From the NCBI GenBank assembly GCA_000165345.1, contig CM000436.1, forward strand, positions 224,001-288,000: a stretch of 64,000 nt of DNA, read 5' to 3'. The position numbers and the translations under genes were made by a program. Below, one piece after another: positions 1 through 64,000 of the stretch (the stretch's first letter is position 1; each line of letters opens with the position of its first letter). Below the pieces are notes generated by a model, which worked only from the letters and a program-made list of their open reading frames with translations, was not told where the DNA came from and made no database searches.

Positions 1-46
1 AAAATTCTATGGGTACCTGTAATGCAAATTTTATCAATGATAAATA

Positions 47-110
47 TGGATTTCCCGCCTAATGTGGGGAGTTTTTTGGGCGGGAATTGCATTATCGGGA
101 GATAATATAT
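47..110. promoter_or_regulatory. inverted E2F-like pair TTCCCGCCTAATGTGGGGAG ... TTGGGCGGGAATTGCAT
   Basis: The left half (TTCCCGCCTAA + TGTGGGGAG) is nearly repeated at 45147-45175 (TTCCCGCCTAAAAGTTGCATGTGGAGAG). That copy lies immediately upstream of the EF-hand gene. Confidence 0.35.
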
Positions 111-1255
111 TACAAAATACCGAGCATGTTAATAAGAGAATAGATTATCCGGTAAAGCGATATGATGAAGTAGACTTGTAAGTAATCGTTAAATAGAGGA
201 ACATATATACAAATAATATGAAAAAACTGTAAGAATGCAAAAAAAGTAAGAGGGGGTAGAAGCAGCATTGTGAATAAATAAGAAATACGTATAGTGGACC
301 AGAGATAAATAAATTAGTCAGTTTAAATAGGGACAACAAATAAGTGAAATAAAGATATAAGTTTAACATCTGAATAAGCGTTTGAAAAAGTAATTAATAA
401 TATAAATAAAGTTAAAAGCGGAAATTCAAGTCAAGTCTAGTAAATTAAGAATTTATTGCATATATACATAATGTATATATGTAAATACTAAATATATGAG
501 TTGATTTATATTTGAATATATAAATTCAAATATATATTCAAGCATTATATAAATATACACGTATCATTAATATTTAAAAGTAATATATTTATATGCGTAT
601 TACTATTAATATAGCAAGTATTAACTAGTTAATATAATTTATCAATCCAAGAAATATCCCTCACACAATCAAAACAGTACATGATTTATGGTCGTCTACT
701 AGATGTTAAGAAAATATATTGAAATATACATTTAGTGGAGCTGAAAGGGAACAATAAACAAGAAGAAGAATTAATTACCCAGAGGCTGGCTAAATATCTG
801 GATAGTTAAAGAGAGAATAATAGCCTCACATTTTTTTTTTTGTGAAAGCAAGCACTGTGAGCTTAAAGAAAAGAACCTCATTATTTGGTAAAGTTACATT
901 AATTGTAAATATTTTCATCCAAGTGATAAAACGAATCAAGATTTTTCTCTCTTTCCTTCTTTTTTCTTTCTATCTTTTTTATCCATTCAAAGATTCATTC
1001 AAATATTTAATATTGGAGATTCATTAAAGAGAAGTGTATTAAGTGGAAGATTAATAGAAAGAAGCCAGATATTGAAATTATTGCTCATTAAATAAGAAAG
1101 TTCAATGTATTAATGGTAATTAACTGAAATAACGCTTTGAAAGACTTATATAATAAAGTAACGCTTTTAATACTTATTTGTAATATAGAATAACTATAAA
1201 TCGTGGCATTATTTTTAAGGAGTAGGTTTTTTGGAAGTCAAAGACTTTGTTAACA

Positions 1256-4200
1256 ATGGCAAGCTCTATCCAAAAGGGACATTTACCTATATCAACATCT
1301 TCATCATCATCTTCATCATTAACAACAACTTCTTCATCAATTCCTGCTTCAAACACAGGAGGAACAGTCAATGTGGGGCGGGGTGAAACAGAGGAATTTG
1401 TACATTTTTTGTTTAGGGAAGGTTTCCTTGTAAAGGGTTCGCGCATGGAAAGCTATGATTTTCATTCAATTACTCCTTCTCTCTCATATCTCATCCAAAA
1501 AAACTTTGAAAATCCTGCGAATGGATGCCACACAATAATTTCTACTCATTCATCATTGGCTCTCAAAAGACAAAATCATTCAACCCAAAGTAAAAACTTT
1601 AATTTAATTCCAAAGCCTGATAATAAGGACGAAAACATTGATGGAAACTCACAAAAGATTTCTACTTTACCAGTATCTAAGCCTTTAAATGCTGAAACTC
1701 CAAAACAATTTAAAGATTGGCGCGCACATGATATCGGTATTGGATTTTTACTATATGGAGAGTCAGTATGTTTCGTTTTGGCGCGCATGATAGAATTGAC
1801 ATATGGGAGAGTTGCAAATAATGGAGTTGTAACATGCTGTGTGTTGAGCCCAAATTCGAATTGCTCGGAGGATGAGTCTCAACACTTTTCAGAAGGAAAT
1901 TTAACAAAGCCATCGTTGAATACTGATACTGAATTGAAGGATGGTGAGACTTGCATTAATAGAAGAATAACAAAATACGGAATAGTAGCAGGCTCTCCTA
2001 TTGGAATTCCTGGAAACATGTTTATTTTGAATCCATATTTGGAGGTTGGAGAAATCAAGACTATAATAGAAATAGAAATTATGAGTGCTAGCAGTATAAA
2101 GCAAGTTTTTGCTTGCAGGCCAGATCTTGTTGAGCTTGGAATGACCAATTTTGAGTTGTCAACCAAAACTCCATGCTTTTTATTGGCAGTAAAATGCAGC
2201 ATTGATCTAACACTACCGATTTATGTTTATAAAAGAAATCTTGAGTCAAATTATTGTTCATTGAGAGTAGCAAAAGAGGGTAGTATGGTTGTTGGTAAGG
2301 ACTTTCAAACTTCAATAGAGACTTTGATGAGTCTTTATACATGGTTGAAGAGTCACTTGCTTAATCCCAAATCTCCATTTTTTGACTTAGATTATGGGAA
2401 GTTTTACTATACTAGAGCATTAGAATTGCTTTCTAATATTGAATATATTATAAGAGTTTCAGGAGGAACTGAAAAAACAATTTCTACTCTTGGAGGGAAT
2501 ATCAATTTAAACGATGTGGGATTAGGTATTTGCGGTGGAGGAAGTGGATTCTCAAGACACTTAGGGATTTCGAAGCTTGGAACTCCTAATTCAAGATGCT
2601 CAATTTCAACAGTTGCTTCTACAAATACTCCTGTAAGCATTGGAGAAGTTCAGGGTGATTTGATTACTACGAATAATAACTTATGTTTAGGAGGAGGGCT
2701 TTTATCGGTAGGAGGAACTGGAGGAGGTACACCTGTTCAAGGAGGAATTACTGGAAATCCTGGGCCCCAAGAACCTTCTATGACTGAGAAAGTCTTTAAT
2801 AGTAGTAGTAACAACGATAATAATCCTCCCTCTGTTTCAGGTAGAGGTAAAAGAAGTAATGTTAAATTTACCAATACAACAACTCCAGGACAAAATTCCT
2901 CTTCTACTATTAGTACACTAGTTCCTGGTACAATTGTTAGATTTAGATCCCAAATTCCAGTTGATGCTAAGCTTATTCAAGGCGTTCCTGAGACTGATTA
3001 CTTTACCCACGTACAACAAGTCTATTACCATTTCCAAAAAGGAGAATGGAGAGCTGTATATGGTCCCTCAAAAAACAGACAACAGAAATCATTTTCTGTT
3101 AACAAGTATGGATTTTACGAAGCTAAACGACTTGCTGAAGAATGGAGACTTCGTTATCTTTATTCAAATCCAAATGGACCAAATGGACAACAGAATGGCG
3201 CCTTTGGTAAATGCATGCGATGCGGAAATGGCGCGGCGGGAAATTCTGGTTCATGCGGACGTTCTACATGCGTAAAGTCAAGTGTGGAGTGTGTTTGTAA
3301 ATATAATTCTAATGGTATATATGAGGATAACCGTGGTTCTGGAGGAGGTGCAAGATGTAGAACTGGGAGGAAGCGAAGGTCATCTAGGGTAGATATGGAG
3401 AGGGAGGCAAACGGAGCAACGACTGCAGGAGGGCTTGTTGTAACTTCTATGCCAGGTTGCATTCCTACGAAAGTATTAAATAAGGGCAGTGGTGTATGTA
3501 ATTTGAAAGATGTAAATAACTACACACCGAAAGTTGGAGAGGTATTGAACGAGATTTCGACAATTTCCACAGGAAATTGCCATAGCACTAGTGGTACAGG
3601 GGGGGGGAAAGGAGGAGTTTCCGAGACAATGATCACAATAGAATCGAGGTCTCCAAGGGTTGTATCTCAGAATGGAGAAGGAGAAGGAAGAGCTGGATTA
3701 GTGGAAAATTCTGTGTATTCCACAATGGATGGGATGATAGCATTTGGTAATGCAGAATTTTCAGCTTCTGTTACTGATCAGAAGCCATGCCCTGGAAAAA
3801 TTCCCATAGTTTCAAGCCAATCTCCAAAAAACAAGTCTATTTTGCATCCTTCCATTTCTGGAGTTAGTTTTGTGGGTCCTGAGCCAGGATTTAAAGATCA
3901 TCCTATACAACAGAAGATTTTGGATATATCAGCTTCTTCTACTGCCTCTACTACTCCATCAAGTACCCCAGGAGGATTAGCTGGAACGTGTATTTCACTA
4001 GGTGGTTTGGGGTATGATCAAGTTCAAAAGTCTTTTGAAAGTGATGAGTTACTAAATAATTCATCATATGGAGGAGTTGGAGTATCTGTAGCTACTGCTG
4101 CATGCGGAGGAGTTAGAACTACGGGTACTTCAAAGTTGGCTTCATCTCCATCAATTGGACAGATAATTTCCTCAGCAAGTTCTACTGCAACATCATCTTC

Positions 4201-5284
4201 TACTTCTATGATGATTCCAGAAATTTCTTCTCCCTCAGTTTCAACTCCTGTTTCTATTGGAGTTGGTTCTTGTTCAACCATTATTTCTCCAGAAAAACAA
4301 TCATTAATTGGGGTTGGAACAGTGGTTTCTGGCATGATGCATTCAATTTCCGAAACTCCCTATTCAGTTGCTCCAGGTTCTTCAAGAGAAGGAATTACTT
4401 ACTCAGTTAAATCAGGTTTGGTTGGGTTAGGAAAATCAGGAAAGACTCAATCTTCGCCTTCATCATCATCATCATCGTCATCTTCTGCATCTTCATCTTC
4501 ACAGGGAAATGGAATATCATCAAAAGGGCCAATAATGTTTACACAATCAACTCAAGGAATTTCCATGGGATTTCCAGCATCGGGAAATACTTATTCTGGA
4601 CAATTTCCCAATGCTATAGGAATTTCAGAATCTTCTTATGGGTGTATTTCTCCAGTTATTGAAGATAATTGTTGGAGTTCTTCTGCAAACAATGAAGCAA
4701 TGACTTCTTCATCTATGAATACTAATTCCAATTTAGTTAGTTCCGTTGGCAAGTCAAACAATAATACTAATATTGGTGGAACTATCTCTACATCCGCTAC
4801 ATCTAATTCTAATAACAATGCTACTATCGGTACTAGAAGTGTTAATAACGGCTCTACTGTTAATAATAATGCAGTTCCAATACTGAAAACTAATGAAAAT
4901 GTAATTAGTACTAACACTTCTCAAAGCAATGAGAGTTTAAGTATTGGAGGAGGTTGCCTCACAACGGGAACTTCTGGAGAAAGTAGTAATACAAATTGTT
5001 TGAGTACATCTGGAACAGAAAATATTTCGACTTCAGTTGTTGGATCTAGAAGACCTATTGAAGAATGCTCGAGTAATCATAACGAAGATAACTCTAATAG
5101 GAACAAAAGTAGAAATAACAGTGAAAATGAGAGATCAGTTAATGGTGGAAGCATAAATGTAAATAATGAGAACTCAGATCGGAGAAATGTTAGTTCTGAT
5201 GTGAACCGTAACAATGGAAACCCATGGTACAAAAGAAATGCATGGGATGAAGACCTTATAATAGATTCATTCTTTGTTGGGTAA
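1256..5284 (+). CDS. ApiAP2-domain DNA-binding protein, large and Ser/Thr/Asn-rich. ORF track starts at TTG 1247; first ATG is 1256.
   Basis: A single 1343-codon ORF. Residues encoded at about 2975-3165 read GVPETDYFTHVQQVYYHFQKGEWRAVYGPSKNRQQKSFSVNKYGFYEAKRLAEEWRLRYL. This fits the ApiAP2 fold pattern (W.A.W....KSFSV.KYG...AKRLA.EYR), comparable to Plasmodium SIP2-type AP2 domains. A Cys-rich patch follows (CMRCGNGAAGNSGSCGRSTCVKSSVECVCKY). The rest is S/T/N low complexity, including (TCA)n at 4459-4501. Confidence 0.65.
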   Translation: MASSIQKGHLPISTSSSSSSSLTTTSSSIPASNTGGTVNVGRGETEEFVHFLFREGFLVKGSRMESYDFHSITPSLSYLIQKNFENPANGCHTIISTHSSLALKRQNHSTQSKNFNLIPKPDNKDENIDGNSQKISTLPVSKPLNAETPKQFKDWRAHDIGIGFLLYGESVCFVLARMIELTYGRVANNGVVTCCVLSPNSNCSEDESQHFSEGNLTKPSLNTDTELKDGETCINRRITKYGIVAGSPIGIPGNMFILNPYLEVGEIKTIIEIEIMSASSIKQVFACRPDLVELGMTNFELSTKTPCFLLAVKCSIDLTLPIYVYKRNLESNYCSLRVAKEGSMVVGKDFQTSIETLMSLYTWLKSHLLNPKSPFFDLDYGKFYYTRALELLSNIEYIIRVSGGTEKTISTLGGNINLNDVGLGICGGGSGFSRHLGISKLGTPNSRCSISTVASTNTPVSIGEVQGDLITTNNNLCLGGGLLSVGGTGGGTPVQGGITGNPGPQEPSMTEKVFNSSSNNDNNPPSVSGRGKRSNVKFTNTTTPGQNSSSTISTLVPGTIVRFRSQIPVDAKLIQGVPETDYFTHVQQVYYHFQKGEWRAVYGPSKNRQQKSFSVNKYGFYEAKRLAEEWRLRYLYSNPNGPNGQQNGAFGKCMRCGNGAAGNSGSCGRSTCVKSSVECVCKYNSNGIYEDNRGSGGGARCRTGRKRRSSRVDMEREANGATTAGGLVVTSMPGCIPTKVLNKGSGVCNLKDVNNYTPKVGEVLNEISTISTGNCHSTSGTGGGKGGVSETMITIESRSPRVVSQNGEGEGRAGLVENSVYSTMDGMIAFGNAEFSASVTDQKPCPGKIPIVSSQSPKNKSILHPSISGVSFVGPEPGFKDHPIQQKILDISASSTASTTPSSTPGGLAGTCISLGGLGYDQVQKSFESDELLNNSSYGGVGVSVATAACGGVRTTGTSKLASSPSIGQIISSASSTATSSSTSMMIPEISSPSVSTPVSIGVGSCSTIISPEKQSLIGVGTVVSGMMHSISETPYSVAPGSSREGITYSVKSGLVGLGKSGKTQSSPSSSSSSSSSASSSSQGNGISSKGPIMFTQSTQGISMGFPASGNTYSGQFPNAIGISESSYGCISPVIEDNCWSSSANNEAMTSSSMNTNSNLVSSVGKSNNNTNIGGTISTSATSNSNNNATIGTRSVNNGSTVNNNAVPILKTNENVISTNTSQSNESLSIGGGCLTTGTSGESSNTNCLSTSGTENISTSVVGSRRPIEECSSNHNEDNSNRNKSRNNSENERSVNGGSINVNNENSDRRNVSSDVNRNNGNPWYKRNAWDEDLIIDSFFVG

Positions 5285-6269
5285 TAATTGAGGATTATCT
5301 ATATTTAGTGCTAGGATGTTTGTCTGAATAGGGAGTTTAAATTGGAAATAGGGAGTAAAGGTGAACATTGCACCAACAAGTATTGAAGCAAATTACTAGG
5401 GAAATACAACTTAGAAAGGAGAAGTGAAATCCTAAATAGTGTGAGTGATTTACAGATTTCTTAAGTTATAATTATTTAAAGAAAAAACAAGGGGGTAGGA
5501 ACAAAAATTAAAGTCTTATAGTATACCACTCCTATCATTATCTTAAATACCACAAATCAACTGTTGGCTTTGAATGGAAATTTTTCGGTTTCACTGGTAA
5601 GCCTACTTTATTTCACTGTTGCAAAAGCAGCATATAGTAATATTAGTGCTAAGATTATTAAATACTAGAATTTGTGTTTAATATGAACACATTTCCTTCA
5701 TCTTGAAATTTAGTATAAATCATCAAAGTATGTGGTTTTTAATATCTCTTTTTCTGATGTTCCTTATTTTGGCGTAGTGGAATCAAACTTAAGGATAATT
5801 ACGTGGAAATTAGAGCACATTACTTTGAGGGCTTTTATTAGCTCATAGAAAATTTTGGAGCGGGAAAATTTAATTATTTAATGCAGGTTTTTCATCAGTC
5901 TTGAAACAGAGTGAATCTGAAATCAGAACGATAATTCCGTTATCTTAATTTCCCATTCTGTTCTATTATTTAAATTTGAGCAGAATACAGTACACTAATG
6001 TATACATGAAATAAAATACGCGATATTTATGGAAAAGTATGTCGGTAGAATAAAATTGGCATCAAAACTTTGTATTTGAGTTATTTTCACGCATTACATA
6101 ATACTTGATAAATTAATCATCCAAATATAATTAGTTAATGCTTATTTTCTCGTAAAAAATGTTTCTTTCAACTACTTTTGTTCCTTTTTTTTTTCTGCTC
6201 ATTAATTAAAATTCCCAAGTTTACCGCCAATACCTGTGCTTATTAATTTGCATGCAAATAATTTGTAAT

Positions 6270-6330
6270 AGTGGGCCCAATCGGACTTTTGCCGCCCAAA
6301 GAGGGTCGGCACACACTGGCCCGCCCATGG
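6270..6330. promoter_or_regulatory. isolated GC-rich island with CCAAT box, E2F-like TTTTGCCGCCC and GC-box GGCCCGCCC
   Basis: GTGGGCCCAATCGGACTTTTGCCGCCCAAAGAGGGTCGGCACACACTGGCCCGCCCATGG lies about 330 bp upstream of the 6664 gene. The flanking GGGCC ... GGCCC can pair as a hairpin. Confidence 0.35.
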
Positions 6331-6663
6331 AGAAAATGCATTTCTGTTAAGGTATGAAGTGAGAAGGAAGTAGCAAGAAGAATAGGAATAAGGAAAATAT
6401 AGAGGTTAAAAAGGGGGAAAGAAGAGAAAGAAGGAGTAGGATATTGGACAATATCTAGACTATTATAATAACTTTTTGATTTTTTGAGCATAAACAAAAA
6501 ATATAGAAATTACAATCATTGGTTTAAAAAATAATTAAGAGAGATATTAATAGTTTGGAGGGAAGGAAGAATAGAAATTAGAAGGTTGAAATAAGAAGAG
6601 TTGTAAAATTATTATTGAACAGCTTAAAGTATTTGCCAGTGTTATGAGTATTTTATAGGGAAA

Positions 6664-7776
6664 ATGCCGATAATGAAAAACAGAGATGCTGCTTTTAATT
6701 ACGGATGCTTGATGGCAGAATTAAAGGAGAAGATGGTTTTATTTAGGAATAGGTTAAATAAGGGAGAGGAAGAAAATCAGGAAAGTTTCTTAAAAAATAA
6801 CTCTCAAGATGAGTCAAAAATAGGTAGGGACTCCTTAATTTCAGAAAATGAGCTAGATTTTTCTCTTAATATTGAATCTAGTTCAAAGAATACGTTAGTT
6901 TCAGATAGGATTATTCAAGAAGATAATACGGAAATTATAGTTGAATCAGGCATTGAGAATGTGGATGAATGCAGAATAGGACTATCAAATGATTCCAAAG
7001 TATTTCCATATCCGATATGTTTCGTTTCTAAATCACTTCCAACTCCTCCAAAAGACTACAACTTAAGAAAAACAGGAATTGATTTGAATAAGAATAGATG
7101 CTTTCAGGGAGAGGATATTGAATGCAACAGAGTATCTAAAAAGTTAATGTTTTTAGTAGAGAAGGAGAAGAACGGAGGTAAGGAGGAATGGTGGAAATTT
7201 AGAAGGGAAAATGATAATGATGATAACTATAATTTGTTGCAAAGCCAAAATTTAGGTGAGGCTATTGATACAGAAAAGAGTTTTCCTAATAATAATATTA
7301 CTAACAAATTGATGCAAGATGACAGCAAAAATAGGAAAGCTAATCAAGGAGAGCTAAGTTTAACTCAAAATATTATCTCTTCTCAATCAGATACAAACAT
7401 TACTGCTCAAAAAGGAGAAGTAATTGACAAAAATAGATTACTTAAAAATAGTCAATCTATAGAGAATATTAGAGGTTTTGAAGAAAATATACCTTCAAAA
7501 ATGGAGAATCTCAAGCATATTCAAGCCTCATCTGTATCAGGTCTAAAAAAAGATAATATTGCAAGTGATAATGCCACCATAAAAAATAGCAGCGAATACA
7601 AAATCAACACAAATACTCAAATTATCTGCGATGTTAATAAAAATGGAAGTATTAGCAGAAAAGAAACTCAAATAAATCCTATATTTAAAAAGAAAAGCCA
7701 AATATTTCAACACAGAGGTAATATTATTACTACTAGATACTATAAAATGGCATCCCAACTTAGAGTAATAAGTTAA
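6664..7776 (+). CDS. hypothetical protein, 370 aa, Asn/Ser/Lys-rich
   Basis: ATG-initiated ORF without stops in AT-rich DNA. No recognisable domain. Confidence 0.5.
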   Translation: MPIMKNRDAAFNYGCLMAELKEKMVLFRNRLNKGEEENQESFLKNNSQDESKIGRDSLISENELDFSLNIESSSKNTLVSDRIIQEDNTEIIVESGIENVDECRIGLSNDSKVFPYPICFVSKSLPTPPKDYNLRKTGIDLNKNRCFQGEDIECNRVSKKLMFLVEKEKNGGKEEWWKFRRENDNDDNYNLLQSQNLGEAIDTEKSFPNNNITNKLMQDDSKNRKANQGELSLTQNIISSQSDTNITAQKGEVIDKNRLLKNSQSIENIRGFEENIPSKMENLKHIQASSVSGLKKDNIASDNATIKNSSEYKINTNTQIICDVNKNGSISRKETQINPIFKKKSQIFQHRGNIITTRYYKMASQLRVIS

Positions 7777-7911
7777 TATAATATATATATTTATAATTAA
7801 ATATTAATGAATAACTTGATATATATTTATATATAAAAACACGTTTTGGCGCCAAGTATACCAAGTTATAATATATAAACTTTGCAAGGCTTGAATGTGA
7901 GAAGTTTTTGA

Positions 7912-8712
7912 ATGAGCAAAGGAAAATTTTCTTTTAGTTTAGGAAAATCCAAAGAGAAGGGGCCAAAAAGTCTGGGAAATGTTTTTTTGGGGGAAAAAGT
8001 GTTTGAAAGCGAGAAAGATGAAAATAATAGTGCAGAAGACTTAGGCTCAAAAAACTCAGATAATTTTCAGAGTATTAGCACAAACTATGAATACAAAAAA
8101 TCTATTAAGTTTTATAATGAACATCCAGAGTTACTGAAGGACTTTGACAGGTCAAATAAGGTAAAAAGAATAGAAGCTGAGGATGAAGAAGAGAAAAAGG
8201 ATGAGCCAAAGAAAGCTTCTTTAGGTAAATCAAAGTATTTAAGCAGAATACAAGAGTATGTAGAGTTGAGAAATATTGAAAAACAAGAAATTCAAGAAGA
8301 AAAGATTCAAAAGGAAATAAAAGAAGAAGGAAACACTCAAGTATTTATTACTGATGCATATAAAGATGTTTTGGAAGAAAGAAAAAAACTCAAAAATTTA
8401 TTAACAAATAGGAAGTTATCAGAAGGTGAGGATCCTAGGATTAGTGGGCCCTCAAGTATTTTTGAAATGAGACTTTCCCCGTCAACGAATGAATTAAACA
8501 ATGAAGAAAGCGATAAACAAATTGCTTCAGGTAGTCCAAAAGAAGAATTGAATATATATAATGTTAATTCAACTAATAGTTCCACAACCAAAGACTATTA
8601 TGTTGTAAATGATGACGAAGTTTCAAAAACTAGCAAGGATTTGAAACTTATTAAAATACAACAAGCAAGAGAACGATATTTGCTTCGAAAACAAAATAAA
8701 AATTCAGCATAA
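7912..8712 (+). CDS. NSRP1/CCDC55-like (DUF2040) nuclear speckle splicing regulatory protein homolog
   Basis: K/E-rich 266 aa protein. The internal block FITDAYKDVLEERKK matches human NSRP1 FVTSAYKKKLQER. The C-terminal ARERYLLRKQ matches NSRP1 ARDRYLARQ. Confidence 0.5.
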   Translation: MSKGKFSFSLGKSKEKGPKSLGNVFLGEKVFESEKDENNSAEDLGSKNSDNFQSISTNYEYKKSIKFYNEHPELLKDFDRSNKVKRIEAEDEEEKKDEPKKASLGKSKYLSRIQEYVELRNIEKQEIQEEKIQKEIKEEGNTQVFITDAYKDVLEERKKLKNLLTNRKLSEGEDPRISGPSSIFEMRLSPSTNELNNEESDKQIASGSPKEELNIYNVNSTNSSTTKDYYVVNDDEVSKTSKDLKLIKIQQARERYLLRKQNKNSA

Positions 8713-9306
8713 TACGAAATTCACCCTAGCCAATGAGCAATGATTATACTATATTTGAATTGTTTTCAAATAGATTAGTTCCAATTAAATTTTTTTTCCT
8801 TCAATTTTTCTGTTTCCAATATTTGCATGTGCATGTAAACTATTTGGCGCCAGCGCCAGTTAACACCGGTATTGAAATTTAATTATTAACGTAATGAAAA
8901 ATAAAAAGAGGAGCCAAAAAATAATTTAATTTGAATTAAAGAAAAAGCAAAAAAAAAAATTTTGATTAAGTGGGGAAAAATAAGCCACTTAAAATTACTT
9001 TACTTCGAGATAATTGTGAGAAGATTTCTTACTAGAGTTTGAGGTGGAGAGTTGTAACAGAAAGGATTCAAAGGAAAGGACCATTCAATTGCGTAATTCA
9101 ATAAAGGGGAGGTAGTCAGATCCTCTTTGGATTTGTAAATAATTGGAAAATAGGTGGAAACAAGTGATTACAGAACTTTTTAAGAGTAAATTCTGTGTGG
9201 AGAGAGATAGAATATAGTTTTCATAAATAAGTATATTTATACTCTGTTAAAAAGATATTAAATAGTAGAACTTGGATATTCAAAGGCGGATGCAGAACAG
9301 ACAAAG

Positions 9307-10482
9307 ATGAGTGGGGAAGATGAACATAAGAATACTTTAGCAACTTACGCTCAAAAAGTTAAAGAGCATAGGGAACTGGAAGTTAGCTTGAAAAAGAAGA
9401 GAATGGAGATTAGGGAGCTAAGCAAAGTATATGATAAGACAGAGGATGATTTGAAGGCATTGCAGAGTGTGGGCCAGATAATAGGCGAAGTATTGAGACA
9501 TTTGGATGATGAAAAGTGTATAGTAAAGGCTTCAACAGGACCTAGATATGTTGTAGGATGTAGATCAAAGCTTGATAAAAGCAAATTAACATCTGGAACT
9601 AGAGTTGCTTTAGATGCAACTACTTTGACCATAATGAGAAGACTTCCAAGAGAAGTTGATCCAATGGTTTACAATATGCTTCACGAAGATCCTGGAAGCG
9701 TAAGCTACTCTCAAGTAGGAGGATTGAATGAGCAGATTAGGGAGATAAGAGAAGTTATTGAGCTTCCTTTGACTAATCCTGAGCTATTTAAAAGAGTCGG
9801 AATCAAGACTCCTAAGGGAGTACTTTTGTATGGGCCCCCAGGAACTGGCAAAACTCTTTTGGCTAGGGCTATGGCTTCATCCATGAATTGTAACTTTATG
9901 AAGGTTGTTGCATCAGCAATAGTAGACAAATACATTGGAGAAAGTGCGAGAGTTATAAGGGAAATGTTTGGTTATGCTAAGGATCACCAACCATGCGTTA
10001 TATTTATGGATGAGATTGACGCTATAGGCGGAAAGAGATTCTCCCAAGGTACTTCTGCTGATCGTGAGATTCAGAGAACCTTGATGGAATTATTAAACCA
10101 ACTGGATGGTTTTGACGAACTTGGGGCTGTCAAAATAATTATGGCTACAAATAGACCTGATGTGTTAGATCCAGCTCTATTAAGACCTGGAAGACTTGAC
10201 AGAAAGGTTGAAATTCCTCTTCCAAATGAAACCTCAAGAGTTGAAATCCTCAAGATTCATTCCTCTAAGTTAGCTAAACAAGGAGAAATAGACTTTGATG
10301 CTATTTGCAAGCTTTGTGATGGCTTTAACGGAGCAGATATGAGAAATGTTTGTTCAGAAGCAGGAATGTTTGCAATTAGAGCTGAAAGAGACTACATTAT
10401 TGAAGAAGATTTTCTCAAAGCAGTGAGGAAATTGGCTGAAAATAAGAAGATGGAAGGGAATTTGGACTACGAAAAGGTTTAA
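9307..10482 (+). CDS. RPT4: 26S proteasome regulatory AAA-ATPase subunit Rpt4 (PSMC6/S10b)
   Basis: Near-colinear identity to human PSMC6 over the whole length: [23 protein letters not shown], Walker [53 protein letters not shown]. The length of 391 aa matches. Confidence 0.95.
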
Positions 10483-10581
10483 AAAGTAGATTAGATAACA
10501 ATTTTAGTCATTTTATTTTATTTAAATTTATTATCTAACATTTGTAACTTCGTTCGATTTCTCCAAATTTAAATCTAATAA

Positions 10582-11922
10582 CTAGCTAGACTCAGACTTC
10601 CAAATCTTCTTGCTAATTAAGAATTGAAAGTTTAAAACCAAAGTAAATATGGAGAGAGTAAGTTGGATAATTACTAAAACTGTAATCATATAAAAATTTG
10701 GGCGGGTAAAACATGCATTTTTAAAAGCCAAATAGTCTTGTGTGGGTAAACTATATAAATTTGGAGCAATTGAATCAACATTGCAAAATAACTTTAGGAG
10801 ATGATTTCCAAACCAAACAAGCGAGCAGGACCATGAGAATACAAATGTTGAGTAGAACTTTACTATTAAGGAGATTAAAATAAGCATTTTACTGCAGGAT
10901 AAGGAGGCAATGTAGCCAAGAATACCAACTAATATAGCAATTAAGCCGGAATGGGTAGCAGCGGCAAGTACGGTTCTATAGTAATAGTCTACTTGTGATT
11001 TTAGGTCTATGTTGCTTTCTGCTGAACTAGAATATCTGAATTTGAAAAAATAAAGAATTAATGAAGCAACAAGAGCAGCGTTTCCTATATATGCAATAGA
11101 GTAATCAAGAATTCCAAGTCTTTGAGATTGAATGAAGTTCCCAAGATATTGTCTTCTAACTACAAAGAGTTCCATAACAAAGTTAGTTGAGAGGTAAACT
11201 GAGTAGTAAATGATAATGAAATAAAGCTTATTTAGAGCAAAATTTGAAGTTTCAATAATGAGGGTAGATTCTCGAAGTACCATAATCTCCTCTAAATTGG
11301 ATCTACAATTTACCATAAGCTTTACCATGGCTGTAATTATGATTGGTAAAGAAATAAATGGAGATTGCCAAATAAAAACTTGATCAATAAATAACTTGGA
11401 TTTGAATATGTTAATCCATCTTACTATGATTCCTTGTTTAAATAATATAAAAAGTATCCCAAAAATACAATTAATAATTAGCTGAGTTGCCATTACTGTA
11501 GTTGTTATAATGGTCATAATATTTGCTTGTTTTACATAATTAGCAGTTTTTTCAAAACCATTTTTATTTTTTAAGAACTTTTCTAATTCATATTCCTGGT
11601 AAGTAATGTATATTCCAAGAATTATTGAAGAGATTAATAGTAAATACTCTGCAAATAGAAAAATAGCCTCTTTTTTATCAGTATACTGTCGGATAAACTC
11701 CAAACTAGAAACACTGCTTTTTGCAGAATTTAAACTTCCAATATTCAATGCAACAAGGTGGCAATCTTCTTTCAAGTTTACTTGGACAGTTGGTTCTGAG
11801 TCATTTTCTGTAAAGTTTTCAATTTTTTCATCAACCTCTTTTAATATAGGTTGTTTAACTAACACATTTTCCAACTCAATCTCACCTTCCTTAATTGATT
11901 TTTGATTTTCCAAAGAATTCAT
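10582..11922 (-). CDS. hypothetical multi-pass membrane protein (about 8-10 predicted TM helices)
   Basis: 446 aa ORF with an acidic N-terminal 90 aa followed by many hydrophobic segments. No family recognised. Confidence 0.5.
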   Translation of the reverse strand: MNSLENQKSIKEGEIELENVLVKQPILKEVDEKIENFTENDSEPTVQVNLKEDCHLVALNIGSLNSAKSSVSSLEFIRQYTDKKEAIFLFAEYLLLISSIILGIYITYQEYELEKFLKNKNGFEKTANYVKQANIMTIITTTVMATQLIINCIFGILFILFKQGIIVRWINIFKSKLFIDQVFIWQSPFISLPIIITAMVKLMVNCRSNLEEIMVLRESTLIIETSNFALNKLYFIIIYYSVYLSTNFVMELFVVRRQYLGNFIQSQRLGILDYSIAYIGNAALVASLILYFFKFRYSSSAESNIDLKSQVDYYYRTVLAAATHSGLIAILVGILGYIASLSCSKMLILISLIVKFYSTFVFSWSCSLVWFGNHLLKLFCNVDSIAPNLYSLPTQDYLAFKNACFTRPNFYMITVLVIIQLTLSIFTLVLNFQFLISKKIWKSESS

Positions 11923-12208
11923 TGATAAGTCTTTTTAATTAATCAAGTTTTATTTGCAAATAATATGTCACAATATATAGGTTAATTAAAGTAATAAGTT
12001 ATTCTTAATGTGTATTCAAAAAATTTTTCTTTGAGCCTTAAAACACTTCTTGAAAAAAAATCACGTCCTCTTATAATAATCTTTAACTATTATTCATCAA
12101 TTATATACTTTAAATATTCGTTCATATTCAAAATAAAACCACTTTTCAATTAAAATAAGCCATTTTTTTTCTTTAATTTGATGTAAGAATTATTTATTAA
12201 TATATTTT

Positions 12209-12334
12209 TTACCGCCAAAACACGTCATTTACGGTATATAAAAGGCAAATATATTTATTTTCTCGCCACGTGTATAATTAACCGTCAAAAAAATATTTGA
12301 AATGATTTGCATGCATACATGCATACATGCGAAC
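12209..12334. promoter_or_regulatory. composite module: CCGCCAAAACACGTCATTTACGGTATATAAAAGG ... CGCCACGTGTATAATTAACCG ... TGCATGCATACATGCATACATGCG
   Basis: It lies in the intergenic region between two minus-strand genes (membrane protein and COPA), adjacent to the 5' end of the membrane-protein gene (ATG 11922). Confidence 0.4.
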
Positions 12335-12496
12335 AGTTTTATTATTAAACACTTTATGTGGAAAGATTAAACATTTATATTTAATTTATTTAAAAAGAGA
12401 TGAAAAAAGAAATAATGGGAATTGAATAGAGAATTATAAGATAAATAATAAATATTACAGTATGAGTAAGTTCTGAAGAAAATGTTTAAATGGTTA

Positions 12497-15400
12497 TTAG
12501 AGGATTCCAATAACCCTAAGACCAATTTCACCAGTTTTGCAATTAGGACAAATTTCTCCAGTAAATTGTGAAAGGTGATTACTAGAGCAAACTGGGCATT
12601 TGACAAAATCTTGAGATTTTGGATTAATTTTTGTAAGAGATGACGAACAAATAATGATGTGGTCAATATCTCTGTGTGGGTCGAAGTTAATATTATGTTC
12701 GTCTGTGGCTTTTTGGTCACATGCTGCGAGAATTTTCTGTGTCTTTTCGACGTCTTCAATATTTGGAATACCCAAGAGCCTTTTAGCAAAGCTTGCTGTT
12801 GTTATATAGTTCTTATGTTTCCATGCAATACCCATTGCTCTTCTAAGGACTAAAGAGGTGTGTAATGGCTGAAGTTTGCAACATGAAAAGTATGAAATCA
12901 GTTCTAAATTCCGGATTACAATTTCTGCCTGATTTTGGTCTTGACAGTTATTTAAAAGATCAATTCTAGCAAGTTCAAGCCTCATTCCAATGCAATACTG
13001 ACATATTAATTCTGAAAGTTGTTTGAGTTGGTCAATGTTTTGCGAATAGAGAGAGTAATGTTCCACAACCAAGGGAGCAATGATTATTGCTTGTTGAAAA
13101 ACTTCCAATGCTGATTGGAACTTTCCTGAAGTTACCAGCTTCTGTCCAGTTTTCACTAACTCTATCAAATTGGATTCGTTGAATAAGATTATTGGGGAAA
13201 TATGTCCATTTGGAGAATTCTCATTAAAGAGTTTGTACCCTTCTGAAATTAAGGGTAGATTAATGCTAGGTCCTTCAGAGAAGCTTGGCAAGCTATAAGT
13301 AGAACTGAGAGCAATCATCTTGAAGATTTGTTTGAAAGGCTGACAATCTTTAACTCCCATCTTCCTTAAAAGAATTGTGAGCGCATCTTCGTATTTTCCT
13401 GCCACTATCAAATTAATGATAGAGTATCTGGGAGACGTTGCTGGAGCATTTTCTGGAGCATATAATATTCTGTCTTGGAATGAAGGACCTGGGTTCATCT
13501 TTGATAACCCATTTGACTCAGGAGCCTCATTTGTATACAAATTTTGGCCTCCGATTCCCTCAAAAATGTGGTCTTCGTTCAGTTTTATATCATTTGGGAC
13601 ATCAATATTATCAATATCATCCCATTCTGGCTGGGATGACGAGCCAAATCCAGTACCTCCATTTATCGAAGATGCATCTATCTGACTTAAGCTCTTACCT
13701 CCGACGCTTTTAAAATCATTTTGATCGGATGCTCTAATATTTTCTGATGATATCTCTGAGATATTAATTCTTGGCCAGTTAAGTCCCTCAATGGTGAGTT
13801 TTTTTGCTGCCAGAATTGGAATACAAGGAGCTGTCATGCAAGACTTGGAGGATTCATTGCAGACTTGATCTGAAGGTTTACTAGCTTTAAGAATATTCAG
13901 GAACTCAAAAGCATCAGCACCATCCACACTATAAGCTTCAGTATACTGTGAAAGGAGCTCTTCTTTTACCTGATTGTATCCATATGTATGAGCTAAAGCA
14001 ATTGCAAGAGGAATTTGACCGAAACTTTTTAAAATGTTAATTCTCTCTGGAATATCGTTCATAAGAAGGGCAATATGGTATTTTCTTGTCCAATTCTTTT
14101 GCTTCTCGGATATTTTACCTAACTTCTCCATATATTCTCTCTGGCCAATTACATAATAAAGTAAGATCAGTTTCTCAAACTCTTTAGTAACTTGAAGACA
14201 TTTTTCAGCGACGTTAATAAATCCATGTAAAAGAGCACTTCTTCCAAGGCAGTCCCACATTGTTTCCAATGTTGTTGAGTTCAAAATGGGAAGAATAGTC
14301 TTATGGTTACTATTTCCTTTAAAATAGGAATTTGAACTTGAGTTTTCCTTTTCAGCTTCCAAATTCTGCAAATCCTTTACTATATTGTAAGCTTGCATAA
14401 TTTCACCAAATTGAACAGCATAATAAAACTTCAAAATTGGGTTCTCCACTAATTGGATTGCTACTTCTGGATATCCATGTTGTGTAAGGTAATTCAATGT
14501 TGAAAGTCCTTTCAAATTCCCATCCTTGGTATATCTTAATACTTTTCCGCTTTCTTGGTTTATAATGGAAAGTTTAAATAATGCCTCATTCAAATTCAGT
14601 TTTTCAATTATTTGGACGCTACCAAACCTGTTTAAAGTAATTAATTCCTTCCTTGAGTCTTCATAATGTTTAATATAAAGAGTATCAGGGATTGTTTGAA
14701 TTATTCCTGATTCATTGATATTTGGAATTGCATATTTAATATGACCTTGGGTAGTATATATAAAGATTGGAAGAGTTTCATGCCAAATTCCGGACTTTAC
14801 TGTAAGATTTTCGGTATAAGTTGCAATTACTTGAAGCTCACTATTAGTGAAAATGATATTATACTTGCATACGATTGCAATCACAGACTTATCTTGGCTC
14901 CATTGAATTGTTCTGACTCCAGTGGAGGAACCTCCTGTTTCATTACAAATTGTATTAAATGTCAGACATTGTTGAAAGTTTTGCCCAATCTTATTATTAA
15001 TGACAGCAACCTGGTGGTTTTGAAGATTAGAAATGACAAGCTCTGCTACTACTTCTCTCTGTGAGATGTCATATATATAAAGAAAATCATCTGACTGTAT
15101 TATGATTTGCTGTTGGTTACTTCCCATGAAGAGCTTTTGAGCAATCCAAGGAAGCTCCCATCTCTTGAGAATATCTCCATCTAAAGATATTATGGAAATA
15201 GTTTGTCCAGAATTTTCAAGGGCTGCTAGTCTATTTCTTGAAAGAAAGATCACAGAAGTAACACCTGGAAGTCCACTCTTGCATTTTGAGCTACTGGAGG
15301 AGCTATTTTGCCCAGAACTATTATTAATCAGTTGTGAGAGAGAGTTGATTGTGATAATATCATAAGTGAATTGTAAAGCATTTGAATTTGTTGATGTTAT

Positions 15401-16645
15401 ACCATTATTTGAAGAGCTGCTACTATTCAATCCATTGAATGCATCTCTCTTATAGTAAACTAGAAAGCATAGCTCATTTGGACTGAATGGATTAATATAA
15501 AAGTTACTAGGACATAGCATATTGCTGGATATATTATTGCTTTTCATGGGAAGAATTGAATGAACATTCTTACTTTTAACATCATACATGTAAAGAAATC
15601 TATCATTAATGTACCAAAGTTGATTCATTGAAGAGCAGAAATCTGAAGGAAGTCTTTCAGGTTCTAGTTTGAAAATAATCATACCAGAATCATGTCCAGC
15701 AGCAAAAAGACTATTAGTTGGATGACTGACTATTGTCCAAAATCGATCAGAATCTCTTCTATAAGTGTGAATACAAGCTCTTTTTGTAAGATCCCAGATT
15801 CTAATAGTTCTATCTTCACTATTAGATAATAGCCAATCCTTGTTTGAGTGGAAAATAACAGAAGAAACGTTGTTAAAATGTCCTCTTAAAGTATCAATTT
15901 CCCATGCTTTAGTATCATTGTATCTCCAAAGCTTAATCGTTCGATCATCTGAAGCTGAAGCTAATAGTGAAAGAGTTGGATGGAATGCAACCCAATTAAC
16001 TCCTCTTTCATGACCTTCAAGAACAAATTTGCAAAGTACATCATTAGCTCCAAACATATCAACATGAGCAGGCATAGTATGAGAAGCTCCAATAGATGTA
16101 GAATAACTGGAATATGAGGAATGTCCTTTAACCGTCTTTTCTCTAAGCCCAGTAAAATCCCAAATTCTAACAGATTGATCCATACTTGCTGAAGCTAGGA
16201 TATCTTGATGAGGATGAAAAATGGAACACATTACATAGTGATTATGCCCTGTAATCACAGATATACAGGTTCTACTTTGCCAGTTCCAAAGTCTCATAGT
16301 TTGATCATCAGAGCAAGAAAGAATCCAAGGATATTCTTTATGAAATTCAACTGTTCTGATATAATCTAAATGTCCTAAGAGTGTAAATAGACATTTTCTT
16401 TCTTTGTAATTCCATACTTTAACTCTATAGTCATCTCCTCCTGAAACAAATATTGGTTGGCTTTCATGGAAATCAATTCCTCTGACAGGTCCTTCATGTT
16501 CTTCAAATGTATCCAGAAGGCTTCCAATTCTATAATCCCAAAATTGAATTACACCATTATGAAGGCTAACAAGAACCCAAGGTAGTTTTGGATGAAAGGA
16601 TAAACCCTTTGCTCGGGTACTTTTGCTCTCACACTTAATCAACAT
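12497..16645 (-). CDS. COPA: coatomer complex subunit alpha (COPI alpha)
   Basis: The N-terminus [38 protein letters not shown] matches [27 protein letters not shown]. It has successive WD40 repeats and a C-terminal alpha-solenoid. S/N-rich insertions lengthen it to 1382 aa. Confidence 0.95.
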
Positions 16646-17182
16646 ATTCTTCCCACATATAAAATAGAAAATATTATTAAGAGAAGAACAAAGATTGAAA
16701 AGTTTTTAGTTAAGTTAATTAATAATTAATTATTGTTATTATTACTATTACCACTCTGGGAAAAGAAACTCTATACTGTATATTATTAAAAAATAAAAAA
16801 AGAAAAGAAGGTCCACTTTAAATGTATTATTAATTCCTCTCACTTTTAAATAAAATTAAATCAGCTTTTTCCTTAATGATAATAATTTTTAATTCCAAAA
16901 TTATTAAAGAAATCCTTTCAATAAGTCCAGTTCTTGTAGAATTTTCTGAGAATCACCAAATAGAAAACTACTAAGGATGGAGAAATTGTGTTGATTTTCC
17001 TTTTTTTTTTTAAAAAAAAAATTATCTCACTTTTTCTTTTTCCTTAATAAAATTATTTGAGAAAAGAAAGAGAATTTATCTAATTTCCTTTTTTCTTTCT
17101 TTTCTTTTTCTATTTTCCCTCAATTCTTTTAACTTTAACACATTGCAAGGAATATTCTCATTTTGAGGGGTATTACTGTGAG

Positions 17183-17201
17183 TTTGGCGCCTTTTGGCGG
17201 C
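17183..17201. promoter_or_regulatory. tandem E2F-like sites TTTGGCGCC + TTTTGGCGGC
   Basis: Two adjacent GGCG(C/G)C cores in a 1.2-kb divergent intergenic region between COPA (minus) and POLA2 (plus). Confidence 0.45.
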
Positions 17202-17600
17202 AATTTGGATTCACAATAAAATTAATTTTGGAAAATGAATAATAGTAATTAGGTGAGAATTAAAAAAAAACGATTTAATAATAGTTGATAATATTATTTG
17301 GGTTAATTCGTACGGTTGTTATTATTATTCATTTAGAATATATAAATATATAGTATTATAAAAAAACTAGATTTATGAAAATGAACAGTAGATTTAACTT
17401 AAAGCAAGTGGGGAGGAACCTTTTGTAGGAAATAAAAGCCAAAATTAGATTATTATACCTTTAAAAAATTCACTGCATTAAAAAAAATTGTATACCAAAT
17501 TAATTTATTACGAAATTAGTACAGATTTATATTTAAACTTGACTTGTTTCAATACATTTTTATTTTCATAAATTAGTTTCATAATATTCAACGGTATCTT

Positions 17601-17626
17601 TGCATGCAAAAATACCGGTATATATA
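17601..17626. promoter_or_regulatory. TGCATGCA palindrome + ACCGGTATATATA element
   Basis: It lies about 230 bp upstream of the POLA2 ATG. The same pair of words recurs at 38229-38268, 22823-22933, 12209-12334, 8824-8874 and 59594-59681. Confidence 0.45.
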
Positions 17627-17849
17627 TATTATGTAAAAAATAAATAAATGCGCGGTAATGTAATAAATTATTAACACTGTAAATGTGGGAAAGTTAAGTT
17701 TTTTTTTTTCTTTTTTAAATATAATTTGAATTTAATAAGATATTCAAGTATACAAATTAATAGGGCAAGTTTATTAGGATTATCGTTATTCTTTTTCATA
17801 TAGTTAAATTGTAAAGTAACCAAACTTTTGGGAAAGAGAGGGGGAAAAA

Positions 17850-19715
17850 ATGAGCTCTACTGAAAGTGGAGAGCAAATAATTGAAAGAATCCAAACTTTA
17901 CTTGGGGAAGAATATGATAACTATAAGGAAAGCTTTGAAGTAATTCATAAAATAAATCCATTAAGCAATCCCCATAAGTTTATCAGCCATGTAGAGAAAT
18001 ATTTAGGACACCCAATTTCAGCAATGAATGATAAATTGGATTTTGGATATCATAAAACTGAATTAAATAAATCTTCATCAAGAAATATAAATAGAAAAAG
18101 CATTAGTGGGATAAAAGGATATTCTCCATCCAGGAAAGGATTATCTGGAAATTCTTACAAATTCACAAATATCAAAAGCTTTTCCAATTTTATGAAAGAT
18201 TTTGGTAATGAATGTATTGAATCAGAAAGTTCTTCAAATTCAAAAATAACCACATTCAAAAGTAGTATTACGCCCATATATAATGAAAATCTTTTGCGTA
18301 GAAAAGGATGTTTGACTGATAAAAGTTTTACTAAGTATTATGCAGAAAGAATTGTGGAAAATTCAGAAGATTCACTTTGGTTGGATTCTGATTTAGAATC
18401 ATATAGTAGAGAAATTGATAGAAGAATTCAAAGTTTGATTGATGAAATTGTATCAAACTGCTCAGATCTTTGGATTGATGAACAAGGAAATAAATACCCA
18501 ATTATTCCAATTGGAGAAACAAGAAAACAAGCTATTGTTACTTTAGGAGCAATAGGATGTGATAATGAAGGAAATTTGAACGAACAAAGCGTTATATTAC
18601 TTGGTACCAGAGCTTCTAGTTCAGGAAATATTTCCCAACTTAAGCTTGGAAATGTGAATGGAGATTTTGCTCTATATCCAGGACAAGTTGTAGCAATATT
18701 GGGTAATACTGAGACCGATGAATTTGGACAAAATTGTATACTTGCTAAAGAAATTATTGGTGGATTACCACCGAAACCTGCAGAGACCAGTCTTAAAGAA
18801 TTGAAAAATATTCCAGAATTTTACGCTGGAAAAGGAGAACATCCTGTACAATGTATGATCTTTTCTGGGCCATTCACAACTGATAAAGAAAATCTCAATT
18901 ATGATTATCTTAATGAAATACTCAATTATGCAAATATTGAAAAACCACACGTACTTATCCTATTAGGTCCTTTCATTGATGTAAGAAATGAATCAATTAA
19001 AAAGGGTGATTTATTTGATTTTGGCTCGAATACATTTATTACTTTTGAAGATCTCTTTCGAAGAAATATTTATAATTCAATTGAAAGTTTTGCAAGAAAG
19101 AATGAAAAGGTTAAGATATATATCATTCCATCAGAATATGATGCAGCACATCCCTTTCCAATTCCACAACCAGGACTTAAAGAATCATTCTTTCCAAACA
19201 CAAGTAATGAATCATTGACATTTTGTCGAAATATTCATTTTCTATCAAATCCATGTGAACTTTATATTAATGATATAAAAATTTCAATAACTTCTTCTGA
19301 TATTGTGACGCCAATTATTAATTCTTGTATTACTAGAAGTGGAAATCTTCCTATAGAAGTTGTACTTAGCCAATTTTTATATCAAAGAACTTTATATCCT
19401 TGTTTCCCAGTACAACATCCAATAAATCCCAAACTTCTTCAAAAGCTTGCTTTATCTGGTGAACTACCTCATATTATAATAACTCCATATGGAAGCTCTT
19501 GCCCTTTTGTTAAATCTGTACTTGGGAGGATTTTTGTTAATCCAACAGGAAATAAACCATTTTCAGGAGTTTCATTATATATTAATTCTCCAACAGAATC
19601 TCAAATTCAACAAGCAAATGAACTTTGTCAGAATTTGGATGAACAAACATGTAAAGTTCCATTATTTATTCAAGAACGTATATGTGCTGATGAAATTAGC
19701 TTTTCAAAAAATTAA
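17850..19715 (+). CDS. DNA polymerase alpha subunit B (POLA2/Pol12-like)
   Basis: The phosphoesterase-fold motifs align with human POLA2: FSGPFTTDKENLNYDYLNEIL vs CGPYTTSDSITYDPLLDL; HVLILLGPFID vs VCILFGPFLD; RIFVNPTGNKPFSG vs CVCVNPGRLTKG. The size of 621 aa is appropriate. Confidence 0.8.
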   Translation: MSSTESGEQIIERIQTLLGEEYDNYKESFEVIHKINPLSNPHKFISHVEKYLGHPISAMNDKLDFGYHKTELNKSSSRNINRKSISGIKGYSPSRKGLSGNSYKFTNIKSFSNFMKDFGNECIESESSSNSKITTFKSSITPIYNENLLRRKGCLTDKSFTKYYAERIVENSEDSLWLDSDLESYSREIDRRIQSLIDEIVSNCSDLWIDEQGNKYPIIPIGETRKQAIVTLGAIGCDNEGNLNEQSVILLGTRASSSGNISQLKLGNVNGDFALYPGQVVAILGNTETDEFGQNCILAKEIIGGLPPKPAETSLKELKNIPEFYAGKGEHPVQCMIFSGPFTTDKENLNYDYLNEILNYANIEKPHVLILLGPFIDVRNESIKKGDLFDFGSNTFITFEDLFRRNIYNSIESFARKNEKVKIYIIPSEYDAAHPFPIPQPGLKESFFPNTSNESLTFCRNIHFLSNPCELYINDIKISITSSDIVTPIINSCITRSGNLPIEVVLSQFLYQRTLYPCFPVQHPINPKLLQKLALSGELPHIIITPYGSSCPFVKSVLGRIFVNPTGNKPFSGVSLYINSPTESQIQQANELCQNLDEQTCKVPLFIQERICADEISFSKN

Positions 19716-19745
19716 AACTAATTATATATAACTAGTTTAGTAAAT

Positions 19746-21116
19746 TTATTCAAAAATCTTTGATCTTCTCTTTAATGTATCAATTCCTCCTACTAACTTT
19801 GGAGTAAAATCACTTGGTAATAACTTTTCACCAACTAAAAGAAGCTCTTTATAAACCCCTCTAACAGTTGTTTCACCACTTTTTGCTGCAACTGCAACAC
19901 TTTTCATTTCAATTTGAATATTACATAAATTACATACAAAGTATATTGCTCCAGCAGCTAGTGAATTAGGACGATGACTTTTATTGATATACTGTTCAGC
20001 AGTCCTACAAACATACTCTGCAATACCAACAATTTCATGAGATAACTGTAAATAATGGCAGAATCTTGGCATTAACTCTGCTGCTGAAGAACTTAAAGTT
20101 GGGCCTCTTCTTGGTAAATCTTTTTTTAATTTATTAATTGACCTTACTAACTCTCTTTCTGAAATAGTTCTATCAAATGATAATAACTCTTTAACTGTTC
20201 TAGAAACACCTTCTTCTCTGCATGCCAAATATACAATGGCAAGTACATGTTTTTTACCACTTTTTAATATATTCAAATTACTTTGCTCTTTAACAATCTC
20301 CTTACATCTCTCAATAATGTTATCATGAAGTGAGAAACTATTTGCTATTTGCCTTAATTGATTAAAAACTTCTTTAATCATGCGATCACTCGATGCTTGA
20401 GTGTTGTGCTTTAACATAGTTTTCATTAATTTTTTATCACCAACAAGTAACTGAGAATCGGTACCATCATCTAGCCAAACATCATTTACAGAACCAATAC
20501 GAGACTTAGAATTCCCATCATTCCCATCATTAGAGAAAGATCTCCATTCTTGTTCCTCATTTATGACTCTATCTTCAACAACAACTCCGCATCTGGTGCA
20601 TATTTCAGACCCAGATTTTGAATCGTATACAACAATAGAATTTCCAGCTCCACATCTTTTGCAAAATTTGGTAGCTCTAAAGCTTCTAAATAGATGTGGA
20701 AGTGCTCCTGGCTTGTCAAAATCTTTATTTGAAACTATTCCAGCTTGAATAGTTGCTGGTATTGCAGGAACTTGTTGAGTTGGTTCACTTTCTCCAATAG
20801 TTTGTTGTATTTTCCTTTCTGGATATGGATTGCTCCTTCCCAAATCATTTTGTTTATCAGATAATAACTTATCTGAAGATCTAATTGGTCCGCCAGTTAA
20901 TCCATCTGTTGAGTTTCCTAGCTGACTTCTTTGCAAGTTTATAGTATTTGAAGCAGCAGAAGTATTGTTAATAGTGAGATTATCCATTCTATTTCCTACA
21001 CTACTAATTCCATTTGCTTGAGAAGAGCTCATATTCTGAGTATCCACAAGTGAATTAACATTACCTGCAATATTTAAATTAGTATTAACACCTGAAGAAG
21101 AAAGGTCTGAATTCAT
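19746..21116 (-). CDS. general transcription factor TFIIB (with low-complexity N-terminal extension)
   Basis: Zinc ribbon CKRCGAGN...CTRCGVVVEDRVINEEQEWRSFSNDG aligns with TFIIB [26 protein letters not shown]. Two cyclin-like repeats follow (SSDRMIKEVFNQLRQIA...; LAIVYLACREEGVSRTVKEL). Confidence 0.9.
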   Translation of the reverse strand: MNSDLSSSGVNTNLNIAGNVNSLVDTQNMSSSQANGISSVGNRMDNLTINNTSAASNTINLQRSQLGNSTDGLTGGPIRSSDKLLSDKQNDLGRSNPYPERKIQQTIGESEPTQQVPAIPATIQAGIVSNKDFDKPGALPHLFRSFRATKFCKRCGAGNSIVVYDSKSGSEICTRCGVVVEDRVINEEQEWRSFSNDGNDGNSKSRIGSVNDVWLDDGTDSQLLVGDKKLMKTMLKHNTQASSDRMIKEVFNQLRQIANSFSLHDNIIERCKEIVKEQSNLNILKSGKKHVLAIVYLACREEGVSRTVKELLSFDRTISERELVRSINKLKKDLPRRGPTLSSSAAELMPRFCHYLQLSHEIVGIAEYVCRTAEQYINKSHRPNSLAAGAIYFVCNLCNIQIEMKSVAVAAKSGETTVRGVYKELLLVGEKLLPSDFTPKLVGGIDTLKRRSKIFE

Positions 21117-21422
21117 AGCAATATTACCGTAATTTTGAAAACTTCAATATGAACCTCTCTATTTATTGACTTTTAGTCAAAGAAAATACAATTCTTTTCC
21201 AATATCCTTTTTACTTGTTTGATTCTTATTAATTTTGGAAAAATATAATTTAATTAAATATCAAAATCAAGAAATGTTGGCGCCAACTGCAACTTTTAAT
21301 CGTATTGACATTAAACTTGTAGTTATATTTCCAATTAGTTAATAAATATTTGCAGAAGCAAATGAATAATAATTATATACTCTTAATTTAATATACTGAG
21401 GTTGTTTGGATATCTTGTAACT

Positions 21423-22658
21423 ATGTCAAAGGTTCCAATTTACATTGTTACTGGATTTTTGGGATCAGGGAAAACTACCCTTTTGCGTCATATAATAAGT
21501 AGTCACGATCAAGATGCAAAGATAGCTATAATACAAAATGATTTTTCTGATGAAATGGGGATTGAGGCCCCTACCATGCAGGATAAAGATGGTAACTTAT
21601 TTAAAGAATTTTTTGAGCTTCCAAATGGTTGTGTTTGCTGTACTGTTAAAGACGAACTATTAAAGGCAGTTGAACATCTATTATCAATGAAAAGATTCGA
21701 GAAGATACTTTTGGAAACTACAGGTATTGCTGATCCAGAACCAATAATTGAAAAGTTTTGGCTTGACTGTGAGCTTGAAACTAGTGTTGAATTATCAGGA
21801 GTAATTACTGTAATTGATACTTATAATTTTAAGAATTACTTAGATTTGGAGCTTATTAATAAGAAAGTAAAATGTGAAACCAATAAAAATTTGCTTGAAA
21901 ATGATAGAAACCATTTAAGCCAGGAATCAAGTCCAAATAGCTCATCATTGAAACTTTTATCACCAGAAATAATTAAGCAAATAATGCTTGCAAACAAAAT
22001 TGTTCTCAATAAAACTGATCTTTTAATTGAAAATGAGTTGGAAAAAACTTCAAATAATCTCCAAAAAGTTGCAGAAGTCGAAGCAATTGTTAAAGTAATT
22101 AACCCAACTGCTAATGTTGTCACTTCAATTAAATCCCAAGTGAAAATGGACTGGCTTTTTGATCTTGATGCTTTTAATATTCATAAAATAACCCATGAAA
22201 TAGACAGAGCTTTCAATAATTCCTTAATTTCTTCACATTCAAATAATTCTTTACTCCCAAATATCTCTTCTCATACCATTTCCTTCAGTTCAAATGCCGT
22301 ATTTGACTTTAAGTCTGTTGAGAGAGCAGTTGCAAAGCTTGCTTGGGAAGAAGATGATAGCTTAGAAAATGAGGATTTGGAAGAACAGAATCAAGGAGAT
22401 TTAGAATATGACTCTGTGAACTCTAAATATGGAAAATTCATTCGATTTAAGGGTATATTTAAGGCTAAAAATTCAATTGAATCTGATCATTTAAACAATT
22501 CCATTGATATATATGCTTTGCAAGGAGTCGGACAAATTTTTGAAATTCTACCCATTAATATTAACGAGCAAGTTGAAAACTCAAAATTCTTCTTCTTGGG
22601 AATTAAAATTGACAAAAATAAGCTTGAAACACTTTTAAAATCTTGTATCATCCAATAG
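21423..22658 (+). CDS. CobW/COBW-domain (ZNG1-like) GTPase. ORF track start 21402 is TTG; first ATG is 21423.
   Basis: VPIYIVTGFLGSGKTTLL...NGCVCCTVKDEL...ILLETTGIADPEPI matches the CBWD/CobW G1, CxCC and G3 motifs. Confidence 0.85.
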   Translation: MSKVPIYIVTGFLGSGKTTLLRHIISSHDQDAKIAIIQNDFSDEMGIEAPTMQDKDGNLFKEFFELPNGCVCCTVKDELLKAVEHLLSMKRFEKILLETTGIADPEPIIEKFWLDCELETSVELSGVITVIDTYNFKNYLDLELINKKVKCETNKNLLENDRNHLSQESSPNSSSLKLLSPEIIKQIMLANKIVLNKTDLLIENELEKTSNNLQKVAEVEAIVKVINPTANVVTSIKSQVKMDWLFDLDAFNIHKITHEIDRAFNNSLISSHSNNSLLPNISSHTISFSSNAVFDFKSVERAVAKLAWEEDDSLENEDLEEQNQGDLEYDSVNSKYGKFIRFKGIFKAKNSIESDHLNNSIDIYALQGVGQIFEILPININEQVENSKFFFLGIKIDKNKLETLLKSCIIQ

Positions 22659-22822
22659 TTTTAAAATTACTATTTATCCTCTTCTAATTTTTAAATCATC
22701 ATTTCTTAATTATGCCAATTTAATTTCAAATAATTAATTCCTGAAAAAAATGAATAACACTTTAAATAGATATATTTTCTAACCTCTCTTATCTGCTTTT
22801 ATTTATTATTATTATATTATTA

Positions 22823-22933
22823 CGTGTACATGCACTCATGTGGACAAATTAACTTTTTTTTACATTATTTTGACAATAAAAAAATTCAAACATGTATACC
22901 GGAGTAGGCGCCAAACTACCACCGGTATATAAA
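22823..22933. promoter_or_regulatory. composite module: ACGTGTACATGCACTCATGTGGAC ... TATACCGGAGTAGGCGCCAAACTACCACCGGTATATAAA
   Basis: GCATGC-like, CATGTGGAC, E2F-like GGCGCCAAA and ACCGGTATATAA all within 110 bp. It lies about 130 bp upstream of the UTP6 ATG at 23061. Confidence 0.45.
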
Positions 22934-23060
22934 TTCAAAAAATATTGTCAAAAAAAAAAATCAAATTTTGACACGTCATCAATAATTAATTGTTAAAGAA
23001 ATTATTAGTTGGAAAATTTTTTGTCATTTTATTTTAAGTTAGAGTCTTTGGAGGTTAAAA

Positions 23061-25973
23061 ATGGCAGATAAGGTACAAAGAGTGATGGAGGACATGGTTC
23101 CAGAGCTCTTGGACCTTGGAAAACGTAAAGTTTTTTCAAAAGAGGAAATCAGAGAAATTATCAAGCATAGAAGGAACTTTGAATATAAAATAGCTTCAAG
23201 AACTCCAATTTTGAGAGATTTTTTAGAATATTTAAGTCATGAATATGAACTTGAGAGAATTAGAAATACTAGAACAAAAGCATTAAAGTTAAAAAAACGT
23301 ACTATTGGTGATTACTCAATTATTCGTTTAATCCACTTTATTTTCAAAAGAGCTCTCAGAAAGTTTCCATCTGATGAAAAGTTATGGCTTCAAAACATTG
23401 ACTTTTGTTTAAAATCAGGATCTTCAAAGGCTCTTCAAAGAAGTTTAATTTCTGCTCTCAAACATAACCCAAATAATAGTGTTTTTTGGCTTATAATGTC
23501 TGATAGAGAGCTACAAAATGGAAATTCAAAAGAAGCTAGGTCTGCAATTCTTTTGGGATTGAGAGTAAACAAGAGTTCTCTAATACTATGGAGAGGTTTT
23601 TCTCAACTTGAAACTAACATTGCATATAGAAAGTATTTAGACTCTTTTTCCAGCTCTAAACTTGCGCTTAATAAAGGATTCCAAATTAAAAATTCCAGTG
23701 TTATGCCTCTAATTCCAATCTTAAACCATGGCCTGAGAAGAATCAAGCTTGAATATAAGAAAGAAGCCCATATTATATTTATGTTCAGGCAATATTACAA
23801 GCTTTATAATACACTTTTGAAGGATGGTGATTTATCTAGGATTGAAGGTATGGACGAGCTAAAAAATCAAATATTTGACTCATTTAATCAAAGCAAGAAA
23901 TTACAACCATTATTTCCAGTATTTGGAATTATTTTAGGCATTTCCAAAAATGACCAATCGGATATATTCAGTCATTTTAAATATGAAATTGACCAACTAT
24001 TTAGTAATTCAGATAGTGAGTTTGTCTTGGTTTCTTTGATCTTTATTTGCAGACTCATTTATAACTGCATTAATGGCCAATTTCCTGTATCTAGTCCAGG
24101 AAATCAGTCAAATATGGATACCTCATTTGAAACCATAAATAATTCTAATATTATAGATTTTGGATTTCAAATTTCTGAGTCCATTCAAGATTTTGATAAT
24201 AATCAAGAACTTTCTAATCAAAATGATTCTACAATGGAGAATGATTTAAATTTAGATATGATTACTTGGTACTCTCAGACTTGTTTGAAAAATTTGATAT
24301 TCAAAGAAAATTTACAAATCAAGAAAACTATTCATTTATTGAAACTTGATCCTAACTTTTGGAATTGTTGTTTTTTAGAAGATTCTAATGTTGAAGATCT
24401 TATTCAAATACTTTCATTATACTCGATACCTAGTATTGTGGATAGAGAAGTATGGAAGGAAAAATTATTTTCAAAAGAGCAAATTGAATCTATTAGAGAA
24501 AAAATTATGTTATACTTATCTCAGGATTTAAATAAGGACAGATTTGTACAATTAGTCACTGATATAAAGGGTACCATTGAAAAATTGGCTATTGAACCTG
24601 AATTTCAAGATTTAAAACTTACTCTGTTTGAGGCTCTTGACTCGTTATTTGAGTCCAACCATGTAGACAATTTTAATAACTATACTAATGATGACAAACA
24701 TATAAGAGATTCTCCAAATCAGAATTTACCCCAAATCCCGGATAATATTCCTCAATTGATACAAGCATATAAACAATTCATTATATATTATGGTACAAAA
24801 CAACTTTCACCTAATCAGGCTACATTCATGATACAATCCATTAACAAGCTGTTAGATCTAATCCAAAACCAAGTTGAAAACGATGAAAAACAGTCTGAAA
24901 GTTTGGATTTTATTGGATTTTCAAAATCAATCTTCTGGACTTTATATATCATAAGCACCAATTCACAAGAATTAAATGAAGAATATTCACAAAGTCTTCT
25001 CAAACTTAGACAAAGAATCATCTTTTTCTCACTTAATATTTTACCAAGATGGATTTCTACTAGAAAAATTCCAGGGCTCCTATTCAATACATTAATTATT
25101 TACTCTGTACTTAAATCTACAGAGAATATGGATAATTCATTATCAAGTCTAATAATCAAATACTTAAAATACCAAGAGAATGGTATGGAAATTAATTTTG
25201 ATTCATCATCTATTATTGGTATTCTTAAAGAATCTATCAATGAAGACTATCTTACTCATGCTACTGAAATTCTTCTTGAATTACCATCTGAATATAGCTG
25301 GTTACTTTCCAATGATATTACCATGATGTCTAAAGCCAATAAAGATATTACATCAATTACATTCATGCTTTCTTGTATAACTTTACTATACTTACTACTT
25401 GAAAGATATCTAGAAAAGTGTATTTCACGAAAAAACAGTCACAATAAACTCAGTGATCCGAATCTAGAAAATCCAAATAATTATCTAATACCTAAACTAT
25501 TTTGGATGTTGAACCATCTAATTACTTATATTAATGGCCTTGATGACTTTAAGTCCGAAGAATTCAAAATAAATTTGTACGTAAGATATTTACTTCTCAT
25601 TAAACTTATAGAACATTTCAAGGTAAAAAGAATTCTTTCTCCGAAATTTGGAGAATTTAATAACGGTAACCAGATACCTACTTTTTCAATGCTAATTAGT
25701 CAGTTTAATAAATGCTCTTCACAAATGCGTTCTGGCAAAATACCTTCTGGGCTTAGCATTGTAACTATCTCTACTTTACCCTTAGATGATCCTCAGTTCG
25801 AGCTATTCCTAAAAAGAACATCCAGCATACAAGAAGATGGCCAAGAAGTCTTTGAAACCCCTGAATCTCAAAACAGTCCCCATCAAACTTTAAATAAAGT
25901 CATGCAAAATATTTTAAATCCATGCCAACTTTTGGCGCCAACATCTATATATGTAAATACTAATTATTTATAA
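23061..25973 (+). CDS. UTP6: U3 snoRNP protein UTP6-like (HAT repeats) with long C-terminal extension
   Basis: The N-terminal 70 aa are colinear with human UTP6: MADKVQRVMEDMVPELLDLGKRKVFSKEEIREIIKHRRNFEYKIASRT vs MAEIIQERIEDRLPELEQLERIGLFSHAEIKAIIKKASDLEYKIQRRT. HAT-like helical repeats follow. It is 970 aa long. Confidence 0.75.
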   Translation: MADKVQRVMEDMVPELLDLGKRKVFSKEEIREIIKHRRNFEYKIASRTPILRDFLEYLSHEYELERIRNTRTKALKLKKRTIGDYSIIRLIHFIFKRALRKFPSDEKLWLQNIDFCLKSGSSKALQRSLISALKHNPNNSVFWLIMSDRELQNGNSKEARSAILLGLRVNKSSLILWRGFSQLETNIAYRKYLDSFSSSKLALNKGFQIKNSSVMPLIPILNHGLRRIKLEYKKEAHIIFMFRQYYKLYNTLLKDGDLSRIEGMDELKNQIFDSFNQSKKLQPLFPVFGIILGISKNDQSDIFSHFKYEIDQLFSNSDSEFVLVSLIFICRLIYNCINGQFPVSSPGNQSNMDTSFETINNSNIIDFGFQISESIQDFDNNQELSNQNDSTMENDLNLDMITWYSQTCLKNLIFKENLQIKKTIHLLKLDPNFWNCCFLEDSNVEDLIQILSLYSIPSIVDREVWKEKLFSKEQIESIREKIMLYLSQDLNKDRFVQLVTDIKGTIEKLAIEPEFQDLKLTLFEALDSLFESNHVDNFNNYTNDDKHIRDSPNQNLPQIPDNIPQLIQAYKQFIIYYGTKQLSPNQATFMIQSINKLLDLIQNQVENDEKQSESLDFIGFSKSIFWTLYIISTNSQELNEEYSQSLLKLRQRIIFFSLNILPRWISTRKIPGLLFNTLIIYSVLKSTENMDNSLSSLIIKYLKYQENGMEINFDSSSIIGILKESINEDYLTHATEILLELPSEYSWLLSNDITMMSKANKDITSITFMLSCITLLYLLLERYLEKCISRKNSHNKLSDPNLENPNNYLIPKLFWMLNHLITYINGLDDFKSEEFKINLYVRYLLLIKLIEHFKVKRILSPKFGEFNNGNQIPTFSMLISQFNKCSSQMRSGKIPSGLSIVTISTLPLDDPQFELFLKRTSSIQEDGQEVFETPESQNSPHQTLNKVMQNILNPCQLLAPTSIYVNTNYL

Positions 25974-26415
25974 TTGTGTTGGAAAATTGAATAAGTTTTC
26001 AATTAAGAGTTTAGATTAGGTACAAATAGATTAAATCTCATATATATCTTTATGTTTCTAGGTTAATTTTAGCAAACTTATTAATATTTTTCTCAATATT
26101 TTATAGCAGAAATTGTTCAAGTTACCAATTCCGCCACGTAATTTATGCAGGAATGAATTTCAATTAGGCGCCAAGTTGGAGTTTTAAGAACTAAGCAAGC
26201 AAATAATAAGTATTAATTTAATTTCAAATAGAGTAACTAGGTAAAAAGAGTTTGAAATTGTGAAAGGTTAGTTAAAGAAGTCCTATAGAGTTGTTTGGTT
26301 AGTTAGAATTTCTGAAGGGATGAATTGGAAATAGTTTCTTTAATTGTCAAAGATATATTTACACACACCCACAAAGCAGAATTAATAGGTTACCAAGAGT
26401 GTGAAAGGGTGGAAT

Positions 26416-29400
26416 ATGAGAGAGGAAGAGGGGTATCATAAGAAGGAGGAGTCAATTACAATTCAACCTCGTTTATATAGTTTTGATAATTCATGGGATA
26501 ATGTTGTATTAAAGCTAAAACAAACAGATTCTCTCAAGTTTCCAATAATAATTGATCAAGTTGTAAGAAGTGGAAACTTATTTTATATATCTTTAATTAC
26601 AGGTCAGCTATTAAGATGGAATCCAGATGAAGTTACAACAAATTTGATAGTTCTTGAGCCTCCTGTAGGTTTTTCTGGAGGCGGTGGCAATGGTGGCAAC
26701 AGTGGTATGGGAGGATTAGGGAAGAATTATGAAAATATCGATAGGGGAAGATCTCCTCAGGCACCACAAATCTTTGTAGATCAGACAGGAGATCATGCAT
26801 TGATTGTTCATAACACCGGAGAGACATGGTATTTACATTCAACACAAGTAAAAGCAAGACATATCCAAAAATTGAGTAACTATTCTATCTTGAGTGTAGC
26901 CTGGAATAACTGGGAGACTTCAAGAAATAGTGCAGTTTCTGTGATTATTGGGTGTAAAAAGGGAACCATTTTGACCACAATTCTGGGCCCTGATATATCA
27001 TCCAGTTCCACAGTAATCAGAGTTTTACATGAAATCTCGGGTACCCCAATTTTAGGAGTCATGCTAGATTCAATTTGGATGAAAGACTCTGATGATGCTC
27101 ATGATAATCAAAACAATGAATCATCATTGAATAAACTACAATATGTGGTATCTGTTTCAACACCAACGAAATTACTTTTATGGTATGGTCAAAATAGAAT
27201 CATTGATTTGTTCGTTAAAAATGATGATCTTGGAGAATCATCTCGGTACTGTTTGGAAATTGGATCTACTGAAACAGCTTCATTAACAAGTAAAATACGA
27301 TTACTGGAGGTAACTAATTATCATTTTTTAATTTGGATTAGCAGTAGAGAAATATCCATTTACTATGTTAATAGAAGTAAACATTCTATTTTAGAAGCCT
27401 GTGATTATATTGGACAGCTTAAGAAATATGATTTTTTCTCCAATTCCAACAAGATTCCCAATAGTGTTGAATGCTCTAGATATCATATTATTGCTTTATT
27501 TGAGGATTATTTGGATGTAATTTCTCCAATTACTGCAAAAAGCATATATAAAGTCTCAATTGTGAGTATTCCTGGGCAATTAGTAGTAGGAGGAGAAGTC
27601 ATACAAGACTTGCAACTGGCAGGAGATGGAGGGGTCTCAACCATTAAGGCTTTGGCCATTGAAATATCGTCCAGTTTTAATAATCTAAGCGTGTTGAGAG
27701 GTAGTAACTCCAATAATAATGAGGAATTGGAAATCTTGGACAGAATAAGCTTTATTTGGGGATATAATAATGATAATATCTACAAGATTAATATTATTAA
27801 TGAAGGAGGAGCATTATGGAAGGAATGGCTTTATGTTGGGATGTATGAAGAAGCTCTTATTAGTACTGAGAAGATATCAAGTACAACTTTGAAATCAAAA
27901 AAGAAGTCAATGATTAGAAGACTCCAATTCATTGATTTCTTTAGGAGAGGAAAAGTGAAGCAAGCAGCTCAACTTTTATCAAAAATAGATGATGAATTAT
28001 CATTTAATGAAATTTGTAATATGTTCATTTACAATGGATGTTGGGAAGGCTTAATAGTATATTTGACTTGTAAGCTTCAGCAATTAAGATCCAATCATAA
28101 AGATCCAATTACTACCAGTTCTGTTTACCAGGATGAAACAATTATTTTAAAGTTTGTTGTATTAAGCATCTGGCTAGTAGAGTTGAATTCATTTGTCTCA
28201 TTTTCTCAAGGAGAGAAGAATATTGATGATAACTATTACTCTGGCTTAATTGGAGTTTTGAAGTTGATATATCAAATTGATGAAGTAGAGACAAAAGTAT
28301 ATCAAATACTCACTCAATATAATCGTAGAGTTGCAATTCAATATTATTCAGATCTTAGAAAGGATTGGCATGTCTTAGTTCAAGAATATATTTGTTTTGG
28401 AATAATGGATCCAAGTCTAGTTAGAAGATGTTTTGAAATCTTTGTTTCCATAGGGGGTAGCGTTTTAAAAAGGGATAAACTTTTGATTCAATATTCCCCA
28501 ATACTTGCATTTTTAGATCCAAAGAGATTTCTTTCATTACTAAAGAGACCATCCTTTACTTCAATTGATTTGAATTTAATTCTCCCATACTTGCTTGATT
28601 TAAATGGAATAGACATTCAATATAAGGATCCTTCAGAAGCAAAGGATGAAAGAGAAGAGCTTGACAAGCTTGCAATTTTGTTGATAGAGAATTTTCTTAA
28701 TTTGAATGGTAAGCAGAGAAACCAATCTGAAATGGAAAGAGTATCAACTCGAGTAAAATTAATGTTACATACAGATACTTGGAAAGGTAATAAAACAATC
28801 TGGAATGTATTAGCTATCTTGTGTTCAAAACTTGATGAAGGAGAAGAACTGCTTTTATCTTATATAACTCCTTTACTTAGCAAAGCTAAGATGGAAGGTT
28901 CTCTTTATGACTCAAACCCACAAGAATCAAAGCTTGAAATGGAATTTGATCTTCCTTTTCTACTTAATATATGCAATACCAAACAATATAAAAGGTTGAA
29001 AGCTTACGTTTACTGTTTATTAGGATTTTACGATTCTGCAATGTCAGTTTGTCTTAAAGAGTTAAATAGTACTAAACTGACAAGAGATATCATATATAAC
29101 TTTATTGAGAGCTATGACCAAAGAAGAAAATGGATCTTGAATTTGATTAAGCCCTTAGGATACAATAGAGATATTCAAGGGCTAACAAAACTCCTTGCAG
29201 CTTCACCAAAGTATATTTTAACTCTAAGTGATGTATTAATGGTGATTCCAGATGATATCCAACTTTCATTTCTAAGCAATTTAATCTCGAATAATATTAA
29301 TCAATTTGACGAATTGCTGCTTAAGAGAACGAATATATATGATAATTATAAACAATCCAGAGAGAAACTTTTGATGGACCTATTTTCTTGTCATACTTCT

Positions 29401-30162
29401 TATAATGTAGTAGATCCTCAGAATGATATCTGTTTTGTTTGTTATAGAGGATTATTCAATTATCAAGGCTTTACTTTTGAAGATATTCGTGAGTTTGCTC
29501 ATTCTCTAAGAATTAGCCACTTAGATCAAATCCATTTTAGCAGTTTAATAAATTATTTCCTGGTAAAATCAAGGAGTCAAAATGAGGGAAAACTTAAGGA
29601 TACTGGAACAGTAATTAACCAGAAAGCTGAAATAGATGAAAATAATCCATCTGGATTTGATGAAACTCAATATTATAAATTCTTGAATGATGACTTGAAT
29701 TCTAATGTTTTATTATTTCCCTGCTCCCATAGCTTCCACTTTGGATGTATGCTTTTGAAATATACATCACTGATGAACCATGATGAAATTAATAAAACAA
29801 CAAGGATTATAGAGGGTATCTGTAAGCATTCAGCCATATATTCAAAGAACTATAACAAGAATATGCGATCCCAATTCAAATCTGATACCAGTAATAAGCC
29901 TTCAAAAATAATTTCTAGAAATATATTGGATTATCAGAATTCAAAGAAGAATATAAATATGACCAAATCCAAAAAGAAAATGGACCTGATATCAATTAGT
30001 GAAAACTCTTCCAACTCTATTTTACATTCTTTATATAAACAATTAATAAATTTAGTAAACAATGATTGTTTGATTTGTGGGGAATTGATGATTAGAAACA
30101 TCGATAAACCATTTATTACTGAAGATTGCCAAAATACTGACCTCAATAACTTCTATATTTAG
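26416..30162 (+). CDS. HOPS/CORVET class C core subunit, Vps11/Vps18-like (RING-H2 at C-terminus). ORF track start 26401 is GTG.
   Basis: It is about 1250 aa, with an N-terminal beta-rich region then an alpha-solenoid. A C-terminal RING-H2-like motif (CFVCYRGLF...FPCSHSFHFGCM) is followed by an extra CxxC (CLICGEL). This is the architecture shared by Vps11, Vps18 and Pep3. I cannot distinguish which member it is. Confidence 0.55.
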   Translation: MREEEGYHKKEESITIQPRLYSFDNSWDNVVLKLKQTDSLKFPIIIDQVVRSGNLFYISLITGQLLRWNPDEVTTNLIVLEPPVGFSGGGGNGGNSGMGGLGKNYENIDRGRSPQAPQIFVDQTGDHALIVHNTGETWYLHSTQVKARHIQKLSNYSILSVAWNNWETSRNSAVSVIIGCKKGTILTTILGPDISSSSTVIRVLHEISGTPILGVMLDSIWMKDSDDAHDNQNNESSLNKLQYVVSVSTPTKLLLWYGQNRIIDLFVKNDDLGESSRYCLEIGSTETASLTSKIRLLEVTNYHFLIWISSREISIYYVNRSKHSILEACDYIGQLKKYDFFSNSNKIPNSVECSRYHIIALFEDYLDVISPITAKSIYKVSIVSIPGQLVVGGEVIQDLQLAGDGGVSTIKALAIEISSSFNNLSVLRGSNSNNNEELEILDRISFIWGYNNDNIYKINIINEGGALWKEWLYVGMYEEALISTEKISSTTLKSKKKSMIRRLQFIDFFRRGKVKQAAQLLSKIDDELSFNEICNMFIYNGCWEGLIVYLTCKLQQLRSNHKDPITTSSVYQDETIILKFVVLSIWLVELNSFVSFSQGEKNIDDNYYSGLIGVLKLIYQIDEVETKVYQILTQYNRRVAIQYYSDLRKDWHVLVQEYICFGIMDPSLVRRCFEIFVSIGGSVLKRDKLLIQYSPILAFLDPKRFLSLLKRPSFTSIDLNLILPYLLDLNGIDIQYKDPSEAKDEREELDKLAILLIENFLNLNGKQRNQSEMERVSTRVKLMLHTDTWKGNKTIWNVLAILCSKLDEGEELLLSYITPLLSKAKMEGSLYDSNPQESKLEMEFDLPFLLNICNTKQYKRLKAYVYCLLGFYDSAMSVCLKELNSTKLTRDIIYNFIESYDQRRKWILNLIKPLGYNRDIQGLTKLLAASPKYILTLSDVLMVIPDDIQLSFLSNLISNNINQFDELLLKRTNIYDNYKQSREKLLMDLFSCHTSYNVVDPQNDICFVCYRGLFNYQGFTFEDIREFAHSLRISHLDQIHFSSLINYFLVKSRSQNEGKLKDTGTVINQKAEIDENNPSGFDETQYYKFLNDDLNSNVLLFPCSHSFHFGCMLLKYTSLMNHDEINKTTRIIEGICKHSAIYSKNYNKNMRSQFKSDTSNKPSKIISRNILDYQNSKKNINMTKSKKKMDLISISENSSNSILHSLYKQLINLVNNDCLICGELMIRNIDKPFITEDCQNTDLNNFYI

Positions 30163-30228
30163 AACCATAGTAACTTTAATAAACTTTTGGACTAAAATAT
30201 TTATTTTTGATTCATTATTCCTTTTTTA

Positions 30229-31860
30229 TTAATAATTCAATGCTCTATTTTCGTACATGCAATTTTCGAGTTCGGAGCCATATTTTGCACTACCGTTATT
30301 TACATGCATTTTAGAGTGAACCGCTTCAATTTGAGGAGAATTTGACTGGAATTTGGAACAAACTTGAGAATTAGAATGTATTAGAGGTGGCATTCCGATT
30401 GGATAGACATTAAATCCAATCTCAAAAAGCTGATAATGTTGGAGGAAATTTCTTCCATCAAAAATAAAAGCAGGTTTTTCCATATTGCTAAACGCTTGTT
30501 GAAAGTTTATGTCTTTAAATGTATTCCAGTCAGTACAAAAAACTAGAGCATGGGAACCTTTAATTGCTGTTTCCAATTCAGATGATATTTGAATATTATT
30601 AGGACCTGTAGAGTTAGGAATGATTTTTTTCTCAGTTTGTTCAGTTTGGATATTAGCTTCTCCTTGTTGTCCAATTTGAAATGACATATTATGGATACCA
30701 TACTTACTTAATTCAGAAATAATTTCTGCTTTCTTTGATTTTGGATCAAAAATAGTAATATTAGCCCCTTCTCTTAATAGCTCAAAACAAATAGTACCAG
30801 AAGGGGTTTCCCTGACATCACTAGTATTCTTTTTAAATGAAAATCCAAGTACAGTGACTTTCTTGTTATTAAGTGAATTAAACATTGATTTAACAATTTT
30901 GGCAGAAAATGAAGTCTTTTGAACTTCATTCAAGTGAATTACTTGTCTCCAATACTCAGCTTCATCCTTCAAATTAAAATGATCGAATAGGTAAGCAAGG
31001 CATAAAACGTCTTTCTTGAAACAGCTCCCTCCAAATCCAACTGATGATGTCAAAAATTCATTTCCAATTCTTTTATCACTTCCAACAGCTTTTGAAATTT
31101 GAGAAATATCAGCACCTGTAGCTTCGCAAAGTCTAGAAAATGAATTAATTGAAGAGATTCTCTGTGCAAGAAATGCATTTGAAGCAAGCTTTGCTAATTC
31201 AGAACTCCAAACATTCATCATTAAAATTTTTTCTTCAGGAACCCAATTCAAATAAATCATCTTTAGAATCTCCATTCCAATTTTACCTATTTCTGAATCT
31301 GTTCTCCCTCCAATTAAAACTCTATCGGGAAATTCCAAATCGGATATAGCAGTTCCTTCAGCTAAGAATTCAGGATTTGAAATAACTGTGAAATCTACAT
31401 CCTTTCTTTTTCTACATGAATATAATACCTCTAATAAAGACTCTGAAGTTTTTACTGGCACTGTTGATTTTTCAATAACAACTTTACTAGTTTCTGAAAA
31501 TTTAGAAATTGTTCTACAACAATCCTCCATCATGGATAGGTCGGGGGCTTCACCTTTATTTCTACCATAAGTTTTTGTTGGTGTATTTACTGAAATAAAA
31601 ATTATATCACATTCTTCAATAACTTTCTCAATTTCATGACTGAAAAACAAATTTACGTTTAATGTTTTCTTTAATATTTCATTGAGTCCTGGTTCATATA
31701 TTGGAGTAGTGCCAGAATTCCATTCTTGTATTCTCTTTATGTTTTTATCGCAAACATATACTTTAAGATTTGGACACTTATATGCAATCATTGCCATTGT
31801 TGGGCCACCTACATATCCTGCACCAATACAACATATTTTTTCAGTTTTAATATTTTTCAT
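30229..31860 (-). CDS. UGDH: UDP-glucose 6-dehydrogenase
   Basis: KICCIGAGYVGGPTMAMIA, IFISVNTPTKTYG, NPEFLAEGTAI, SSELAKLASNAFLAQRISSIN and GFGGSCFKKDVL are all near-identical to human UGDH motifs. It is 543 aa with a C-terminal extension. Confidence 0.95.
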   Translation of the reverse strand: MKNIKTEKICCIGAGYVGGPTMAMIAYKCPNLKVYVCDKNIKRIQEWNSGTTPIYEPGLNEILKKTLNVNLFFSHEIEKVIEECDIIFISVNTPTKTYGRNKGEAPDLSMMEDCCRTISKFSETSKVVIEKSTVPVKTSESLLEVLYSCRKRKDVDFTVISNPEFLAEGTAISDLEFPDRVLIGGRTDSEIGKIGMEILKMIYLNWVPEEKILMMNVWSSELAKLASNAFLAQRISSINSFSRLCEATGADISQISKAVGSDKRIGNEFLTSSVGFGGSCFKKDVLCLAYLFDHFNLKDEAEYWRQVIHLNEVQKTSFSAKIVKSMFNSLNNKKVTVLGFSFKKNTSDVRETPSGTICFELLREGANITIFDPKSKKAEIISELSKYGIHNMSFQIGQQGEANIQTEQTEKKIIPNSTGPNNIQISSELETAIKGSHALVFCTDWNTFKDINFQQAFSNMEKPAFIFDGRNFLQHYQLFEIGFNVYPIGMPPLIHSNSQVCSKFQSNSPQIEAVHSKMHVNNGSAKYGSELENCMYENRALNY

Positions 31861-32482
31861 TTTTTATTACTTTTTGCCAATGTTTTAATAGATTATGGTT
31901 TATTGGCTTGATATTTCCTTAATATAGAATGATTAGGGAGACTTCTTTTAAATTTAACTTTTATGATAGTTTTTTCCACTTATATTTACAAAAATTGTCT
32001 AAAATCAAACCTCTTCCATCCAACTCAGTAATTACTATAATGACAATAATAATTTATTGAATGGTTTTTCTTTAAAGAATTTCACCATAAAAATTTGATT
32101 ATTTTCAACTCGAATTCGAGATTGTTTATTTAATTAACTTTTCTTCTTGAGCTAAACACTTCCTCTTCTCTTCATTATTCAAAAAACTGTGAATCTAAAA
32201 TAAACCATTTTGTCTTAAATAATTAACTAAAGTTCTATCGTTTATAAATAATGCAAAATTTTTAAAAAATGCACACAAATTAAGTTGTCCACATGCAACA
32301 TTATTATATACCGGTATCAAAAAAATAACAATAATTTGCACGTAACTGCATGACTATTGTCCACATTGAAAAAAACTTTATAAATAAAAATAATGTAATC
32401 TAAAAAAAATTATAACTATAACTAAATTTAATGGGAATGAAAATATGATATTAAGTTAAATTAATTGTCTTAAATATAATAA

Positions 32483-32857
32483 TTATCTTCCTTGCTTTTG
32501 GAATACCCATTCTGTATTATCTAGAGGACATACATTTCTTGTTTTCAACCATCTAGATATACAGTGCAGGTGAAATGCATGATTACACTGTCCCCAAGTT
32601 ACTGTGCATTCCTCGCTTCTTTGAGCAGATCCTGTATTGGCTTGGCATTCTATGCATAAGTCCATAATATGATTCCTACATATTGCGCAGTTATCTACTA
32701 CAATATCCCATGACCAAAGTGCAACTGCATTCCATTTCTTTATTTCGAATCTTTTCTGACCAGGTTCTGTGTTTACTGAATTGTTAGCAGTATTATTTTC
32801 TTCAATTTTTTGATCAATCATCTCTTCATTAACTTGCTCACAGCTTCTTGTATCCAT
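32483..32857 (-). CDS. RBX1: RING-box protein RBX1/ROC1 (cullin-RING ligase subunit)
   Basis: [35 protein letters not shown]...[31 protein letters not shown] is the canonical RBX1 RING-H2 with an N-terminal extension. Confidence 0.9.
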
Positions 32858-33494
32858 TATACGTATTAATATAATTAAATATAGATATATTTTTTACTAA
32901 ATTACCACTCTTATTGTTTTGAAAATGCTCTATTATTAGCTTAAATAACGAGTTGCGCTTTTTGTTTACAAAGATATAGAGAATATAGTACCAACTTACT
33001 TCCTTAAATTTGCATTATAGCTCCTGCTCTTTTTAGAAACGTGCTCTTCTTCTTTTCCTCCCAATAAATTTTCTAAATTATTTTAAGCTTATTTTATTTT
33101 TCTCTCTTCACAATAAACATTTTCCCACATTTTAATTATTAATATTGCAAAGTTACCGCCACAATTAAGGCGGGCCAGTCTGACCGCCTAGAAAGAATGT
33201 CATCGAAGACAATATATAGTTTATATTTTCGTACAAGTTAATTAATTAAACTTAGAAAATCGGTGAATAAATCATTTTTTCACTAACTAGGTTTTATTCT
33301 CCCTGAAGGATTATAAATTTATTCAGTCTGGTTAAAAAATTATTCAATTTTAGTCTTATTGAGCTTTGCAAACTCTGCTCTTTATTCTCTCTTGTTTCCT
33401 TTGGGTTTCAGGAGATAATGTAAAAGACTTAAACTTAAGTAGTTTCGGATAATCTATAAATTGTTCGGGTTTAAAAGCAAGCTATCAAGTAAAT

Positions 33495-34019
33495 ATGGCG
33501 AAGGGTTTGAGAAGTAAGGTAAAGAGAAGGTTTCGTACAGCCAAAAGGCTACTGATTAAGAATACTTTAGAATTAAGTAGAAATACCGAAAAGTCTAATG
33601 CTCTAAGAGAAATTGGAGAAGGTACCTATGTACAAAAAGAAATCCCATTGAATGCCTTCTTGTATCCAGAAAGTAAAAATGCTATTTTTCCACAAAAAAA
33701 CAGAAATGCATCTATTGACTTCAGATCAGAATCTATAAGTAGTATTGCAGGATATATGGGCCCAGGGAATAGACGTAAATACTATCCAGGTGAGGAGATA
33801 CCAATTCTAAGTATTATGGGAGACGGAAATATGACAAATAGTAGAGATGTTGAAATTATAAACACAACTAATATGAATATGAATATTGATAGTACAAATC
33901 AGGTTAAAGATGTAGTTGAGTTCGAAACCGAAAAGAGGCAGGTATCTATTCCTGTGATCAAGGATTCAATTAAAGGAGCATATGAGGCAAGCTTTAAGAA
34001 GAAAAGCAAAAAGAAATGA
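33495..34019 (+). CDS. small basic protein, LLP-homolog (Laps/LLPH)-like
   Basis: The N-terminus MAKGLRSKVKRRFRTAKR matches LLPH MAKSLRSKWKRKMRAEKR. It has a basic C-terminus KKKSKKK and is 174 aa. The assignment rests on the N-terminal motif only. Confidence 0.4.
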   Translation: MAKGLRSKVKRRFRTAKRLLIKNTLELSRNTEKSNALREIGEGTYVQKEIPLNAFLYPESKNAIFPQKNRNASIDFRSESISSIAGYMGPGNRRKYYPGEEIPILSIMGDGNMTNSRDVEIINTTNMNMNIDSTNQVKDVVEFETEKRQVSIPVIKDSIKGAYEASFKKKSKKK

Positions 34020-34078
34020 GTAAAAGATCTTGTAAAAATTAATATATTTACTTTATTTCAAAGTTAGTAAGCTTTAAT

Positions 34079-35656
34079 TTAAAATAGCCTATAGATATAT
34101 GAATTAGACTGAGTAACATATCTTACCCATCTATAGTTATTTTGCTGTCCATATTTCTCTGAAATCTTTAGATACTTAACTTGTATGTTAGAAAGGTTAA
34201 ACATTGGGATTTCGAAGTTGAGGAAGAGAGGACCAATTTTTTTTCTTATAGAATTTAAATCGGTTTCAAAAGAAAGGCAGATCTTTGATTTTAAAATAAT
34301 CTCTGTGCCACCATGAATCTTCTTGATTTTCCAGATAATCCTCTGGTTCTTATCATCATATTGAGAAGTTTGTTGAACTGGAATAAGAGGATGGATAGTT
34401 TCTAAGGAAACTGTATTGGTTTTTTCTGGTAGTGGACATAGCATAGTTAGATTTGTAGCAAAAGATGATTCAGGAATATCAACCTTAAGTTTAATAACAA
34501 AGTCAAATTTGGATGAATTCTTTTTTGAATTACCCGAAGCCTCAATCAAAGTTGTGAATTTAAAAGGTATATTAAGGGTGCCTTTTGAGATTCTATAATT
34601 CATTACAATAATTTCACCTTCTGGAGGCTTTAATGTAAGTACTTTATCATTTAAAAACTCATTCACATTAACGCTTTCATGGAAATTACAATCATCAATT
34701 ATAGTACTTGGGGCATAGTTGAAAAGATTATTAGATTCTGAAGGGCTGAGTTCGTCATCCTCTTTTAAAACGATACTATTAGAAAACCCTAAAGTAAGTT
34801 CAGGTTGACCTATTAAATAACTTTTCATAAGTATTCCTCCTTCAATATTAAAGCGAGAAATTTCACCCAAATGATTTAAAACCAAGCTAATTCTCTCAAA
34901 TATATCCACAAAAACCTCATTATTTCTGTCAACACATGGACCTGTATTTCCAAGAAAAGTCATTACCTTATTTTCTGCTGAATTATTGGAAACTGTAGTC
35001 ATTGGATTTATTGGTCTCTGAGAAGCATTACTAGAAATAGTTTTTGGACCACTAAAGTTGTTTGTATTATTTGAAATATTACCATGATTTTGTGTAGGTT
35101 TGCCACTAGAAGAAGGAAAGATTCCAATTGGAAGCATGGATAAACCTCCTGATACAGTACTAGTTAATCCAAGTATTTGATTTGTACCAAAAACTTCATT
35201 TCTTCTATTAAAGTTCTCAGAGCTTAGGACTTTTGTTTCGTTATATACACAATATTTAAGTTGATTTGTACTAACTATTTGAGGGTATCCATAGTCAATT
35301 ATTTCGTCAATTAATTCATAAACAAGGATAAAATTTCGTCTTATTGAATCCTCGTTAACTGTCCCACAGAAATCTCTAACTAACTTGATTATTCTGTACA
35401 AAAGTTCAATAATGTATGTTGGACTTACATCATAATAGCTAGTTAATACAAAGAAAAGACTGCTTTGGCGTAGATATATATATATCTGTTCTTCAAAGTA
35501 GATTACTGTTGGTTCATCACTGTTTCCCTGCTTGATTTTTTTGTAGAACACATCTTGAATTTTGATAAGACTCTCACTTAAGCTTTTCTCTCCACGGAAA
35601 TCCCTAAATATGATTGTATCTCCCCTCACATTTAAGATTAAAAACTGGCTGATCAT
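34079..35656 (-). CDS. adaptor-protein complex mu subunit, AP-4 mu-like. ORF track start 35680 is GTG; first ATG is 35656.
   Basis: The N-terminus MISQFLILNVRGDTIIFRDFRGE matches AP4M1 [23 protein letters not shown]. The longin-like N-domain then RNFILVYELIDEIIDYGYPQ match AP4M1 [20 protein letters not shown]. A C-terminal mu-homology domain follows. An N/S-rich insertion is present. Confidence 0.75.
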   Translation of the reverse strand: MISQFLILNVRGDTIIFRDFRGEKSLSESLIKIQDVFYKKIKQGNSDEPTVIYFEEQIYIYLRQSSLFFVLTSYYDVSPTYIIELLYRIIKLVRDFCGTVNEDSIRRNFILVYELIDEIIDYGYPQIVSTNQLKYCVYNETKVLSSENFNRRNEVFGTNQILGLTSTVSGGLSMLPIGIFPSSSGKPTQNHGNISNNTNNFSGPKTISSNASQRPINPMTTVSNNSAENKVMTFLGNTGPCVDRNNEVFVDIFERISLVLNHLGEISRFNIEGGILMKSYLIGQPELTLGFSNSIVLKEDDELSPSESNNLFNYAPSTIIDDCNFHESVNVNEFLNDKVLTLKPPEGEIIVMNYRISKGTLNIPFKFTTLIEASGNSKKNSSKFDFVIKLKVDIPESSFATNLTMLCPLPEKTNTVSLETIHPLIPVQQTSQYDDKNQRIIWKIKKIHGGTEIILKSKICLSFETDLNSIRKKIGPLFLNFEIPMFNLSNIQVKYLKISEKYGQQNNYRWVRYVTQSNSYIYRLF

Positions 35657-35827
35657 TCCTTCCTTCTCTATTTTCTTCACTCTAAATGTGTCGTAAAAAC
35701 ACCAGAATAGCTTTATTACATTCCATTACAATACCTTTTTTTTCTGTTGAGTGAACCCCACTTTAGTCTTAAATTCTCTCTTCTTTAAAAAAAACACATA
35801 CAAAATAACATATGTTGTATGATAAAT

Positions 35828-35856
35828 TGTGGCGCTTTGGCGCCACAATTTGGCGG
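35828..35856. promoter_or_regulatory. palindromic pair of E2F-like sites (TGTGGCGC tttg GCGCCACA, then TTTGGCGG) in a divergent promoter
   Basis: A perfect 8-bp inverted repeat around GGCGC/GCGCC followed by TTTGGCGG and ACACGGTAC. It sits between the AP mu gene (minus, ATG 35656) and the 7TM gene (plus, ATG 36011). Confidence 0.5.
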
Positions 35857-36010
35857 TAAAACACGGTACTCGAATTAATTAATGCATTAATTGCAAGGAC
35901 AAAATTTCGATAATAAATAAAATGAAAAGATTGAATAGAAGAGAGATAACTTTTAAGAAAGATTTAAGTTGAATGGATTTCTTAATGAATATTCTCTGTA
36001 AGAAATAGTG

Positions 36011-38050
36011 ATGAATAAATTTAACAGACAAATTCATTTAACTGTTAAAAGTATTTTACATGTACTATTCGTTTTACAAGTGGGAATTACGTGTGTAAAA
36101 TGCATTGTGGAAAAAATTGATTCAAGAACTCCCAGTGGAACAAATGCCTATATTTGGCTAATTAAATCACCAAATATTTTATCTCAGAGTATTAATGAGC
36201 CAACAAGATATTCATATGGATTAATGAAAGGATCAATAATAAGTTTAGATCTAGAATTCGATTTTTGGGAGTATACAGAGGATAAAAATTTAGTAGATTC
36301 CAAAAATGAAACTGAAAAAAAATCATTAAAAAATAATAATAAAGAGCTAATTAGCAAAAGAAATAAAATATATAAAATAAATAAAAGTCAGTTATTAACA
36401 TCAGGAGTTCCTCTAATAAGATTTGAAGATCTTCCAATGAGTTGTGTGTTTTCTCTAAAGTCAGAGGAAGTTAATAGGCTTGTTGGAGATTTAAATATTG
36501 CAAATTCGAATGATGTTTTTATTGGTATTAAGTGGAGAAATCATAGACTAATATTAGTTTTTAAAAGATTAATTAGGCAATTAATATTGTATTGGAAAAG
36601 TATAATAAATTATTTCATGCCAAAAAGTATTTCAAAATCAATAGAAAAAAAGTGCCAGGATTATTTTTCAACAATTTTAAGAAATATCACAAATTCGACA
36701 GAATTAATAAATAGTAATATGATTTCATTAGATTCAGAAAAAAAGAGTTCAAAGAATCATTTGAATAGAGAAACATCTTATCAGGTAACTTCCATTAATA
36801 ATTTTGGTACTAATAAAGTGTTAATAAATGAAAGTAATCAAGCAAGTAAAGAGTTGAAAAATATATTTCTTTTATTATTAAATAGTGAACAACTAGCATC
36901 ATTAAACCATTCTCCAATCCAAGATTTGGCTCTCCTTTCATTTTCGGCAATTTATCCAAGATTTAACATAAGTTCTTATATTAGAAGCGTATTGAGGATT
37001 CCAATTAAAGATCGTACATTAAGACTTGAATATAAAGTTTCAAAAATGGATAGATATACATTATTAATAGTAAATGGAGATCGAATTCCACTTCATATTA
37101 AGGGAAAAGTAGTCGTAAAGAATCCATTTCCATTCAATCATCTCTCATTTGAAAGGAGAATGGATAATTTTGTGGTTGATTTCATGTTGACTTTATATAT
37201 ATCTACTATTTTAGGATATTTAATTTATTCAATATATAGTAACCAAGCTCTAGTACAGACTTATGGAAGTGTGATATATATTAAATTTAATAGTCTTCAA
37301 ATAATTGGTTTAATATTATTACTGATTAAACCAATTTGTTTATATTATGATAAATTAAATATAATTGCATTTACACAATATGGAAATGTAAAATTTTCAT
37401 CTTGGTTTATTCCAAGAATATTAATGAGAAGTTACGAGACTTTATTTATAATGTATATGTTATTAATATCACTTGGCTGGAGGGTGTTAAGAGATAGCTT
37501 ACTCTCTATGGAAGCAAAATTATTAATAGGATTCTTTACACTACTTTTTTATTTGGGAGTTTTTGAAGTAATTTTAGGAATTTTCCAAATTTCAAGGTAT
37601 ATATTCCAAGCTATTGCTTCGTTATGTATAATTATAGCAACAAATATTAATACAACTCTTCTTCAAAACACAATTTCTGATCAGTCAATTTCATCAAGGC
37701 TTGGAATTCTTTACAATATATTGGAAGCTTATTCAAATTTTAAATGGGTATTCGCTATTTTTATTCTTAAACCTTCAATTTTATTTCTATGTAGAGTTTT
37801 CACACTCCAGCCAAATGGATTTGATGATTGGATTTATACTTTTTTTGATTATATGATAGACTACAGTATTTTATTATTTATAATGTTTTTGTTCAGGCCA
37901 TTTAAATCTTTAAAACTTTTTAGTAATGTTCTAGCAAAACATAACAATGAATCGAATAACGGTAATAATCGTAATAATAGCTTTAATATAAATAGTAATA
38001 ACTTCAATAATAGCAATTTGGATGTATCAATGTGGCCAGTTATAATGTAA
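36011..38050 (+). CDS. signal peptide + luminal domain + 7-TM protein, possibly Lung-7TM receptor (GPR107/TMEM87) family. ORF track start 36008 is GTG.
   Basis: A hydrophobic N-terminal signal is followed by about 400 aa of hydrophilic domain. About 7 hydrophobic helices lie in the C-terminal 280 aa. The family call rests on architecture only. Confidence 0.35.
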   Translation: MNKFNRQIHLTVKSILHVLFVLQVGITCVKCIVEKIDSRTPSGTNAYIWLIKSPNILSQSINEPTRYSYGLMKGSIISLDLEFDFWEYTEDKNLVDSKNETEKKSLKNNNKELISKRNKIYKINKSQLLTSGVPLIRFEDLPMSCVFSLKSEEVNRLVGDLNIANSNDVFIGIKWRNHRLILVFKRLIRQLILYWKSIINYFMPKSISKSIEKKCQDYFSTILRNITNSTELINSNMISLDSEKKSSKNHLNRETSYQVTSINNFGTNKVLINESNQASKELKNIFLLLLNSEQLASLNHSPIQDLALLSFSAIYPRFNISSYIRSVLRIPIKDRTLRLEYKVSKMDRYTLLIVNGDRIPLHIKGKVVVKNPFPFNHLSFERRMDNFVVDFMLTLYISTILGYLIYSIYSNQALVQTYGSVIYIKFNSLQIIGLILLLIKPICLYYDKLNIIAFTQYGNVKFSSWFIPRILMRSYETLFIMYMLLISLGWRVLRDSLLSMEAKLLIGFFTLLFYLGVFEVILGIFQISRYIFQAIASLCIIIATNINTTLLQNTISDQSISSRLGILYNILEAYSNFKWVFAIFILKPSILFLCRVFTLQPNGFDDWIYTFFDYMIDYSILLFIMFLFRPFKSLKLFSNVLAKHNNESNNGNNRNNSFNINSNNFNNSNLDVSMWPVIM

Positions 38051-38228
38051 ACTAATTAATAATTTTAATTATTAACTTTGTAACAATATTAATTGTTTAA
38101 GGAATTTTATTTATTTATTTACATATAAATATTTTATTTATTAATTTTTTTTCCACATTAATTAATTACATGAAAATTACGTGTTTAAATGCAAATTTGC
38201 AAATTATTTTTGTTTAATTGCAATACCG

Positions 38229-38268
38229 TTGCATGCATCCATGTGGATTGAATAGCCGGTATATAATT
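38229..38268. promoter_or_regulatory. TTGCATGCATCCATGTGGAT + AGCCGGTATATAAT, with TTGGCGCCAAAA at 38495-38506
   Basis: Upstream of the Chorein-N gene ATG at 38691. Confidence 0.4.
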
Positions 38269-38690
38269 TTTAGATCAAGAAATACTTTGTAAAGAAGGAA
38301 AAAATGACATAGAGTAGAATCACTTTAAGTATTGAAATGCGTATAGGGTATGGATTTGTTTTGTTTTTTTCTTCAAGTAAAAAAAAAAAAATGGGTTTTT
38401 TAATCCTTAAAAAATTTAATTTTCAACTATAGAAAAATATTAATTATAATTAGAGAAAATCCCCCAACCGCAAATTACAAAAAAAAAAATGTATTGGCGC
38501 CAAAAGCACACAAATACTAATTAGCAACTTTTTGTATAATTTAGACCAAATAAATAATTTGAGGATTGTGCTTAGTTGTTAGATGCCATAATTAGTATAA
38601 CTTTGAGAGCACAGTATACTTCTATGATCTAGCTCTAGCATCAAAAGGTTTCCTTTAAGAGATTTTAGATTGATATGCATTCAGTTCGAG

Positions 38691-41600
38691 ATGTCTTTAA
38701 GAGAACTGGTAGTGGGATCGACTCAGATGCTTGTGGAGAGTGTATTAAGGAGGATAAATGAAAATTTGCTGAATTACTTTATCAATTTGCCAGAAAGTAT
38801 TTGGTTGAGTGGGTTTTTAGACCAAGTAAATTTGAAAGATGTAATGTTAAATACAAGAGCGTTTTCCAATGAATGGTATTCTTTAGATATACCTTTCAGA
38901 CTTAAATATGGACATATAAGAAGAGCAAGTATCCAAGTTTTGTTAGCTCACTCAAAATTGGTGATGGAAGTTGAAGGGGTTGTATTAATTGTAGGCCCAA
39001 ATTTGGCTTATAAATCATACGAGGATGTGATAAGGAATTCAATGGACAATGTATTTGGGTTGGTTGAACTATTTAAGCATATCCAAACAATTAGATACAA
39101 CAATGATAGTTTTGAGGAAGGTTTAGGATCCCAAAAAGGGGAAGTTTCTGAGAATCTACTCAATATTAACTCGTCAAGTAAAGAAGGATTAAACGCACTT
39201 CTTAGATGGCTTTTTAGGTATGTTCCTGATTTGTCCCTTAGTATTAGAAATCTTTACATTCGCTATGAAGATGATGTGTTGGATACTTCTCATCCAATGT
39301 CAGCAGGAATTCATATTAATTCTGTGACTATTAATCCCGCTAGAAACTGTTGGGAATTTCAATGGCCAACTGAAGAGAAAGAACAAGTTGGATTTACTTC
39401 AAAGGGTAGCTCAGACTCTGAGACTGATCCAACCAATTTAGGTAAAACACAGCATCCTCTTTCAATTAATAATTCTAGTGCAGATCCAAGGGGTATTTTC
39501 AGTATTAAAGTTAAAGGTTTAAGCGCCTTTTGGGATGATGAATCTGCTCCATTTATTCCTATTTCATTGCTAGAGCAAACTGAAGCTTCAAATGATAAAT
39601 TTGGAGTATTTTCAGCAGTAACTATTGATGATATCCAGAATCTAGTCAACTCTAATCTACATTATCACACAAGGATTATTTCAAATCTTAATATTTCTGC
39701 TCAGTTTGGGTTTGTAAATCCTTTCATCCACAAGCTTTCTAACGAAAAAAGTCGTCAAAGCAATGATATCAGTGCTAATGGTAGTGATAATAGTAGTAGC
39801 AATAGTATGATTAATGGTAGTAACTTTGGACAAGGCTCTTCCTCTGAACCAATATCTTCTCAAGAATCCTCGTCTTCATCGTCATCTTCTACTTCCAAAA
39901 ATTCAACTGAAAATAATGGTTATATAGCAAAAGATTATTTGAACGATTACTATACTGGTTCTAATATTGCTACATTACTGAATATTAATATACAGAGTGG
40001 ATTTGAAATTAATGTTTATCCACAAATGATTCACGGACTTGTTAGATTCGTAACTCTCTATAATCAGTTTCAATTTTGGACACAAGTAAGGAGGTTTAGA
40101 CCAATTGAAAGGCCAGGAAGTGGTAAAACTCCTGCTGAAGTCAGAGCAATTTGTAGAGATTGGTGGATCTTTAGTCTTAAATATTACAGAAATATCAAAT
40201 ACAAAGACAACAAACAAAATAGTCTTAGAGATGAAATTAACTACAGGGTTGAAAGAAAAAAATATATCAAGATTATCAAAAAATGGAAATGGATCGAATT
40301 TATGATTACTGGCCAAAAACCTATTTTGAACTCTGGGACCATTATACACAGGACTGGTACTAATGAGTATAATGCATGCAAATTTGGCGGGATGAGTGGG
40401 CCCGCCGAATTTGGCAAGATGAATGAATATGCTAAAAGTATTGGAACTTCTATTTCATTTCTGGATTCGAATTTGAATGGTAATCCAAGTTTGTCATCAA
40501 TTCTCGGTCTAAGTTCTCTTATTATTAATCATTTGGGTGTATCTTTTAATTTAAGTAGATATTGGCAATACGATGTTGAAGTCTTACAAAAGGTATCAGA
40601 GAAAAGTGATGATATGAGATGTATATTAACTGTATTGCAACACCATTCTTATTGGGTGGTATCTCAATGGCATATTTTAGCAGAACGTGAGTTTGAAATT
40701 GAGTTTGCTTTATTTCAAAATAGTTCAACTATCCAAAAAAAGCAAAAAGGAGCTATGGATACATTTTCTAATGTAAACCATAATATGGATATCAAAACTA
40801 AGAATATCTTAACTTTACTAGCTTATGGCCTTCATATTCAGACTGATTCATCAGTTTGGGAGTTAATTAGTAAGTTAAGAGATAGTTATATTGATCTTAT
40901 TAGGAGAATAACGCAAGATGACTCTTTGAGTAACCGTATTAAAGAGAGTCTTCAATCTAAATCATCACTTTTGAGTGGAGGATCAGTTTTTGAATTTAAA
41001 CTAACTTCAGGAATTCCATCAACGGTACCGACACAAATATCTAATTTTATACAAGAAAATATTGAAAGACATCCTTATGTTATTTTTGGAACAGGAATCT
41101 TTAAGAAAAGTTTAATTGAAACTGATATTTTATCTGACTTCTTTGGTGTGGGGTTGAATTCTAAGTTACTAATGAAGAGACGAGATTGGCATGCAATCAG
41201 GCTTAGGTTACATTTATGGGGGAGGTTTTATGATGAATATTTTGAAGCCTTTCCATTAGCTATTTCAGAGACTTTAGAGATTAATCAATTAATGAACTTG
41301 AGCTACCACTTAGACTTCCAGCAAATGAACAAATTGTTTAGTATTTCAATGCAAAGTGATTCTTTATGTTTCTCAACTTTAGTTTCTTCTCAGGCTACAT
41401 CTTCAAATCCTATGGAAGATATTGATATGTCAATGGGAGTTACAAATGTGACTATGGCAAGACCAAAGAGTCAACAAATATCGATCATTGAAAGAGATCC
41501 AGAGTTTTCATTATCTTTGTCATCTTCTTCAACTAAACTTGAGAAATCTGAGGAGAATAGGAATGAAATGGATCATATTGGAAAGGATAATCATACAGAT

Positions 41601-44600
41601 AAGTCTGAAATCTATAATTTGTCTAAATCAGGTATCTCTATGAATCAATTAAATAAAGAATACGCAAGTATGGAGTCTAATGAGATGGTAGAGGAGGAAA
41701 GTATTATAAATAGTACATCTGTTAAAAAGAAATCATTCAAGTTTGAGAAAAAGTTACCATATGTCTTTAAAGATTCATCAAATGTTCCAGAATGGCTGAG
41801 TGATTTGGCAGGACCTGGAATTAGCCTTCCTAAGATCATTTCAAATAAAATTATTGGGATTTGTATTCCTAAATTTGAGGTTAATATTTGTCATTTGGTT
41901 AGTGACAGTAAAAAATCTACAGGAAATGGTAAATCTGGACCAAATAATGGTGAATCCAATGTAGAAACTACAGGATTTAGCCCGAATAATTCAAATAGGA
42001 TTGATGGAATCAAAAGAAGTTACCACTCATTAGCAAGATATTTTAGTAGAAATGCTCAGGATACTGGTAATAATACTATGGTAACGAGTGTATTTACTCC
42101 AAGAAAGCTTTTTGGGATTGTGATTACTGGCTTAGGATTTAATATGAGTACATGCACAAGCCTTAGAGTAAGTTCTTGCTTTAAGAGGATGGAGTTGATA
42201 GTTTGGAACTATAATGACAGTAACTTGATGAGAGATTTCATTTCCAGTATCAAGTCGGATAGGTCAGTAAACAAGAAAATGATCAGAGATGATCAAATTG
42301 TCATATTTTCAATGTCTGATGAAAGACAAAATACTAGTAATGAATCATCATCATCATCAAATTATGTACAAAATAAGGGAAATACTTTGGGTAGTAGTAT
42401 TACAACTGTATCCGGATCTATTTCTGTATCAGGATCAGGATCTGGATCTGGATCTGGATCAAGTTCAAGGTTAGAAGTTTTGGGAATAGGAATGGGTCAA
42501 ATGAATAACTTTCCCGAAAACCCTTCAATTGAAGGAGGAGTTGATGGAAATAAAGTCCAAACTCCAAATAGAAGAGGTTCTTCAAGCTTAAATGAATATG
42601 ATAGTTCTCCATCTTTAACTCATTATGTAGACGAAGCACATGGAGGTACATTTTCGTCATATATTGTTGGAAATGGACGACAAGGTGGTTTGACATCTTC
42701 AAAAAGTGTGAGATTTGAAGATTCAAGAGGAATAAGTACTAGTTCAACTTCATTAGGAAAGAATTCTTCAGTCATTTCAGCTTCTTCTGAATTAACTAAT
42801 GAATCAAGTTTTGGTAGTATTAGAAATGATAATAATAATACAACATCAGTATCGGTACCTAGTACTATGAATAATAATCAAACAAATAGTATTATAAGAT
42901 ATATGAGAAGATGGAATTACTTGAGTTTGGTGATGTTACCACCAAATAATTCGACTAATAAAGAAAGTAAAGGAGAAGTGAGAGGAAATGGAGAATCCAA
43001 TTTTTTAAGCTTTGTATTTAAGTTACCTTTTTATTTAAAGATGGATATTAATTTGACGCCTGTAACTATTGTACTTAACGAACAGCTTCTTGATAATATT
43101 CGTGGTGAAATTTTGAAATTAATTCAGGTATGTCTATTGACTATTTGGAGTCAGTATAAAGGACTTGGAGCATTTCCAGTTACTGATGGATTTAGAGAAT
43201 TATTAGTACAAGAAGTTAGTACTAGTGGTAGTGGTAATGGATTAGTAGAGAGTTCTCGAGAAGAGAATAACTTTGAATTACTTCTTTGCCACCCTTTTAA
43301 CTTATCATTAAACAAATATAATGCTATTAATAAGTTAAATAAAATAGAATGGAATAAGATTAATTCATTATTAAATAAAGTACATGTAAGGATTTCAATT
43401 AGGTTACCTTCAGTGGAGTTATTTATGTTAAATGAATCAATCGAATATTTCCGTCAAATGGATGATGATTTATTTATTGAAAGAAATTCAGATGAAAGAT
43501 TTGAAAATGTATCATTTGATTTATCAACATCTTTTAAACTTTCTGTTGAATCTCAAACTATTTTGATTGGGACAATTATTGATAAATTACGTGGGAATAT
43601 CAATAGATTATACTTTAGAGGCTTTCAAATGAAATTCGATACTCAACAAAATATAACTAGTATAATAAGGTTATATTTGAGATTCAAGAATTTAATTTCG
43701 GATAGATACGGTAATATTATTGCTATTATGAACTTATTCAAGGATTACAAATTTGATAATATCTCTAGACACTCTCTAACAAGTTTTACTGACGAGATCT
43801 TGAGGCTTCAATGCGAAAAATTACCTGATACTAACAATATCTTGCTTAAAGAATTTACTTTAAGCTTGGATGAAAAGTCAGGTACTAAAGTTGAAAGAGA
43901 TGAGAAGAAGTCAGTGGAAGTGGAAAAAGTGGGAATGGAAGCGGAGAGAGAGGTGGAAGCAGAGAGAGAGGTGGAAACAGAAAGGGAAGTGGAGACAGAA
44001 AAGACAATGAAAACAGAGAAAGAAATGGATGTGGAAAAGGAAATTGATATGAAAAAGGGAATAGATGTGAGAAAGAAGGTGGAACTGGATAGAGCAGTGG
44101 AGACAGAGGAAAAGAGAATGGGAACGGAGGAAAAAGGAATTGAATCGAAGAAAAAAGAGTCTATAGATTCTTTATCCAAACTTCCAAGGCAAGAATATTC
44201 TCAACACACTGTCCTAATTCAACCTACAGAGCCTATTCCTGCTCCAGTTATAACATCGTATCCATCTCCAACAGTATCTCCTTGTATTTCTCCAACAATT
44301 TCTCCAACACCTATTCCATCTACATTTGTATCTCCAGCATTTTCTGTATATTCTGCTCCAAATCATTCTCAATATCCTCTTCCAACACATATTCATACTT
44401 CTGATGTTACTAATTCAGTTTTGTCCGAAGCCATAACTAGAGCAATCCCAGTAACAACACCACATGAACAGGTAATTACTACTGTCGATAACACACAAAC
44501 ATATTCTGTTAGAGAGGTTAGAACAGAAGACAATGAAATTCGCCGTTCTTCTCAGTATAATAGTGCTAATGTGAAGCCAATAAACTTGCATGAAAACCAA

Positions 44601-45008
44601 ATAGGAACAGAAATTAACAATACAAATGGAAATTTTGAAACTAGAAGAAAGTCTAGCAACCTTATATTAATTAGAGACATTGAGACTCAGAGCCTTAAAG
44701 ATAAGAATGATAACCACAGTCTTACTATAGAAAAACAAGGAACAGAGGAAGAAAAAAGAAACTCAAATGACTATCATCACCTCCGCCTCCATCATCATAT
44801 TCCAACCAAAAACCAAGCAAATTTAGTTCCTCATATTGGTAAAGTATGCGAAGAAAAAGAATCTGAAATTCTTAACAGGGAATTTATACAAAGAAATAAC
44901 AACCATGAATATATTGAAACACAATCTTCACCTCATCAAAACACTAAGAAAATACAAAAAAAGAAGCCTCCAATATCTCTTAGGTCTGGCTTCAATTTTA
45001 ATAATTAA
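38691..45008 (+). CDS. Chorein-N domain bridge-like lipid-transfer protein (VPS13/ATG2 family), 2111 aa. ORF track start 38670 is TTG.
   Basis: The N-terminus MSLRELVVGSTQMLVESVLRRINENLLNYFINLPESIWLSGFLDQVNLKDVMLNTRAFSNEWYSLDIPFRLKYGHIRRASIQVLLAHSKLVMEVEGVVLIVGP fits the Chorein_N pattern (L..YL..L.....G.....L.N..L....L..P..V..G.I..L.I). It is a long, mostly non-repetitive body with a low-complexity C-terminal 400 aa. That tail includes a (GS)n run, EREVE tandem repeats and a P/S/T-rich stretch. Confidence 0.7.
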   Translation: MSLRELVVGSTQMLVESVLRRINENLLNYFINLPESIWLSGFLDQVNLKDVMLNTRAFSNEWYSLDIPFRLKYGHIRRASIQVLLAHSKLVMEVEGVVLIVGPNLAYKSYEDVIRNSMDNVFGLVELFKHIQTIRYNNDSFEEGLGSQKGEVSENLLNINSSSKEGLNALLRWLFRYVPDLSLSIRNLYIRYEDDVLDTSHPMSAGIHINSVTINPARNCWEFQWPTEEKEQVGFTSKGSSDSETDPTNLGKTQHPLSINNSSADPRGIFSIKVKGLSAFWDDESAPFIPISLLEQTEASNDKFGVFSAVTIDDIQNLVNSNLHYHTRIISNLNISAQFGFVNPFIHKLSNEKSRQSNDISANGSDNSSSNSMINGSNFGQGSSSEPISSQESSSSSSSSTSKNSTENNGYIAKDYLNDYYTGSNIATLLNINIQSGFEINVYPQMIHGLVRFVTLYNQFQFWTQVRRFRPIERPGSGKTPAEVRAICRDWWIFSLKYYRNIKYKDNKQNSLRDEINYRVERKKYIKIIKKWKWIEFMITGQKPILNSGTIIHRTGTNEYNACKFGGMSGPAEFGKMNEYAKSIGTSISFLDSNLNGNPSLSSILGLSSLIINHLGVSFNLSRYWQYDVEVLQKVSEKSDDMRCILTVLQHHSYWVVSQWHILAEREFEIEFALFQNSSTIQKKQKGAMDTFSNVNHNMDIKTKNILTLLAYGLHIQTDSSVWELISKLRDSYIDLIRRITQDDSLSNRIKESLQSKSSLLSGGSVFEFKLTSGIPSTVPTQISNFIQENIERHPYVIFGTGIFKKSLIETDILSDFFGVGLNSKLLMKRRDWHAIRLRLHLWGRFYDEYFEAFPLAISETLEINQLMNLSYHLDFQQMNKLFSISMQSDSLCFSTLVSSQATSSNPMEDIDMSMGVTNVTMARPKSQQISIIERDPEFSLSLSSSSTKLEKSEENRNEMDHIGKDNHTDKSEIYNLSKSGISMNQLNKEYASMESNEMVEEESIINSTSVKKKSFKFEKKLPYVFKDSSNVPEWLSDLAGPGISLPKIISNKIIGICIPKFEVNICHLVSDSKKSTGNGKSGPNNGESNVETTGFSPNNSNRIDGIKRSYHSLARYFSRNAQDTGNNTMVTSVFTPRKLFGIVITGLGFNMSTCTSLRVSSCFKRMELIVWNYNDSNLMRDFISSIKSDRSVNKKMIRDDQIVIFSMSDERQNTSNESSSSSNYVQNKGNTLGSSITTVSGSISVSGSGSGSGSGSSSRLEVLGIGMGQMNNFPENPSIEGGVDGNKVQTPNRRGSSSLNEYDSSPSLTHYVDEAHGGTFSSYIVGNGRQGGLTSSKSVRFEDSRGISTSSTSLGKNSSVISASSELTNESSFGSIRNDNNNTTSVSVPSTMNNNQTNSIIRYMRRWNYLSLVMLPPNNSTNKESKGEVRGNGESNFLSFVFKLPFYLKMDINLTPVTIVLNEQLLDNIRGEILKLIQVCLLTIWSQYKGLGAFPVTDGFRELLVQEVSTSGSGNGLVESSREENNFELLLCHPFNLSLNKYNAINKLNKIEWNKINSLLNKVHVRISIRLPSVELFMLNESIEYFRQMDDDLFIERNSDERFENVSFDLSTSFKLSVESQTILIGTIIDKLRGNINRLYFRGFQMKFDTQQNITSIIRLYLRFKNLISDRYGNIIAIMNLFKDYKFDNISRHSLTSFTDEILRLQCEKLPDTNNILLKEFTLSLDEKSGTKVERDEKKSVEVEKVGMEAEREVEAEREVETEREVETEKTMKTEKEMDVEKEIDMKKGIDVRKKVELDRAVETEEKRMGTEEKGIESKKKESIDSLSKLPRQEYSQHTVLIQPTEPIPAPVITSYPSPTVSPCISPTISPTPIPSTFVSPAFSVYSAPNHSQYPLPTHIHTSDVTNSVLSEAITRAIPVTTPHEQVITTVDNTQTYSVREVRTEDNEIRRSSQYNSANVKPINLHENQIGTEINNTNGNFETRRKSSNLILIRDIETQSLKDKNDNHSLTIEKQGTEEEKRNSNDYHHLRLHHHIPTKNQANLVPHIGKVCEEKESEILNREFIQRNNNHEYIETQSSPHQNTKKIQKKKPPISLRSGFNFNN
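42432..42461 (+). repeat. (GGATCT)n coding microsatellite giving (GS)n
   Basis: ggatcaggatctggatctggatctggatca. Confidence 0.9.
43938..44060 (+). repeat. imperfect 18-bp coding tandem repeat (GAAGCRGAGAGAGAGGTG)n encoding (EAEREV)n within the Chorein-N gene
   Basis: Units at 43938, 43956, 43974, 43992 and 44010 read as EAEREVEAEREVETEREVETEKTMKTEKEM. Confidence 0.8.
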
Positions 45009-45118
45009 TAGTTAGGCCATTATATTATTTTCTAGTAATTTTAGCCTTTCCATTAACAATTAATTTATATCTTTTGAATATTTAATCATCTCAATCACTA
45101 CTGAAGCTACTACTCTCA

Positions 45119-45175
45119 ATAATGCATGTGGGGGGCAATTGCATGACTTCCCGCCTAAAAGTTGCATGTGGAGAG
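45119..45175. promoter_or_regulatory. AATGCATGTGGGGGGCAATTGCATGACTTCCCGCCTAAAAGTTGCATGTGGAGAG proximal promoter element
   Basis: It lies 55-110 bp upstream of the ATG at 45231. It shares TTCCCGCCTAA and TGTGG(G)GAG with the element at 47-75. Confidence 0.4.
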
Positions 45176-45230
45176 AAGAAAAGTGTGATCAATAAATGAG
45201 AGAATAATGAAATAAAATGAATAAATAGAA

Positions 45231-46070
45231 ATGACAACAGTAATTAAGAAGAAGATTAAACTTCCGAGGAATATAACACCTGAATTTGTAAGTTTATTAG
45301 ATTAAGCTTAAAAAAAGAGATTGGTGAGAATTTCTTAATTTAAAAGAATTTCTTTCTTATTAAACAGTAATGATTTCTTAATTCTGGGAGAGTATTGAGA
45401 AATCATTTAATTAATTTTCTCTATTAATTATTGATTAACTTAACTTATTATTTTCTTCAAATAGGCTGTTGAATTGAAGGAATGTTTTGATTGGCAAGAT
45501 AGAAATGGTGATGGATTAGTTTCCAAGGAGTGTTTACTGGTATTATTAAGAGCAACAGGCCAGGTTTGGTCACTTGATGAAATTGACAAAATATGTCATG
45601 GTAAGTTTTTTGTTCTCCATTTGTAAAAAAAAAAAAGAAAAAATTGTTTAATATTGTAATATATTCATCTTTAATATTATAAAATTAAATTAAATAAAAA
45701 AATTCTTATTACTCGCAATGTTAGGACTTGGTTCAAAGGAAGTCGATTTCCAGACATATCTCGATTTAGTATCTCATAAAGTTATGTTAAAGGCTGATAA
45801 GGAAGAGTTAAGAACTGCCTTTAATGTTTTGGATAGATATGGAAATGGTAAAGTTTTGGTTAGTGATTTGAAACATATTTTGTGTAATATTGGAGAGAAA
45901 TTGACTGTAAGTTACATAAATTAACTCTTGTTTTTTAAGCTAAGCTTAAATATTTTGAATTGAATTCTATATTTTAGGAGGATGGTTTCCAAGAACTCTT
46001 GAGTATTTCAGATATTCCTGATGCAAATAGGTTAACATTTTTAACAGAAGAGGAATTTGTGAAAATGTAA
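45231..46070 (+). CDS. EF-hand protein, myosin essential light chain/calmodulin-like, 155 aa. It has 4 exons: 45231-45287, 45465-45600, 45725-45906 and 45978-46070.
   Basis: Three GTAAGT donors sit at 45288, 45601 and 45907. The AG acceptors (atag, ttag, tttag) are preceded by T-rich tracts. The spliced product reads MTTVIKKKIKLPRNITPEF AVELKECFDWQDRNGDGLVSKE... DFQTYLDLVSHKV...ELRTAFNVLDRYGNGKVLVSDLKHILCNIGEKLT EDGFQELL. This matches the myosin essential light chain pattern (FLPML..., LRVFDKEGNGTV...LRHVLTTLGEKMT). All phases are consistent. Confidence 0.7.
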
Positions 46071-46613
46071 GTTTATAATGGAAGGAATTGGATAAAGAAA
46101 TTGTATATGGGAAAGAAAAAAAATTATGAAAACATAAGAAGTAACTATTTTCACTATAATATTTTTTTTATCCATCCTTTCGTATTCAAAAAAAAACTAT
46201 TATCATTTTAATTATCTAATTTACTATTTTTATTGCTATATAATTTATTTGTGTAGATTTTCAGGAAATGTTAATTAATAGATTTAATTGTCTTTAAGTC
46301 TCGAATTTAAGTCAAAATAGAATTTTTCTTTTTTTGGAGGGAATTTTCTGAATGATATTATTTTGAAATATAATGTTAAATACAGATTGCTTGAATAATT
46401 AGCTGAATAAGATTTTCTATTATTGCTAATAATATTACTGTTACCAATTTGTTAGTATAATTTTCTGACTTCCGGGTTTGTATTGAATAATTTGGCTCCA
46501 AATAAAATCTACAAATTTCAAGCAATACTTACTTGTGATAAGGGTGGTATTAAATTTAGTACCAAAATATATAGGGGAGAAAAAAAAAGGACGGAAGAAT
46601 ATTATACATTATA

Positions 46614-49600
46614 ATGCAAAGTGATTTTCAGTATAAAGATCTTTTGACAGTTTTTAACATTCCAATTTCACTTTGGGTACAAAATGGGACTCATTTATTT
46701 CATAAGAATACTTCAACTTTGGTTGATAAAAATGGTAAAAGACTTTGTATTAAGGTAAGTTAAAAGGTGAAATTAATAAAATTAAATATTATATTATTAA
46801 TAAAATAAATTGATATATAGTGTATTATTGATATGTTTAAAAATAACCAAAAATCAAGTACATATTTATCACAGATTTGTGAAGATTTGATGTTGGTAAG
46901 TTAAAATAGATTAATAAAATTCATTTTCATTAAAAAAAAAAAAAAAAAAATTCAGATGATAAAATGTGAGAGAGGTAAAGGAGTTGTAAGATTTATTATA
47001 AGTGAGATTTTGGGAAATGAAAGTAATTTCATTATTGAAGAAATTAATAAAGTTGACGTAAGTTTTTGAAGTATATTTAAAAAATTATTAATGAAATAAT
47101 AAAAATAATATAATTTAAATGATAAATTTAATAATTAGGATGAAATGTTACTTAATAATCTTATAAATTTGAAGTTAACATTATTAAACAAACATTTTTC
47201 AATATCAGAAAATAAACAAAGACAAAAATTAAATGAAAATATATTAAATATAATAATTAAAAGTGTAAGTAAATTGTAATAAATATTTTATTATAAATAT
47301 TGATTTAATATAATTAATTTAACAAATAATTTTAGATGAATAATTTGAATATAAGAATGAGATCAATGGCAAAATTAATATATATACTATTTGATGATAG
47401 ACTTTCAATATACTCGAATAGTTTAATAGATAGAATAGTGGAAGATACAAAAAATCTATCAAGCTTTGGAAAGATGATTTTGAGAATGGACATAGAGAAT
47501 ATTCAATATTTAATTCCTATAATAGTTAAATTAATAGAATGCAATCCTGAGAAAGTAATAAATAATTTATTGATTGATAAAGGACTACATTTATCAAGAT
47601 TATTATGTGAAGTTACGGATAAGAAGATTTATTTTGAATATATTTTAGAGTTTTATTTACATATATTAAATAACTATCCAAATCAATTTGGAAATTTATT
47701 AATAGATAACAGTAATAGATTGGATATAAAAAGTAATAATAGTAAAGAAGAGTTATCTTTGAACATTTTAGTCGGAATAGAAAAGATGGCAATAATTCTA
47801 GCAAGATCAAGTAAATACTCTAAAAGCAATAATTATCATTCATCCAGAAACTTGGATATTGATAAATTTCAAGATACAGAATTTTCAATGAGTGACTTGG
47901 AATACATGCAGCAGGGAGGTTCTATTCCCAAGATGGGTAATTTTTTAATTAATAATTCTATGAATGAAAATAATATATTAGAGGAGATGGGAGAGCATGG
48001 TGAAAGGAGTTTGAGGATGAATATAAGCAATAGTAGTATTGGAAGTAGCATTATGAACATGAATAATAATCACATAAGTTATGGAAGAAAGGATTTTATG
48101 GAAATAAATGAATTGGAAGAAAAGAAAGTTGTTGATGGAATTAATATGTTTGGATTATTGAGAAATAGGGAAGAAGATGATAATAGATTAATGAAGAAAT
48201 TGATTCAATTTTTTAAAGGTTTTATGCTATATAAAAATAAAATGGAATTATTTTGGAATTCTGATAAAGAAAAGATAGATTTAGAAGATGATGAAGTAGA
48301 TTCAAATATAGATAATAACTGCAAAAAAAACAGATGGATTATGGAAGGAGAGTGTTTTGAAGTTGTTCATAAAATAATTGAATGGATAATAGAATTACTA
48401 AGAAATAGTATAGAAGTTGAATTAGATAACTTAGCTTTAGATTGTATTTTGCAAGTATTCACACAAGAAAAGTGCTGTAATTATGAGGAAGAGAAATCAG
48501 AAGCTGATGAAGAGCTTTCAGACCTTAATATAAATCAAAAAGATAATGATAATAATAAAAACAATTTATTGGAAAAAAATTCCGCAAATATAGAATTAAT
48601 AAATGAAGATAAATCGGAAGATTTTATTTTTAATATGAAACCTTTAAATATGAAATCCAAAAGAGTAACTTTCAAAAGAATTGAAGAAATTCCACCAAAA
48701 AAAAAATTAATAACTTTTAATGATGTGGATAAAAATAAATTACGTGTAAATGCATGCAAGCAAGGCGGGTCAAAATGTGACAATAATACCGGTATAGAAC
48801 AAAATAAATCATGTGGAAAATTATGTTTTCACCAGATTTTTGTAATAAAACATGGCCAGTATTTGTTGGATATTTTTTTAGAACTTTTTGATGATTATTT
48901 AAGAAAATTTGGATTAAATTTTATAAGAAGAAAGAGTGGAAATGCAAAGAGTTTATCATTTTATGACCAAAGTTACAAATATATAATCGATAATGAGCAG
49001 CAGATTGAGGAGGTATTATATAAAATAATTCAGGGAATAAATAATATTTCAGATGGGGTTGCTATTCAATCATGTCCTAGACAGATATTTGCAATAAGTT
49101 GGTTTATGGAATTTATTTTATACGGTTTTTCGAATGAGGAATCTGTATTAAAAAGTAAGCCACCAGTTCCTTTGTATGGTTCATCAAGTATGGATTTAGT
49201 AATGAAAGCTGCTAATATGGATCAACCATTGGAGCATGCACTATTAAGTATTTCTACAAAATTTAGTGAGGAAAGTAATCAAAATAATGAAGAAGTGAAT
49301 CAAATTCAAAAAGGATTAATTAATCAGATTGATACTATAAATCAGGTTCAAGTAGAAGTTGTTAACAAATTAATCTCTCTAACAGAAAGGATGTGTAAAT
49401 GTTTGTATAGCAAGGGTAAAAGAAACTCTAAATTAGAAGGTGAACATTTTAATGGAAGCTTTTATCAAGTGGATATCAAAAAGTTATGGAAACTTAATGG
49501 TACAGTTTACAGTAGGGATCTGCTACTAGAATATTTTTCAAATATCCTCCAAATTACAGAAAAGTTATTCGGTTTTAAAGGTGTTAAAGTTATTCAATTC

Positions 49601-52600
49601 TTAGATTCTACTGATAAGTTATTTGAATTTTATACCCGAGAATTAAAAAATAAGGAACGGAATATAGTTTGTTTGTCCCAACTATACTTAATTCAGCATA
49701 TTTTTGATACAAACTTAACAAGTGAATACGAGGTAAAAGATTCTTTAACTAAAAATAAAGATCCTCAAGCAAATTTAGTATTTAATATTTTTTCTATAGT
49801 ACTTCAAATTGATAAGAGAATTCAAGATAATCTTGAAGATTTGGATGAAGTAAATGACCAAATTCTGCAAAAGGCAGATAGCAAAATTAAGCTATTAATT
49901 AATAATAAGGTTGGAGCTCAGCTAATATTCCAATGGATTAAAAATCCTAATATTGGCGATCAAGAAATTTATGGAATTAAAACTAACATTTTAATAAGAT
50001 GGATAATTCACATTTCTAAACAATTATTACATCCAATTATGAATGAAAATGAGATTAGTAGCAGATTAAAGTATTTAACCAAAGAAAGGATTAAAGCTTC
50101 CTTGCTACTAGACGACTCTGCTTCAAACGATACAATTTCTATTGTAATTTCTCTTTTAACATTTTGTTATGGCTATTTTCCAGATCAAGTTATTCTATTC
50201 ATTTTAAAAAATATTAATCGAGAAGAAATTCAGGATCTTGAATATCCAGGAATATGTAATATTTCTGAAGATATTGCTCAAAAGATTAATAATTATGGAA
50301 AATCATCTGCTTTTGGAAATCTTTCCAATACAAGAAATATCCCAACTAGAGTACTTCTTTATTATTCATCCATACTTTTGGATAATACCAGTAGAAATGG
50401 TAAAAAGAATATTGATTTATTTCAAGATTATTCCTTCCAAAAAGACAAAATTGTTGCTAAGATTATTTCCATATTAGTTAATTCAAATTTAAGACGTAGA
50501 GAATGGCTACTTTGGCATTCAAAAAATTTTGACAAAATTGAACTTTTTTCAAATTCATTACATAATCTTATTCAATCAAGAGGAGAAATAGGAAACTATC
50601 AAGAACAGAAAAAAATTGAAGAGCAAATCTTTAAATGGATCTATGATCGAAATATCGATTATTCAAGATATCAGGTCAGTTCTAGACCTTTTTCAATATC
50701 TTCTTTTTACTTTGGATTGGTTGATTTCTCAATTTCCCCTATTTTAGAGAAATCTATATTGCAAAATGTATCATTTATTAAGTTTCAGATCAAACAATTA
50801 CTAAATCTTAGCTCTATAAAACCCAACACTTGTACTGAATATGAACTTGAGGATTTCATTCAAAAGCTAAGTATGAACTTGAATTTGTTCATCTTTTCAA
50901 TTCAAAGTTATATCGAAAGAAACGATCAACTTAATTTTGCTGATATACTTACTATTGAAGAAGTTACTTTACCTTTAAAACTATTTTTAAATATTAATAG
51001 TGATGAATTTGATTTCAGATTTAAGGCAATTATTGGCCATTTAACTTTAAAATTCATTTCAGTTTTCTTTAAGCCAAGCTGGAGAGAGTCAAACTTTCAA
51101 GAATTAAATAAATCGAATCCGTCCTCACAAGTATTTGGAATTAAAACTTTTACAAGTCTTGATAACTTTGGAAAAAGTTCAAACAGAAAAACTTCAAGTT
51201 TATTATTTATTCTAGTAAATCTGATGGATGAATTAACAAAGTGGTAAGTTTTTTAAATATACTAATTTAATCAAATAGACGAATATATCTTTATATTTGT
51301 ATATACTTTTTTTAATTATTTTTTACCTTCAGGATGAATGAAATTTTCAATATGAACAACTTTGACAAGTTTTATGTATCTGCCTATTTAGAAACGTTTT
51401 CAAGTTTGGTTTTGGAATTAGGAATTAGAGATAACATCCTTTCTCAAAGTATGGATATCGGATCAGGAGGTGAAAAAGGAGAAATATTTAAACTCAAGAT
51501 AAGGCAATCACTAATCAATTTAGTTCAAAGTGACTCTACTGTTTCTTTAATAGAGAAGATATTAAACTATATCATTATTTGCAGAAGAAAAGGTAACAAT
51601 TTGGATGCGGACAAATCAAGTTGTTTAATGGGTATCTCCATATTACTACTTTCCATGTTATCAAGTAAAATCAAAATATTCAGAACTAATGGAAGATTAG
51701 AGAGTCTTATTGATTCTATTTTAGCTCATCCAACATTGTTATTTCATGCTGAAAAAAGCTCAAAATGTGGATTAAATTCTCGCTTTTCGTCTGATGAATA
51801 TGATAATTCGCTTATAGATAACAATACAACGAGTTTCAATCTATGTAACTATTGTCTTAATTTTGGCTTCAATCATAACATAGAAGATATTAAATTAATA
51901 ACCAATGTTTCTATTATTGTGGCATTGCTACGTCTAAATCATGTAAATAGTAGAGCAATATCAAAAAGTAACTTAATTAAAGATATTTTTCTACAAAGCA
52001 TTTCAGGGATTTTAAATACAAATAATAAAGCATCATCAGTAAGTCATGGATATATGGGAATTATATTATCGTCAATATATTTATCATATGACCAAATTCA
52101 GTCTTTGAGCCTTGTACATAATTTGTATATTCAAAAATTCCTTGTAAAGGAGTTTGTTTGTGATGTTTTAAACTTTGACAAGAATCCAGTTGAAAATTTA
52201 AATCTTTCTCCATGTATGATATTTCATTATTCTGTATTATTTTCATATTTGGTTTTTATATTGAAGACTACTCCTTGGTGGCTTAATATTTCTGATTTGA
52301 TCAATCTAACATTCATAAATAAACTTGGAAAGATTTATAAATCATTACAAACTTCCGCAATTATTTATAATGATGAGAATGACAATATTGGAGAATATTT
52401 AATTAGCTTGACAGAGATTCTTTTAAAAATTGTACAAGAAACAATAATGGCTCGCTCTAACTCATCTTCTAGTTATATTCAAGGTAAGTTAATTTCTGAA
52501 TAATTGAAATATATATAGAGCGTGTTTTAAAATATTTGATTAACTTTTTCTTTCTGATTAAGATGAAAAAAACAATGCAGAAAATAACGGAGTAATTATT

Positions 52601-52886
52601 AAATTAATACAAGAAATCCTTAAAAACCAAGAAAATGAAAATATTCAAGACTATAATATAACATTAGTAAGAGAACATGCAAATTCAAGAAATGGAAATA
52701 TTCTTAAAAATACCTCAAATTGTAGAAATAATAGAGGATCTGGATGCTTTATCTGTGGTTTTAAATACAAATTCAAATACTTTGAAAGTAAAGAGAGTTT
52801 TATAAGTAACTTTTTTATTTCTCAAGTATTAAAGTTTTCAACTATGGAGATATTTAAAAGAATTATTGAAAATTAGTATCAAATTC
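46614..52886 (+). CDS. large (about 1940 aa) helical-repeat hypothetical protein with 7 exons: 46614-46754, 46821-46895, 46956-47057, 47139-47264, 47336-51244, (51333 or 51373)-52493 and 52573-52886.
   Basis: Four short upstream exons each end at a GTAAGT donor. Each is followed 60-80 nt later by an AG acceptor in the correct phase, leading into the 1303-codon ORF at 47336. TGG-TAA-GTAAGT at 51245 and an acceptor ttttaccttcag at 51332 link to ORF 51334-52503. The phase match at that junction is ambiguous. A donor CAAG|GTAAGT at 52494 and acceptor ttaag|AT at 52572 give a phase-correct final exon ending TAG 52884-52886. No recognisable catalytic motif is present; it is HEAT/ARM-like helical. 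Confidence 0.55.
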
Positions 52887-52959
52887 AAATATTTACTCAA
52901 AATTTTGAATTTTTTATTCTTAATATATATTGCTAAAATTTCCAACCCACTCATAATAT

Positions 52960-53030
52960 TTGCAAGTGGACAAATGCATGCAATGCAAATGCATGCATGT
53001 GCATGTATTTGCATTATGACATCCAAGCCT
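52960..53030. promoter_or_regulatory. dense GCATGC cluster (GTGGACAAATGCATGCAATGCAAATGCATGCATGTGCATGTATTTGCAT)
   Basis: Five overlapping GCATGC/ATGCAT palindromes lie in the 250-bp gap between the large-gene stop (52886) and the Rad21 ATG (53138). Confidence 0.4.
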
Positions 53031-53137
53031 GACAAAAAGAAAATGTATATTATACATAGGAGGAAAAAAAATCAAGTTTTAACAATATAAACAAACATAT
53101 TAAAGATAGACAGAATTAATTATTCAAAAGGTTAAAA

Positions 53138-55571
53138 ATGGAATCAAGAATATTAAAGTTTGAGAGTAAGTTTCAAATAATAAAAAGAGGAGATTATAGT
53201 AGAAAATAAAATTTCTGCTTATTGGAAATATATCATTGAAGGAAAAAAATTTTAGAATAAAGTGATTAACTATTTTTCTGTTTCTTTTTAATAAATTTAG
53301 CTAGTGCAGGTAGATTGTGGATTGCAGGAACATATGGAATAAACAAAAAACCTTTTAACAAGAAGATAATTCAGGAAGTAGTCGTAAAGTCAGAAGTGGC
53401 AGATTTTGTTACTTTGGCGAATAATATGAGTTATTCTTTAAGAGTTTCAGCTACACTGTTGAGAGGATTGATGCTCATTTATGATAAGCAATGGATATAT
53501 TTGGGTAAGTTTGGCCTTTAATTCCAATTTGGGGATGATTCTTATAAGAAAGTTTAATACTAAATCGTTATTTTATCTCATTCAGAATCAGATTTGGATA
53601 ATTTATATTTGAGGGTAAGTCTAAAAATAATTACAAATTTTTTTTTGATCATCATTATTAACAAATCATTACTAAAAATAGTTTAGGGAAGGAAGAAATG
53701 AGACAGAAAATAAAAATAATTGTAACACATTAGTTAGGAGGAATAGAGGAGAAAAGAAGAATTCTTTATTGACTGAGTTAATTTCAATAAATTCATCACT
53801 TAGTTTGAATGGCGATAATTTGAGTAATAGCAGTAATAATGATCGAAATGGTGAATTGGTTTTGTCATTGGATGCTGAGAATTTTGTTTTGGACTTAGCA
53901 AACAAAAGTATTGATGAATTGAATTTTGAAAATATTCTTTTCAAAGGTAATGGAAATAGTTCAAATATTGGAAGGATTGAGGATATTACTCTTCCTGAAA
54001 TTAATAGAAATAAATCCAACTTGTCAAGAGATTTTGGAGTTGAGCAGGATTTCGTAAGTCTAGAGGAGAGTAATAATGAAGAAAATGAAGATGAAAGTGG
54101 AAATAGTGGAGGAAAAAATAGCATAAAAAATTCATCAGATAGAAGAGGAGAAAGCCAGATAGTACTATGGTCTTCAATAAATAATGAGGATTTTATGTTT
54201 CAGGGAGAAGAAAGTGAAGAATTACTTGAACAATTAGAAAGAAAAAAGTTAAATGCTGAAAGAAGCAAATTATCGGATCGAGATAAAGAAAATCAGTTTA
54301 TGGAGGAGACTACTGAGATAGTTTGTGAAGCTCAAAATAGAGGAGAAAATAGAAAAAGATCTAGATGTTTAAGTCATCTTGATGTTGATTTAAAGTTTAA
54401 AGGAATTAGCTCTATTAATAAGAATCAGCTTGAAATGTTGGTATTTAATGATGAAATAATTGCTGGTATGGATGAAAGATTAAGAGGTTGGGACTCATAT
54501 AAGTGGTGGCAAACAGAAACCCAAAAAAATGAGAAAAGTCAATTTCTAATAAAGTTCCAAAGCCTTGCAATACGTAGTATGAAAAAATCCAAGAGAATCT
54601 CAGTATCAAACCAAAATGGTAGTAATTTAGACATGTATGAAGCAATAGAAAAACATAGAGGTGAATATGATACAGGAGTTGAGTATAGTAACGTTGATTT
54701 GGGATTTGACCATTTTAATTTGGATAATGGTTTTGTTGGATCTCCAAGTAATCGTTTTAGAAATGGCCGTGATACTATTGAAAGCTCAGTTAATTATTAT
54801 GGAGATGGTGCAAATTCTTCAGGTGGAGCAAGATTACAAAGTGGAAGAGAGTCTATGATTTTCTCAGATAGTAGACGAGGTTCCAATGATGGAGTTAGGT
54901 TATCAACCATGTTAGAAACTGGGTCAGTATTATCATACAATAGTTCTCCTTTCCAGTTTGAAAAAAACTTAATGGGTATCCGAAGAGATTCGTCTAATTC
55001 TGAATTACAAAGAATTGTGAGATCTGGAAGGCTTAGTGGATCAATAGTAGGTAATAGCTACGATAAACAATACAGAACAAATTCTATTGCAACCAGTATT
55101 AGTGATATATTTTGTATGGAGGAAATTAAATCATCTAATTGGAGCAAAAGTGGAATCACTACAAGTAGTGGAACTTATAATTTGAAGACTTATACTGTTC
55201 AGAAATTCATTGCAACTAGAATGAAAGAAATTAGAGAAATTAGAAAGATTAATGAAGAAAATGGCTACTTAATGGACAATAATACTTCAAACAAAGAAAA
55301 TATAGGTAGCCATAATAGAGAGGAAGAAAATTCTGGAACTTTCAATAAGAAAAAAGACAATAGAAATGTTGAATCTGATGATAATGAAGAAGAAATGTCA
55401 ATTTACTTAAGTGAATTATTACCAGAAAAAACTGCTACAAAATGTACTGCTGCAGTTTTTTTCTATCATCTATTAGTTCTTGCAACATATAATGAAATCA
55501 AACTCACTCAAAGTACACCTGGGGGTAATATTAAGATTACAAAAACTAGCTCATTTAATGAAGAAAGTTAA
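53138..55571 (+). CDS. RAD21: cohesin kleisin subunit Rad21/Rec8 (SCC1) homolog with 4 exons: 53138-53165, 53301-53504, 53586-53614 and 53682-55571.
   Basis: The spliced N-terminus MESRILKFETSAGRLWIAGTYGINKKPF...SLRVSATLLRGLMLIYDKQWIYL matches the Rad21_Rec8 N-domain (IWLAAH...[23 protein letters not shown]). The C-terminus KCTAAVFFYHLLVLATYNEIKLTQSTPGGNIKI matches the Rad21 winged-helix C-domain ([31 protein letters not shown]). GTAAGT donors sit at 53166, 53505 and 53615. The ORF track start at 53769 is a TTG codon inside exon 4. Confidence 0.8.
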
Positions 55572-55943
55572 GAATAAAGCTGGTATTGTATTAATTTATA
55601 TATTTTATGGGTACTATTTAAGAAAAAGGCGGTAACTTCTGGCAAATTTATTGTCAATATTTTAGCCTAATAAATTACGTGTTATATTAATATTTATATT
55701 ATACAGGAATAATTAAAACTTGATCACGAAAACAAAAATCAATTTATTAAAAATTGAAAGGAAAAAATAAACTTAAAGTGGGAGATTATTTTCTTCATTA
55801 CCTTTTTGTTATTTTTTGGAGATATTTATTATAGTTTATAAAAATAAGGGATTGAAGGATAATTAAAGAATTCAATCATTGACTGAGATTAATATAATAA
55901 TATCAAACATTATTAATTTGAATAAGTACATTTAAATTAAAGA

Positions 55944-57914
55944 ATGAATCGGAAAACACTTATAGAAAGAAGAGAAGCACTTGAGAATCTTTTAAAGAGA
56001 AGGTTTTTTATAGCTCCATCTTTTGAAATATATGGAGGAGTAGCAGGACTATTTGACTATGGTCCTCCAGGATGTGCATTAAAGTCAGAAGTTGAGAGTT
56101 TCTGGAGAAGACATTTTGTATTAGCTGAAGATATGTTGGAGATTAGTGCAACTTGTTTAACTCCATATAACCCTTTAAAGGCATCGGGTCATGTTGATAG
56201 ATTTACTGATTCAATGATAACAGATATAAAAACTAATGAATATTATAGAGCTGATAAAGTTTTAGAAGAGTATGTTGAAAATAGATTAAAGGAAAAATCT
56301 TCAAATCCCCCAAAGTCAGAGGAAGAGAAGAATGAATTAGAAACTTTGGGAATTAAGGCAGGTTCAATGAGTATTGATGAGATAAAAGAAAGTTTAAATA
56401 AGTACCAAATTAAGCCACCAAGTGGTGGAGAATGGTCAGAACCATATCCATTCAATTTAATGTTCAGAACAAAAATTGGCCCTAAAGAGGTTGAAGGAAA
56501 GAATGATAGTGTTGGTTTTATGAGACCTGAAACCGCACAAGGAATTTTTGTGAATTTTAAAAGATTATATGAATATAATGGAAAAAAACTACCATTTTCA
56601 GTAGCTCAAATTGGTTTGGGATTTAGAAATGAAATTGCTCCTAGAAATGGACTTTTAAGAGTTAGAGAATTCCAGATGGCAGAAATTGAACATTTTATAC
56701 ATCCTGATAGAAAGGATCATCCTAAATTTGATGATGTTGCCTTAAAATGTCTTCCATTATATTCAAGTAAGACTCAACTTAATAATGGTGAAATTGAGAG
56801 AAATATTACATTAAAAGAAGCAGTACATGGTGAAGAAAAGATTATTAATAATGAAACTTTAGCTTATTTCTTATCTAGAACTTATGATTTTCTTATTTCT
56901 ATTGGTATTAATCCAGATGGAATAAGATTTAGACAACATTTAAGTACTGAAATGGCACATTATGCAAGCGATTGCTGGGATGCTGAAGTATTGACATCAT
57001 ATGGTTGGATTGAATGTGCTGGTCATGCTGATAGATCATGTTATGACTTATTACAACATTCAAAAGCAACAAAAACTGATTTATTTGCATCTGAAAAGTA
57101 TGATGAGCCTCAATTCAAGACAGTTTTAGTATTAACATTAAATAAACCATTAATAGGAAAAACATTTAAACAGGAGGCATCATTAGTAACAGAAGCATTA
57201 CAAGAGATTGCAAATAAAGGAGATATTAGTTTCCAGGAAAAGCTCAATCAATCTAATAAGGCTCTTTTAAAATATAAATCATGCGAAAATGGAAAAGAAT
57301 ATCAATGGGAGATATCATCAGAAATGGCCAAATTTGAATTCCAGACAAAGAAAGTAACAGAAGAGCAATTTACTCCTGGTGTTATTGAACCTTCATTTGG
57401 AATTGGAAGAATAATATATTGTTTATTGGAACATAGTTTTAAAATTAGAGAGGATTTATCTGAAATTCAAGATCAGAGTACTGGTAATAAAAATACAAAT
57501 AATTCACCTGATAACGAAATGCAGAGAAGTTATTTATCTTTACCAGCTTTAATTGCTCCAGTAAAATGTTCAATATTACCTATAAGTTCTAATGCAATTT
57601 TTAATGATTTGATAAATCTTTTACATAAAAGTTTTATTAATCATGGTATTTCATGCAAAGTAGATACATCATCTGCTTCAATTGGAAGAAGATATGCAAG
57701 AACTGATGAAATTGGTATTCCTTTTGGTATTACTATAGATTTTCAAAGTGTAAAAGATGATACTGTAACATTAAGAGAGAGAGATTCAATGAAACAAGTT
57801 AGAATATCATCATCAGAAGTTCCATCTGTAATTTCAAAGATTATTAATCAACAAATTACTTGGGAAAATGTTTTAGAGAATTATCCATTATTCACTCAAC
57901 AATCAAATGAATAG
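55944..57914 (+). CDS. GARS: glycyl-tRNA synthetase (class II, eukaryotic alpha2 type)
   Basis: LLKRRFFIAPSFEIYGGVAGLFDYGPPGCALK, FRNEIAPRNGLLRVREFQMAEIEHF and a C-terminal anticodon-binding domain. It is colinear with eukaryotic GlyRS. Confidence 0.95.
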   Translation: MNRKTLIERREALENLLKRRFFIAPSFEIYGGVAGLFDYGPPGCALKSEVESFWRRHFVLAEDMLEISATCLTPYNPLKASGHVDRFTDSMITDIKTNEYYRADKVLEEYVENRLKEKSSNPPKSEEEKNELETLGIKAGSMSIDEIKESLNKYQIKPPSGGEWSEPYPFNLMFRTKIGPKEVEGKNDSVGFMRPETAQGIFVNFKRLYEYNGKKLPFSVAQIGLGFRNEIAPRNGLLRVREFQMAEIEHFIHPDRKDHPKFDDVALKCLPLYSSKTQLNNGEIERNITLKEAVHGEEKIINNETLAYFLSRTYDFLISIGINPDGIRFRQHLSTEMAHYASDCWDAEVLTSYGWIECAGHADRSCYDLLQHSKATKTDLFASEKYDEPQFKTVLVLTLNKPLIGKTFKQEASLVTEALQEIANKGDISFQEKLNQSNKALLKYKSCENGKEYQWEISSEMAKFEFQTKKVTEEQFTPGVIEPSFGIGRIIYCLLEHSFKIREDLSEIQDQSTGNKNTNNSPDNEMQRSYLSLPALIAPVKCSILPISSNAIFNDLINLLHKSFINHGISCKVDTSSASIGRRYARTDEIGIPFGITIDFQSVKDDTVTLRERDSMKQVRISSSEVPSVISKIINQQITWENVLENYPLFTQQSNE

Positions 57915-58061
57915 AGATAATTTTGGATACTTGTTATTGAAAAAAATATGTAAATTTTAAAGGGATAAATAAAAGAAAATTGTTATTATAAATGATTTAA
58001 AATAAAGTCTATTTACTTATTTATTGATCTATCTCTCCAAGCAGATTTTCCTTTAATCATT

Positions 58062-58878
<817 letters not shown>

Positions 58879-59712
58879 TTAAATAGTAATCAAAATGTAT
58901 CAAAATTCAAGCCAAGCTCCACTTCATATATATTATTAATTAAATGGTGAAAGAAAAATCCAAATATCAAGTTTGAAAGAAATTATTAATTAATTTGATA
59001 AATGACTTTTCAGATTATCAATTTTAACTTCACACTAAGATAAAAAAAATTAATTTGTGGCAAATTTCGGAATTAAAGACAAATTTCTACGCCTTTTTCA
59101 AACTTACCTAGAATATATTGAAAAAAGAATTTAAGAGAAGCCAATGCAATACTGAACTTCCTTTTTCAAAATACTTTAATTCATAAAAATCCCCACAGAT
59201 ATTCCTCTTTTTTTTAATTTCCTCTTTTTTTTTTTTTAATCTCTTTCTCCTTTCTTTACAATTTCCTTATTTAATTTTGTGTTTATTTTTTACATTTAGA
59301 CTCACAAAATCAGTTTTTGGCGCCGAGTAGCGCCAACAGATCAAAGAAATTTATTATAAAATAATTTTATGACAAGTTATGTAAGAATGGAAATAAAAAT
59401 TTTTAACAAGATTTAACAATTTCAGAAAAAATTCAGAGTTGCATATAAAAACAGTTTTGAGAAATTATATTCTATTTAACATTTTTGATCATTTTACCAT
59501 TTATTTTTGATATCTATCAACTTTATTTAAAAAAAAAAAAAAAAAGCCCCCACAAACGCACTTTAGCTGATACCGGCATTATTTCATAATTATCCACATG
59601 CATTAATTATTAATAATAATTTTCATGTGGACGCATGCATTAATTGTCAAAGTCTGCAAATAAAAAGCACCGGCATATAATTTTAGTTTGATAAATGTTT
59701 GTACGTGTGGGT

Positions 59713-59790
<78 letters not shown>

Positions 59791-60842
59791 GATTGAAATA
59801 TATTTTGTAGGAAATGGAAGAATATCAATGGAATATATAAGTGAGAAACTTTATTATTGTGAATAAAGAGGAGGAAATGGGAATGATATGTGAAAAGAAG
59901 ATTTAAAAAAAATTAAGTAAAAAGTTTTCTATTAATATTCAAAACAAGTATTTATTAAATTAACAAATCACGAATTCATATTATTTAATTGGTAAAAGTA
60001 TTTAAATTAAATTATTAATCATTTTACTAAGCAAAAATTCACTTAATTATATCAAGATACCAAAATTCCGTTTTGGCGGCAAACACACAAAATTATGATA
60101 CTTGGGAATTGGATTGAATAGAGGGTGGATGTGGAAGGATATTATATGATGCATTGGATTTTATTTTAATGATCTTAACATCAATATCATTTATTAATAA
60201 TATTATTATTATTTATAATAACAATAATATACCTATAAATAAATATTATTTTATTGCTATTTAATTGCAATATTTTTTCTTATTGGTTTTATTTCAAAAA
60301 AGTTGATACTTGAGTAATAAATACAAAGTAGGAAAGAAATTGTGATTAAGATAAAATATTAAAGTGTATTTTATGGCAAATAATATGGTATAAAGATCGG
60401 TATAAAAAGGGGAATATACGTGAACTAAGGTTATTTTTCATATGTAAACAGGTAATAAAGTGTGTGAATTTAAAGATTTGTTTTGTTTTTTATTGTCAAG
60501 CACAAAATTTAATGGTGCTCAATATATTTTAGTAAGGCCAAGGTAATTTTGGATCAATTTTAAGGGTTTAATAGTTATATAAATCAGGTATATTTAGAAA
60601 CAGGGTTAAAGCAAAAGTTAAACCTATATGAAACTCATTATTAAAAGGAAATCCAAATAAAGTTATTAAGATACATATAAGGGAGTGTAATTGATAATTA
60701 GGGTGTTTTTAAACATAACAGAAATAATAAAAGGTAACAGGTTCAGATTCAGGTTAATTTCAGGTTGGGAATTATAATCAAAAGTGTCGTTTATTTTAAT
60801 TTTTAATATTTTACATTTAAGAAATTTTTAGAATTAGAGAAA

Positions 60843-62939
60843 ATGAAGTTTAATTCAAAGAATGAACGAACAAAAGAGTTAAAATGTGACGAAGATGTGA
60901 AAATAGTTATGCATTCAAATGAATTAGGAGTGGAGCTTCCAACATTAGAAACTACTGATTCCATTGATAGACAATCCAATGATTCAATCAGTTCAGCTCA
61001 AATTATTAGCTTAACTCCTAAAAGGTGTTCCAAAGGAAAAGAAATGTCAAATATTGAATATATGGCCTCTTTTGGAAAAGAAAATAGAGATTTAAATCAT
61101 GGAGATGTTACAAATAATATGTTTGGATCACAATCTTCTTCTTTGGTTAATAGTGTTGAAAGAACAACAGCTCCCTCATCTATGATGGGTAGTCTATCTA
61201 GATATGATAGTTGTTATCACTCAAATTTAAGTCCAAACACAAATTTTCAAACTCCTTCTGGAAGAGATCCAAAGAGAAGAAATATCTCAAATATATCATC
61301 TTTAGGTGAAAGTTTTCAAAATAGGGAAAATGAAAAATCAAATAACTCAAATTTTTTGGGGTCCAGGAAAGACTTAGTGGAATCTAATGGTTTGACAAAT
61401 ATTTCGGGAGCATCGAATAGTACGATTCAGTCTAATCAGATTAATAATTCAGTTCTTCTTTCGGCCGTTCTTCAAGTTATAGCTTCTATTCAGAAACTGA
61501 AGAATGGAGAACAAGCAAATGCAGTTAGTAGAGGTAGAATGGCAACGAATACAGCAAATATAAATAATGCTAATACCGTCATGAGCAATGGAGCAATTAT
61601 TAACAATAATGCTGCAACACAAATCCTTGGTTCAAAGCTCCCTGGAGTACATCCAACTACAGCAGCTTTGGCTCTGGCCTATTCTCTTTCAGTTGCGGCT
61701 TCTGCAAAGAGGACTTTAAGCGGAACACCAGTAAACTCTGATGACATCATTCAAGGTTTGAATCAGATAATTTCAGAAAAAAATTCTAGTAATAGTCTTG
61801 CAATGAATACAGAAAATACTGATAATCTGAAAATCACTGGCGAGCTCATACAAAGTATTGTTTCGTCCTTGAGTTCTTTGATTTCTAATTCTCAAGGAGA
61901 ATCTGCAAATACTATTCAAAAAAAAGATAAAGATTGTTTAATTTCTCCAAAAAGGACAAATGAATTGAGTGACATTTCCAAGGTATCAAAACTAGGGGGA
62001 ATAGATTCCAGAACTTCAGGATCCTCATATAACTTGAAGCTACCACCGATGGATTTTATAATAAACGAAAAATCATTATGCAACGATTTTAGAAAAGCCA
62101 ATAACTTCCAAAATGTGGGGAATAATAATTTTAATCTGAATAAGTCAGTTCTTTTAGACGTAACTAATAATATTAGCAATGCTAATAATTATAAGTTTCA
62201 ATCATATTTAGAAGCAGAATCGAGTTTGGGTATGGAGCCTAGAATTGAGGATTCTTTTAGTCAGATTGAGTATGTAAATCAAGCTTCTCAAATGAACAGA
62301 TTAAATCATTCTAAAAGTATGGCTAGTAATACTGAAAATATTCAAAATGAGATTAATAATAATTCTCGATTATTACGTGAGAATAATTATAATCCTTTAT
62401 TATCCGAAATTTCTAGATGTTCAGAAAAGAAAATTATTCTCGAATCTAGCAATAATTGTATATGGAATGATTTGTTATATAACCAAGTATTTGATCATGT
62501 TGATTTTGAAACTCCATTTACTCGTAAACACGCTTATATGAGAAATGAGCTGGTATTTTGTAATAAGCCAATATTGGAAATTGATCATGGAGGAGATTCA
62601 TTCTCAATGCCAAGTTATATACGTATCCCAAGCAATAATTTTCCAAATTCTAATAATAGAAATGGATATTCAAATAATAATAATATAAATCATTCCAATA
62701 TATATAACAATTCCAAGCCTAATTTTACTCATTCATCTAAATATCCGCCTCCAAATAATTTTGATTTTTATAATTTGCATAAGTACAACCCCAGAATTCA
62801 GTCATTCTGTGACGATCTTCTCGTAAACACGAATAGCCGAAGAAATTCCCAGATATTTAATTCCATTAACTACTTAATGCAAATAGTTGGCGATGGAAAC
62901 ATGAATAATAATAATAATAGTAATAATAATGGTAAATAA
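60843..62939 (+). CDS. hypothetical Asn/Ser-rich low-complexity protein, 698 aa
   Basis: Long ATG-initiated ORF with no detectable domain. Poly-N tracts lie near the C-terminus. Confidence 0.5.
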   Translation: MKFNSKNERTKELKCDEDVKIVMHSNELGVELPTLETTDSIDRQSNDSISSAQIISLTPKRCSKGKEMSNIEYMASFGKENRDLNHGDVTNNMFGSQSSSLVNSVERTTAPSSMMGSLSRYDSCYHSNLSPNTNFQTPSGRDPKRRNISNISSLGESFQNRENEKSNNSNFLGSRKDLVESNGLTNISGASNSTIQSNQINNSVLLSAVLQVIASIQKLKNGEQANAVSRGRMATNTANINNANTVMSNGAIINNNAATQILGSKLPGVHPTTAALALAYSLSVAASAKRTLSGTPVNSDDIIQGLNQIISEKNSSNSLAMNTENTDNLKITGELIQSIVSSLSSLISNSQGESANTIQKKDKDCLISPKRTNELSDISKVSKLGGIDSRTSGSSYNLKLPPMDFIINEKSLCNDFRKANNFQNVGNNNFNLNKSVLLDVTNNISNANNYKFQSYLEAESSLGMEPRIEDSFSQIEYVNQASQMNRLNHSKSMASNTENIQNEINNNSRLLRENNYNPLLSEISRCSEKKIILESSNNCIWNDLLYNQVFDHVDFETPFTRKHAYMRNELVFCNKPILEIDHGGDSFSMPSYIRIPSNNFPNSNNRNGYSNNNNINHSNIYNNSKPNFTHSSKYPPPNNFDFYNLHKYNPRIQSFCDDLLVNTNSRRNSQIFNSINYLMQIVGDGNMNNNNNSNNNGK

Positions 62940-63224
62940 ATAAAATCTATTTCTTCCGAGATATTCATTCCATCTCACACATTGTAGTATTTTTTATATT
63001 TTCATTTGAATGTATAAAATCAAAATAAATATTAACACATCTTTTTCATTGATTAAATATTATTATACCCATGTATATTCCATAGTCCATTAAAATAAGT
63101 AAATATTTAACTAATAACTTATTGTATTTTCTCTTTAAAAGATTGATATATAGAACCCTTATTCATTTGTATAACTATTTTTCTTTGTATTCCAACATAA
63201 TAAATCTACTCTCCATCACCTTGT

Positions 63225-64000
63225 TTAATATTTATTCCCATAACACGGAAAATTTGGACCTCCAGGAATCGAACCTGGATGCACGCCCATGCTCATAAAA
63301 TTTCCATTGCCGGTGCCACTTTCGCATGCAAAATTGGAATTGGCGCCGTTATTATTATTATTGTAAATGTATGGATTATTTAAACCTCCATTTCCATTAT
63401 TATATTGATTATTTACTGAATATTGATTACCTTCAAAATTTGCTGTCATTTGATTTGGATTTCCATTTTGATACGGTAACTGCGTGTGATGTAGTTGTAA
63501 TTTATCTGAATGTGAAAAGTATTGTGAATGAATATGTGAATTTTGACTTGAATTTGGGTACATTTGTTGCGCTTGCGTCTGAGAATGGAAAGAGGCGGTA
63601 AAGTCATGTCCATTATTATGGTTATAGAATGGAATTCTTCCCCTATTTTGTTGAATATCTTGTGCAATATATGCATTATTTGGGGCACTATATGAAAATT
63701 GTGAATAGTTATTTTGAAAGTTTTGGAATAATAAATTGCCTTGATTGTAACCAAATTCAGTTTCTGAAGTTCGTCTTGTTATTTGATTTTGGTGATTATC
63801 TTTTCTTAAGCTTAGGTCAAAATTAGAAAGGGAATTTTGTCCATAAATATTTCCGCTTCCAAATTGTTTAAATCGATTAAAGTTCTTATCTTTATTGTAT
63901 TGAAATTTTCCACTTGAGTTTGTAAGATTTTGGTTTGATGCTCTTCTATTGTTTTTGTTCTTAATGTAGTGACCCTGGTTATTGTTATTAGGCTTCTTTT
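63225..64000 (-). CDS. hypothetical Gln/Asn-rich protein, 3' part only; the 5' end lies beyond the window
   Basis: The minus-strand frame is open from the window edge to the stop at 63225. I verified by hand that the codons upstream of the ORF-track Met at 63563 continue in frame (…TASFHSQTQAQQM…). It is Q/N/Y-rich and ends PGGPNFPCYGNKY. Confidence 0.5.
   Translation of the reverse strand, partial: KKPNNNNQGHYIKNKNNRRASNQNLTNSSGKFQYNKDKNFNRFKQFGSGNIYGQNSLSNFDLSLRKDNHQNQITRRTSETEFGYNQGNLLFQNFQNNYSQFSYSAPNNAYIAQDIQQNRGRIPFYNHNNGHDFTASFHSQTQAQQMYPNSSQNSHIHSQYFSHSDKLQLHHTQLPYQNGNPNQMTANFEGNQYSVNNQYNNGNGGLNNPYIYNNNNNGANSNFACESGTGNGNFMSMGVHPGSIPGGPNFPCYGNKY

Follow-up and report, generated by a model that had tools for sequence, protein, structure and literature searches.

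Introduction

Gene regulation in Cryptosporidium is poorly understood. In other eukaryotes, intragenic or alternative promoters are known, and so are duons, codons that carry factor-binding words, show reduced synonymous divergence, and are non-preferred.

Several upstream elements have been described in C. parvum, including the AP2_1 (BGCATGCAH / TGCATGCA), E2F-like (TTTGGCGGGAAV, DTTGSCGCCH), and G-box-like (DTGTGGGG) motifs (PMC3734150; review PMC12246861). Both TGCATGCA and GGCGGG have been reported as over-represented upstream of C. parvum genes (Oberstaller et al., 2013, PMC3734150), and the AP2_1-type palindrome is the binding site of the ApiAP2 proteins cgd2_3490 and cgd1_3520 (PMC4117751). 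The published motifs were defined in intergenic upstream sequence only, with coding regions deliberately excluded (PMC4117751). In addition, C. parvum polycistrons give rise to internal monocistronic transcripts and show an enrichment of E2F motifs at their internal boundaries (Xiao et al., 2025, PMC11761812).

Here we describe a motif module of about 95 bp, located at 48722-48817 on the forward strand of a window of 64,000 nucleotides (the whole stretch of DNA analyzed) from chromosome 8 of C. parvum Iowa II, and lying wholly within the uninterrupted ORF 47336-51247. Like duons, it consists of codons that contain factor words, with low synonymous divergence and non-preferred codons. It differs from them in being a dense, multi-site copy of the whole local promoter architecture, whose occupancy and initiation we infer, and in sitting in a 9-Mb genome with intergenic spacers of 300-600 bp. 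The module has the exact AP2_1 and E2F consensus cores of the C. parvum upstream elements (TGCATGCA at 48751 and GGCGGG at 48764) together with ATGTGGA words, but these words lie about 2.1 kb inside a gene, in translated codons, and the E2F core is without its usual T-rich flank. As with internal monocistrons, downstream transcripts would arise inside a longer transcription unit; however, internal monocistrons start in untranslated spacers between ORFs (PMC11761812), whereas the module is inside one translated ORF. The host gene is not named in the main text of that report, and searching the literature for the gene identifiers, the CCGGTA motif, and intragenic start sites in this genus yielded no relevant report.

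Results

Motif content and orientation of the module

The original prediction described a cluster of five words in the exon. Its quoted sequence and translation were exact, and all five words (starting at 48742 for ACGTG, 48751 for TGCATGCA, 48764 for GGCGGG, 48788 for ACCGGTATA, and 48810 for CATGTGGA) fall inside the uninterrupted ORF. An additional ATGTGGA at 48723 was missing from that list. The features are as follows.

48722-48817, + strand: whole module, ATGTGGA .. TTACGTG .. ATGCATGCA .. GGCGGG .. ATACCGGTATAGAA .. CATGTGGA
48722-48729, + strand: ATGTGGAT word, upstream copy, resembling the G-box-like family DTGTGGGG
48740-48746, + strand: TTACGTG word, using the rare Arg codon CGT
48750-48758, unstranded: ATGCATGCA, AP2_1-type palindrome, putative ApiAP2 site
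48764-48769, + strand: GGCGGG, E2F/DP-type core, spelled by two rare Gly codons, GGC GGG
48786-48798, + strand: ATACCGGTATAGA, the CCGGTATA element, whose form in true promoters is CCGGTATATA(A/T)
48810-48817, + strand: CATGTGGA word, downstream copy, of which only the TGTGG core (Cys-Gly) is kept

The module lies 1.4 kb from the start of the main exon and 2.1 kb from the first ATG of the host gene. TTACGTG and CCGGTATA were not found in the published C. parvum motif tables examined. The core-promoter element of the neighboring genes is CCGGTATATAA, of which the module keeps CCGGTAT.

The oriented words of the module (two copies of ATGTGGA, TTACGTG, and CCGGTATA) all read in the sense direction, which is also how such words face the downstream gene in most of the window's promoters. 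The promoter at 12209-12360 is an exception to this rule, with oriented words that face away from its sole adjacent gene. That exception would fit a module that drives transcription of an antisense or bidirectional long non-coding RNA overlapping the 5' part of the gene, as would the palindromic nature of TGCATGCA and ACCGGT and the ability of E2F sites to work in either orientation. Antisense transcription is also known for about 10% of genes in C. parvum, where the majority of annotated lncRNAs are antisense (PMC12246861, PMC7840661). However, every oriented word of the module, including both ATGTGGA copies, is in the sense orientation, and the CPATCC identifiers of the host gene were not found in the accessible portions of the lncRNA-paper supplements, a weak negative. 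An antisense promoter is thus quite unlikely.

Word clusters in the window and comparator promoters

Clusters of at least three of the five word classes within 100 nt were found at 4 places in the 64-kb window and in none of 300 second-order Markov shuffles, a comparison in which the word set had been picked after the in-exon module was seen. All five classes occurred within 100 nt in the in-exon module only. The remaining three clusters (22822, 32289, and 38179) are promoters with an architecture like that of the module.

22820-22935, + strand: comparator promoter upstream of the UTP6-like gene, ATG at 23061
38152-38275, + strand: comparator promoter upstream of the 2112-aa gene, ATG at 38676
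32288-32370, - strand: comparator promoter upstream of the UDP-glucose dehydrogenase gene, ATG at 31860 on the minus strand

The position of the module departs from this class, being not intergenic and upstream of a start codon but inside ORF 47336-51247. ORFs make up 72% of the window, and they contained only 1 of 9 CCGGTA sites, 2 of 12 GGCGCC, 2 of 8 TGCATGCA, and 2 of 9 CATGTGG, a depletion with P from 1e-4 to 7e-3. GGCGGG was not significantly depleted from ORFs in the window (6 of 11 sites, P 0.16). TTACGTGTA occurs in the window at 22820 and 48740 only. The likeness to intergenic modules that had been proposed thus holds well for 22823-22933, which shares TTACGTGTA, and more loosely for 12209-12334, which carries the variants ACGGTATATAA, GGCGGT, and TATGTGGA.

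Two real promoters, that of the EF-hand gene and that of the 2112-aa gene, served as positive controls, and in the same species the same words are their invariant footprints; in the latter promoter, TTGCATGCAT..ATGTGGA..G(C/T)CGGTATATAATTT(T/G)TAGATC was invariant in 6 species. The in-exon words are likewise phylogenetic footprints among variable spacers, a pattern like that of these two promoters. At the orthologous loci (11-12 kb each), the words were confined to intergenic promoters and the in-exon module, except for isolated TGCATGCA, TTACGTG, or CCCGCC. Two more in-ORF clusters in the window, at 40353-40434 in the 2112-aa gene and at 3190-3290 in an ApiAP2 gene, hint at generality. In the cluster at 40353-40434 the words are kept with turnover, but with a synonymous ratio of 0.65, inside the range of control-gene minima (0.52-0.72), this cluster is not independently significant.

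Host gene and reading frame

The host gene has the following structure.

46617-52503, + strand: host gene, T2T model cpbgf_8001020; orthologue models of 1744-1949 aa join the pieces listed below
From 46617, + strand: 5' mini-exons
47336-51243, + strand: main exon
51244-51332, + strand: intron
To 52503, + strand: 3' exon

The host protein is restricted to Cryptosporidium. When 1.8 billion representatives were searched exhaustively with phmmer, only Cryptosporidium relatives were retrieved, and no domain was found in the protein by Pfam, PDB profile search, or phmmer. AlphaFold2 on codons 331-720 was uninformative (mean pLDDT 33), with hints of a non-helical stretch before a helix starting CFHQ. 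Older annotations split the host gene at other places.

It had been suggested that the gene model may join two genes separated by an open spacer, with the module as a promoter in that spacer. The module does sit in a variable linker, and the old annotations do fragment the gene, although elsewhere. The proposal is nevertheless rejected, with next to no probability left to it. The frame is unbroken in each of the ten Cryptosporidium sequences examined, even in the three that have no module, and all indels are multiples of three. Invariant protein blocks directly flank the module, KSKRVTFKR upstream and CFHQIFVIKHGQYLLD downstream. Moreover, there is no in-frame ATG in the 95 codons between the module and codon 591, and codons 497-590 are conserved, so this downstream block can be translated only by read-through of the module. 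The module codons are translated.

The first in-frame ATG after the module, at 49106 (M591, invariant), is 290 nt downstream with T at -3, a poor context, and comes after 8 out-of-frame ATGs. Translation of an internal mRNA would therefore be poor, and a shorter protein isoform appears unlikely.

Conservation of the module at the DNA level

The intestinal clade compared here comprises C. parvum, C. hominis, C. meleagridis, chipmunk genotype I, C. ubiquitum, C. canis, and the Logan species, which are phylogenetically related and represent six independent lineages. Synonymous change is suppressed over the following zone.

48701-48795, + strand: zone of suppressed synonymous change, in which the codon-position periodicity of conservation is gone

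The ratio of observed to expected synonymous change was 0.33 for 28 codons at 48713-48791, ranking 1 of 1370 windows and lowest among the approximately 5,000 codons tested; the minima in four control ORFs (0.52-0.72) were all higher. Only 10 of 5000 column permutations gave a value as low in the 28-codon test, while a 15-codon permutation test on the module was only marginal (275/5000). Third-codon-position identity in the module was 0.81, against 0.58 gene-wide (z 4.2) and 0.79 at first and second positions. Between C. parvum and the farthest clade member it was 0.78 in the module and 0.43 gene-wide.

The individual words show both retention and turnover. TGTGGA of the upstream copy was retained in 6 of the 7 clade species, and TTACGTG in 5 of 7, with R replaced by S or C where it was lost; the Arg residue is thus not constrained, because loss of the word comes with an amino-acid change. 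TGCATGCA was present in 6 of 7 species and missing from chipmunk genotype I. C. meleagridis retains it 4 nt away from the usual position, even though A>S and K>M replacements have occurred, and C. ubiquitum and the Logan species contain both overlapping copies. GGCGGG was unchanged in 6 species; in C. canis, where the encoded amino acids differ, the alternative E2F core GGCGCC takes its place. Outside C. canis, this site is the sole GGCGSS word of the approximately 3.9-kb exon in every clade species; the C. canis exon has one further CCCGCC near the equivalent of 49325 in the window. CCGGTA was retained in all 7 species, including the silent positions of ACC and GGT, and remained intact in the Logan species where GCC GGT replaces ACC GGT (T>A). 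The TATA part beside CCGGTAT is degenerate in the exon (TATAGAA, TATTGAA, TAAAGAA), whereas real promoters have an invariant TATATAA; TATATAA in the module's reading frame would create a stop codon. The downstream CATGTGGA at 48810 has no DNA-level constraint beyond Cys-Gly, because its silent positions vary (TCA/TCG/TTA; GGA/GGG/GGT). The word cluster was absent from the distant species (C. ryanae and two others), which keep one continuous ORF and also lack the underlying peptide.

The segment had been called low-complexity and poorly constrained. It is a variable linker missing from the distant species, but its amino-acid identity within the clade (0.64) is near the gene-wide value (0.68). 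Protein-level conservation in orthologues had also been named as grounds for giving up the internal promoter; the segment is indeed conserved within the clade, but this is better explained by constraint on the DNA.

Codon choice

The words are spelled by rare codons, namely CGT (6% of Arg), GGC (8% of Gly), GGG (10% of Gly), and ACC (9%); taken jointly, the codons that the words need have a usage probability of about 2e-6. In the upstream ATGTGGA copy, the GTG Val codon (12% usage) is invariant in the clade. When the ORF was re-sampled synonymously, all five word classes were recovered in 0 of 3000 trials, and the module segment reached at most 3 classes. The words are therefore not a by-product of the protein, given their rare-codon spelling and this re-sampling result. 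Such a by-product, in which protein constraint and shared ancestry preserve the peptide LRVNAC..GG..TGIE..SCGK and the words occur by chance, is very unlikely. It would be in keeping with the conserved amino-acid patches beneath the words within the clade, with the comparison of six lineages only, and with CATGTGGA at 48810, which Cys-Gly alone explains. However, it does not account for the need for rare codons, for silent sites as conserved as replacement sites, for the extreme outlier position of the region, or for words that persist while amino acids change; the species without the words also lack the peptide.

The rare codons CGT, TGC, GGC, GGG, ACC, and GTG are concentrated in the linker just upstream of the conserved helical block. 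Together with the synonymous constraint, this placement would be expected if a conserved cluster of rare codons slowed ribosomes ahead of the next helical domain and so helped co-translational folding. Pausing requires rarity rather than identity, however, and here the exact word-spelling codons are kept, the common codons AAT, AAA, and TTA are as frozen as the rare ones, and replacements restore words, not rarity. Pausing also does not account for promoters marked by the same word set, and we give it very little probability.

Synonymous constraint alone fits any overlapping function, including an RNA-level element such as a structured mRNA motif, an embedded ncRNA, an alternative intron, or an overlapping ORF. 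The minimum free energy of the module (-10.4 kcal/mol) was weaker than the shuffle mean (-16.1; z +1.95), and the RNAalifold covariation term was +0.25, with one pair showing a compensatory change; an RNA-level element is extremely improbable. No Rfam family was found for the module at E < 0.39. Overlapping ORFs were rejected as candidates, as the alternative + strand frames are closed and the antisense ORFs are short, without ATG (TTG start), or broken in C. hominis. An alternative intron was also rejected; GTAAAT at 48745 is no conserved donor, and none of the candidate lengths is divisible by three.

Discussion

Because the module is conserved at the DNA level, silent positions included, its codons probably double as a regulatory element, possibly an internal promoter. 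Of the original proposal of an internal promoter, the part that stands is promoter-type regulatory DNA within coding sequence, as seen in the rare codons, the synonymous conservation, and the motifs kept through turnover in seven species. Our results lean, with modest conviction, toward a dual-use exonic cis-regulatory module that is most plausibly a sense-oriented internal promoter, a reading drawn from sequence comparison.

The stretch 48722-48817 encodes a variable linker in a large protein specific to Cryptosporidium and, according to this model, would also act as a cis-regulatory module composed of the ApiAP2-type TGCATGCA, the E2F/DP-type GGCGGG, TTACGTG, the CCGGTATA element, and the ATGTGGA words. 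Selection in the intestinal clade would act on the DNA words, fixing rare codons and silent positions, and amino-acid replacements would be tolerated if the word is kept or re-created. Transcription factors may bind the module and nucleate an intragenic promoter, which would fire in the sense direction and yield a transcript that is truncated at its 5' end and covers the 3' two-thirds of the gene.

Some observations count against an internal promoter, namely the degenerate, unconserved TATA part, the poor downstream ATG, and the broken orientation rule at 12209-12360. Published sporozoite ATAC-seq also counts against it: of 984 peaks, 888 lay upstream of genes, and the open chromatin contained E2F motifs but none of the AP2 type (PMC11761812). 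The promoter words are absent from the host gene's own upstream region (46290-46616) in five species, which speaks for the module as regulatory DNA.

The empty upstream region also fits an intragenic factor-docking or enhancer-type element without a start site of its own, which would regulate the host or a neighboring gene through E2F/DP and ApiAP2 proteins. The unconserved TATA part of CCGGTATA in the exon and the lack of a plausible translatable downstream ORF agree with such an element, and DNA-level conservation is equally expected from it. On the other hand, no distal or downstream enhancer in Cryptosporidium was found in the literature searched, and the promoter architecture is reproduced in full in the module, beyond activator sites alone. 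We consider a docking element an unlikely alternative to the internal promoter.

It is a tentative and rather doubtful extension that long Cryptosporidium genes routinely carry conserved internal promoter modules in permissive linkers, with a grammar that may include the undescribed core element CCGGTATATA(A/T), often beside TGCATGCA and ATGTGGA. No description of a conserved CCGGTATATA-type element was found in the literature searched. If this were true, the compact genome would yield 3' sub-transcripts or regulatory RNAs from inside ORFs, a further layer on top of the internal monocistron transcription described recently.

The locus offers a comparative-genomics case of regulatory words maintained in a translated exon, for which the price is the use of rare codons and constraint on the linker sequence. 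Its small size makes the module amenable to direct testing by synonymous recoding. If it initiates transcription, the compact genome of the parasite would hide promoters within ORFs, which would affect gene models, the interpretation of RNA-seq, the design of knock-ins and knock-outs, and the puzzle of internal transcripts without accessible upstream regions.

Word content of the module

The original prediction quoted the sequence and translation of a promoter-type word cluster inside a coding exon, and both were exact. This cluster (the module, 48722-48817) sits within the 1303-codon exon (ORF 47336-51247) of the host gene cpbgf_8001020, on chromosome 8 of Cryptosporidium parvum Iowa II, and contains the following words:

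48723, further ATGTGGA
48742, ACGTG
48751, TGCATGCA
48764, GGCGGG
48788, ACCGGTATA
48810, CATGTGGA

The genome is compact, with about 30% G+C, and 72% of the window is covered by ORFs of at least 200 aa. The module words were depleted in these ORFs (in-ORF sites: CCGGTA 1/9, GGCGCC 2/12, TGCATGCA 2/8, CATGTGG 2/9, ACGTG 8/23), with the exception of GGCGGG (6/11, P 0.16). At least three of the five word classes occurred within 100 nt at only four places in 64 kb, and in none of 300 Markov shuffles. Besides the module, these places are promoters:

22820, promoter upstream of a UTP6-like gene
32288, minus strand, promoter upstream of UDP-glucose dehydrogenase
38152, promoter upstream of the neighbouring 2112-aa gene

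The exon module and these promoters have a common architecture of ATGTGGA, TTACGTG, (A)TGCATGCA, sometimes an E2F core, and then (A/G)(C/T)CGGTATATAA and CATGTGGA. Over-represented upstream motifs of C. parvum include TGCATGCA (AP2_1) and GGCGGG/GGCGCC (E2F) (PMC3734150, PMC12246861); no description of TTACGTG or CCGGTATA was found in the literature searched. The module words thus belong to the known repertoire, which is defined as upstream and intergenic, whereas the module is exonic. Coding regions were outside the scope of published motif analyses (PMC4117751).

Codon choice and reading frame

The words are spelled with rare codons, namely CGT (6% of Arg), GGC and GGG (8% and 10% of Gly), ACC (9% of Thr), and GTG (12% of Val). 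When the synonymous codons of the whole ORF were redrawn 3000 times from the codon usage of the window, the five classes never appeared together (0/3000), and the 84-nt module segment reached three classes at most. Rare-codon spelling and re-sampling indicate that the words are not a mere product of the protein sequence. A conserved rare-codon pause site was also rejected, as it would need neither exact promoter words nor the freezing of common codons.

The alternative proposal, two genes separated by an open spacer, did not survive comparison. Ten Cryptosporidium sequences, three of them without the module, keep an uninterrupted frame; all indels are multiples of three, and invariant protein blocks lie on both sides of the module. 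The conserved block from C497 has no in-frame ATG ahead of codon 591, so its translation has to pass through the module. A structured RNA was rejected (z +1.95, no covariation), and the module matched no Rfam family. An overlapping ORF and an alternative intron were both rejected.

Conservation among Cryptosporidium species

Orthologous loci of C. hominis, C. meleagridis, chipmunk genotype I, C. ubiquitum, C. canis, the Logan species (SRR31860986), and C. ryanae were aligned by codon. All seven species of the intestinal clade have CCGGTA, with the silent positions of ACC and GGT preserved as well, and the Logan species keeps it even though Thr is replaced by Ala. GGC GGG was unchanged in six clade species, while C. 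canis has the other E2F core, GGCGCC, with different amino acids. Six of the seven carried TGCATGCA in the module; in C. meleagridis the C. parvum copy is gone (A>S) but an overlapping one, displaced by 4 nt, is retained (K>M), and C. ubiquitum and the Logan species have both overlapping copies. TTACGTG was kept in five clade species. Where it was lost, Arg changed to Ser or Cys, so there is no constraint on the residue as such. The CATGTGGA word (48810) behaved as plain Cys-Gly coding sequence.

Within the 3.9-kb exon, CCGGTA words occurred only in the module in 7/7 clade species, and E2F-type words only there in 6/7, C. canis having one additional CCCGCC near the equivalent of 49325. Over 11-12 kb per locus, the words were confined to intergenic promoters and the module, barring isolated TGCATGCA, TTACGTG, or CCCGCC. 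The module was absent altogether from C. ryanae and the distant Cryptosporidium homologues P0008 and P0009, so either the intestinal clade acquired it or only that clade kept it.

Synonymous differences in 48713-48791 were 0.33 of expectation, the lowest of 1370 exon windows; 10 of 5000 column permutations were as low, and a 15-codon version was marginal (275/5000). Four control ORFs from these loci had minima of 0.52-0.72. Third-position identity was 0.81 in the module vs 0.58 gene-wide, and equalled that of first and second positions (0.79), so that the codon periodicity of conservation vanishes (z 4.2, top of the gene). In the comparison of C. parvum with the clade member farthest from it, third-position identity was 0.78 in the module and 0.43 gene-wide, with module amino-acid identity (0.56) slightly under the gene average. 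As positive controls, two real promoters, those of the EF-hand gene and of the 2112-aa gene, showed the module words as invariant islands in the same species.

At 47903 (codons LEYMQ), C. hominis, C. meleagridis, C. ubiquitum, and C. canis have an extra TGCATGCA (LECMQ, TGC ATG CAA), which is lost in C. parvum through TAT instead of TGC.

The host gene

Older annotations split the host gene (46617-52503, plus strand) into a 109-aa 'gene' (CPATCC_0001030 type), a 1303-aa ORF, and a 389-aa ORF. XP_627008.1 is identical to the 389-aa ORF at 51334-52503, and XP_627007.1 (Iowa II, 1303 aa), in the same cluster of protein entries, has the length of ORF 47336-51247. The telomere-to-telomere annotation has a joined gene of 1744 aa, cpbgf_8001020. 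In orthologue models (1744-1949 aa), an 89-nt intron (51244-51332) links the 1303-codon exon to the 3' exon; it is a phase-2 intron, GTAAGT...TTCAG, interrupting a Trp codon. The C. ubiquitum and C. ryanae models also join 5' mini-exons from 46617. The 1947-1949-aa orthologue models and the conserved in-frame mini-exons indicate a single gene. Its protein lacks Pfam domains and PDB relatives, and an exhaustive phmmer search found homologues only in Cryptosporidium.

In five species, a nearly invariant block at 46255-46315, TAGATTTAATTGTCTTTAAGTCTCGAATTTAAGTC, extends from the last coding bases of the EF-hand gene to ~40 nt past its stop. It is much better conserved than the remainder of that intergenic region, and may serve as a 3'-end signal or as a promoter element for the large host gene.

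Other elements and clusters in the window

Eight of the nine CCGGTA sites lie outside ORFs, among them 17615, 22922, 32311 (minus), and 38256, and also 149, 8866, and 59571 (minus). In the first four, all promoters, the site reads CCGGTATATA(A/T), and upstream of the 2112-aa gene G(C/T)CGGTATATAATTT(T/G)TAGATC is invariant in six species. This sequence looks like a composite TATA-type core element, of which no Cryptosporidium description was found in the literature.

Two further clusters lie in ORFs:

40353-40434, in ORF 38676-45008 (2112-aa gene), AATGCATGCAAATTTGGCGGGATGAGTGGGCCCGCCGAATTT
3190-3290, in ORF 1247-5284 (ApiAP2 gene), directly 3' of the AP2 domain (aa 592-637), AATGGCGCCTTTGGTAAATGCATGCGATGCGGAAATGGCGCGGCGGGAAATTC

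In the former, an AP2_1 site is accompanied by two inverted E2F cores; its peptide, NACKFGG, is read in the same frame as the module's NACKQGG. In five of six species TGCATGCA was kept, and five of six had at least one E2F-type word, with turnover (GGCGGG, CCCGCC, GGCGCG, TTTGGCGCCA); in three species, ACCGGTAC occurs 30 nt upstream. At 0.65, the synonymous ratio of this cluster is the second-lowest of the gene, yet inside the range of control-gene minima. The latter (TGGCGCC, ATGCATGC, GGCGGGAAA) codes for a peptide rich in Cys and Gly, so the cluster could be driven by the protein sequence.

Upstream of the Rad21/Rec8 gene (52975-52997), TGCATGCA occurs in tandem or overlapping copies, which were kept in all species examined, including C. 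ryanae (orthologous positions in the fetched loci L002, L003, L006, and L007). A small RING-H2 (Rbx1-like) coding segment at ~32490-32620, minus strand, below the 200-aa ORF cut-off, ends just upstream of the 32.3-kb promoter module.

Possible function of the module

The best-supported reading is that the module is dual-use DNA, both a permissive protein linker and a promoter-type cluster of putative transcription-factor sites. The upstream region of the host gene (46290-46616) was without any of the module words in five species; thus, the module may be the main putative factor-binding platform of the gene, an internal sense promoter, or an antisense promoter. We infer transcription initiation, its direction, and factor binding from sequence.

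The oriented words of the module point sense, which also holds for most promoters in the window. The promoter region 12209-12360, between two minus-strand genes, is an exception: its oriented words (ACGGTATATAA, ATGTGGA) face the plus strand, away from the one gene that starts next to it (11922, minus). This implies either a loose orientation rule or an unannotated plus-strand transcript with its start in this region.

The module might also give rise to a shorter protein isoform, but several points argue against this. An in-frame ATG is first reached 290 nt downstream (49106), in poor context and after eight out-of-frame ATGs. In addition, the exonic CCGGTATATAA element has a degenerate TATA part; TATATAA at this point would put a stop codon into the frame.

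Exonic factor-binding sites under synonymous constraint and intragenic promoters are known from other eukaryotes, and the dual-use module may functionally resemble them. Internal transcripts have been reported in C. parvum polycistrons (PMC11761812), to which the module may be related. Its interest lies in an unusually clean comparative signal, in direct testability by synonymous recoding, and in the hints within the window of more cases.

What the first reader, a model, noticed from the sequence alone, without database searches (positions are those of the whole stretch)
46614..52886. Seven-exon, roughly 1940-aa gene in an otherwise intron-poor region, with one unresolved junction
Four micro-exons of 141, 75, 102 and 126 nt precede the 3.9-kb exon. 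Each ends at a perfect GTAAGT donor and is separated by 60-81 nt introns. This is unusual given that 17 of 24 genes here are single-exon. At 51245 the ORF stop TAA is itself part of TGG|GTAAGT. The obvious acceptor ttttaccttcag|G at 51332 is out of phase (it would give GAT GAA TGA). In-frame continuation into ORF 51334-52503 needs either the weaker donor AA|GTGGTA at 51241 or the downstream acceptor gacaag| at 51372. A 1-nt assembly error is a further possibility. The product is a HEAT/ARM-like helical protein with no recognisable domain. It sits immediately upstream of Rad21, so a cohesin-associated HEAT protein is conceivable but unsupported.
Basis: partly seen in the sequence, partly recalled or inferred. 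Interest (0 to 1): 0.5.

Follow-up and report, generated by a model that had tools for sequence, protein, structure and literature searches.

The report
Seven-exon Cryptosporidium helical-repeat protein gene
This is an ordinary spliced gene for a 1938-residue helical-repeat protein found only in Cryptosporidium, and the "unresolved" exon junction was a one-base counting slip, because the obvious splice sites join in frame.

Summary
The seven-exon gene is real. The exons are 46614-46754, 46821-46895, 46956-47057, 47139-47264, 47336-51243, 51333-52483 and 52563-52876. All six donors are GTAAGT, and the introns are 66, 60, 81, 71, 89 and 79 nt. The product is 1938 aa with no internal stop.

The "unresolved junction" does not exist. 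GTAAGT starts at 51244, so the donor is TG|GTAAGT, not TGG|GTAAGT. Exon 5 therefore ends in phase 2. The acceptor cag|G at 51332/51333 supplies the third base of a Trp codon, and the frame continues as ATG AAT GAA.

This phase-2 intron inside an invariant Trp codon is conserved in C. ubiquitum, C. xiaoi and C. muris, at 84, 70 and 123 nt. The four micro-exon junctions are conserved as well.

The window is C. parvum or a very close relative (97% identity to C. hominis CHM_8g990). Several public annotations truncate or split the orthologue at this same TAA.

The protein has no Pfam domain, no sequence relative in the PDB and no homologue outside Cryptosporidium. Structure predictions are all-helical. 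The N-terminal 299 residues fold as a generic ARM/HEAT solenoid.

Rad21 does lie immediately downstream, and that gene order is conserved, but nothing specific links the protein to cohesin. The finding is ordinary, with some value for annotation.

The parts
46614..46754 (+). Exon 1, 141 nt, residues 1-47, starting at the ATG. It encodes the conserved motif IPISLW..H27-x2-H30..LC45IK.
   Evidence: The same 141-nt exon is present in C. ubiquitum; it is 144 nt in C. muris. Protein conservation is shown.
46755..46820 (+). Intron 1, 66 nt, phase 0, GTAAGT...TATAG, 10.6% GC. It splits the conserved C45-x2-C48 motif.
   Evidence: The position is conserved in C. ubiquitum, C. xiaoi and C. muris.
46821..46895 (+). 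Exon 2, 75 nt, residues 48-72.
   Evidence: The C. parvum model cpbgf_800990 (P0013) matches it exactly from Met52.
46896..46955 (+). Intron 2, 60 nt, phase 0, GTAAGT...TTCAG. It contains an A19 run at 46932-46950.
   Evidence: It is spliced out in the C. parvum model P0013.
46956..47057 (+). Exon 3, 102 nt, residues 73-106.
47058..47138 (+). Intron 3, 81 nt, phase 0, GTAAGT...AATTAG, 8.6% GC.
   Evidence: The length is a multiple of 3, but the intron carries an in-frame TGA after 3 codons.
47139..47264 (+). Exon 4, 126 nt, residues 107-148. It contains the conserved motif LLNKHFSIxEN.
   Evidence: It is also 126 nt in C. ubiquitum and C. muris.
47265..47335 (+). Intron 4, 71 nt, phase 0, GTAAGT...TTTTAG.
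47336..51243 (+). Exon 5, 3908 nt, residues 149-1450 plus the first two bases (TG) of Trp1451.
   Evidence: It is 82% nucleotide-identical to the C. ubiquitum exon, against 67% for the adjacent intron.
51244..51332 (+). Intron 5, 89 nt, phase 2, TG|GTAAGT...TTTTTTACCTTCAG|G. The in-frame TAA at 51245-51247 is part of the donor consensus.
   Evidence: The same position and phase occur in C. ubiquitum (84 nt), C. xiaoi (70 nt) and C. muris (123 nt).
51333..52483 (+). Exon 6, 1151 nt: the last base of Trp1451, residues 1452-1834, and the first base of Asp1835. It contains the conserved H1583..H1589..C1622-x2-C1625 motif, a conserved hydrophobic helix at residues 1549-1567, and an unused in-exon GTAAGT at 52039.
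52484..52562 (+). Intron 6, 79 nt, phase 1, GTAAGT...GATTAAG.
   Evidence: It is present in C. ubiquitum and absent in C. xiaoi. The C. canis model translates through it.
52563..52876 (+). Exon 7, 314 nt, residues 1835-1938 plus the TAG stop at 52874-52876.
   Evidence: The C-terminus ...VLKFSTMEIFKRIIEN is identical in C. ubiquitum.

Best explanation
One protein-coding gene on the + strand of a Cryptosporidium parvum-type chromosome 8 segment is interrupted by six short, AT-rich, canonical GT-AG introns. All six donors are GTAAGT, the sequence that pairs best with U1 snRNA.

Intron 5 lies in phase 2 inside a Trp codon (TG|G). After TG, the donor consensus GTAAGT necessarily reads TGG TAA, so an unspliced reading looks like a genuine ORF end. 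Splicing to the strong polypyrimidine-CAG acceptor at 51332 restores the frame.

The 1938-aa product is an all-helical ARM/HEAT-like solenoid. It is conserved throughout the genus Cryptosporidium and has no detectable relative elsewhere.

By inference only, it most likely acts as a large non-enzymatic scaffold or adaptor that binds partner proteins along its solenoid surface. Two conserved His2-Cys2 clusters may bind zinc and stabilise it. The first cluster is completed only after intron 1 is removed.
For: - Gene model: the seven exons concatenate to 5817 nt with no internal stop.
- Donors: six of the seven + strand GTAAGT sites in the gene fall exactly at frame breaks, against 1.1 sites expected by chance.
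- Intron composition: introns are 8.5-20% GC and exons 14-28%.
- Exon versus intron conservation: against C. ubiquitum, exons are 79-91% identical and introns 49-74%.
- Junction: annotated orthologues in C. meleagridis, C. ubiquitum, C. canis, C. xiaoi and C. ryanae read ...ELTKW|MNEIF... straight across it. Trp1451 is invariant.
- Intron 5 conservation: it has the same position and phase in four species, with lengths 89, 84, 70 and 123 nt.
- Residues after the acceptor: they are conserved in C. xiaoi (INSVYN) and C. muris (LSKIFDNN), where no ATG is available at that point.
- Micro-exon junctions: they fall at identical protein positions in C. muris, the deepest branch of the genus sampled here.
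- Protein: no Pfam hit and no PDB sequence hit.
- Taxonomic range: an exhaustive HMMER search of 1.84 billion representative proteins found only Cryptosporidium proteins.
Against: - No transcript data could be consulted, so the splice sites rest on consensus plus comparative evidence.
- A tandem donor 3 nt upstream (AA|GTGGTA at 51241) is also in frame with the same acceptor. It cannot be excluded as a minor isoform.
- The model of residues 650-1838 is poor (pLDDT 51.7), so the fold of two-thirds of the protein is known only as 'helical'.
- The scaffold function and the zinc binding are inferences with no direct test.
- One or two hydrophobic helices (residues 1549-1567 and 1742-1760) pass a classical transmembrane threshold, so a membrane association is not excluded.
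Confidence: 0.88

Rival explanations
1. There are two separate genes. An N-terminal protein ends at TAA 51245-51247, and an independent 389-aa protein starts at ATG 51334. This is how the locus is annotated in C. hominis, the chipmunk genotype, C. muris and C. andersoni.
For: - The C. hominis model CHM_8g990, chipmunk genotype model ELE39_000505 and C. muris model CMU_024900 all end at ...LTKW or ...FTLW.
- C. andersoni cand_021690 is only the C-terminal piece.
- In this window an ATG directly follows the acceptor.
Against: - The 70-123 nt gap always starts TG|GTAAGT and ends with a pyrimidine tract plus AG|G, in four species.
- The residues between the acceptor and the first ATG are conserved in C. 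xiaoi, C. ryanae and C. muris.
- Five other annotations read through the junction.
- An 86-nt intergenic space holding both a terminator and a promoter is implausible when the mean intergenic length is about 550 nt (PMC4637869).
Confidence: 0.05
2. The junction uses a non-consensus site, either the donor AA|GTGGTA at 51241 or the acceptor gacaag| at 51372. Alternatively, the assembly carries a 1-nt error.
For: The donor at 51241 is in frame with the acceptor at 51332 (read directly from the sequence).
Against: - The consensus pair is already in frame.
- The 51241 donor would delete the invariant Trp1451.
- The 51372 acceptor is out of frame with the real phase-2 donor and would delete the conserved residues MNEIFNMNNFDK.
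- The same sequence recurs in 34 blocks of independent assemblies.
Confidence: 0.03
3. The protein is a highly diverged cohesin HEAT subunit or regulator (Scc2/Nipbl-, Pds5- or Scc3-like) that is kept next to the kleisin gene Rad21.
For: - The gene order EF-hand gene, this gene, Rad21, class II aminoacyl-tRNA synthetase is conserved in C. ubiquitum, C. xiaoi and C. muris.
- A published survey found no Scc2, Scc4, Pds5, Wapl or Eco1 in Apicomplexa (PMC3195147).
- The protein's size and solenoid fold are compatible.
Against: - No Cohesin_HEAT, Nipped-B_C, STAG or Pds5 Pfam match appears in any of the 8 orthologues, even at E <= 10.
- No PDB sequence match.
- Gene order is conserved across this whole region, and gene order rarely signals function in eukaryotes.
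Confidence: 0.03

Closest known systems
Cryptosporidium ubiquitum cubi_03324 (1947 aa, 'uncharacterized protein'), with the full-length orthologues in C. xiaoi (RS030_142215, 1937 aa) and C. ryanae (FG386_002142, 1949 aa)
   Same: - 74%, 36% and 35% identity over 93-100% of the query.
- C. ubiquitum has the same seven-exon layout with identical micro-exon sizes.
- The phase-2 intron in the Trp codon is shared.
- The neighbouring genes are the same.
   Different: - C. xiaoi lacks intron 6.
- C. xiaoi and C. ryanae carry extra low-complexity insertions.
- None of these proteins has an assigned function.
Truncated or split public models of the same gene: C. hominis CHM_8g990 (1375 aa), C. parvum cpbgf_800990 (58 aa), C. 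canis OJ253_476 plus OJ253_475, C. muris CMU_024900 (1268 aa) plus a downstream 408-aa model, and C. andersoni cand_021690 (373 aa)
   Same: They are the same locus. CHM_8g990 is 97% identical, and cpbgf_800990 is identical over exons 2-3.
   Different: - They stop at the TAA inside the intron-5 donor.
- They skip exons 3-4, or treat the micro-exons as a separate mini-gene.
- The C. canis model translates intron 6.
- The model reported here joins all the pieces.
Generic ARM/HEAT alpha-solenoid scaffolds, such as the HUWE1/Tom1 armadillo-like region, IPI1, PP2A B56, importin-beta family members, Nup188 and MO25
   Same: - Foldseek's best matches are designed armadillo repeats and MO25.
- The rest of the protein is predicted to be all-helical.
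   Different: - Sequence identity is only 5-15%.
- No single family stands out.
- No Foldseek hit reaches E <= 0.001.
- No HEAT or ARM Pfam repeat profile matches.
- Two conserved His2-Cys2 clusters are not a feature of these families.

Membership tests
Spliceosomal GT-AG intron-containing protein-coding gene (Cryptosporidium type) | Every intron starts with GT and ends with AG, and removing the introns yields one uninterrupted reading frame. | tested here: met
   Six GTAAGT...AG introns. The spliced CDS is 5817 nt with no internal stop.
Spliceosomal GT-AG intron-containing protein-coding gene (Cryptosporidium type) | Intron positions and phases are conserved in orthologues, while intron length and sequence drift. 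| tested here: met
   Introns 1-5 fall at identical protein positions in C. ubiquitum, C. xiaoi and C. muris. Intron 5 is 89, 84, 70 and 123 nt. Intron identity is 49-74%, against 79-91% for exons.
Spliceosomal GT-AG intron-containing protein-coding gene (Cryptosporidium type) | Spliced transcripts are observed. | not testable with these tools
   No RNA-seq or cDNA resource is available here. There is only indirect support from other groups' gene models.
ARM/HEAT alpha-solenoid fold class | An all-helical architecture of stacked helical hairpins or triplets, with structural similarity to known solenoids. | tested here: met
   [not shown]
ARM/HEAT alpha-solenoid fold class | A match to HEAT or ARM repeat sequence profiles. 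| tested here: not met
   No Pfam family at E <= 1 for this protein. No repeat family at E <= 10 in any of the 8 orthologues.
Cohesin HEAT proteins (Scc2/Nipbl, Pds5, Scc3/SA) | A sequence match to the family profiles (Cohesin_HEAT, Nipped-B_C, STAG, Pds5) or to solved family members. | tested here: not met
   Pfam scans of 8 orthologues gave no such family. The profile search against PDB sequences gave 0 hits at E <= 10.
Cohesin HEAT proteins (Scc2/Nipbl, Pds5, Scc3/SA) | A specific structural match, such as the hook-shaped HEAT array, that stands above other solenoids. | tested here: inconclusive
   [not shown]
Cohesin HEAT proteins (Scc2/Nipbl, Pds5, Scc3/SA) | Binds the kleisin Rad21/Scc1. 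| not testable with these tools
   This needs co-purification or complex prediction. The only observation here is that the two genes are adjacent.
Scaffold nucleoporins Nup188/Nup192(Nup205) | A sequence or specific fold match to the Nup188 or Nup192 families. | tested here: inconclusive
   [not shown]

The most novel reading that the evidence does not exclude
The protein is the unrecognised, extremely diverged Cryptosporidium counterpart of a cohesin HEAT regulator (Scc2- or Pds5-like). Sequence surveys report that class as missing from Apicomplexa. On this reading, its genus-wide adjacency to Rad21 would reflect shared regulation, and the two conserved His2-Cys2 clusters would be lineage-specific zinc sites.
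Probability: 0.03. Interest if true: 0.6.

Novelty: already known. Interest (0 to 1): 0.15.

Why it matters
The main value is for annotation. The phase-2 GTAAGT donor creates an apparent TAA stop. That stop has caused this gene to be truncated or split in public annotations of C. hominis, C. parvum (BGF), C. canis, the chipmunk genotype, C. muris and C. andersoni. The full 1938-aa model joins those pieces.

Biologically, the gene is one of the larger proteins that is conserved across the genus but restricted to it, in a major diarrhoeal pathogen. It may therefore interest people looking for parasite-specific biology. Nothing here points to a new mechanism.

Tried and rejected
- Pfam scan of the full protein at E <= 1, and of 8 orthologues at E <= 10: nothing meaningful.
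- Profile search against all PDB sequences at E <= 10: no hits.
- Word-indexed homology searches with the single protein, the full alignment and the N-terminal alignment: only Cryptosporidium proteins.
- Exhaustive HMMER search of residues 650-1838 against 1.84 billion representatives: six hits, all Cryptosporidium.
I re-ran it with the C. ubiquitum fragment as the first row.
- The afdb50 fold library was unavailable.
- Literature search for cgd8_980 to cgd8_1010 in full texts found nothing. The supplement of PMC4637869 lists cgd8_990 and cgd8_1000 only in a divergence table.
- The two-gene reading, alternative splice sites and an assembly error were considered and rejected. The reasons are given under the rival explanations.
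- A transmembrane reading of hydrophobic helices 1549-1567 and 1742-1760 was considered. It stays open, because Ile/Leu-rich buried solenoid helices reach the same hydropathy score.
Full report
**Where the window comes from.** The window is 30% GC. The assembled protein is 97% identical to C. hominis CHM_8g990 and 90% identical to the C. meleagridis orthologue. A 58-aa C. parvum model, cpbgf_800990, matches exons 2-3 exactly. The 389-aa downstream ORF recurs identically in 34 blocks of public assemblies. The window is therefore C. parvum chromosome 8 or a very close relative.

**Checking the observation.** All coordinates given for the first five exons are right. The ATG is at 46614. Exons 1-4 are 141, 75, 102 and 126 nt, each followed by GTAAGT, with introns of 66, 60, 81 and 71 nt. 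Exon 5 runs from 47336. Each micro-exon's frame hits a stop within four codons of its donor, so reading through is not an option.

GTAAGT is expected 22.6 times on both strands of the 64-kb window. That is about 1.1 times on the + strand of this gene. It occurs 7 times (P about 1.5e-4), and six of those fall exactly at frame breaks. The seventh, at 52039, lies in conserved coding sequence (SSVSHGY) and is unused. Introns are 8.5-20% GC and exons 14-28%.

**The junction.** The sequence reads ACA AAG TGG TAA GTT. GTAAGT begins at 51244, so the donor is TG|GTAAGT, and exon 5 (47336-51243, 3908 nt) ends in phase 2.

With the correct phase, the acceptor TTTTTTACCTTCAG|G (exon 6 starts at 51333) supplies the third base of Trp1451. 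The frame then runs ATG AAT GAA ATT through to the next GTAAGT at 52484. Exon 7 (52563-52876) ends at TAG 52874-52876.

The seven exons give 5817 nt and 1938 aa with no internal stop. No weak splice site or sequencing error is needed.

It would delete the invariant Trp. The alternative acceptor at 51372 is out of frame with the real donor.

**Comparative test of the model.** Annotated orthologues in C. meleagridis, C. ubiquitum, C. canis, C. xiaoi and C. ryanae read ...ELTKW|MNEIF... across the junction. Trp1451 is invariant.

I mapped the C. ubiquitum, C. xiaoi and C. muris proteins back onto their DNA. Intron 5 has the same position and phase in all three: TG|GTAAGT ... pyrimidine tract-AG|G. 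Its lengths are 89, 84, 70 and 123 nt. The residues directly after the acceptor are conserved even where there is no ATG (xiaoi INSVYNTNN, muris LSKIFDNN). This argues against a separate downstream gene.

Introns 1-4 fall at identical protein positions in C. muris, with exons of 144, 69, 105 and 126 nt. C. ubiquitum has micro-exons of exactly 141, 75, 102 and 126 nt. Against C. ubiquitum, exons are 79-91% identical and introns 49-74%.

At least the first six exons therefore predate the split between the gastric and intestinal Cryptosporidium lineages. Intron 6 is present here and in C. ubiquitum but lost in C. xiaoi.

**Why the junction misleads.** After TG, the donor consensus necessarily reads TGG TAA, so an unspliced reading gives a clean ORF end. 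Public models fall into the same trap:
- C. hominis CHM_8g990, chipmunk ELE39_000505 and C. muris CMU_024900 stop at ...TKW or ...TLW.
- C. andersoni cand_021690 is only the C-terminal piece, and C. muris has a separate downstream 408-aa model.
- The C. parvum BGF annotation (cpbgf_800990) and C. canis (OJ253_476) annotate the micro-exons as a mini-gene.
- The C. canis model translates intron 6.

**What the protein is.**
- There is no Pfam domain in it or in seven orthologues.
- There is no sequence relative among PDB chains at E <= 10.
- No homologue outside Cryptosporidium turned up, either in three word-indexed searches or in an exhaustive HMMER profile search of residues 650-1838 against 1.84 billion representatives (identities).
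- The N-terminal 299 aa modelled well (pLDDT 78.7, pTM 0.77). The model shows a small beta element followed by 14 helices.
- Foldseek finds nothing at E <= 0.001, and its best matches are designed armadillo repeats and MO25.

So 'HEAT/ARM-like solenoid without a recognisable domain' is right, and no specific family can be assigned.

**Conserved features read from the alignments.**
- H27-x2-H30 ... C45-x2-C48 is conserved out to C. muris (SHSSHEN ... FCTKC). C48 is the first codon of exon 2, so this motif exists only after splicing.
- H1583, H1589, C1622-x2-C1625 and G1629 are invariant in the five full-length sequences. The Cys-x2-Cys and HP..L.H motifs are also present in C. andersoni.
- These look like two His2-Cys2 metal sites. 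That is an inference and has not been tested.
- A hydrophobic helix at residues 1549-1567 is conserved. It could be a buried solenoid helix or a membrane segment.

**The cohesin idea.** Rad21 is indeed the next gene (Rad21_Rec8, E = 4.4e-8). The order EF-hand gene, this gene, Rad21, class II aminoacyl-tRNA synthetase holds in C. ubiquitum, C. xiaoi and C. muris. A 2011 survey found no Scc2, Scc4, Pds5, Wapl or Eco1 in Apicomplexa (PMC3195147), so the niche is formally vacant.

Nothing specific supports filling it with this protein. There is no cohesin-HEAT profile match. Scc2 and Wapl rank 57th and 43rd among generic solenoids. Conserved gene order in this genus is general rather than informative. 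I rate this reading at about 3%.

**How unusual it is.** In the re-annotated C. parvum genome, 10.8% of genes have introns. Those genes have 2-10 exons (mean 2.6), and the mean intron is 99 nt at 22% GC (PMC4637869). Seven exons is in the upper tail but within the known range, and the introns are typical.

**Verdict.** This is a real, ordinary, already catalogued hypothetical-protein gene. The flagged anomaly is a counting error. The useful outcome is a corrected full-length model, together with an explanation for recurrent mis-annotation at this locus. The function remains unassigned beyond the inference that it is a large solenoid scaffold.

Noticed in passing
window 45288-54059 (+ strand): Fifteen of the 24 + strand GTAAGT sites in the 64-kb window fall in this 8.8-kb stretch, against 1.55 expected. 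Three consecutive genes here are intron-rich. The EF-hand gene has candidate donors at 45288, 45601, 45907 and 46067. The 1938-aa gene is the second. Rad21 has candidate donors at 53166, 53505, 53615 and possibly 54054. This is a local cluster of multi-intron genes in an intron-poor genome.
   Followed up: partly
window 52975-53014: Two exact copies of the palindrome TGCATGCA lie at 52975-52982 and 52990-52997, with further TGCATG/TGCAT copies nearby. They sit in the 262-nt spacer between this gene's stop and a candidate Rad21 start codon at 53139. From my own knowledge, this octamer is a recognised apicomplexan upstream motif, so it is probably part of the Rad21 promoter.
   Followed up: no
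window 46692-46823 and 51724-51855: Two conserved His..His...Cys-x2-Cys clusters occur at H27/H30/C45/C48 and H1583/H1589/C1622/C1625. Both are kept in the gastric-lineage species (C. muris for the first cluster, C. andersoni for the second). They may be zinc sites. The first is split by intron 1, so it forms only in the spliced product.
   Followed up: partly
window 51625-51681 (residues 1549-1567): A hydrophobic 19-residue segment has a Kyte-Doolittle score of 1.7 here and up to 2.4 in orthologues. It is conserved across the genus. It may be a membrane helix or simply a buried solenoid helix.
   Followed up: partly
L003 (C. muris) 4001-9580; L001/L002; proteins P0003, P0004, P0005, P0010-P0013: Public gene models of the orthologue are inconsistent. 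They are truncated at the TAA inside the intron-5 donor, split into two or three genes, skip exons 3-4 (C. hominis CHM_8g990), or translate intron 6 (C. canis OJ253_475).
   Followed up: yes
window 38670-45008 (+): A 2112-codon open frame just upstream has no Pfam match at E <= 0.01. Syntenic large genes of 1772-1989 aa precede the EF-hand gene in C. xiaoi, C. ubiquitum and C. muris. This is another large uncharacterised protein.
   Followed up: no
window 46932-46950: Intron 2 contains an uninterrupted A19 run. Such a homopolymer could cause length errors in assemblies, but it lies outside the coding sequence.
   Followed up: no
window 51241-51249: Two candidate donors lie 3 nt apart, AA|GTGGTA and TG|GTAAGT, and both are in frame with the same acceptor. 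Using the upstream one would remove only the invariant Trp1451. A minor isoform cannot be excluded without RNA data.
   Followed up: partly
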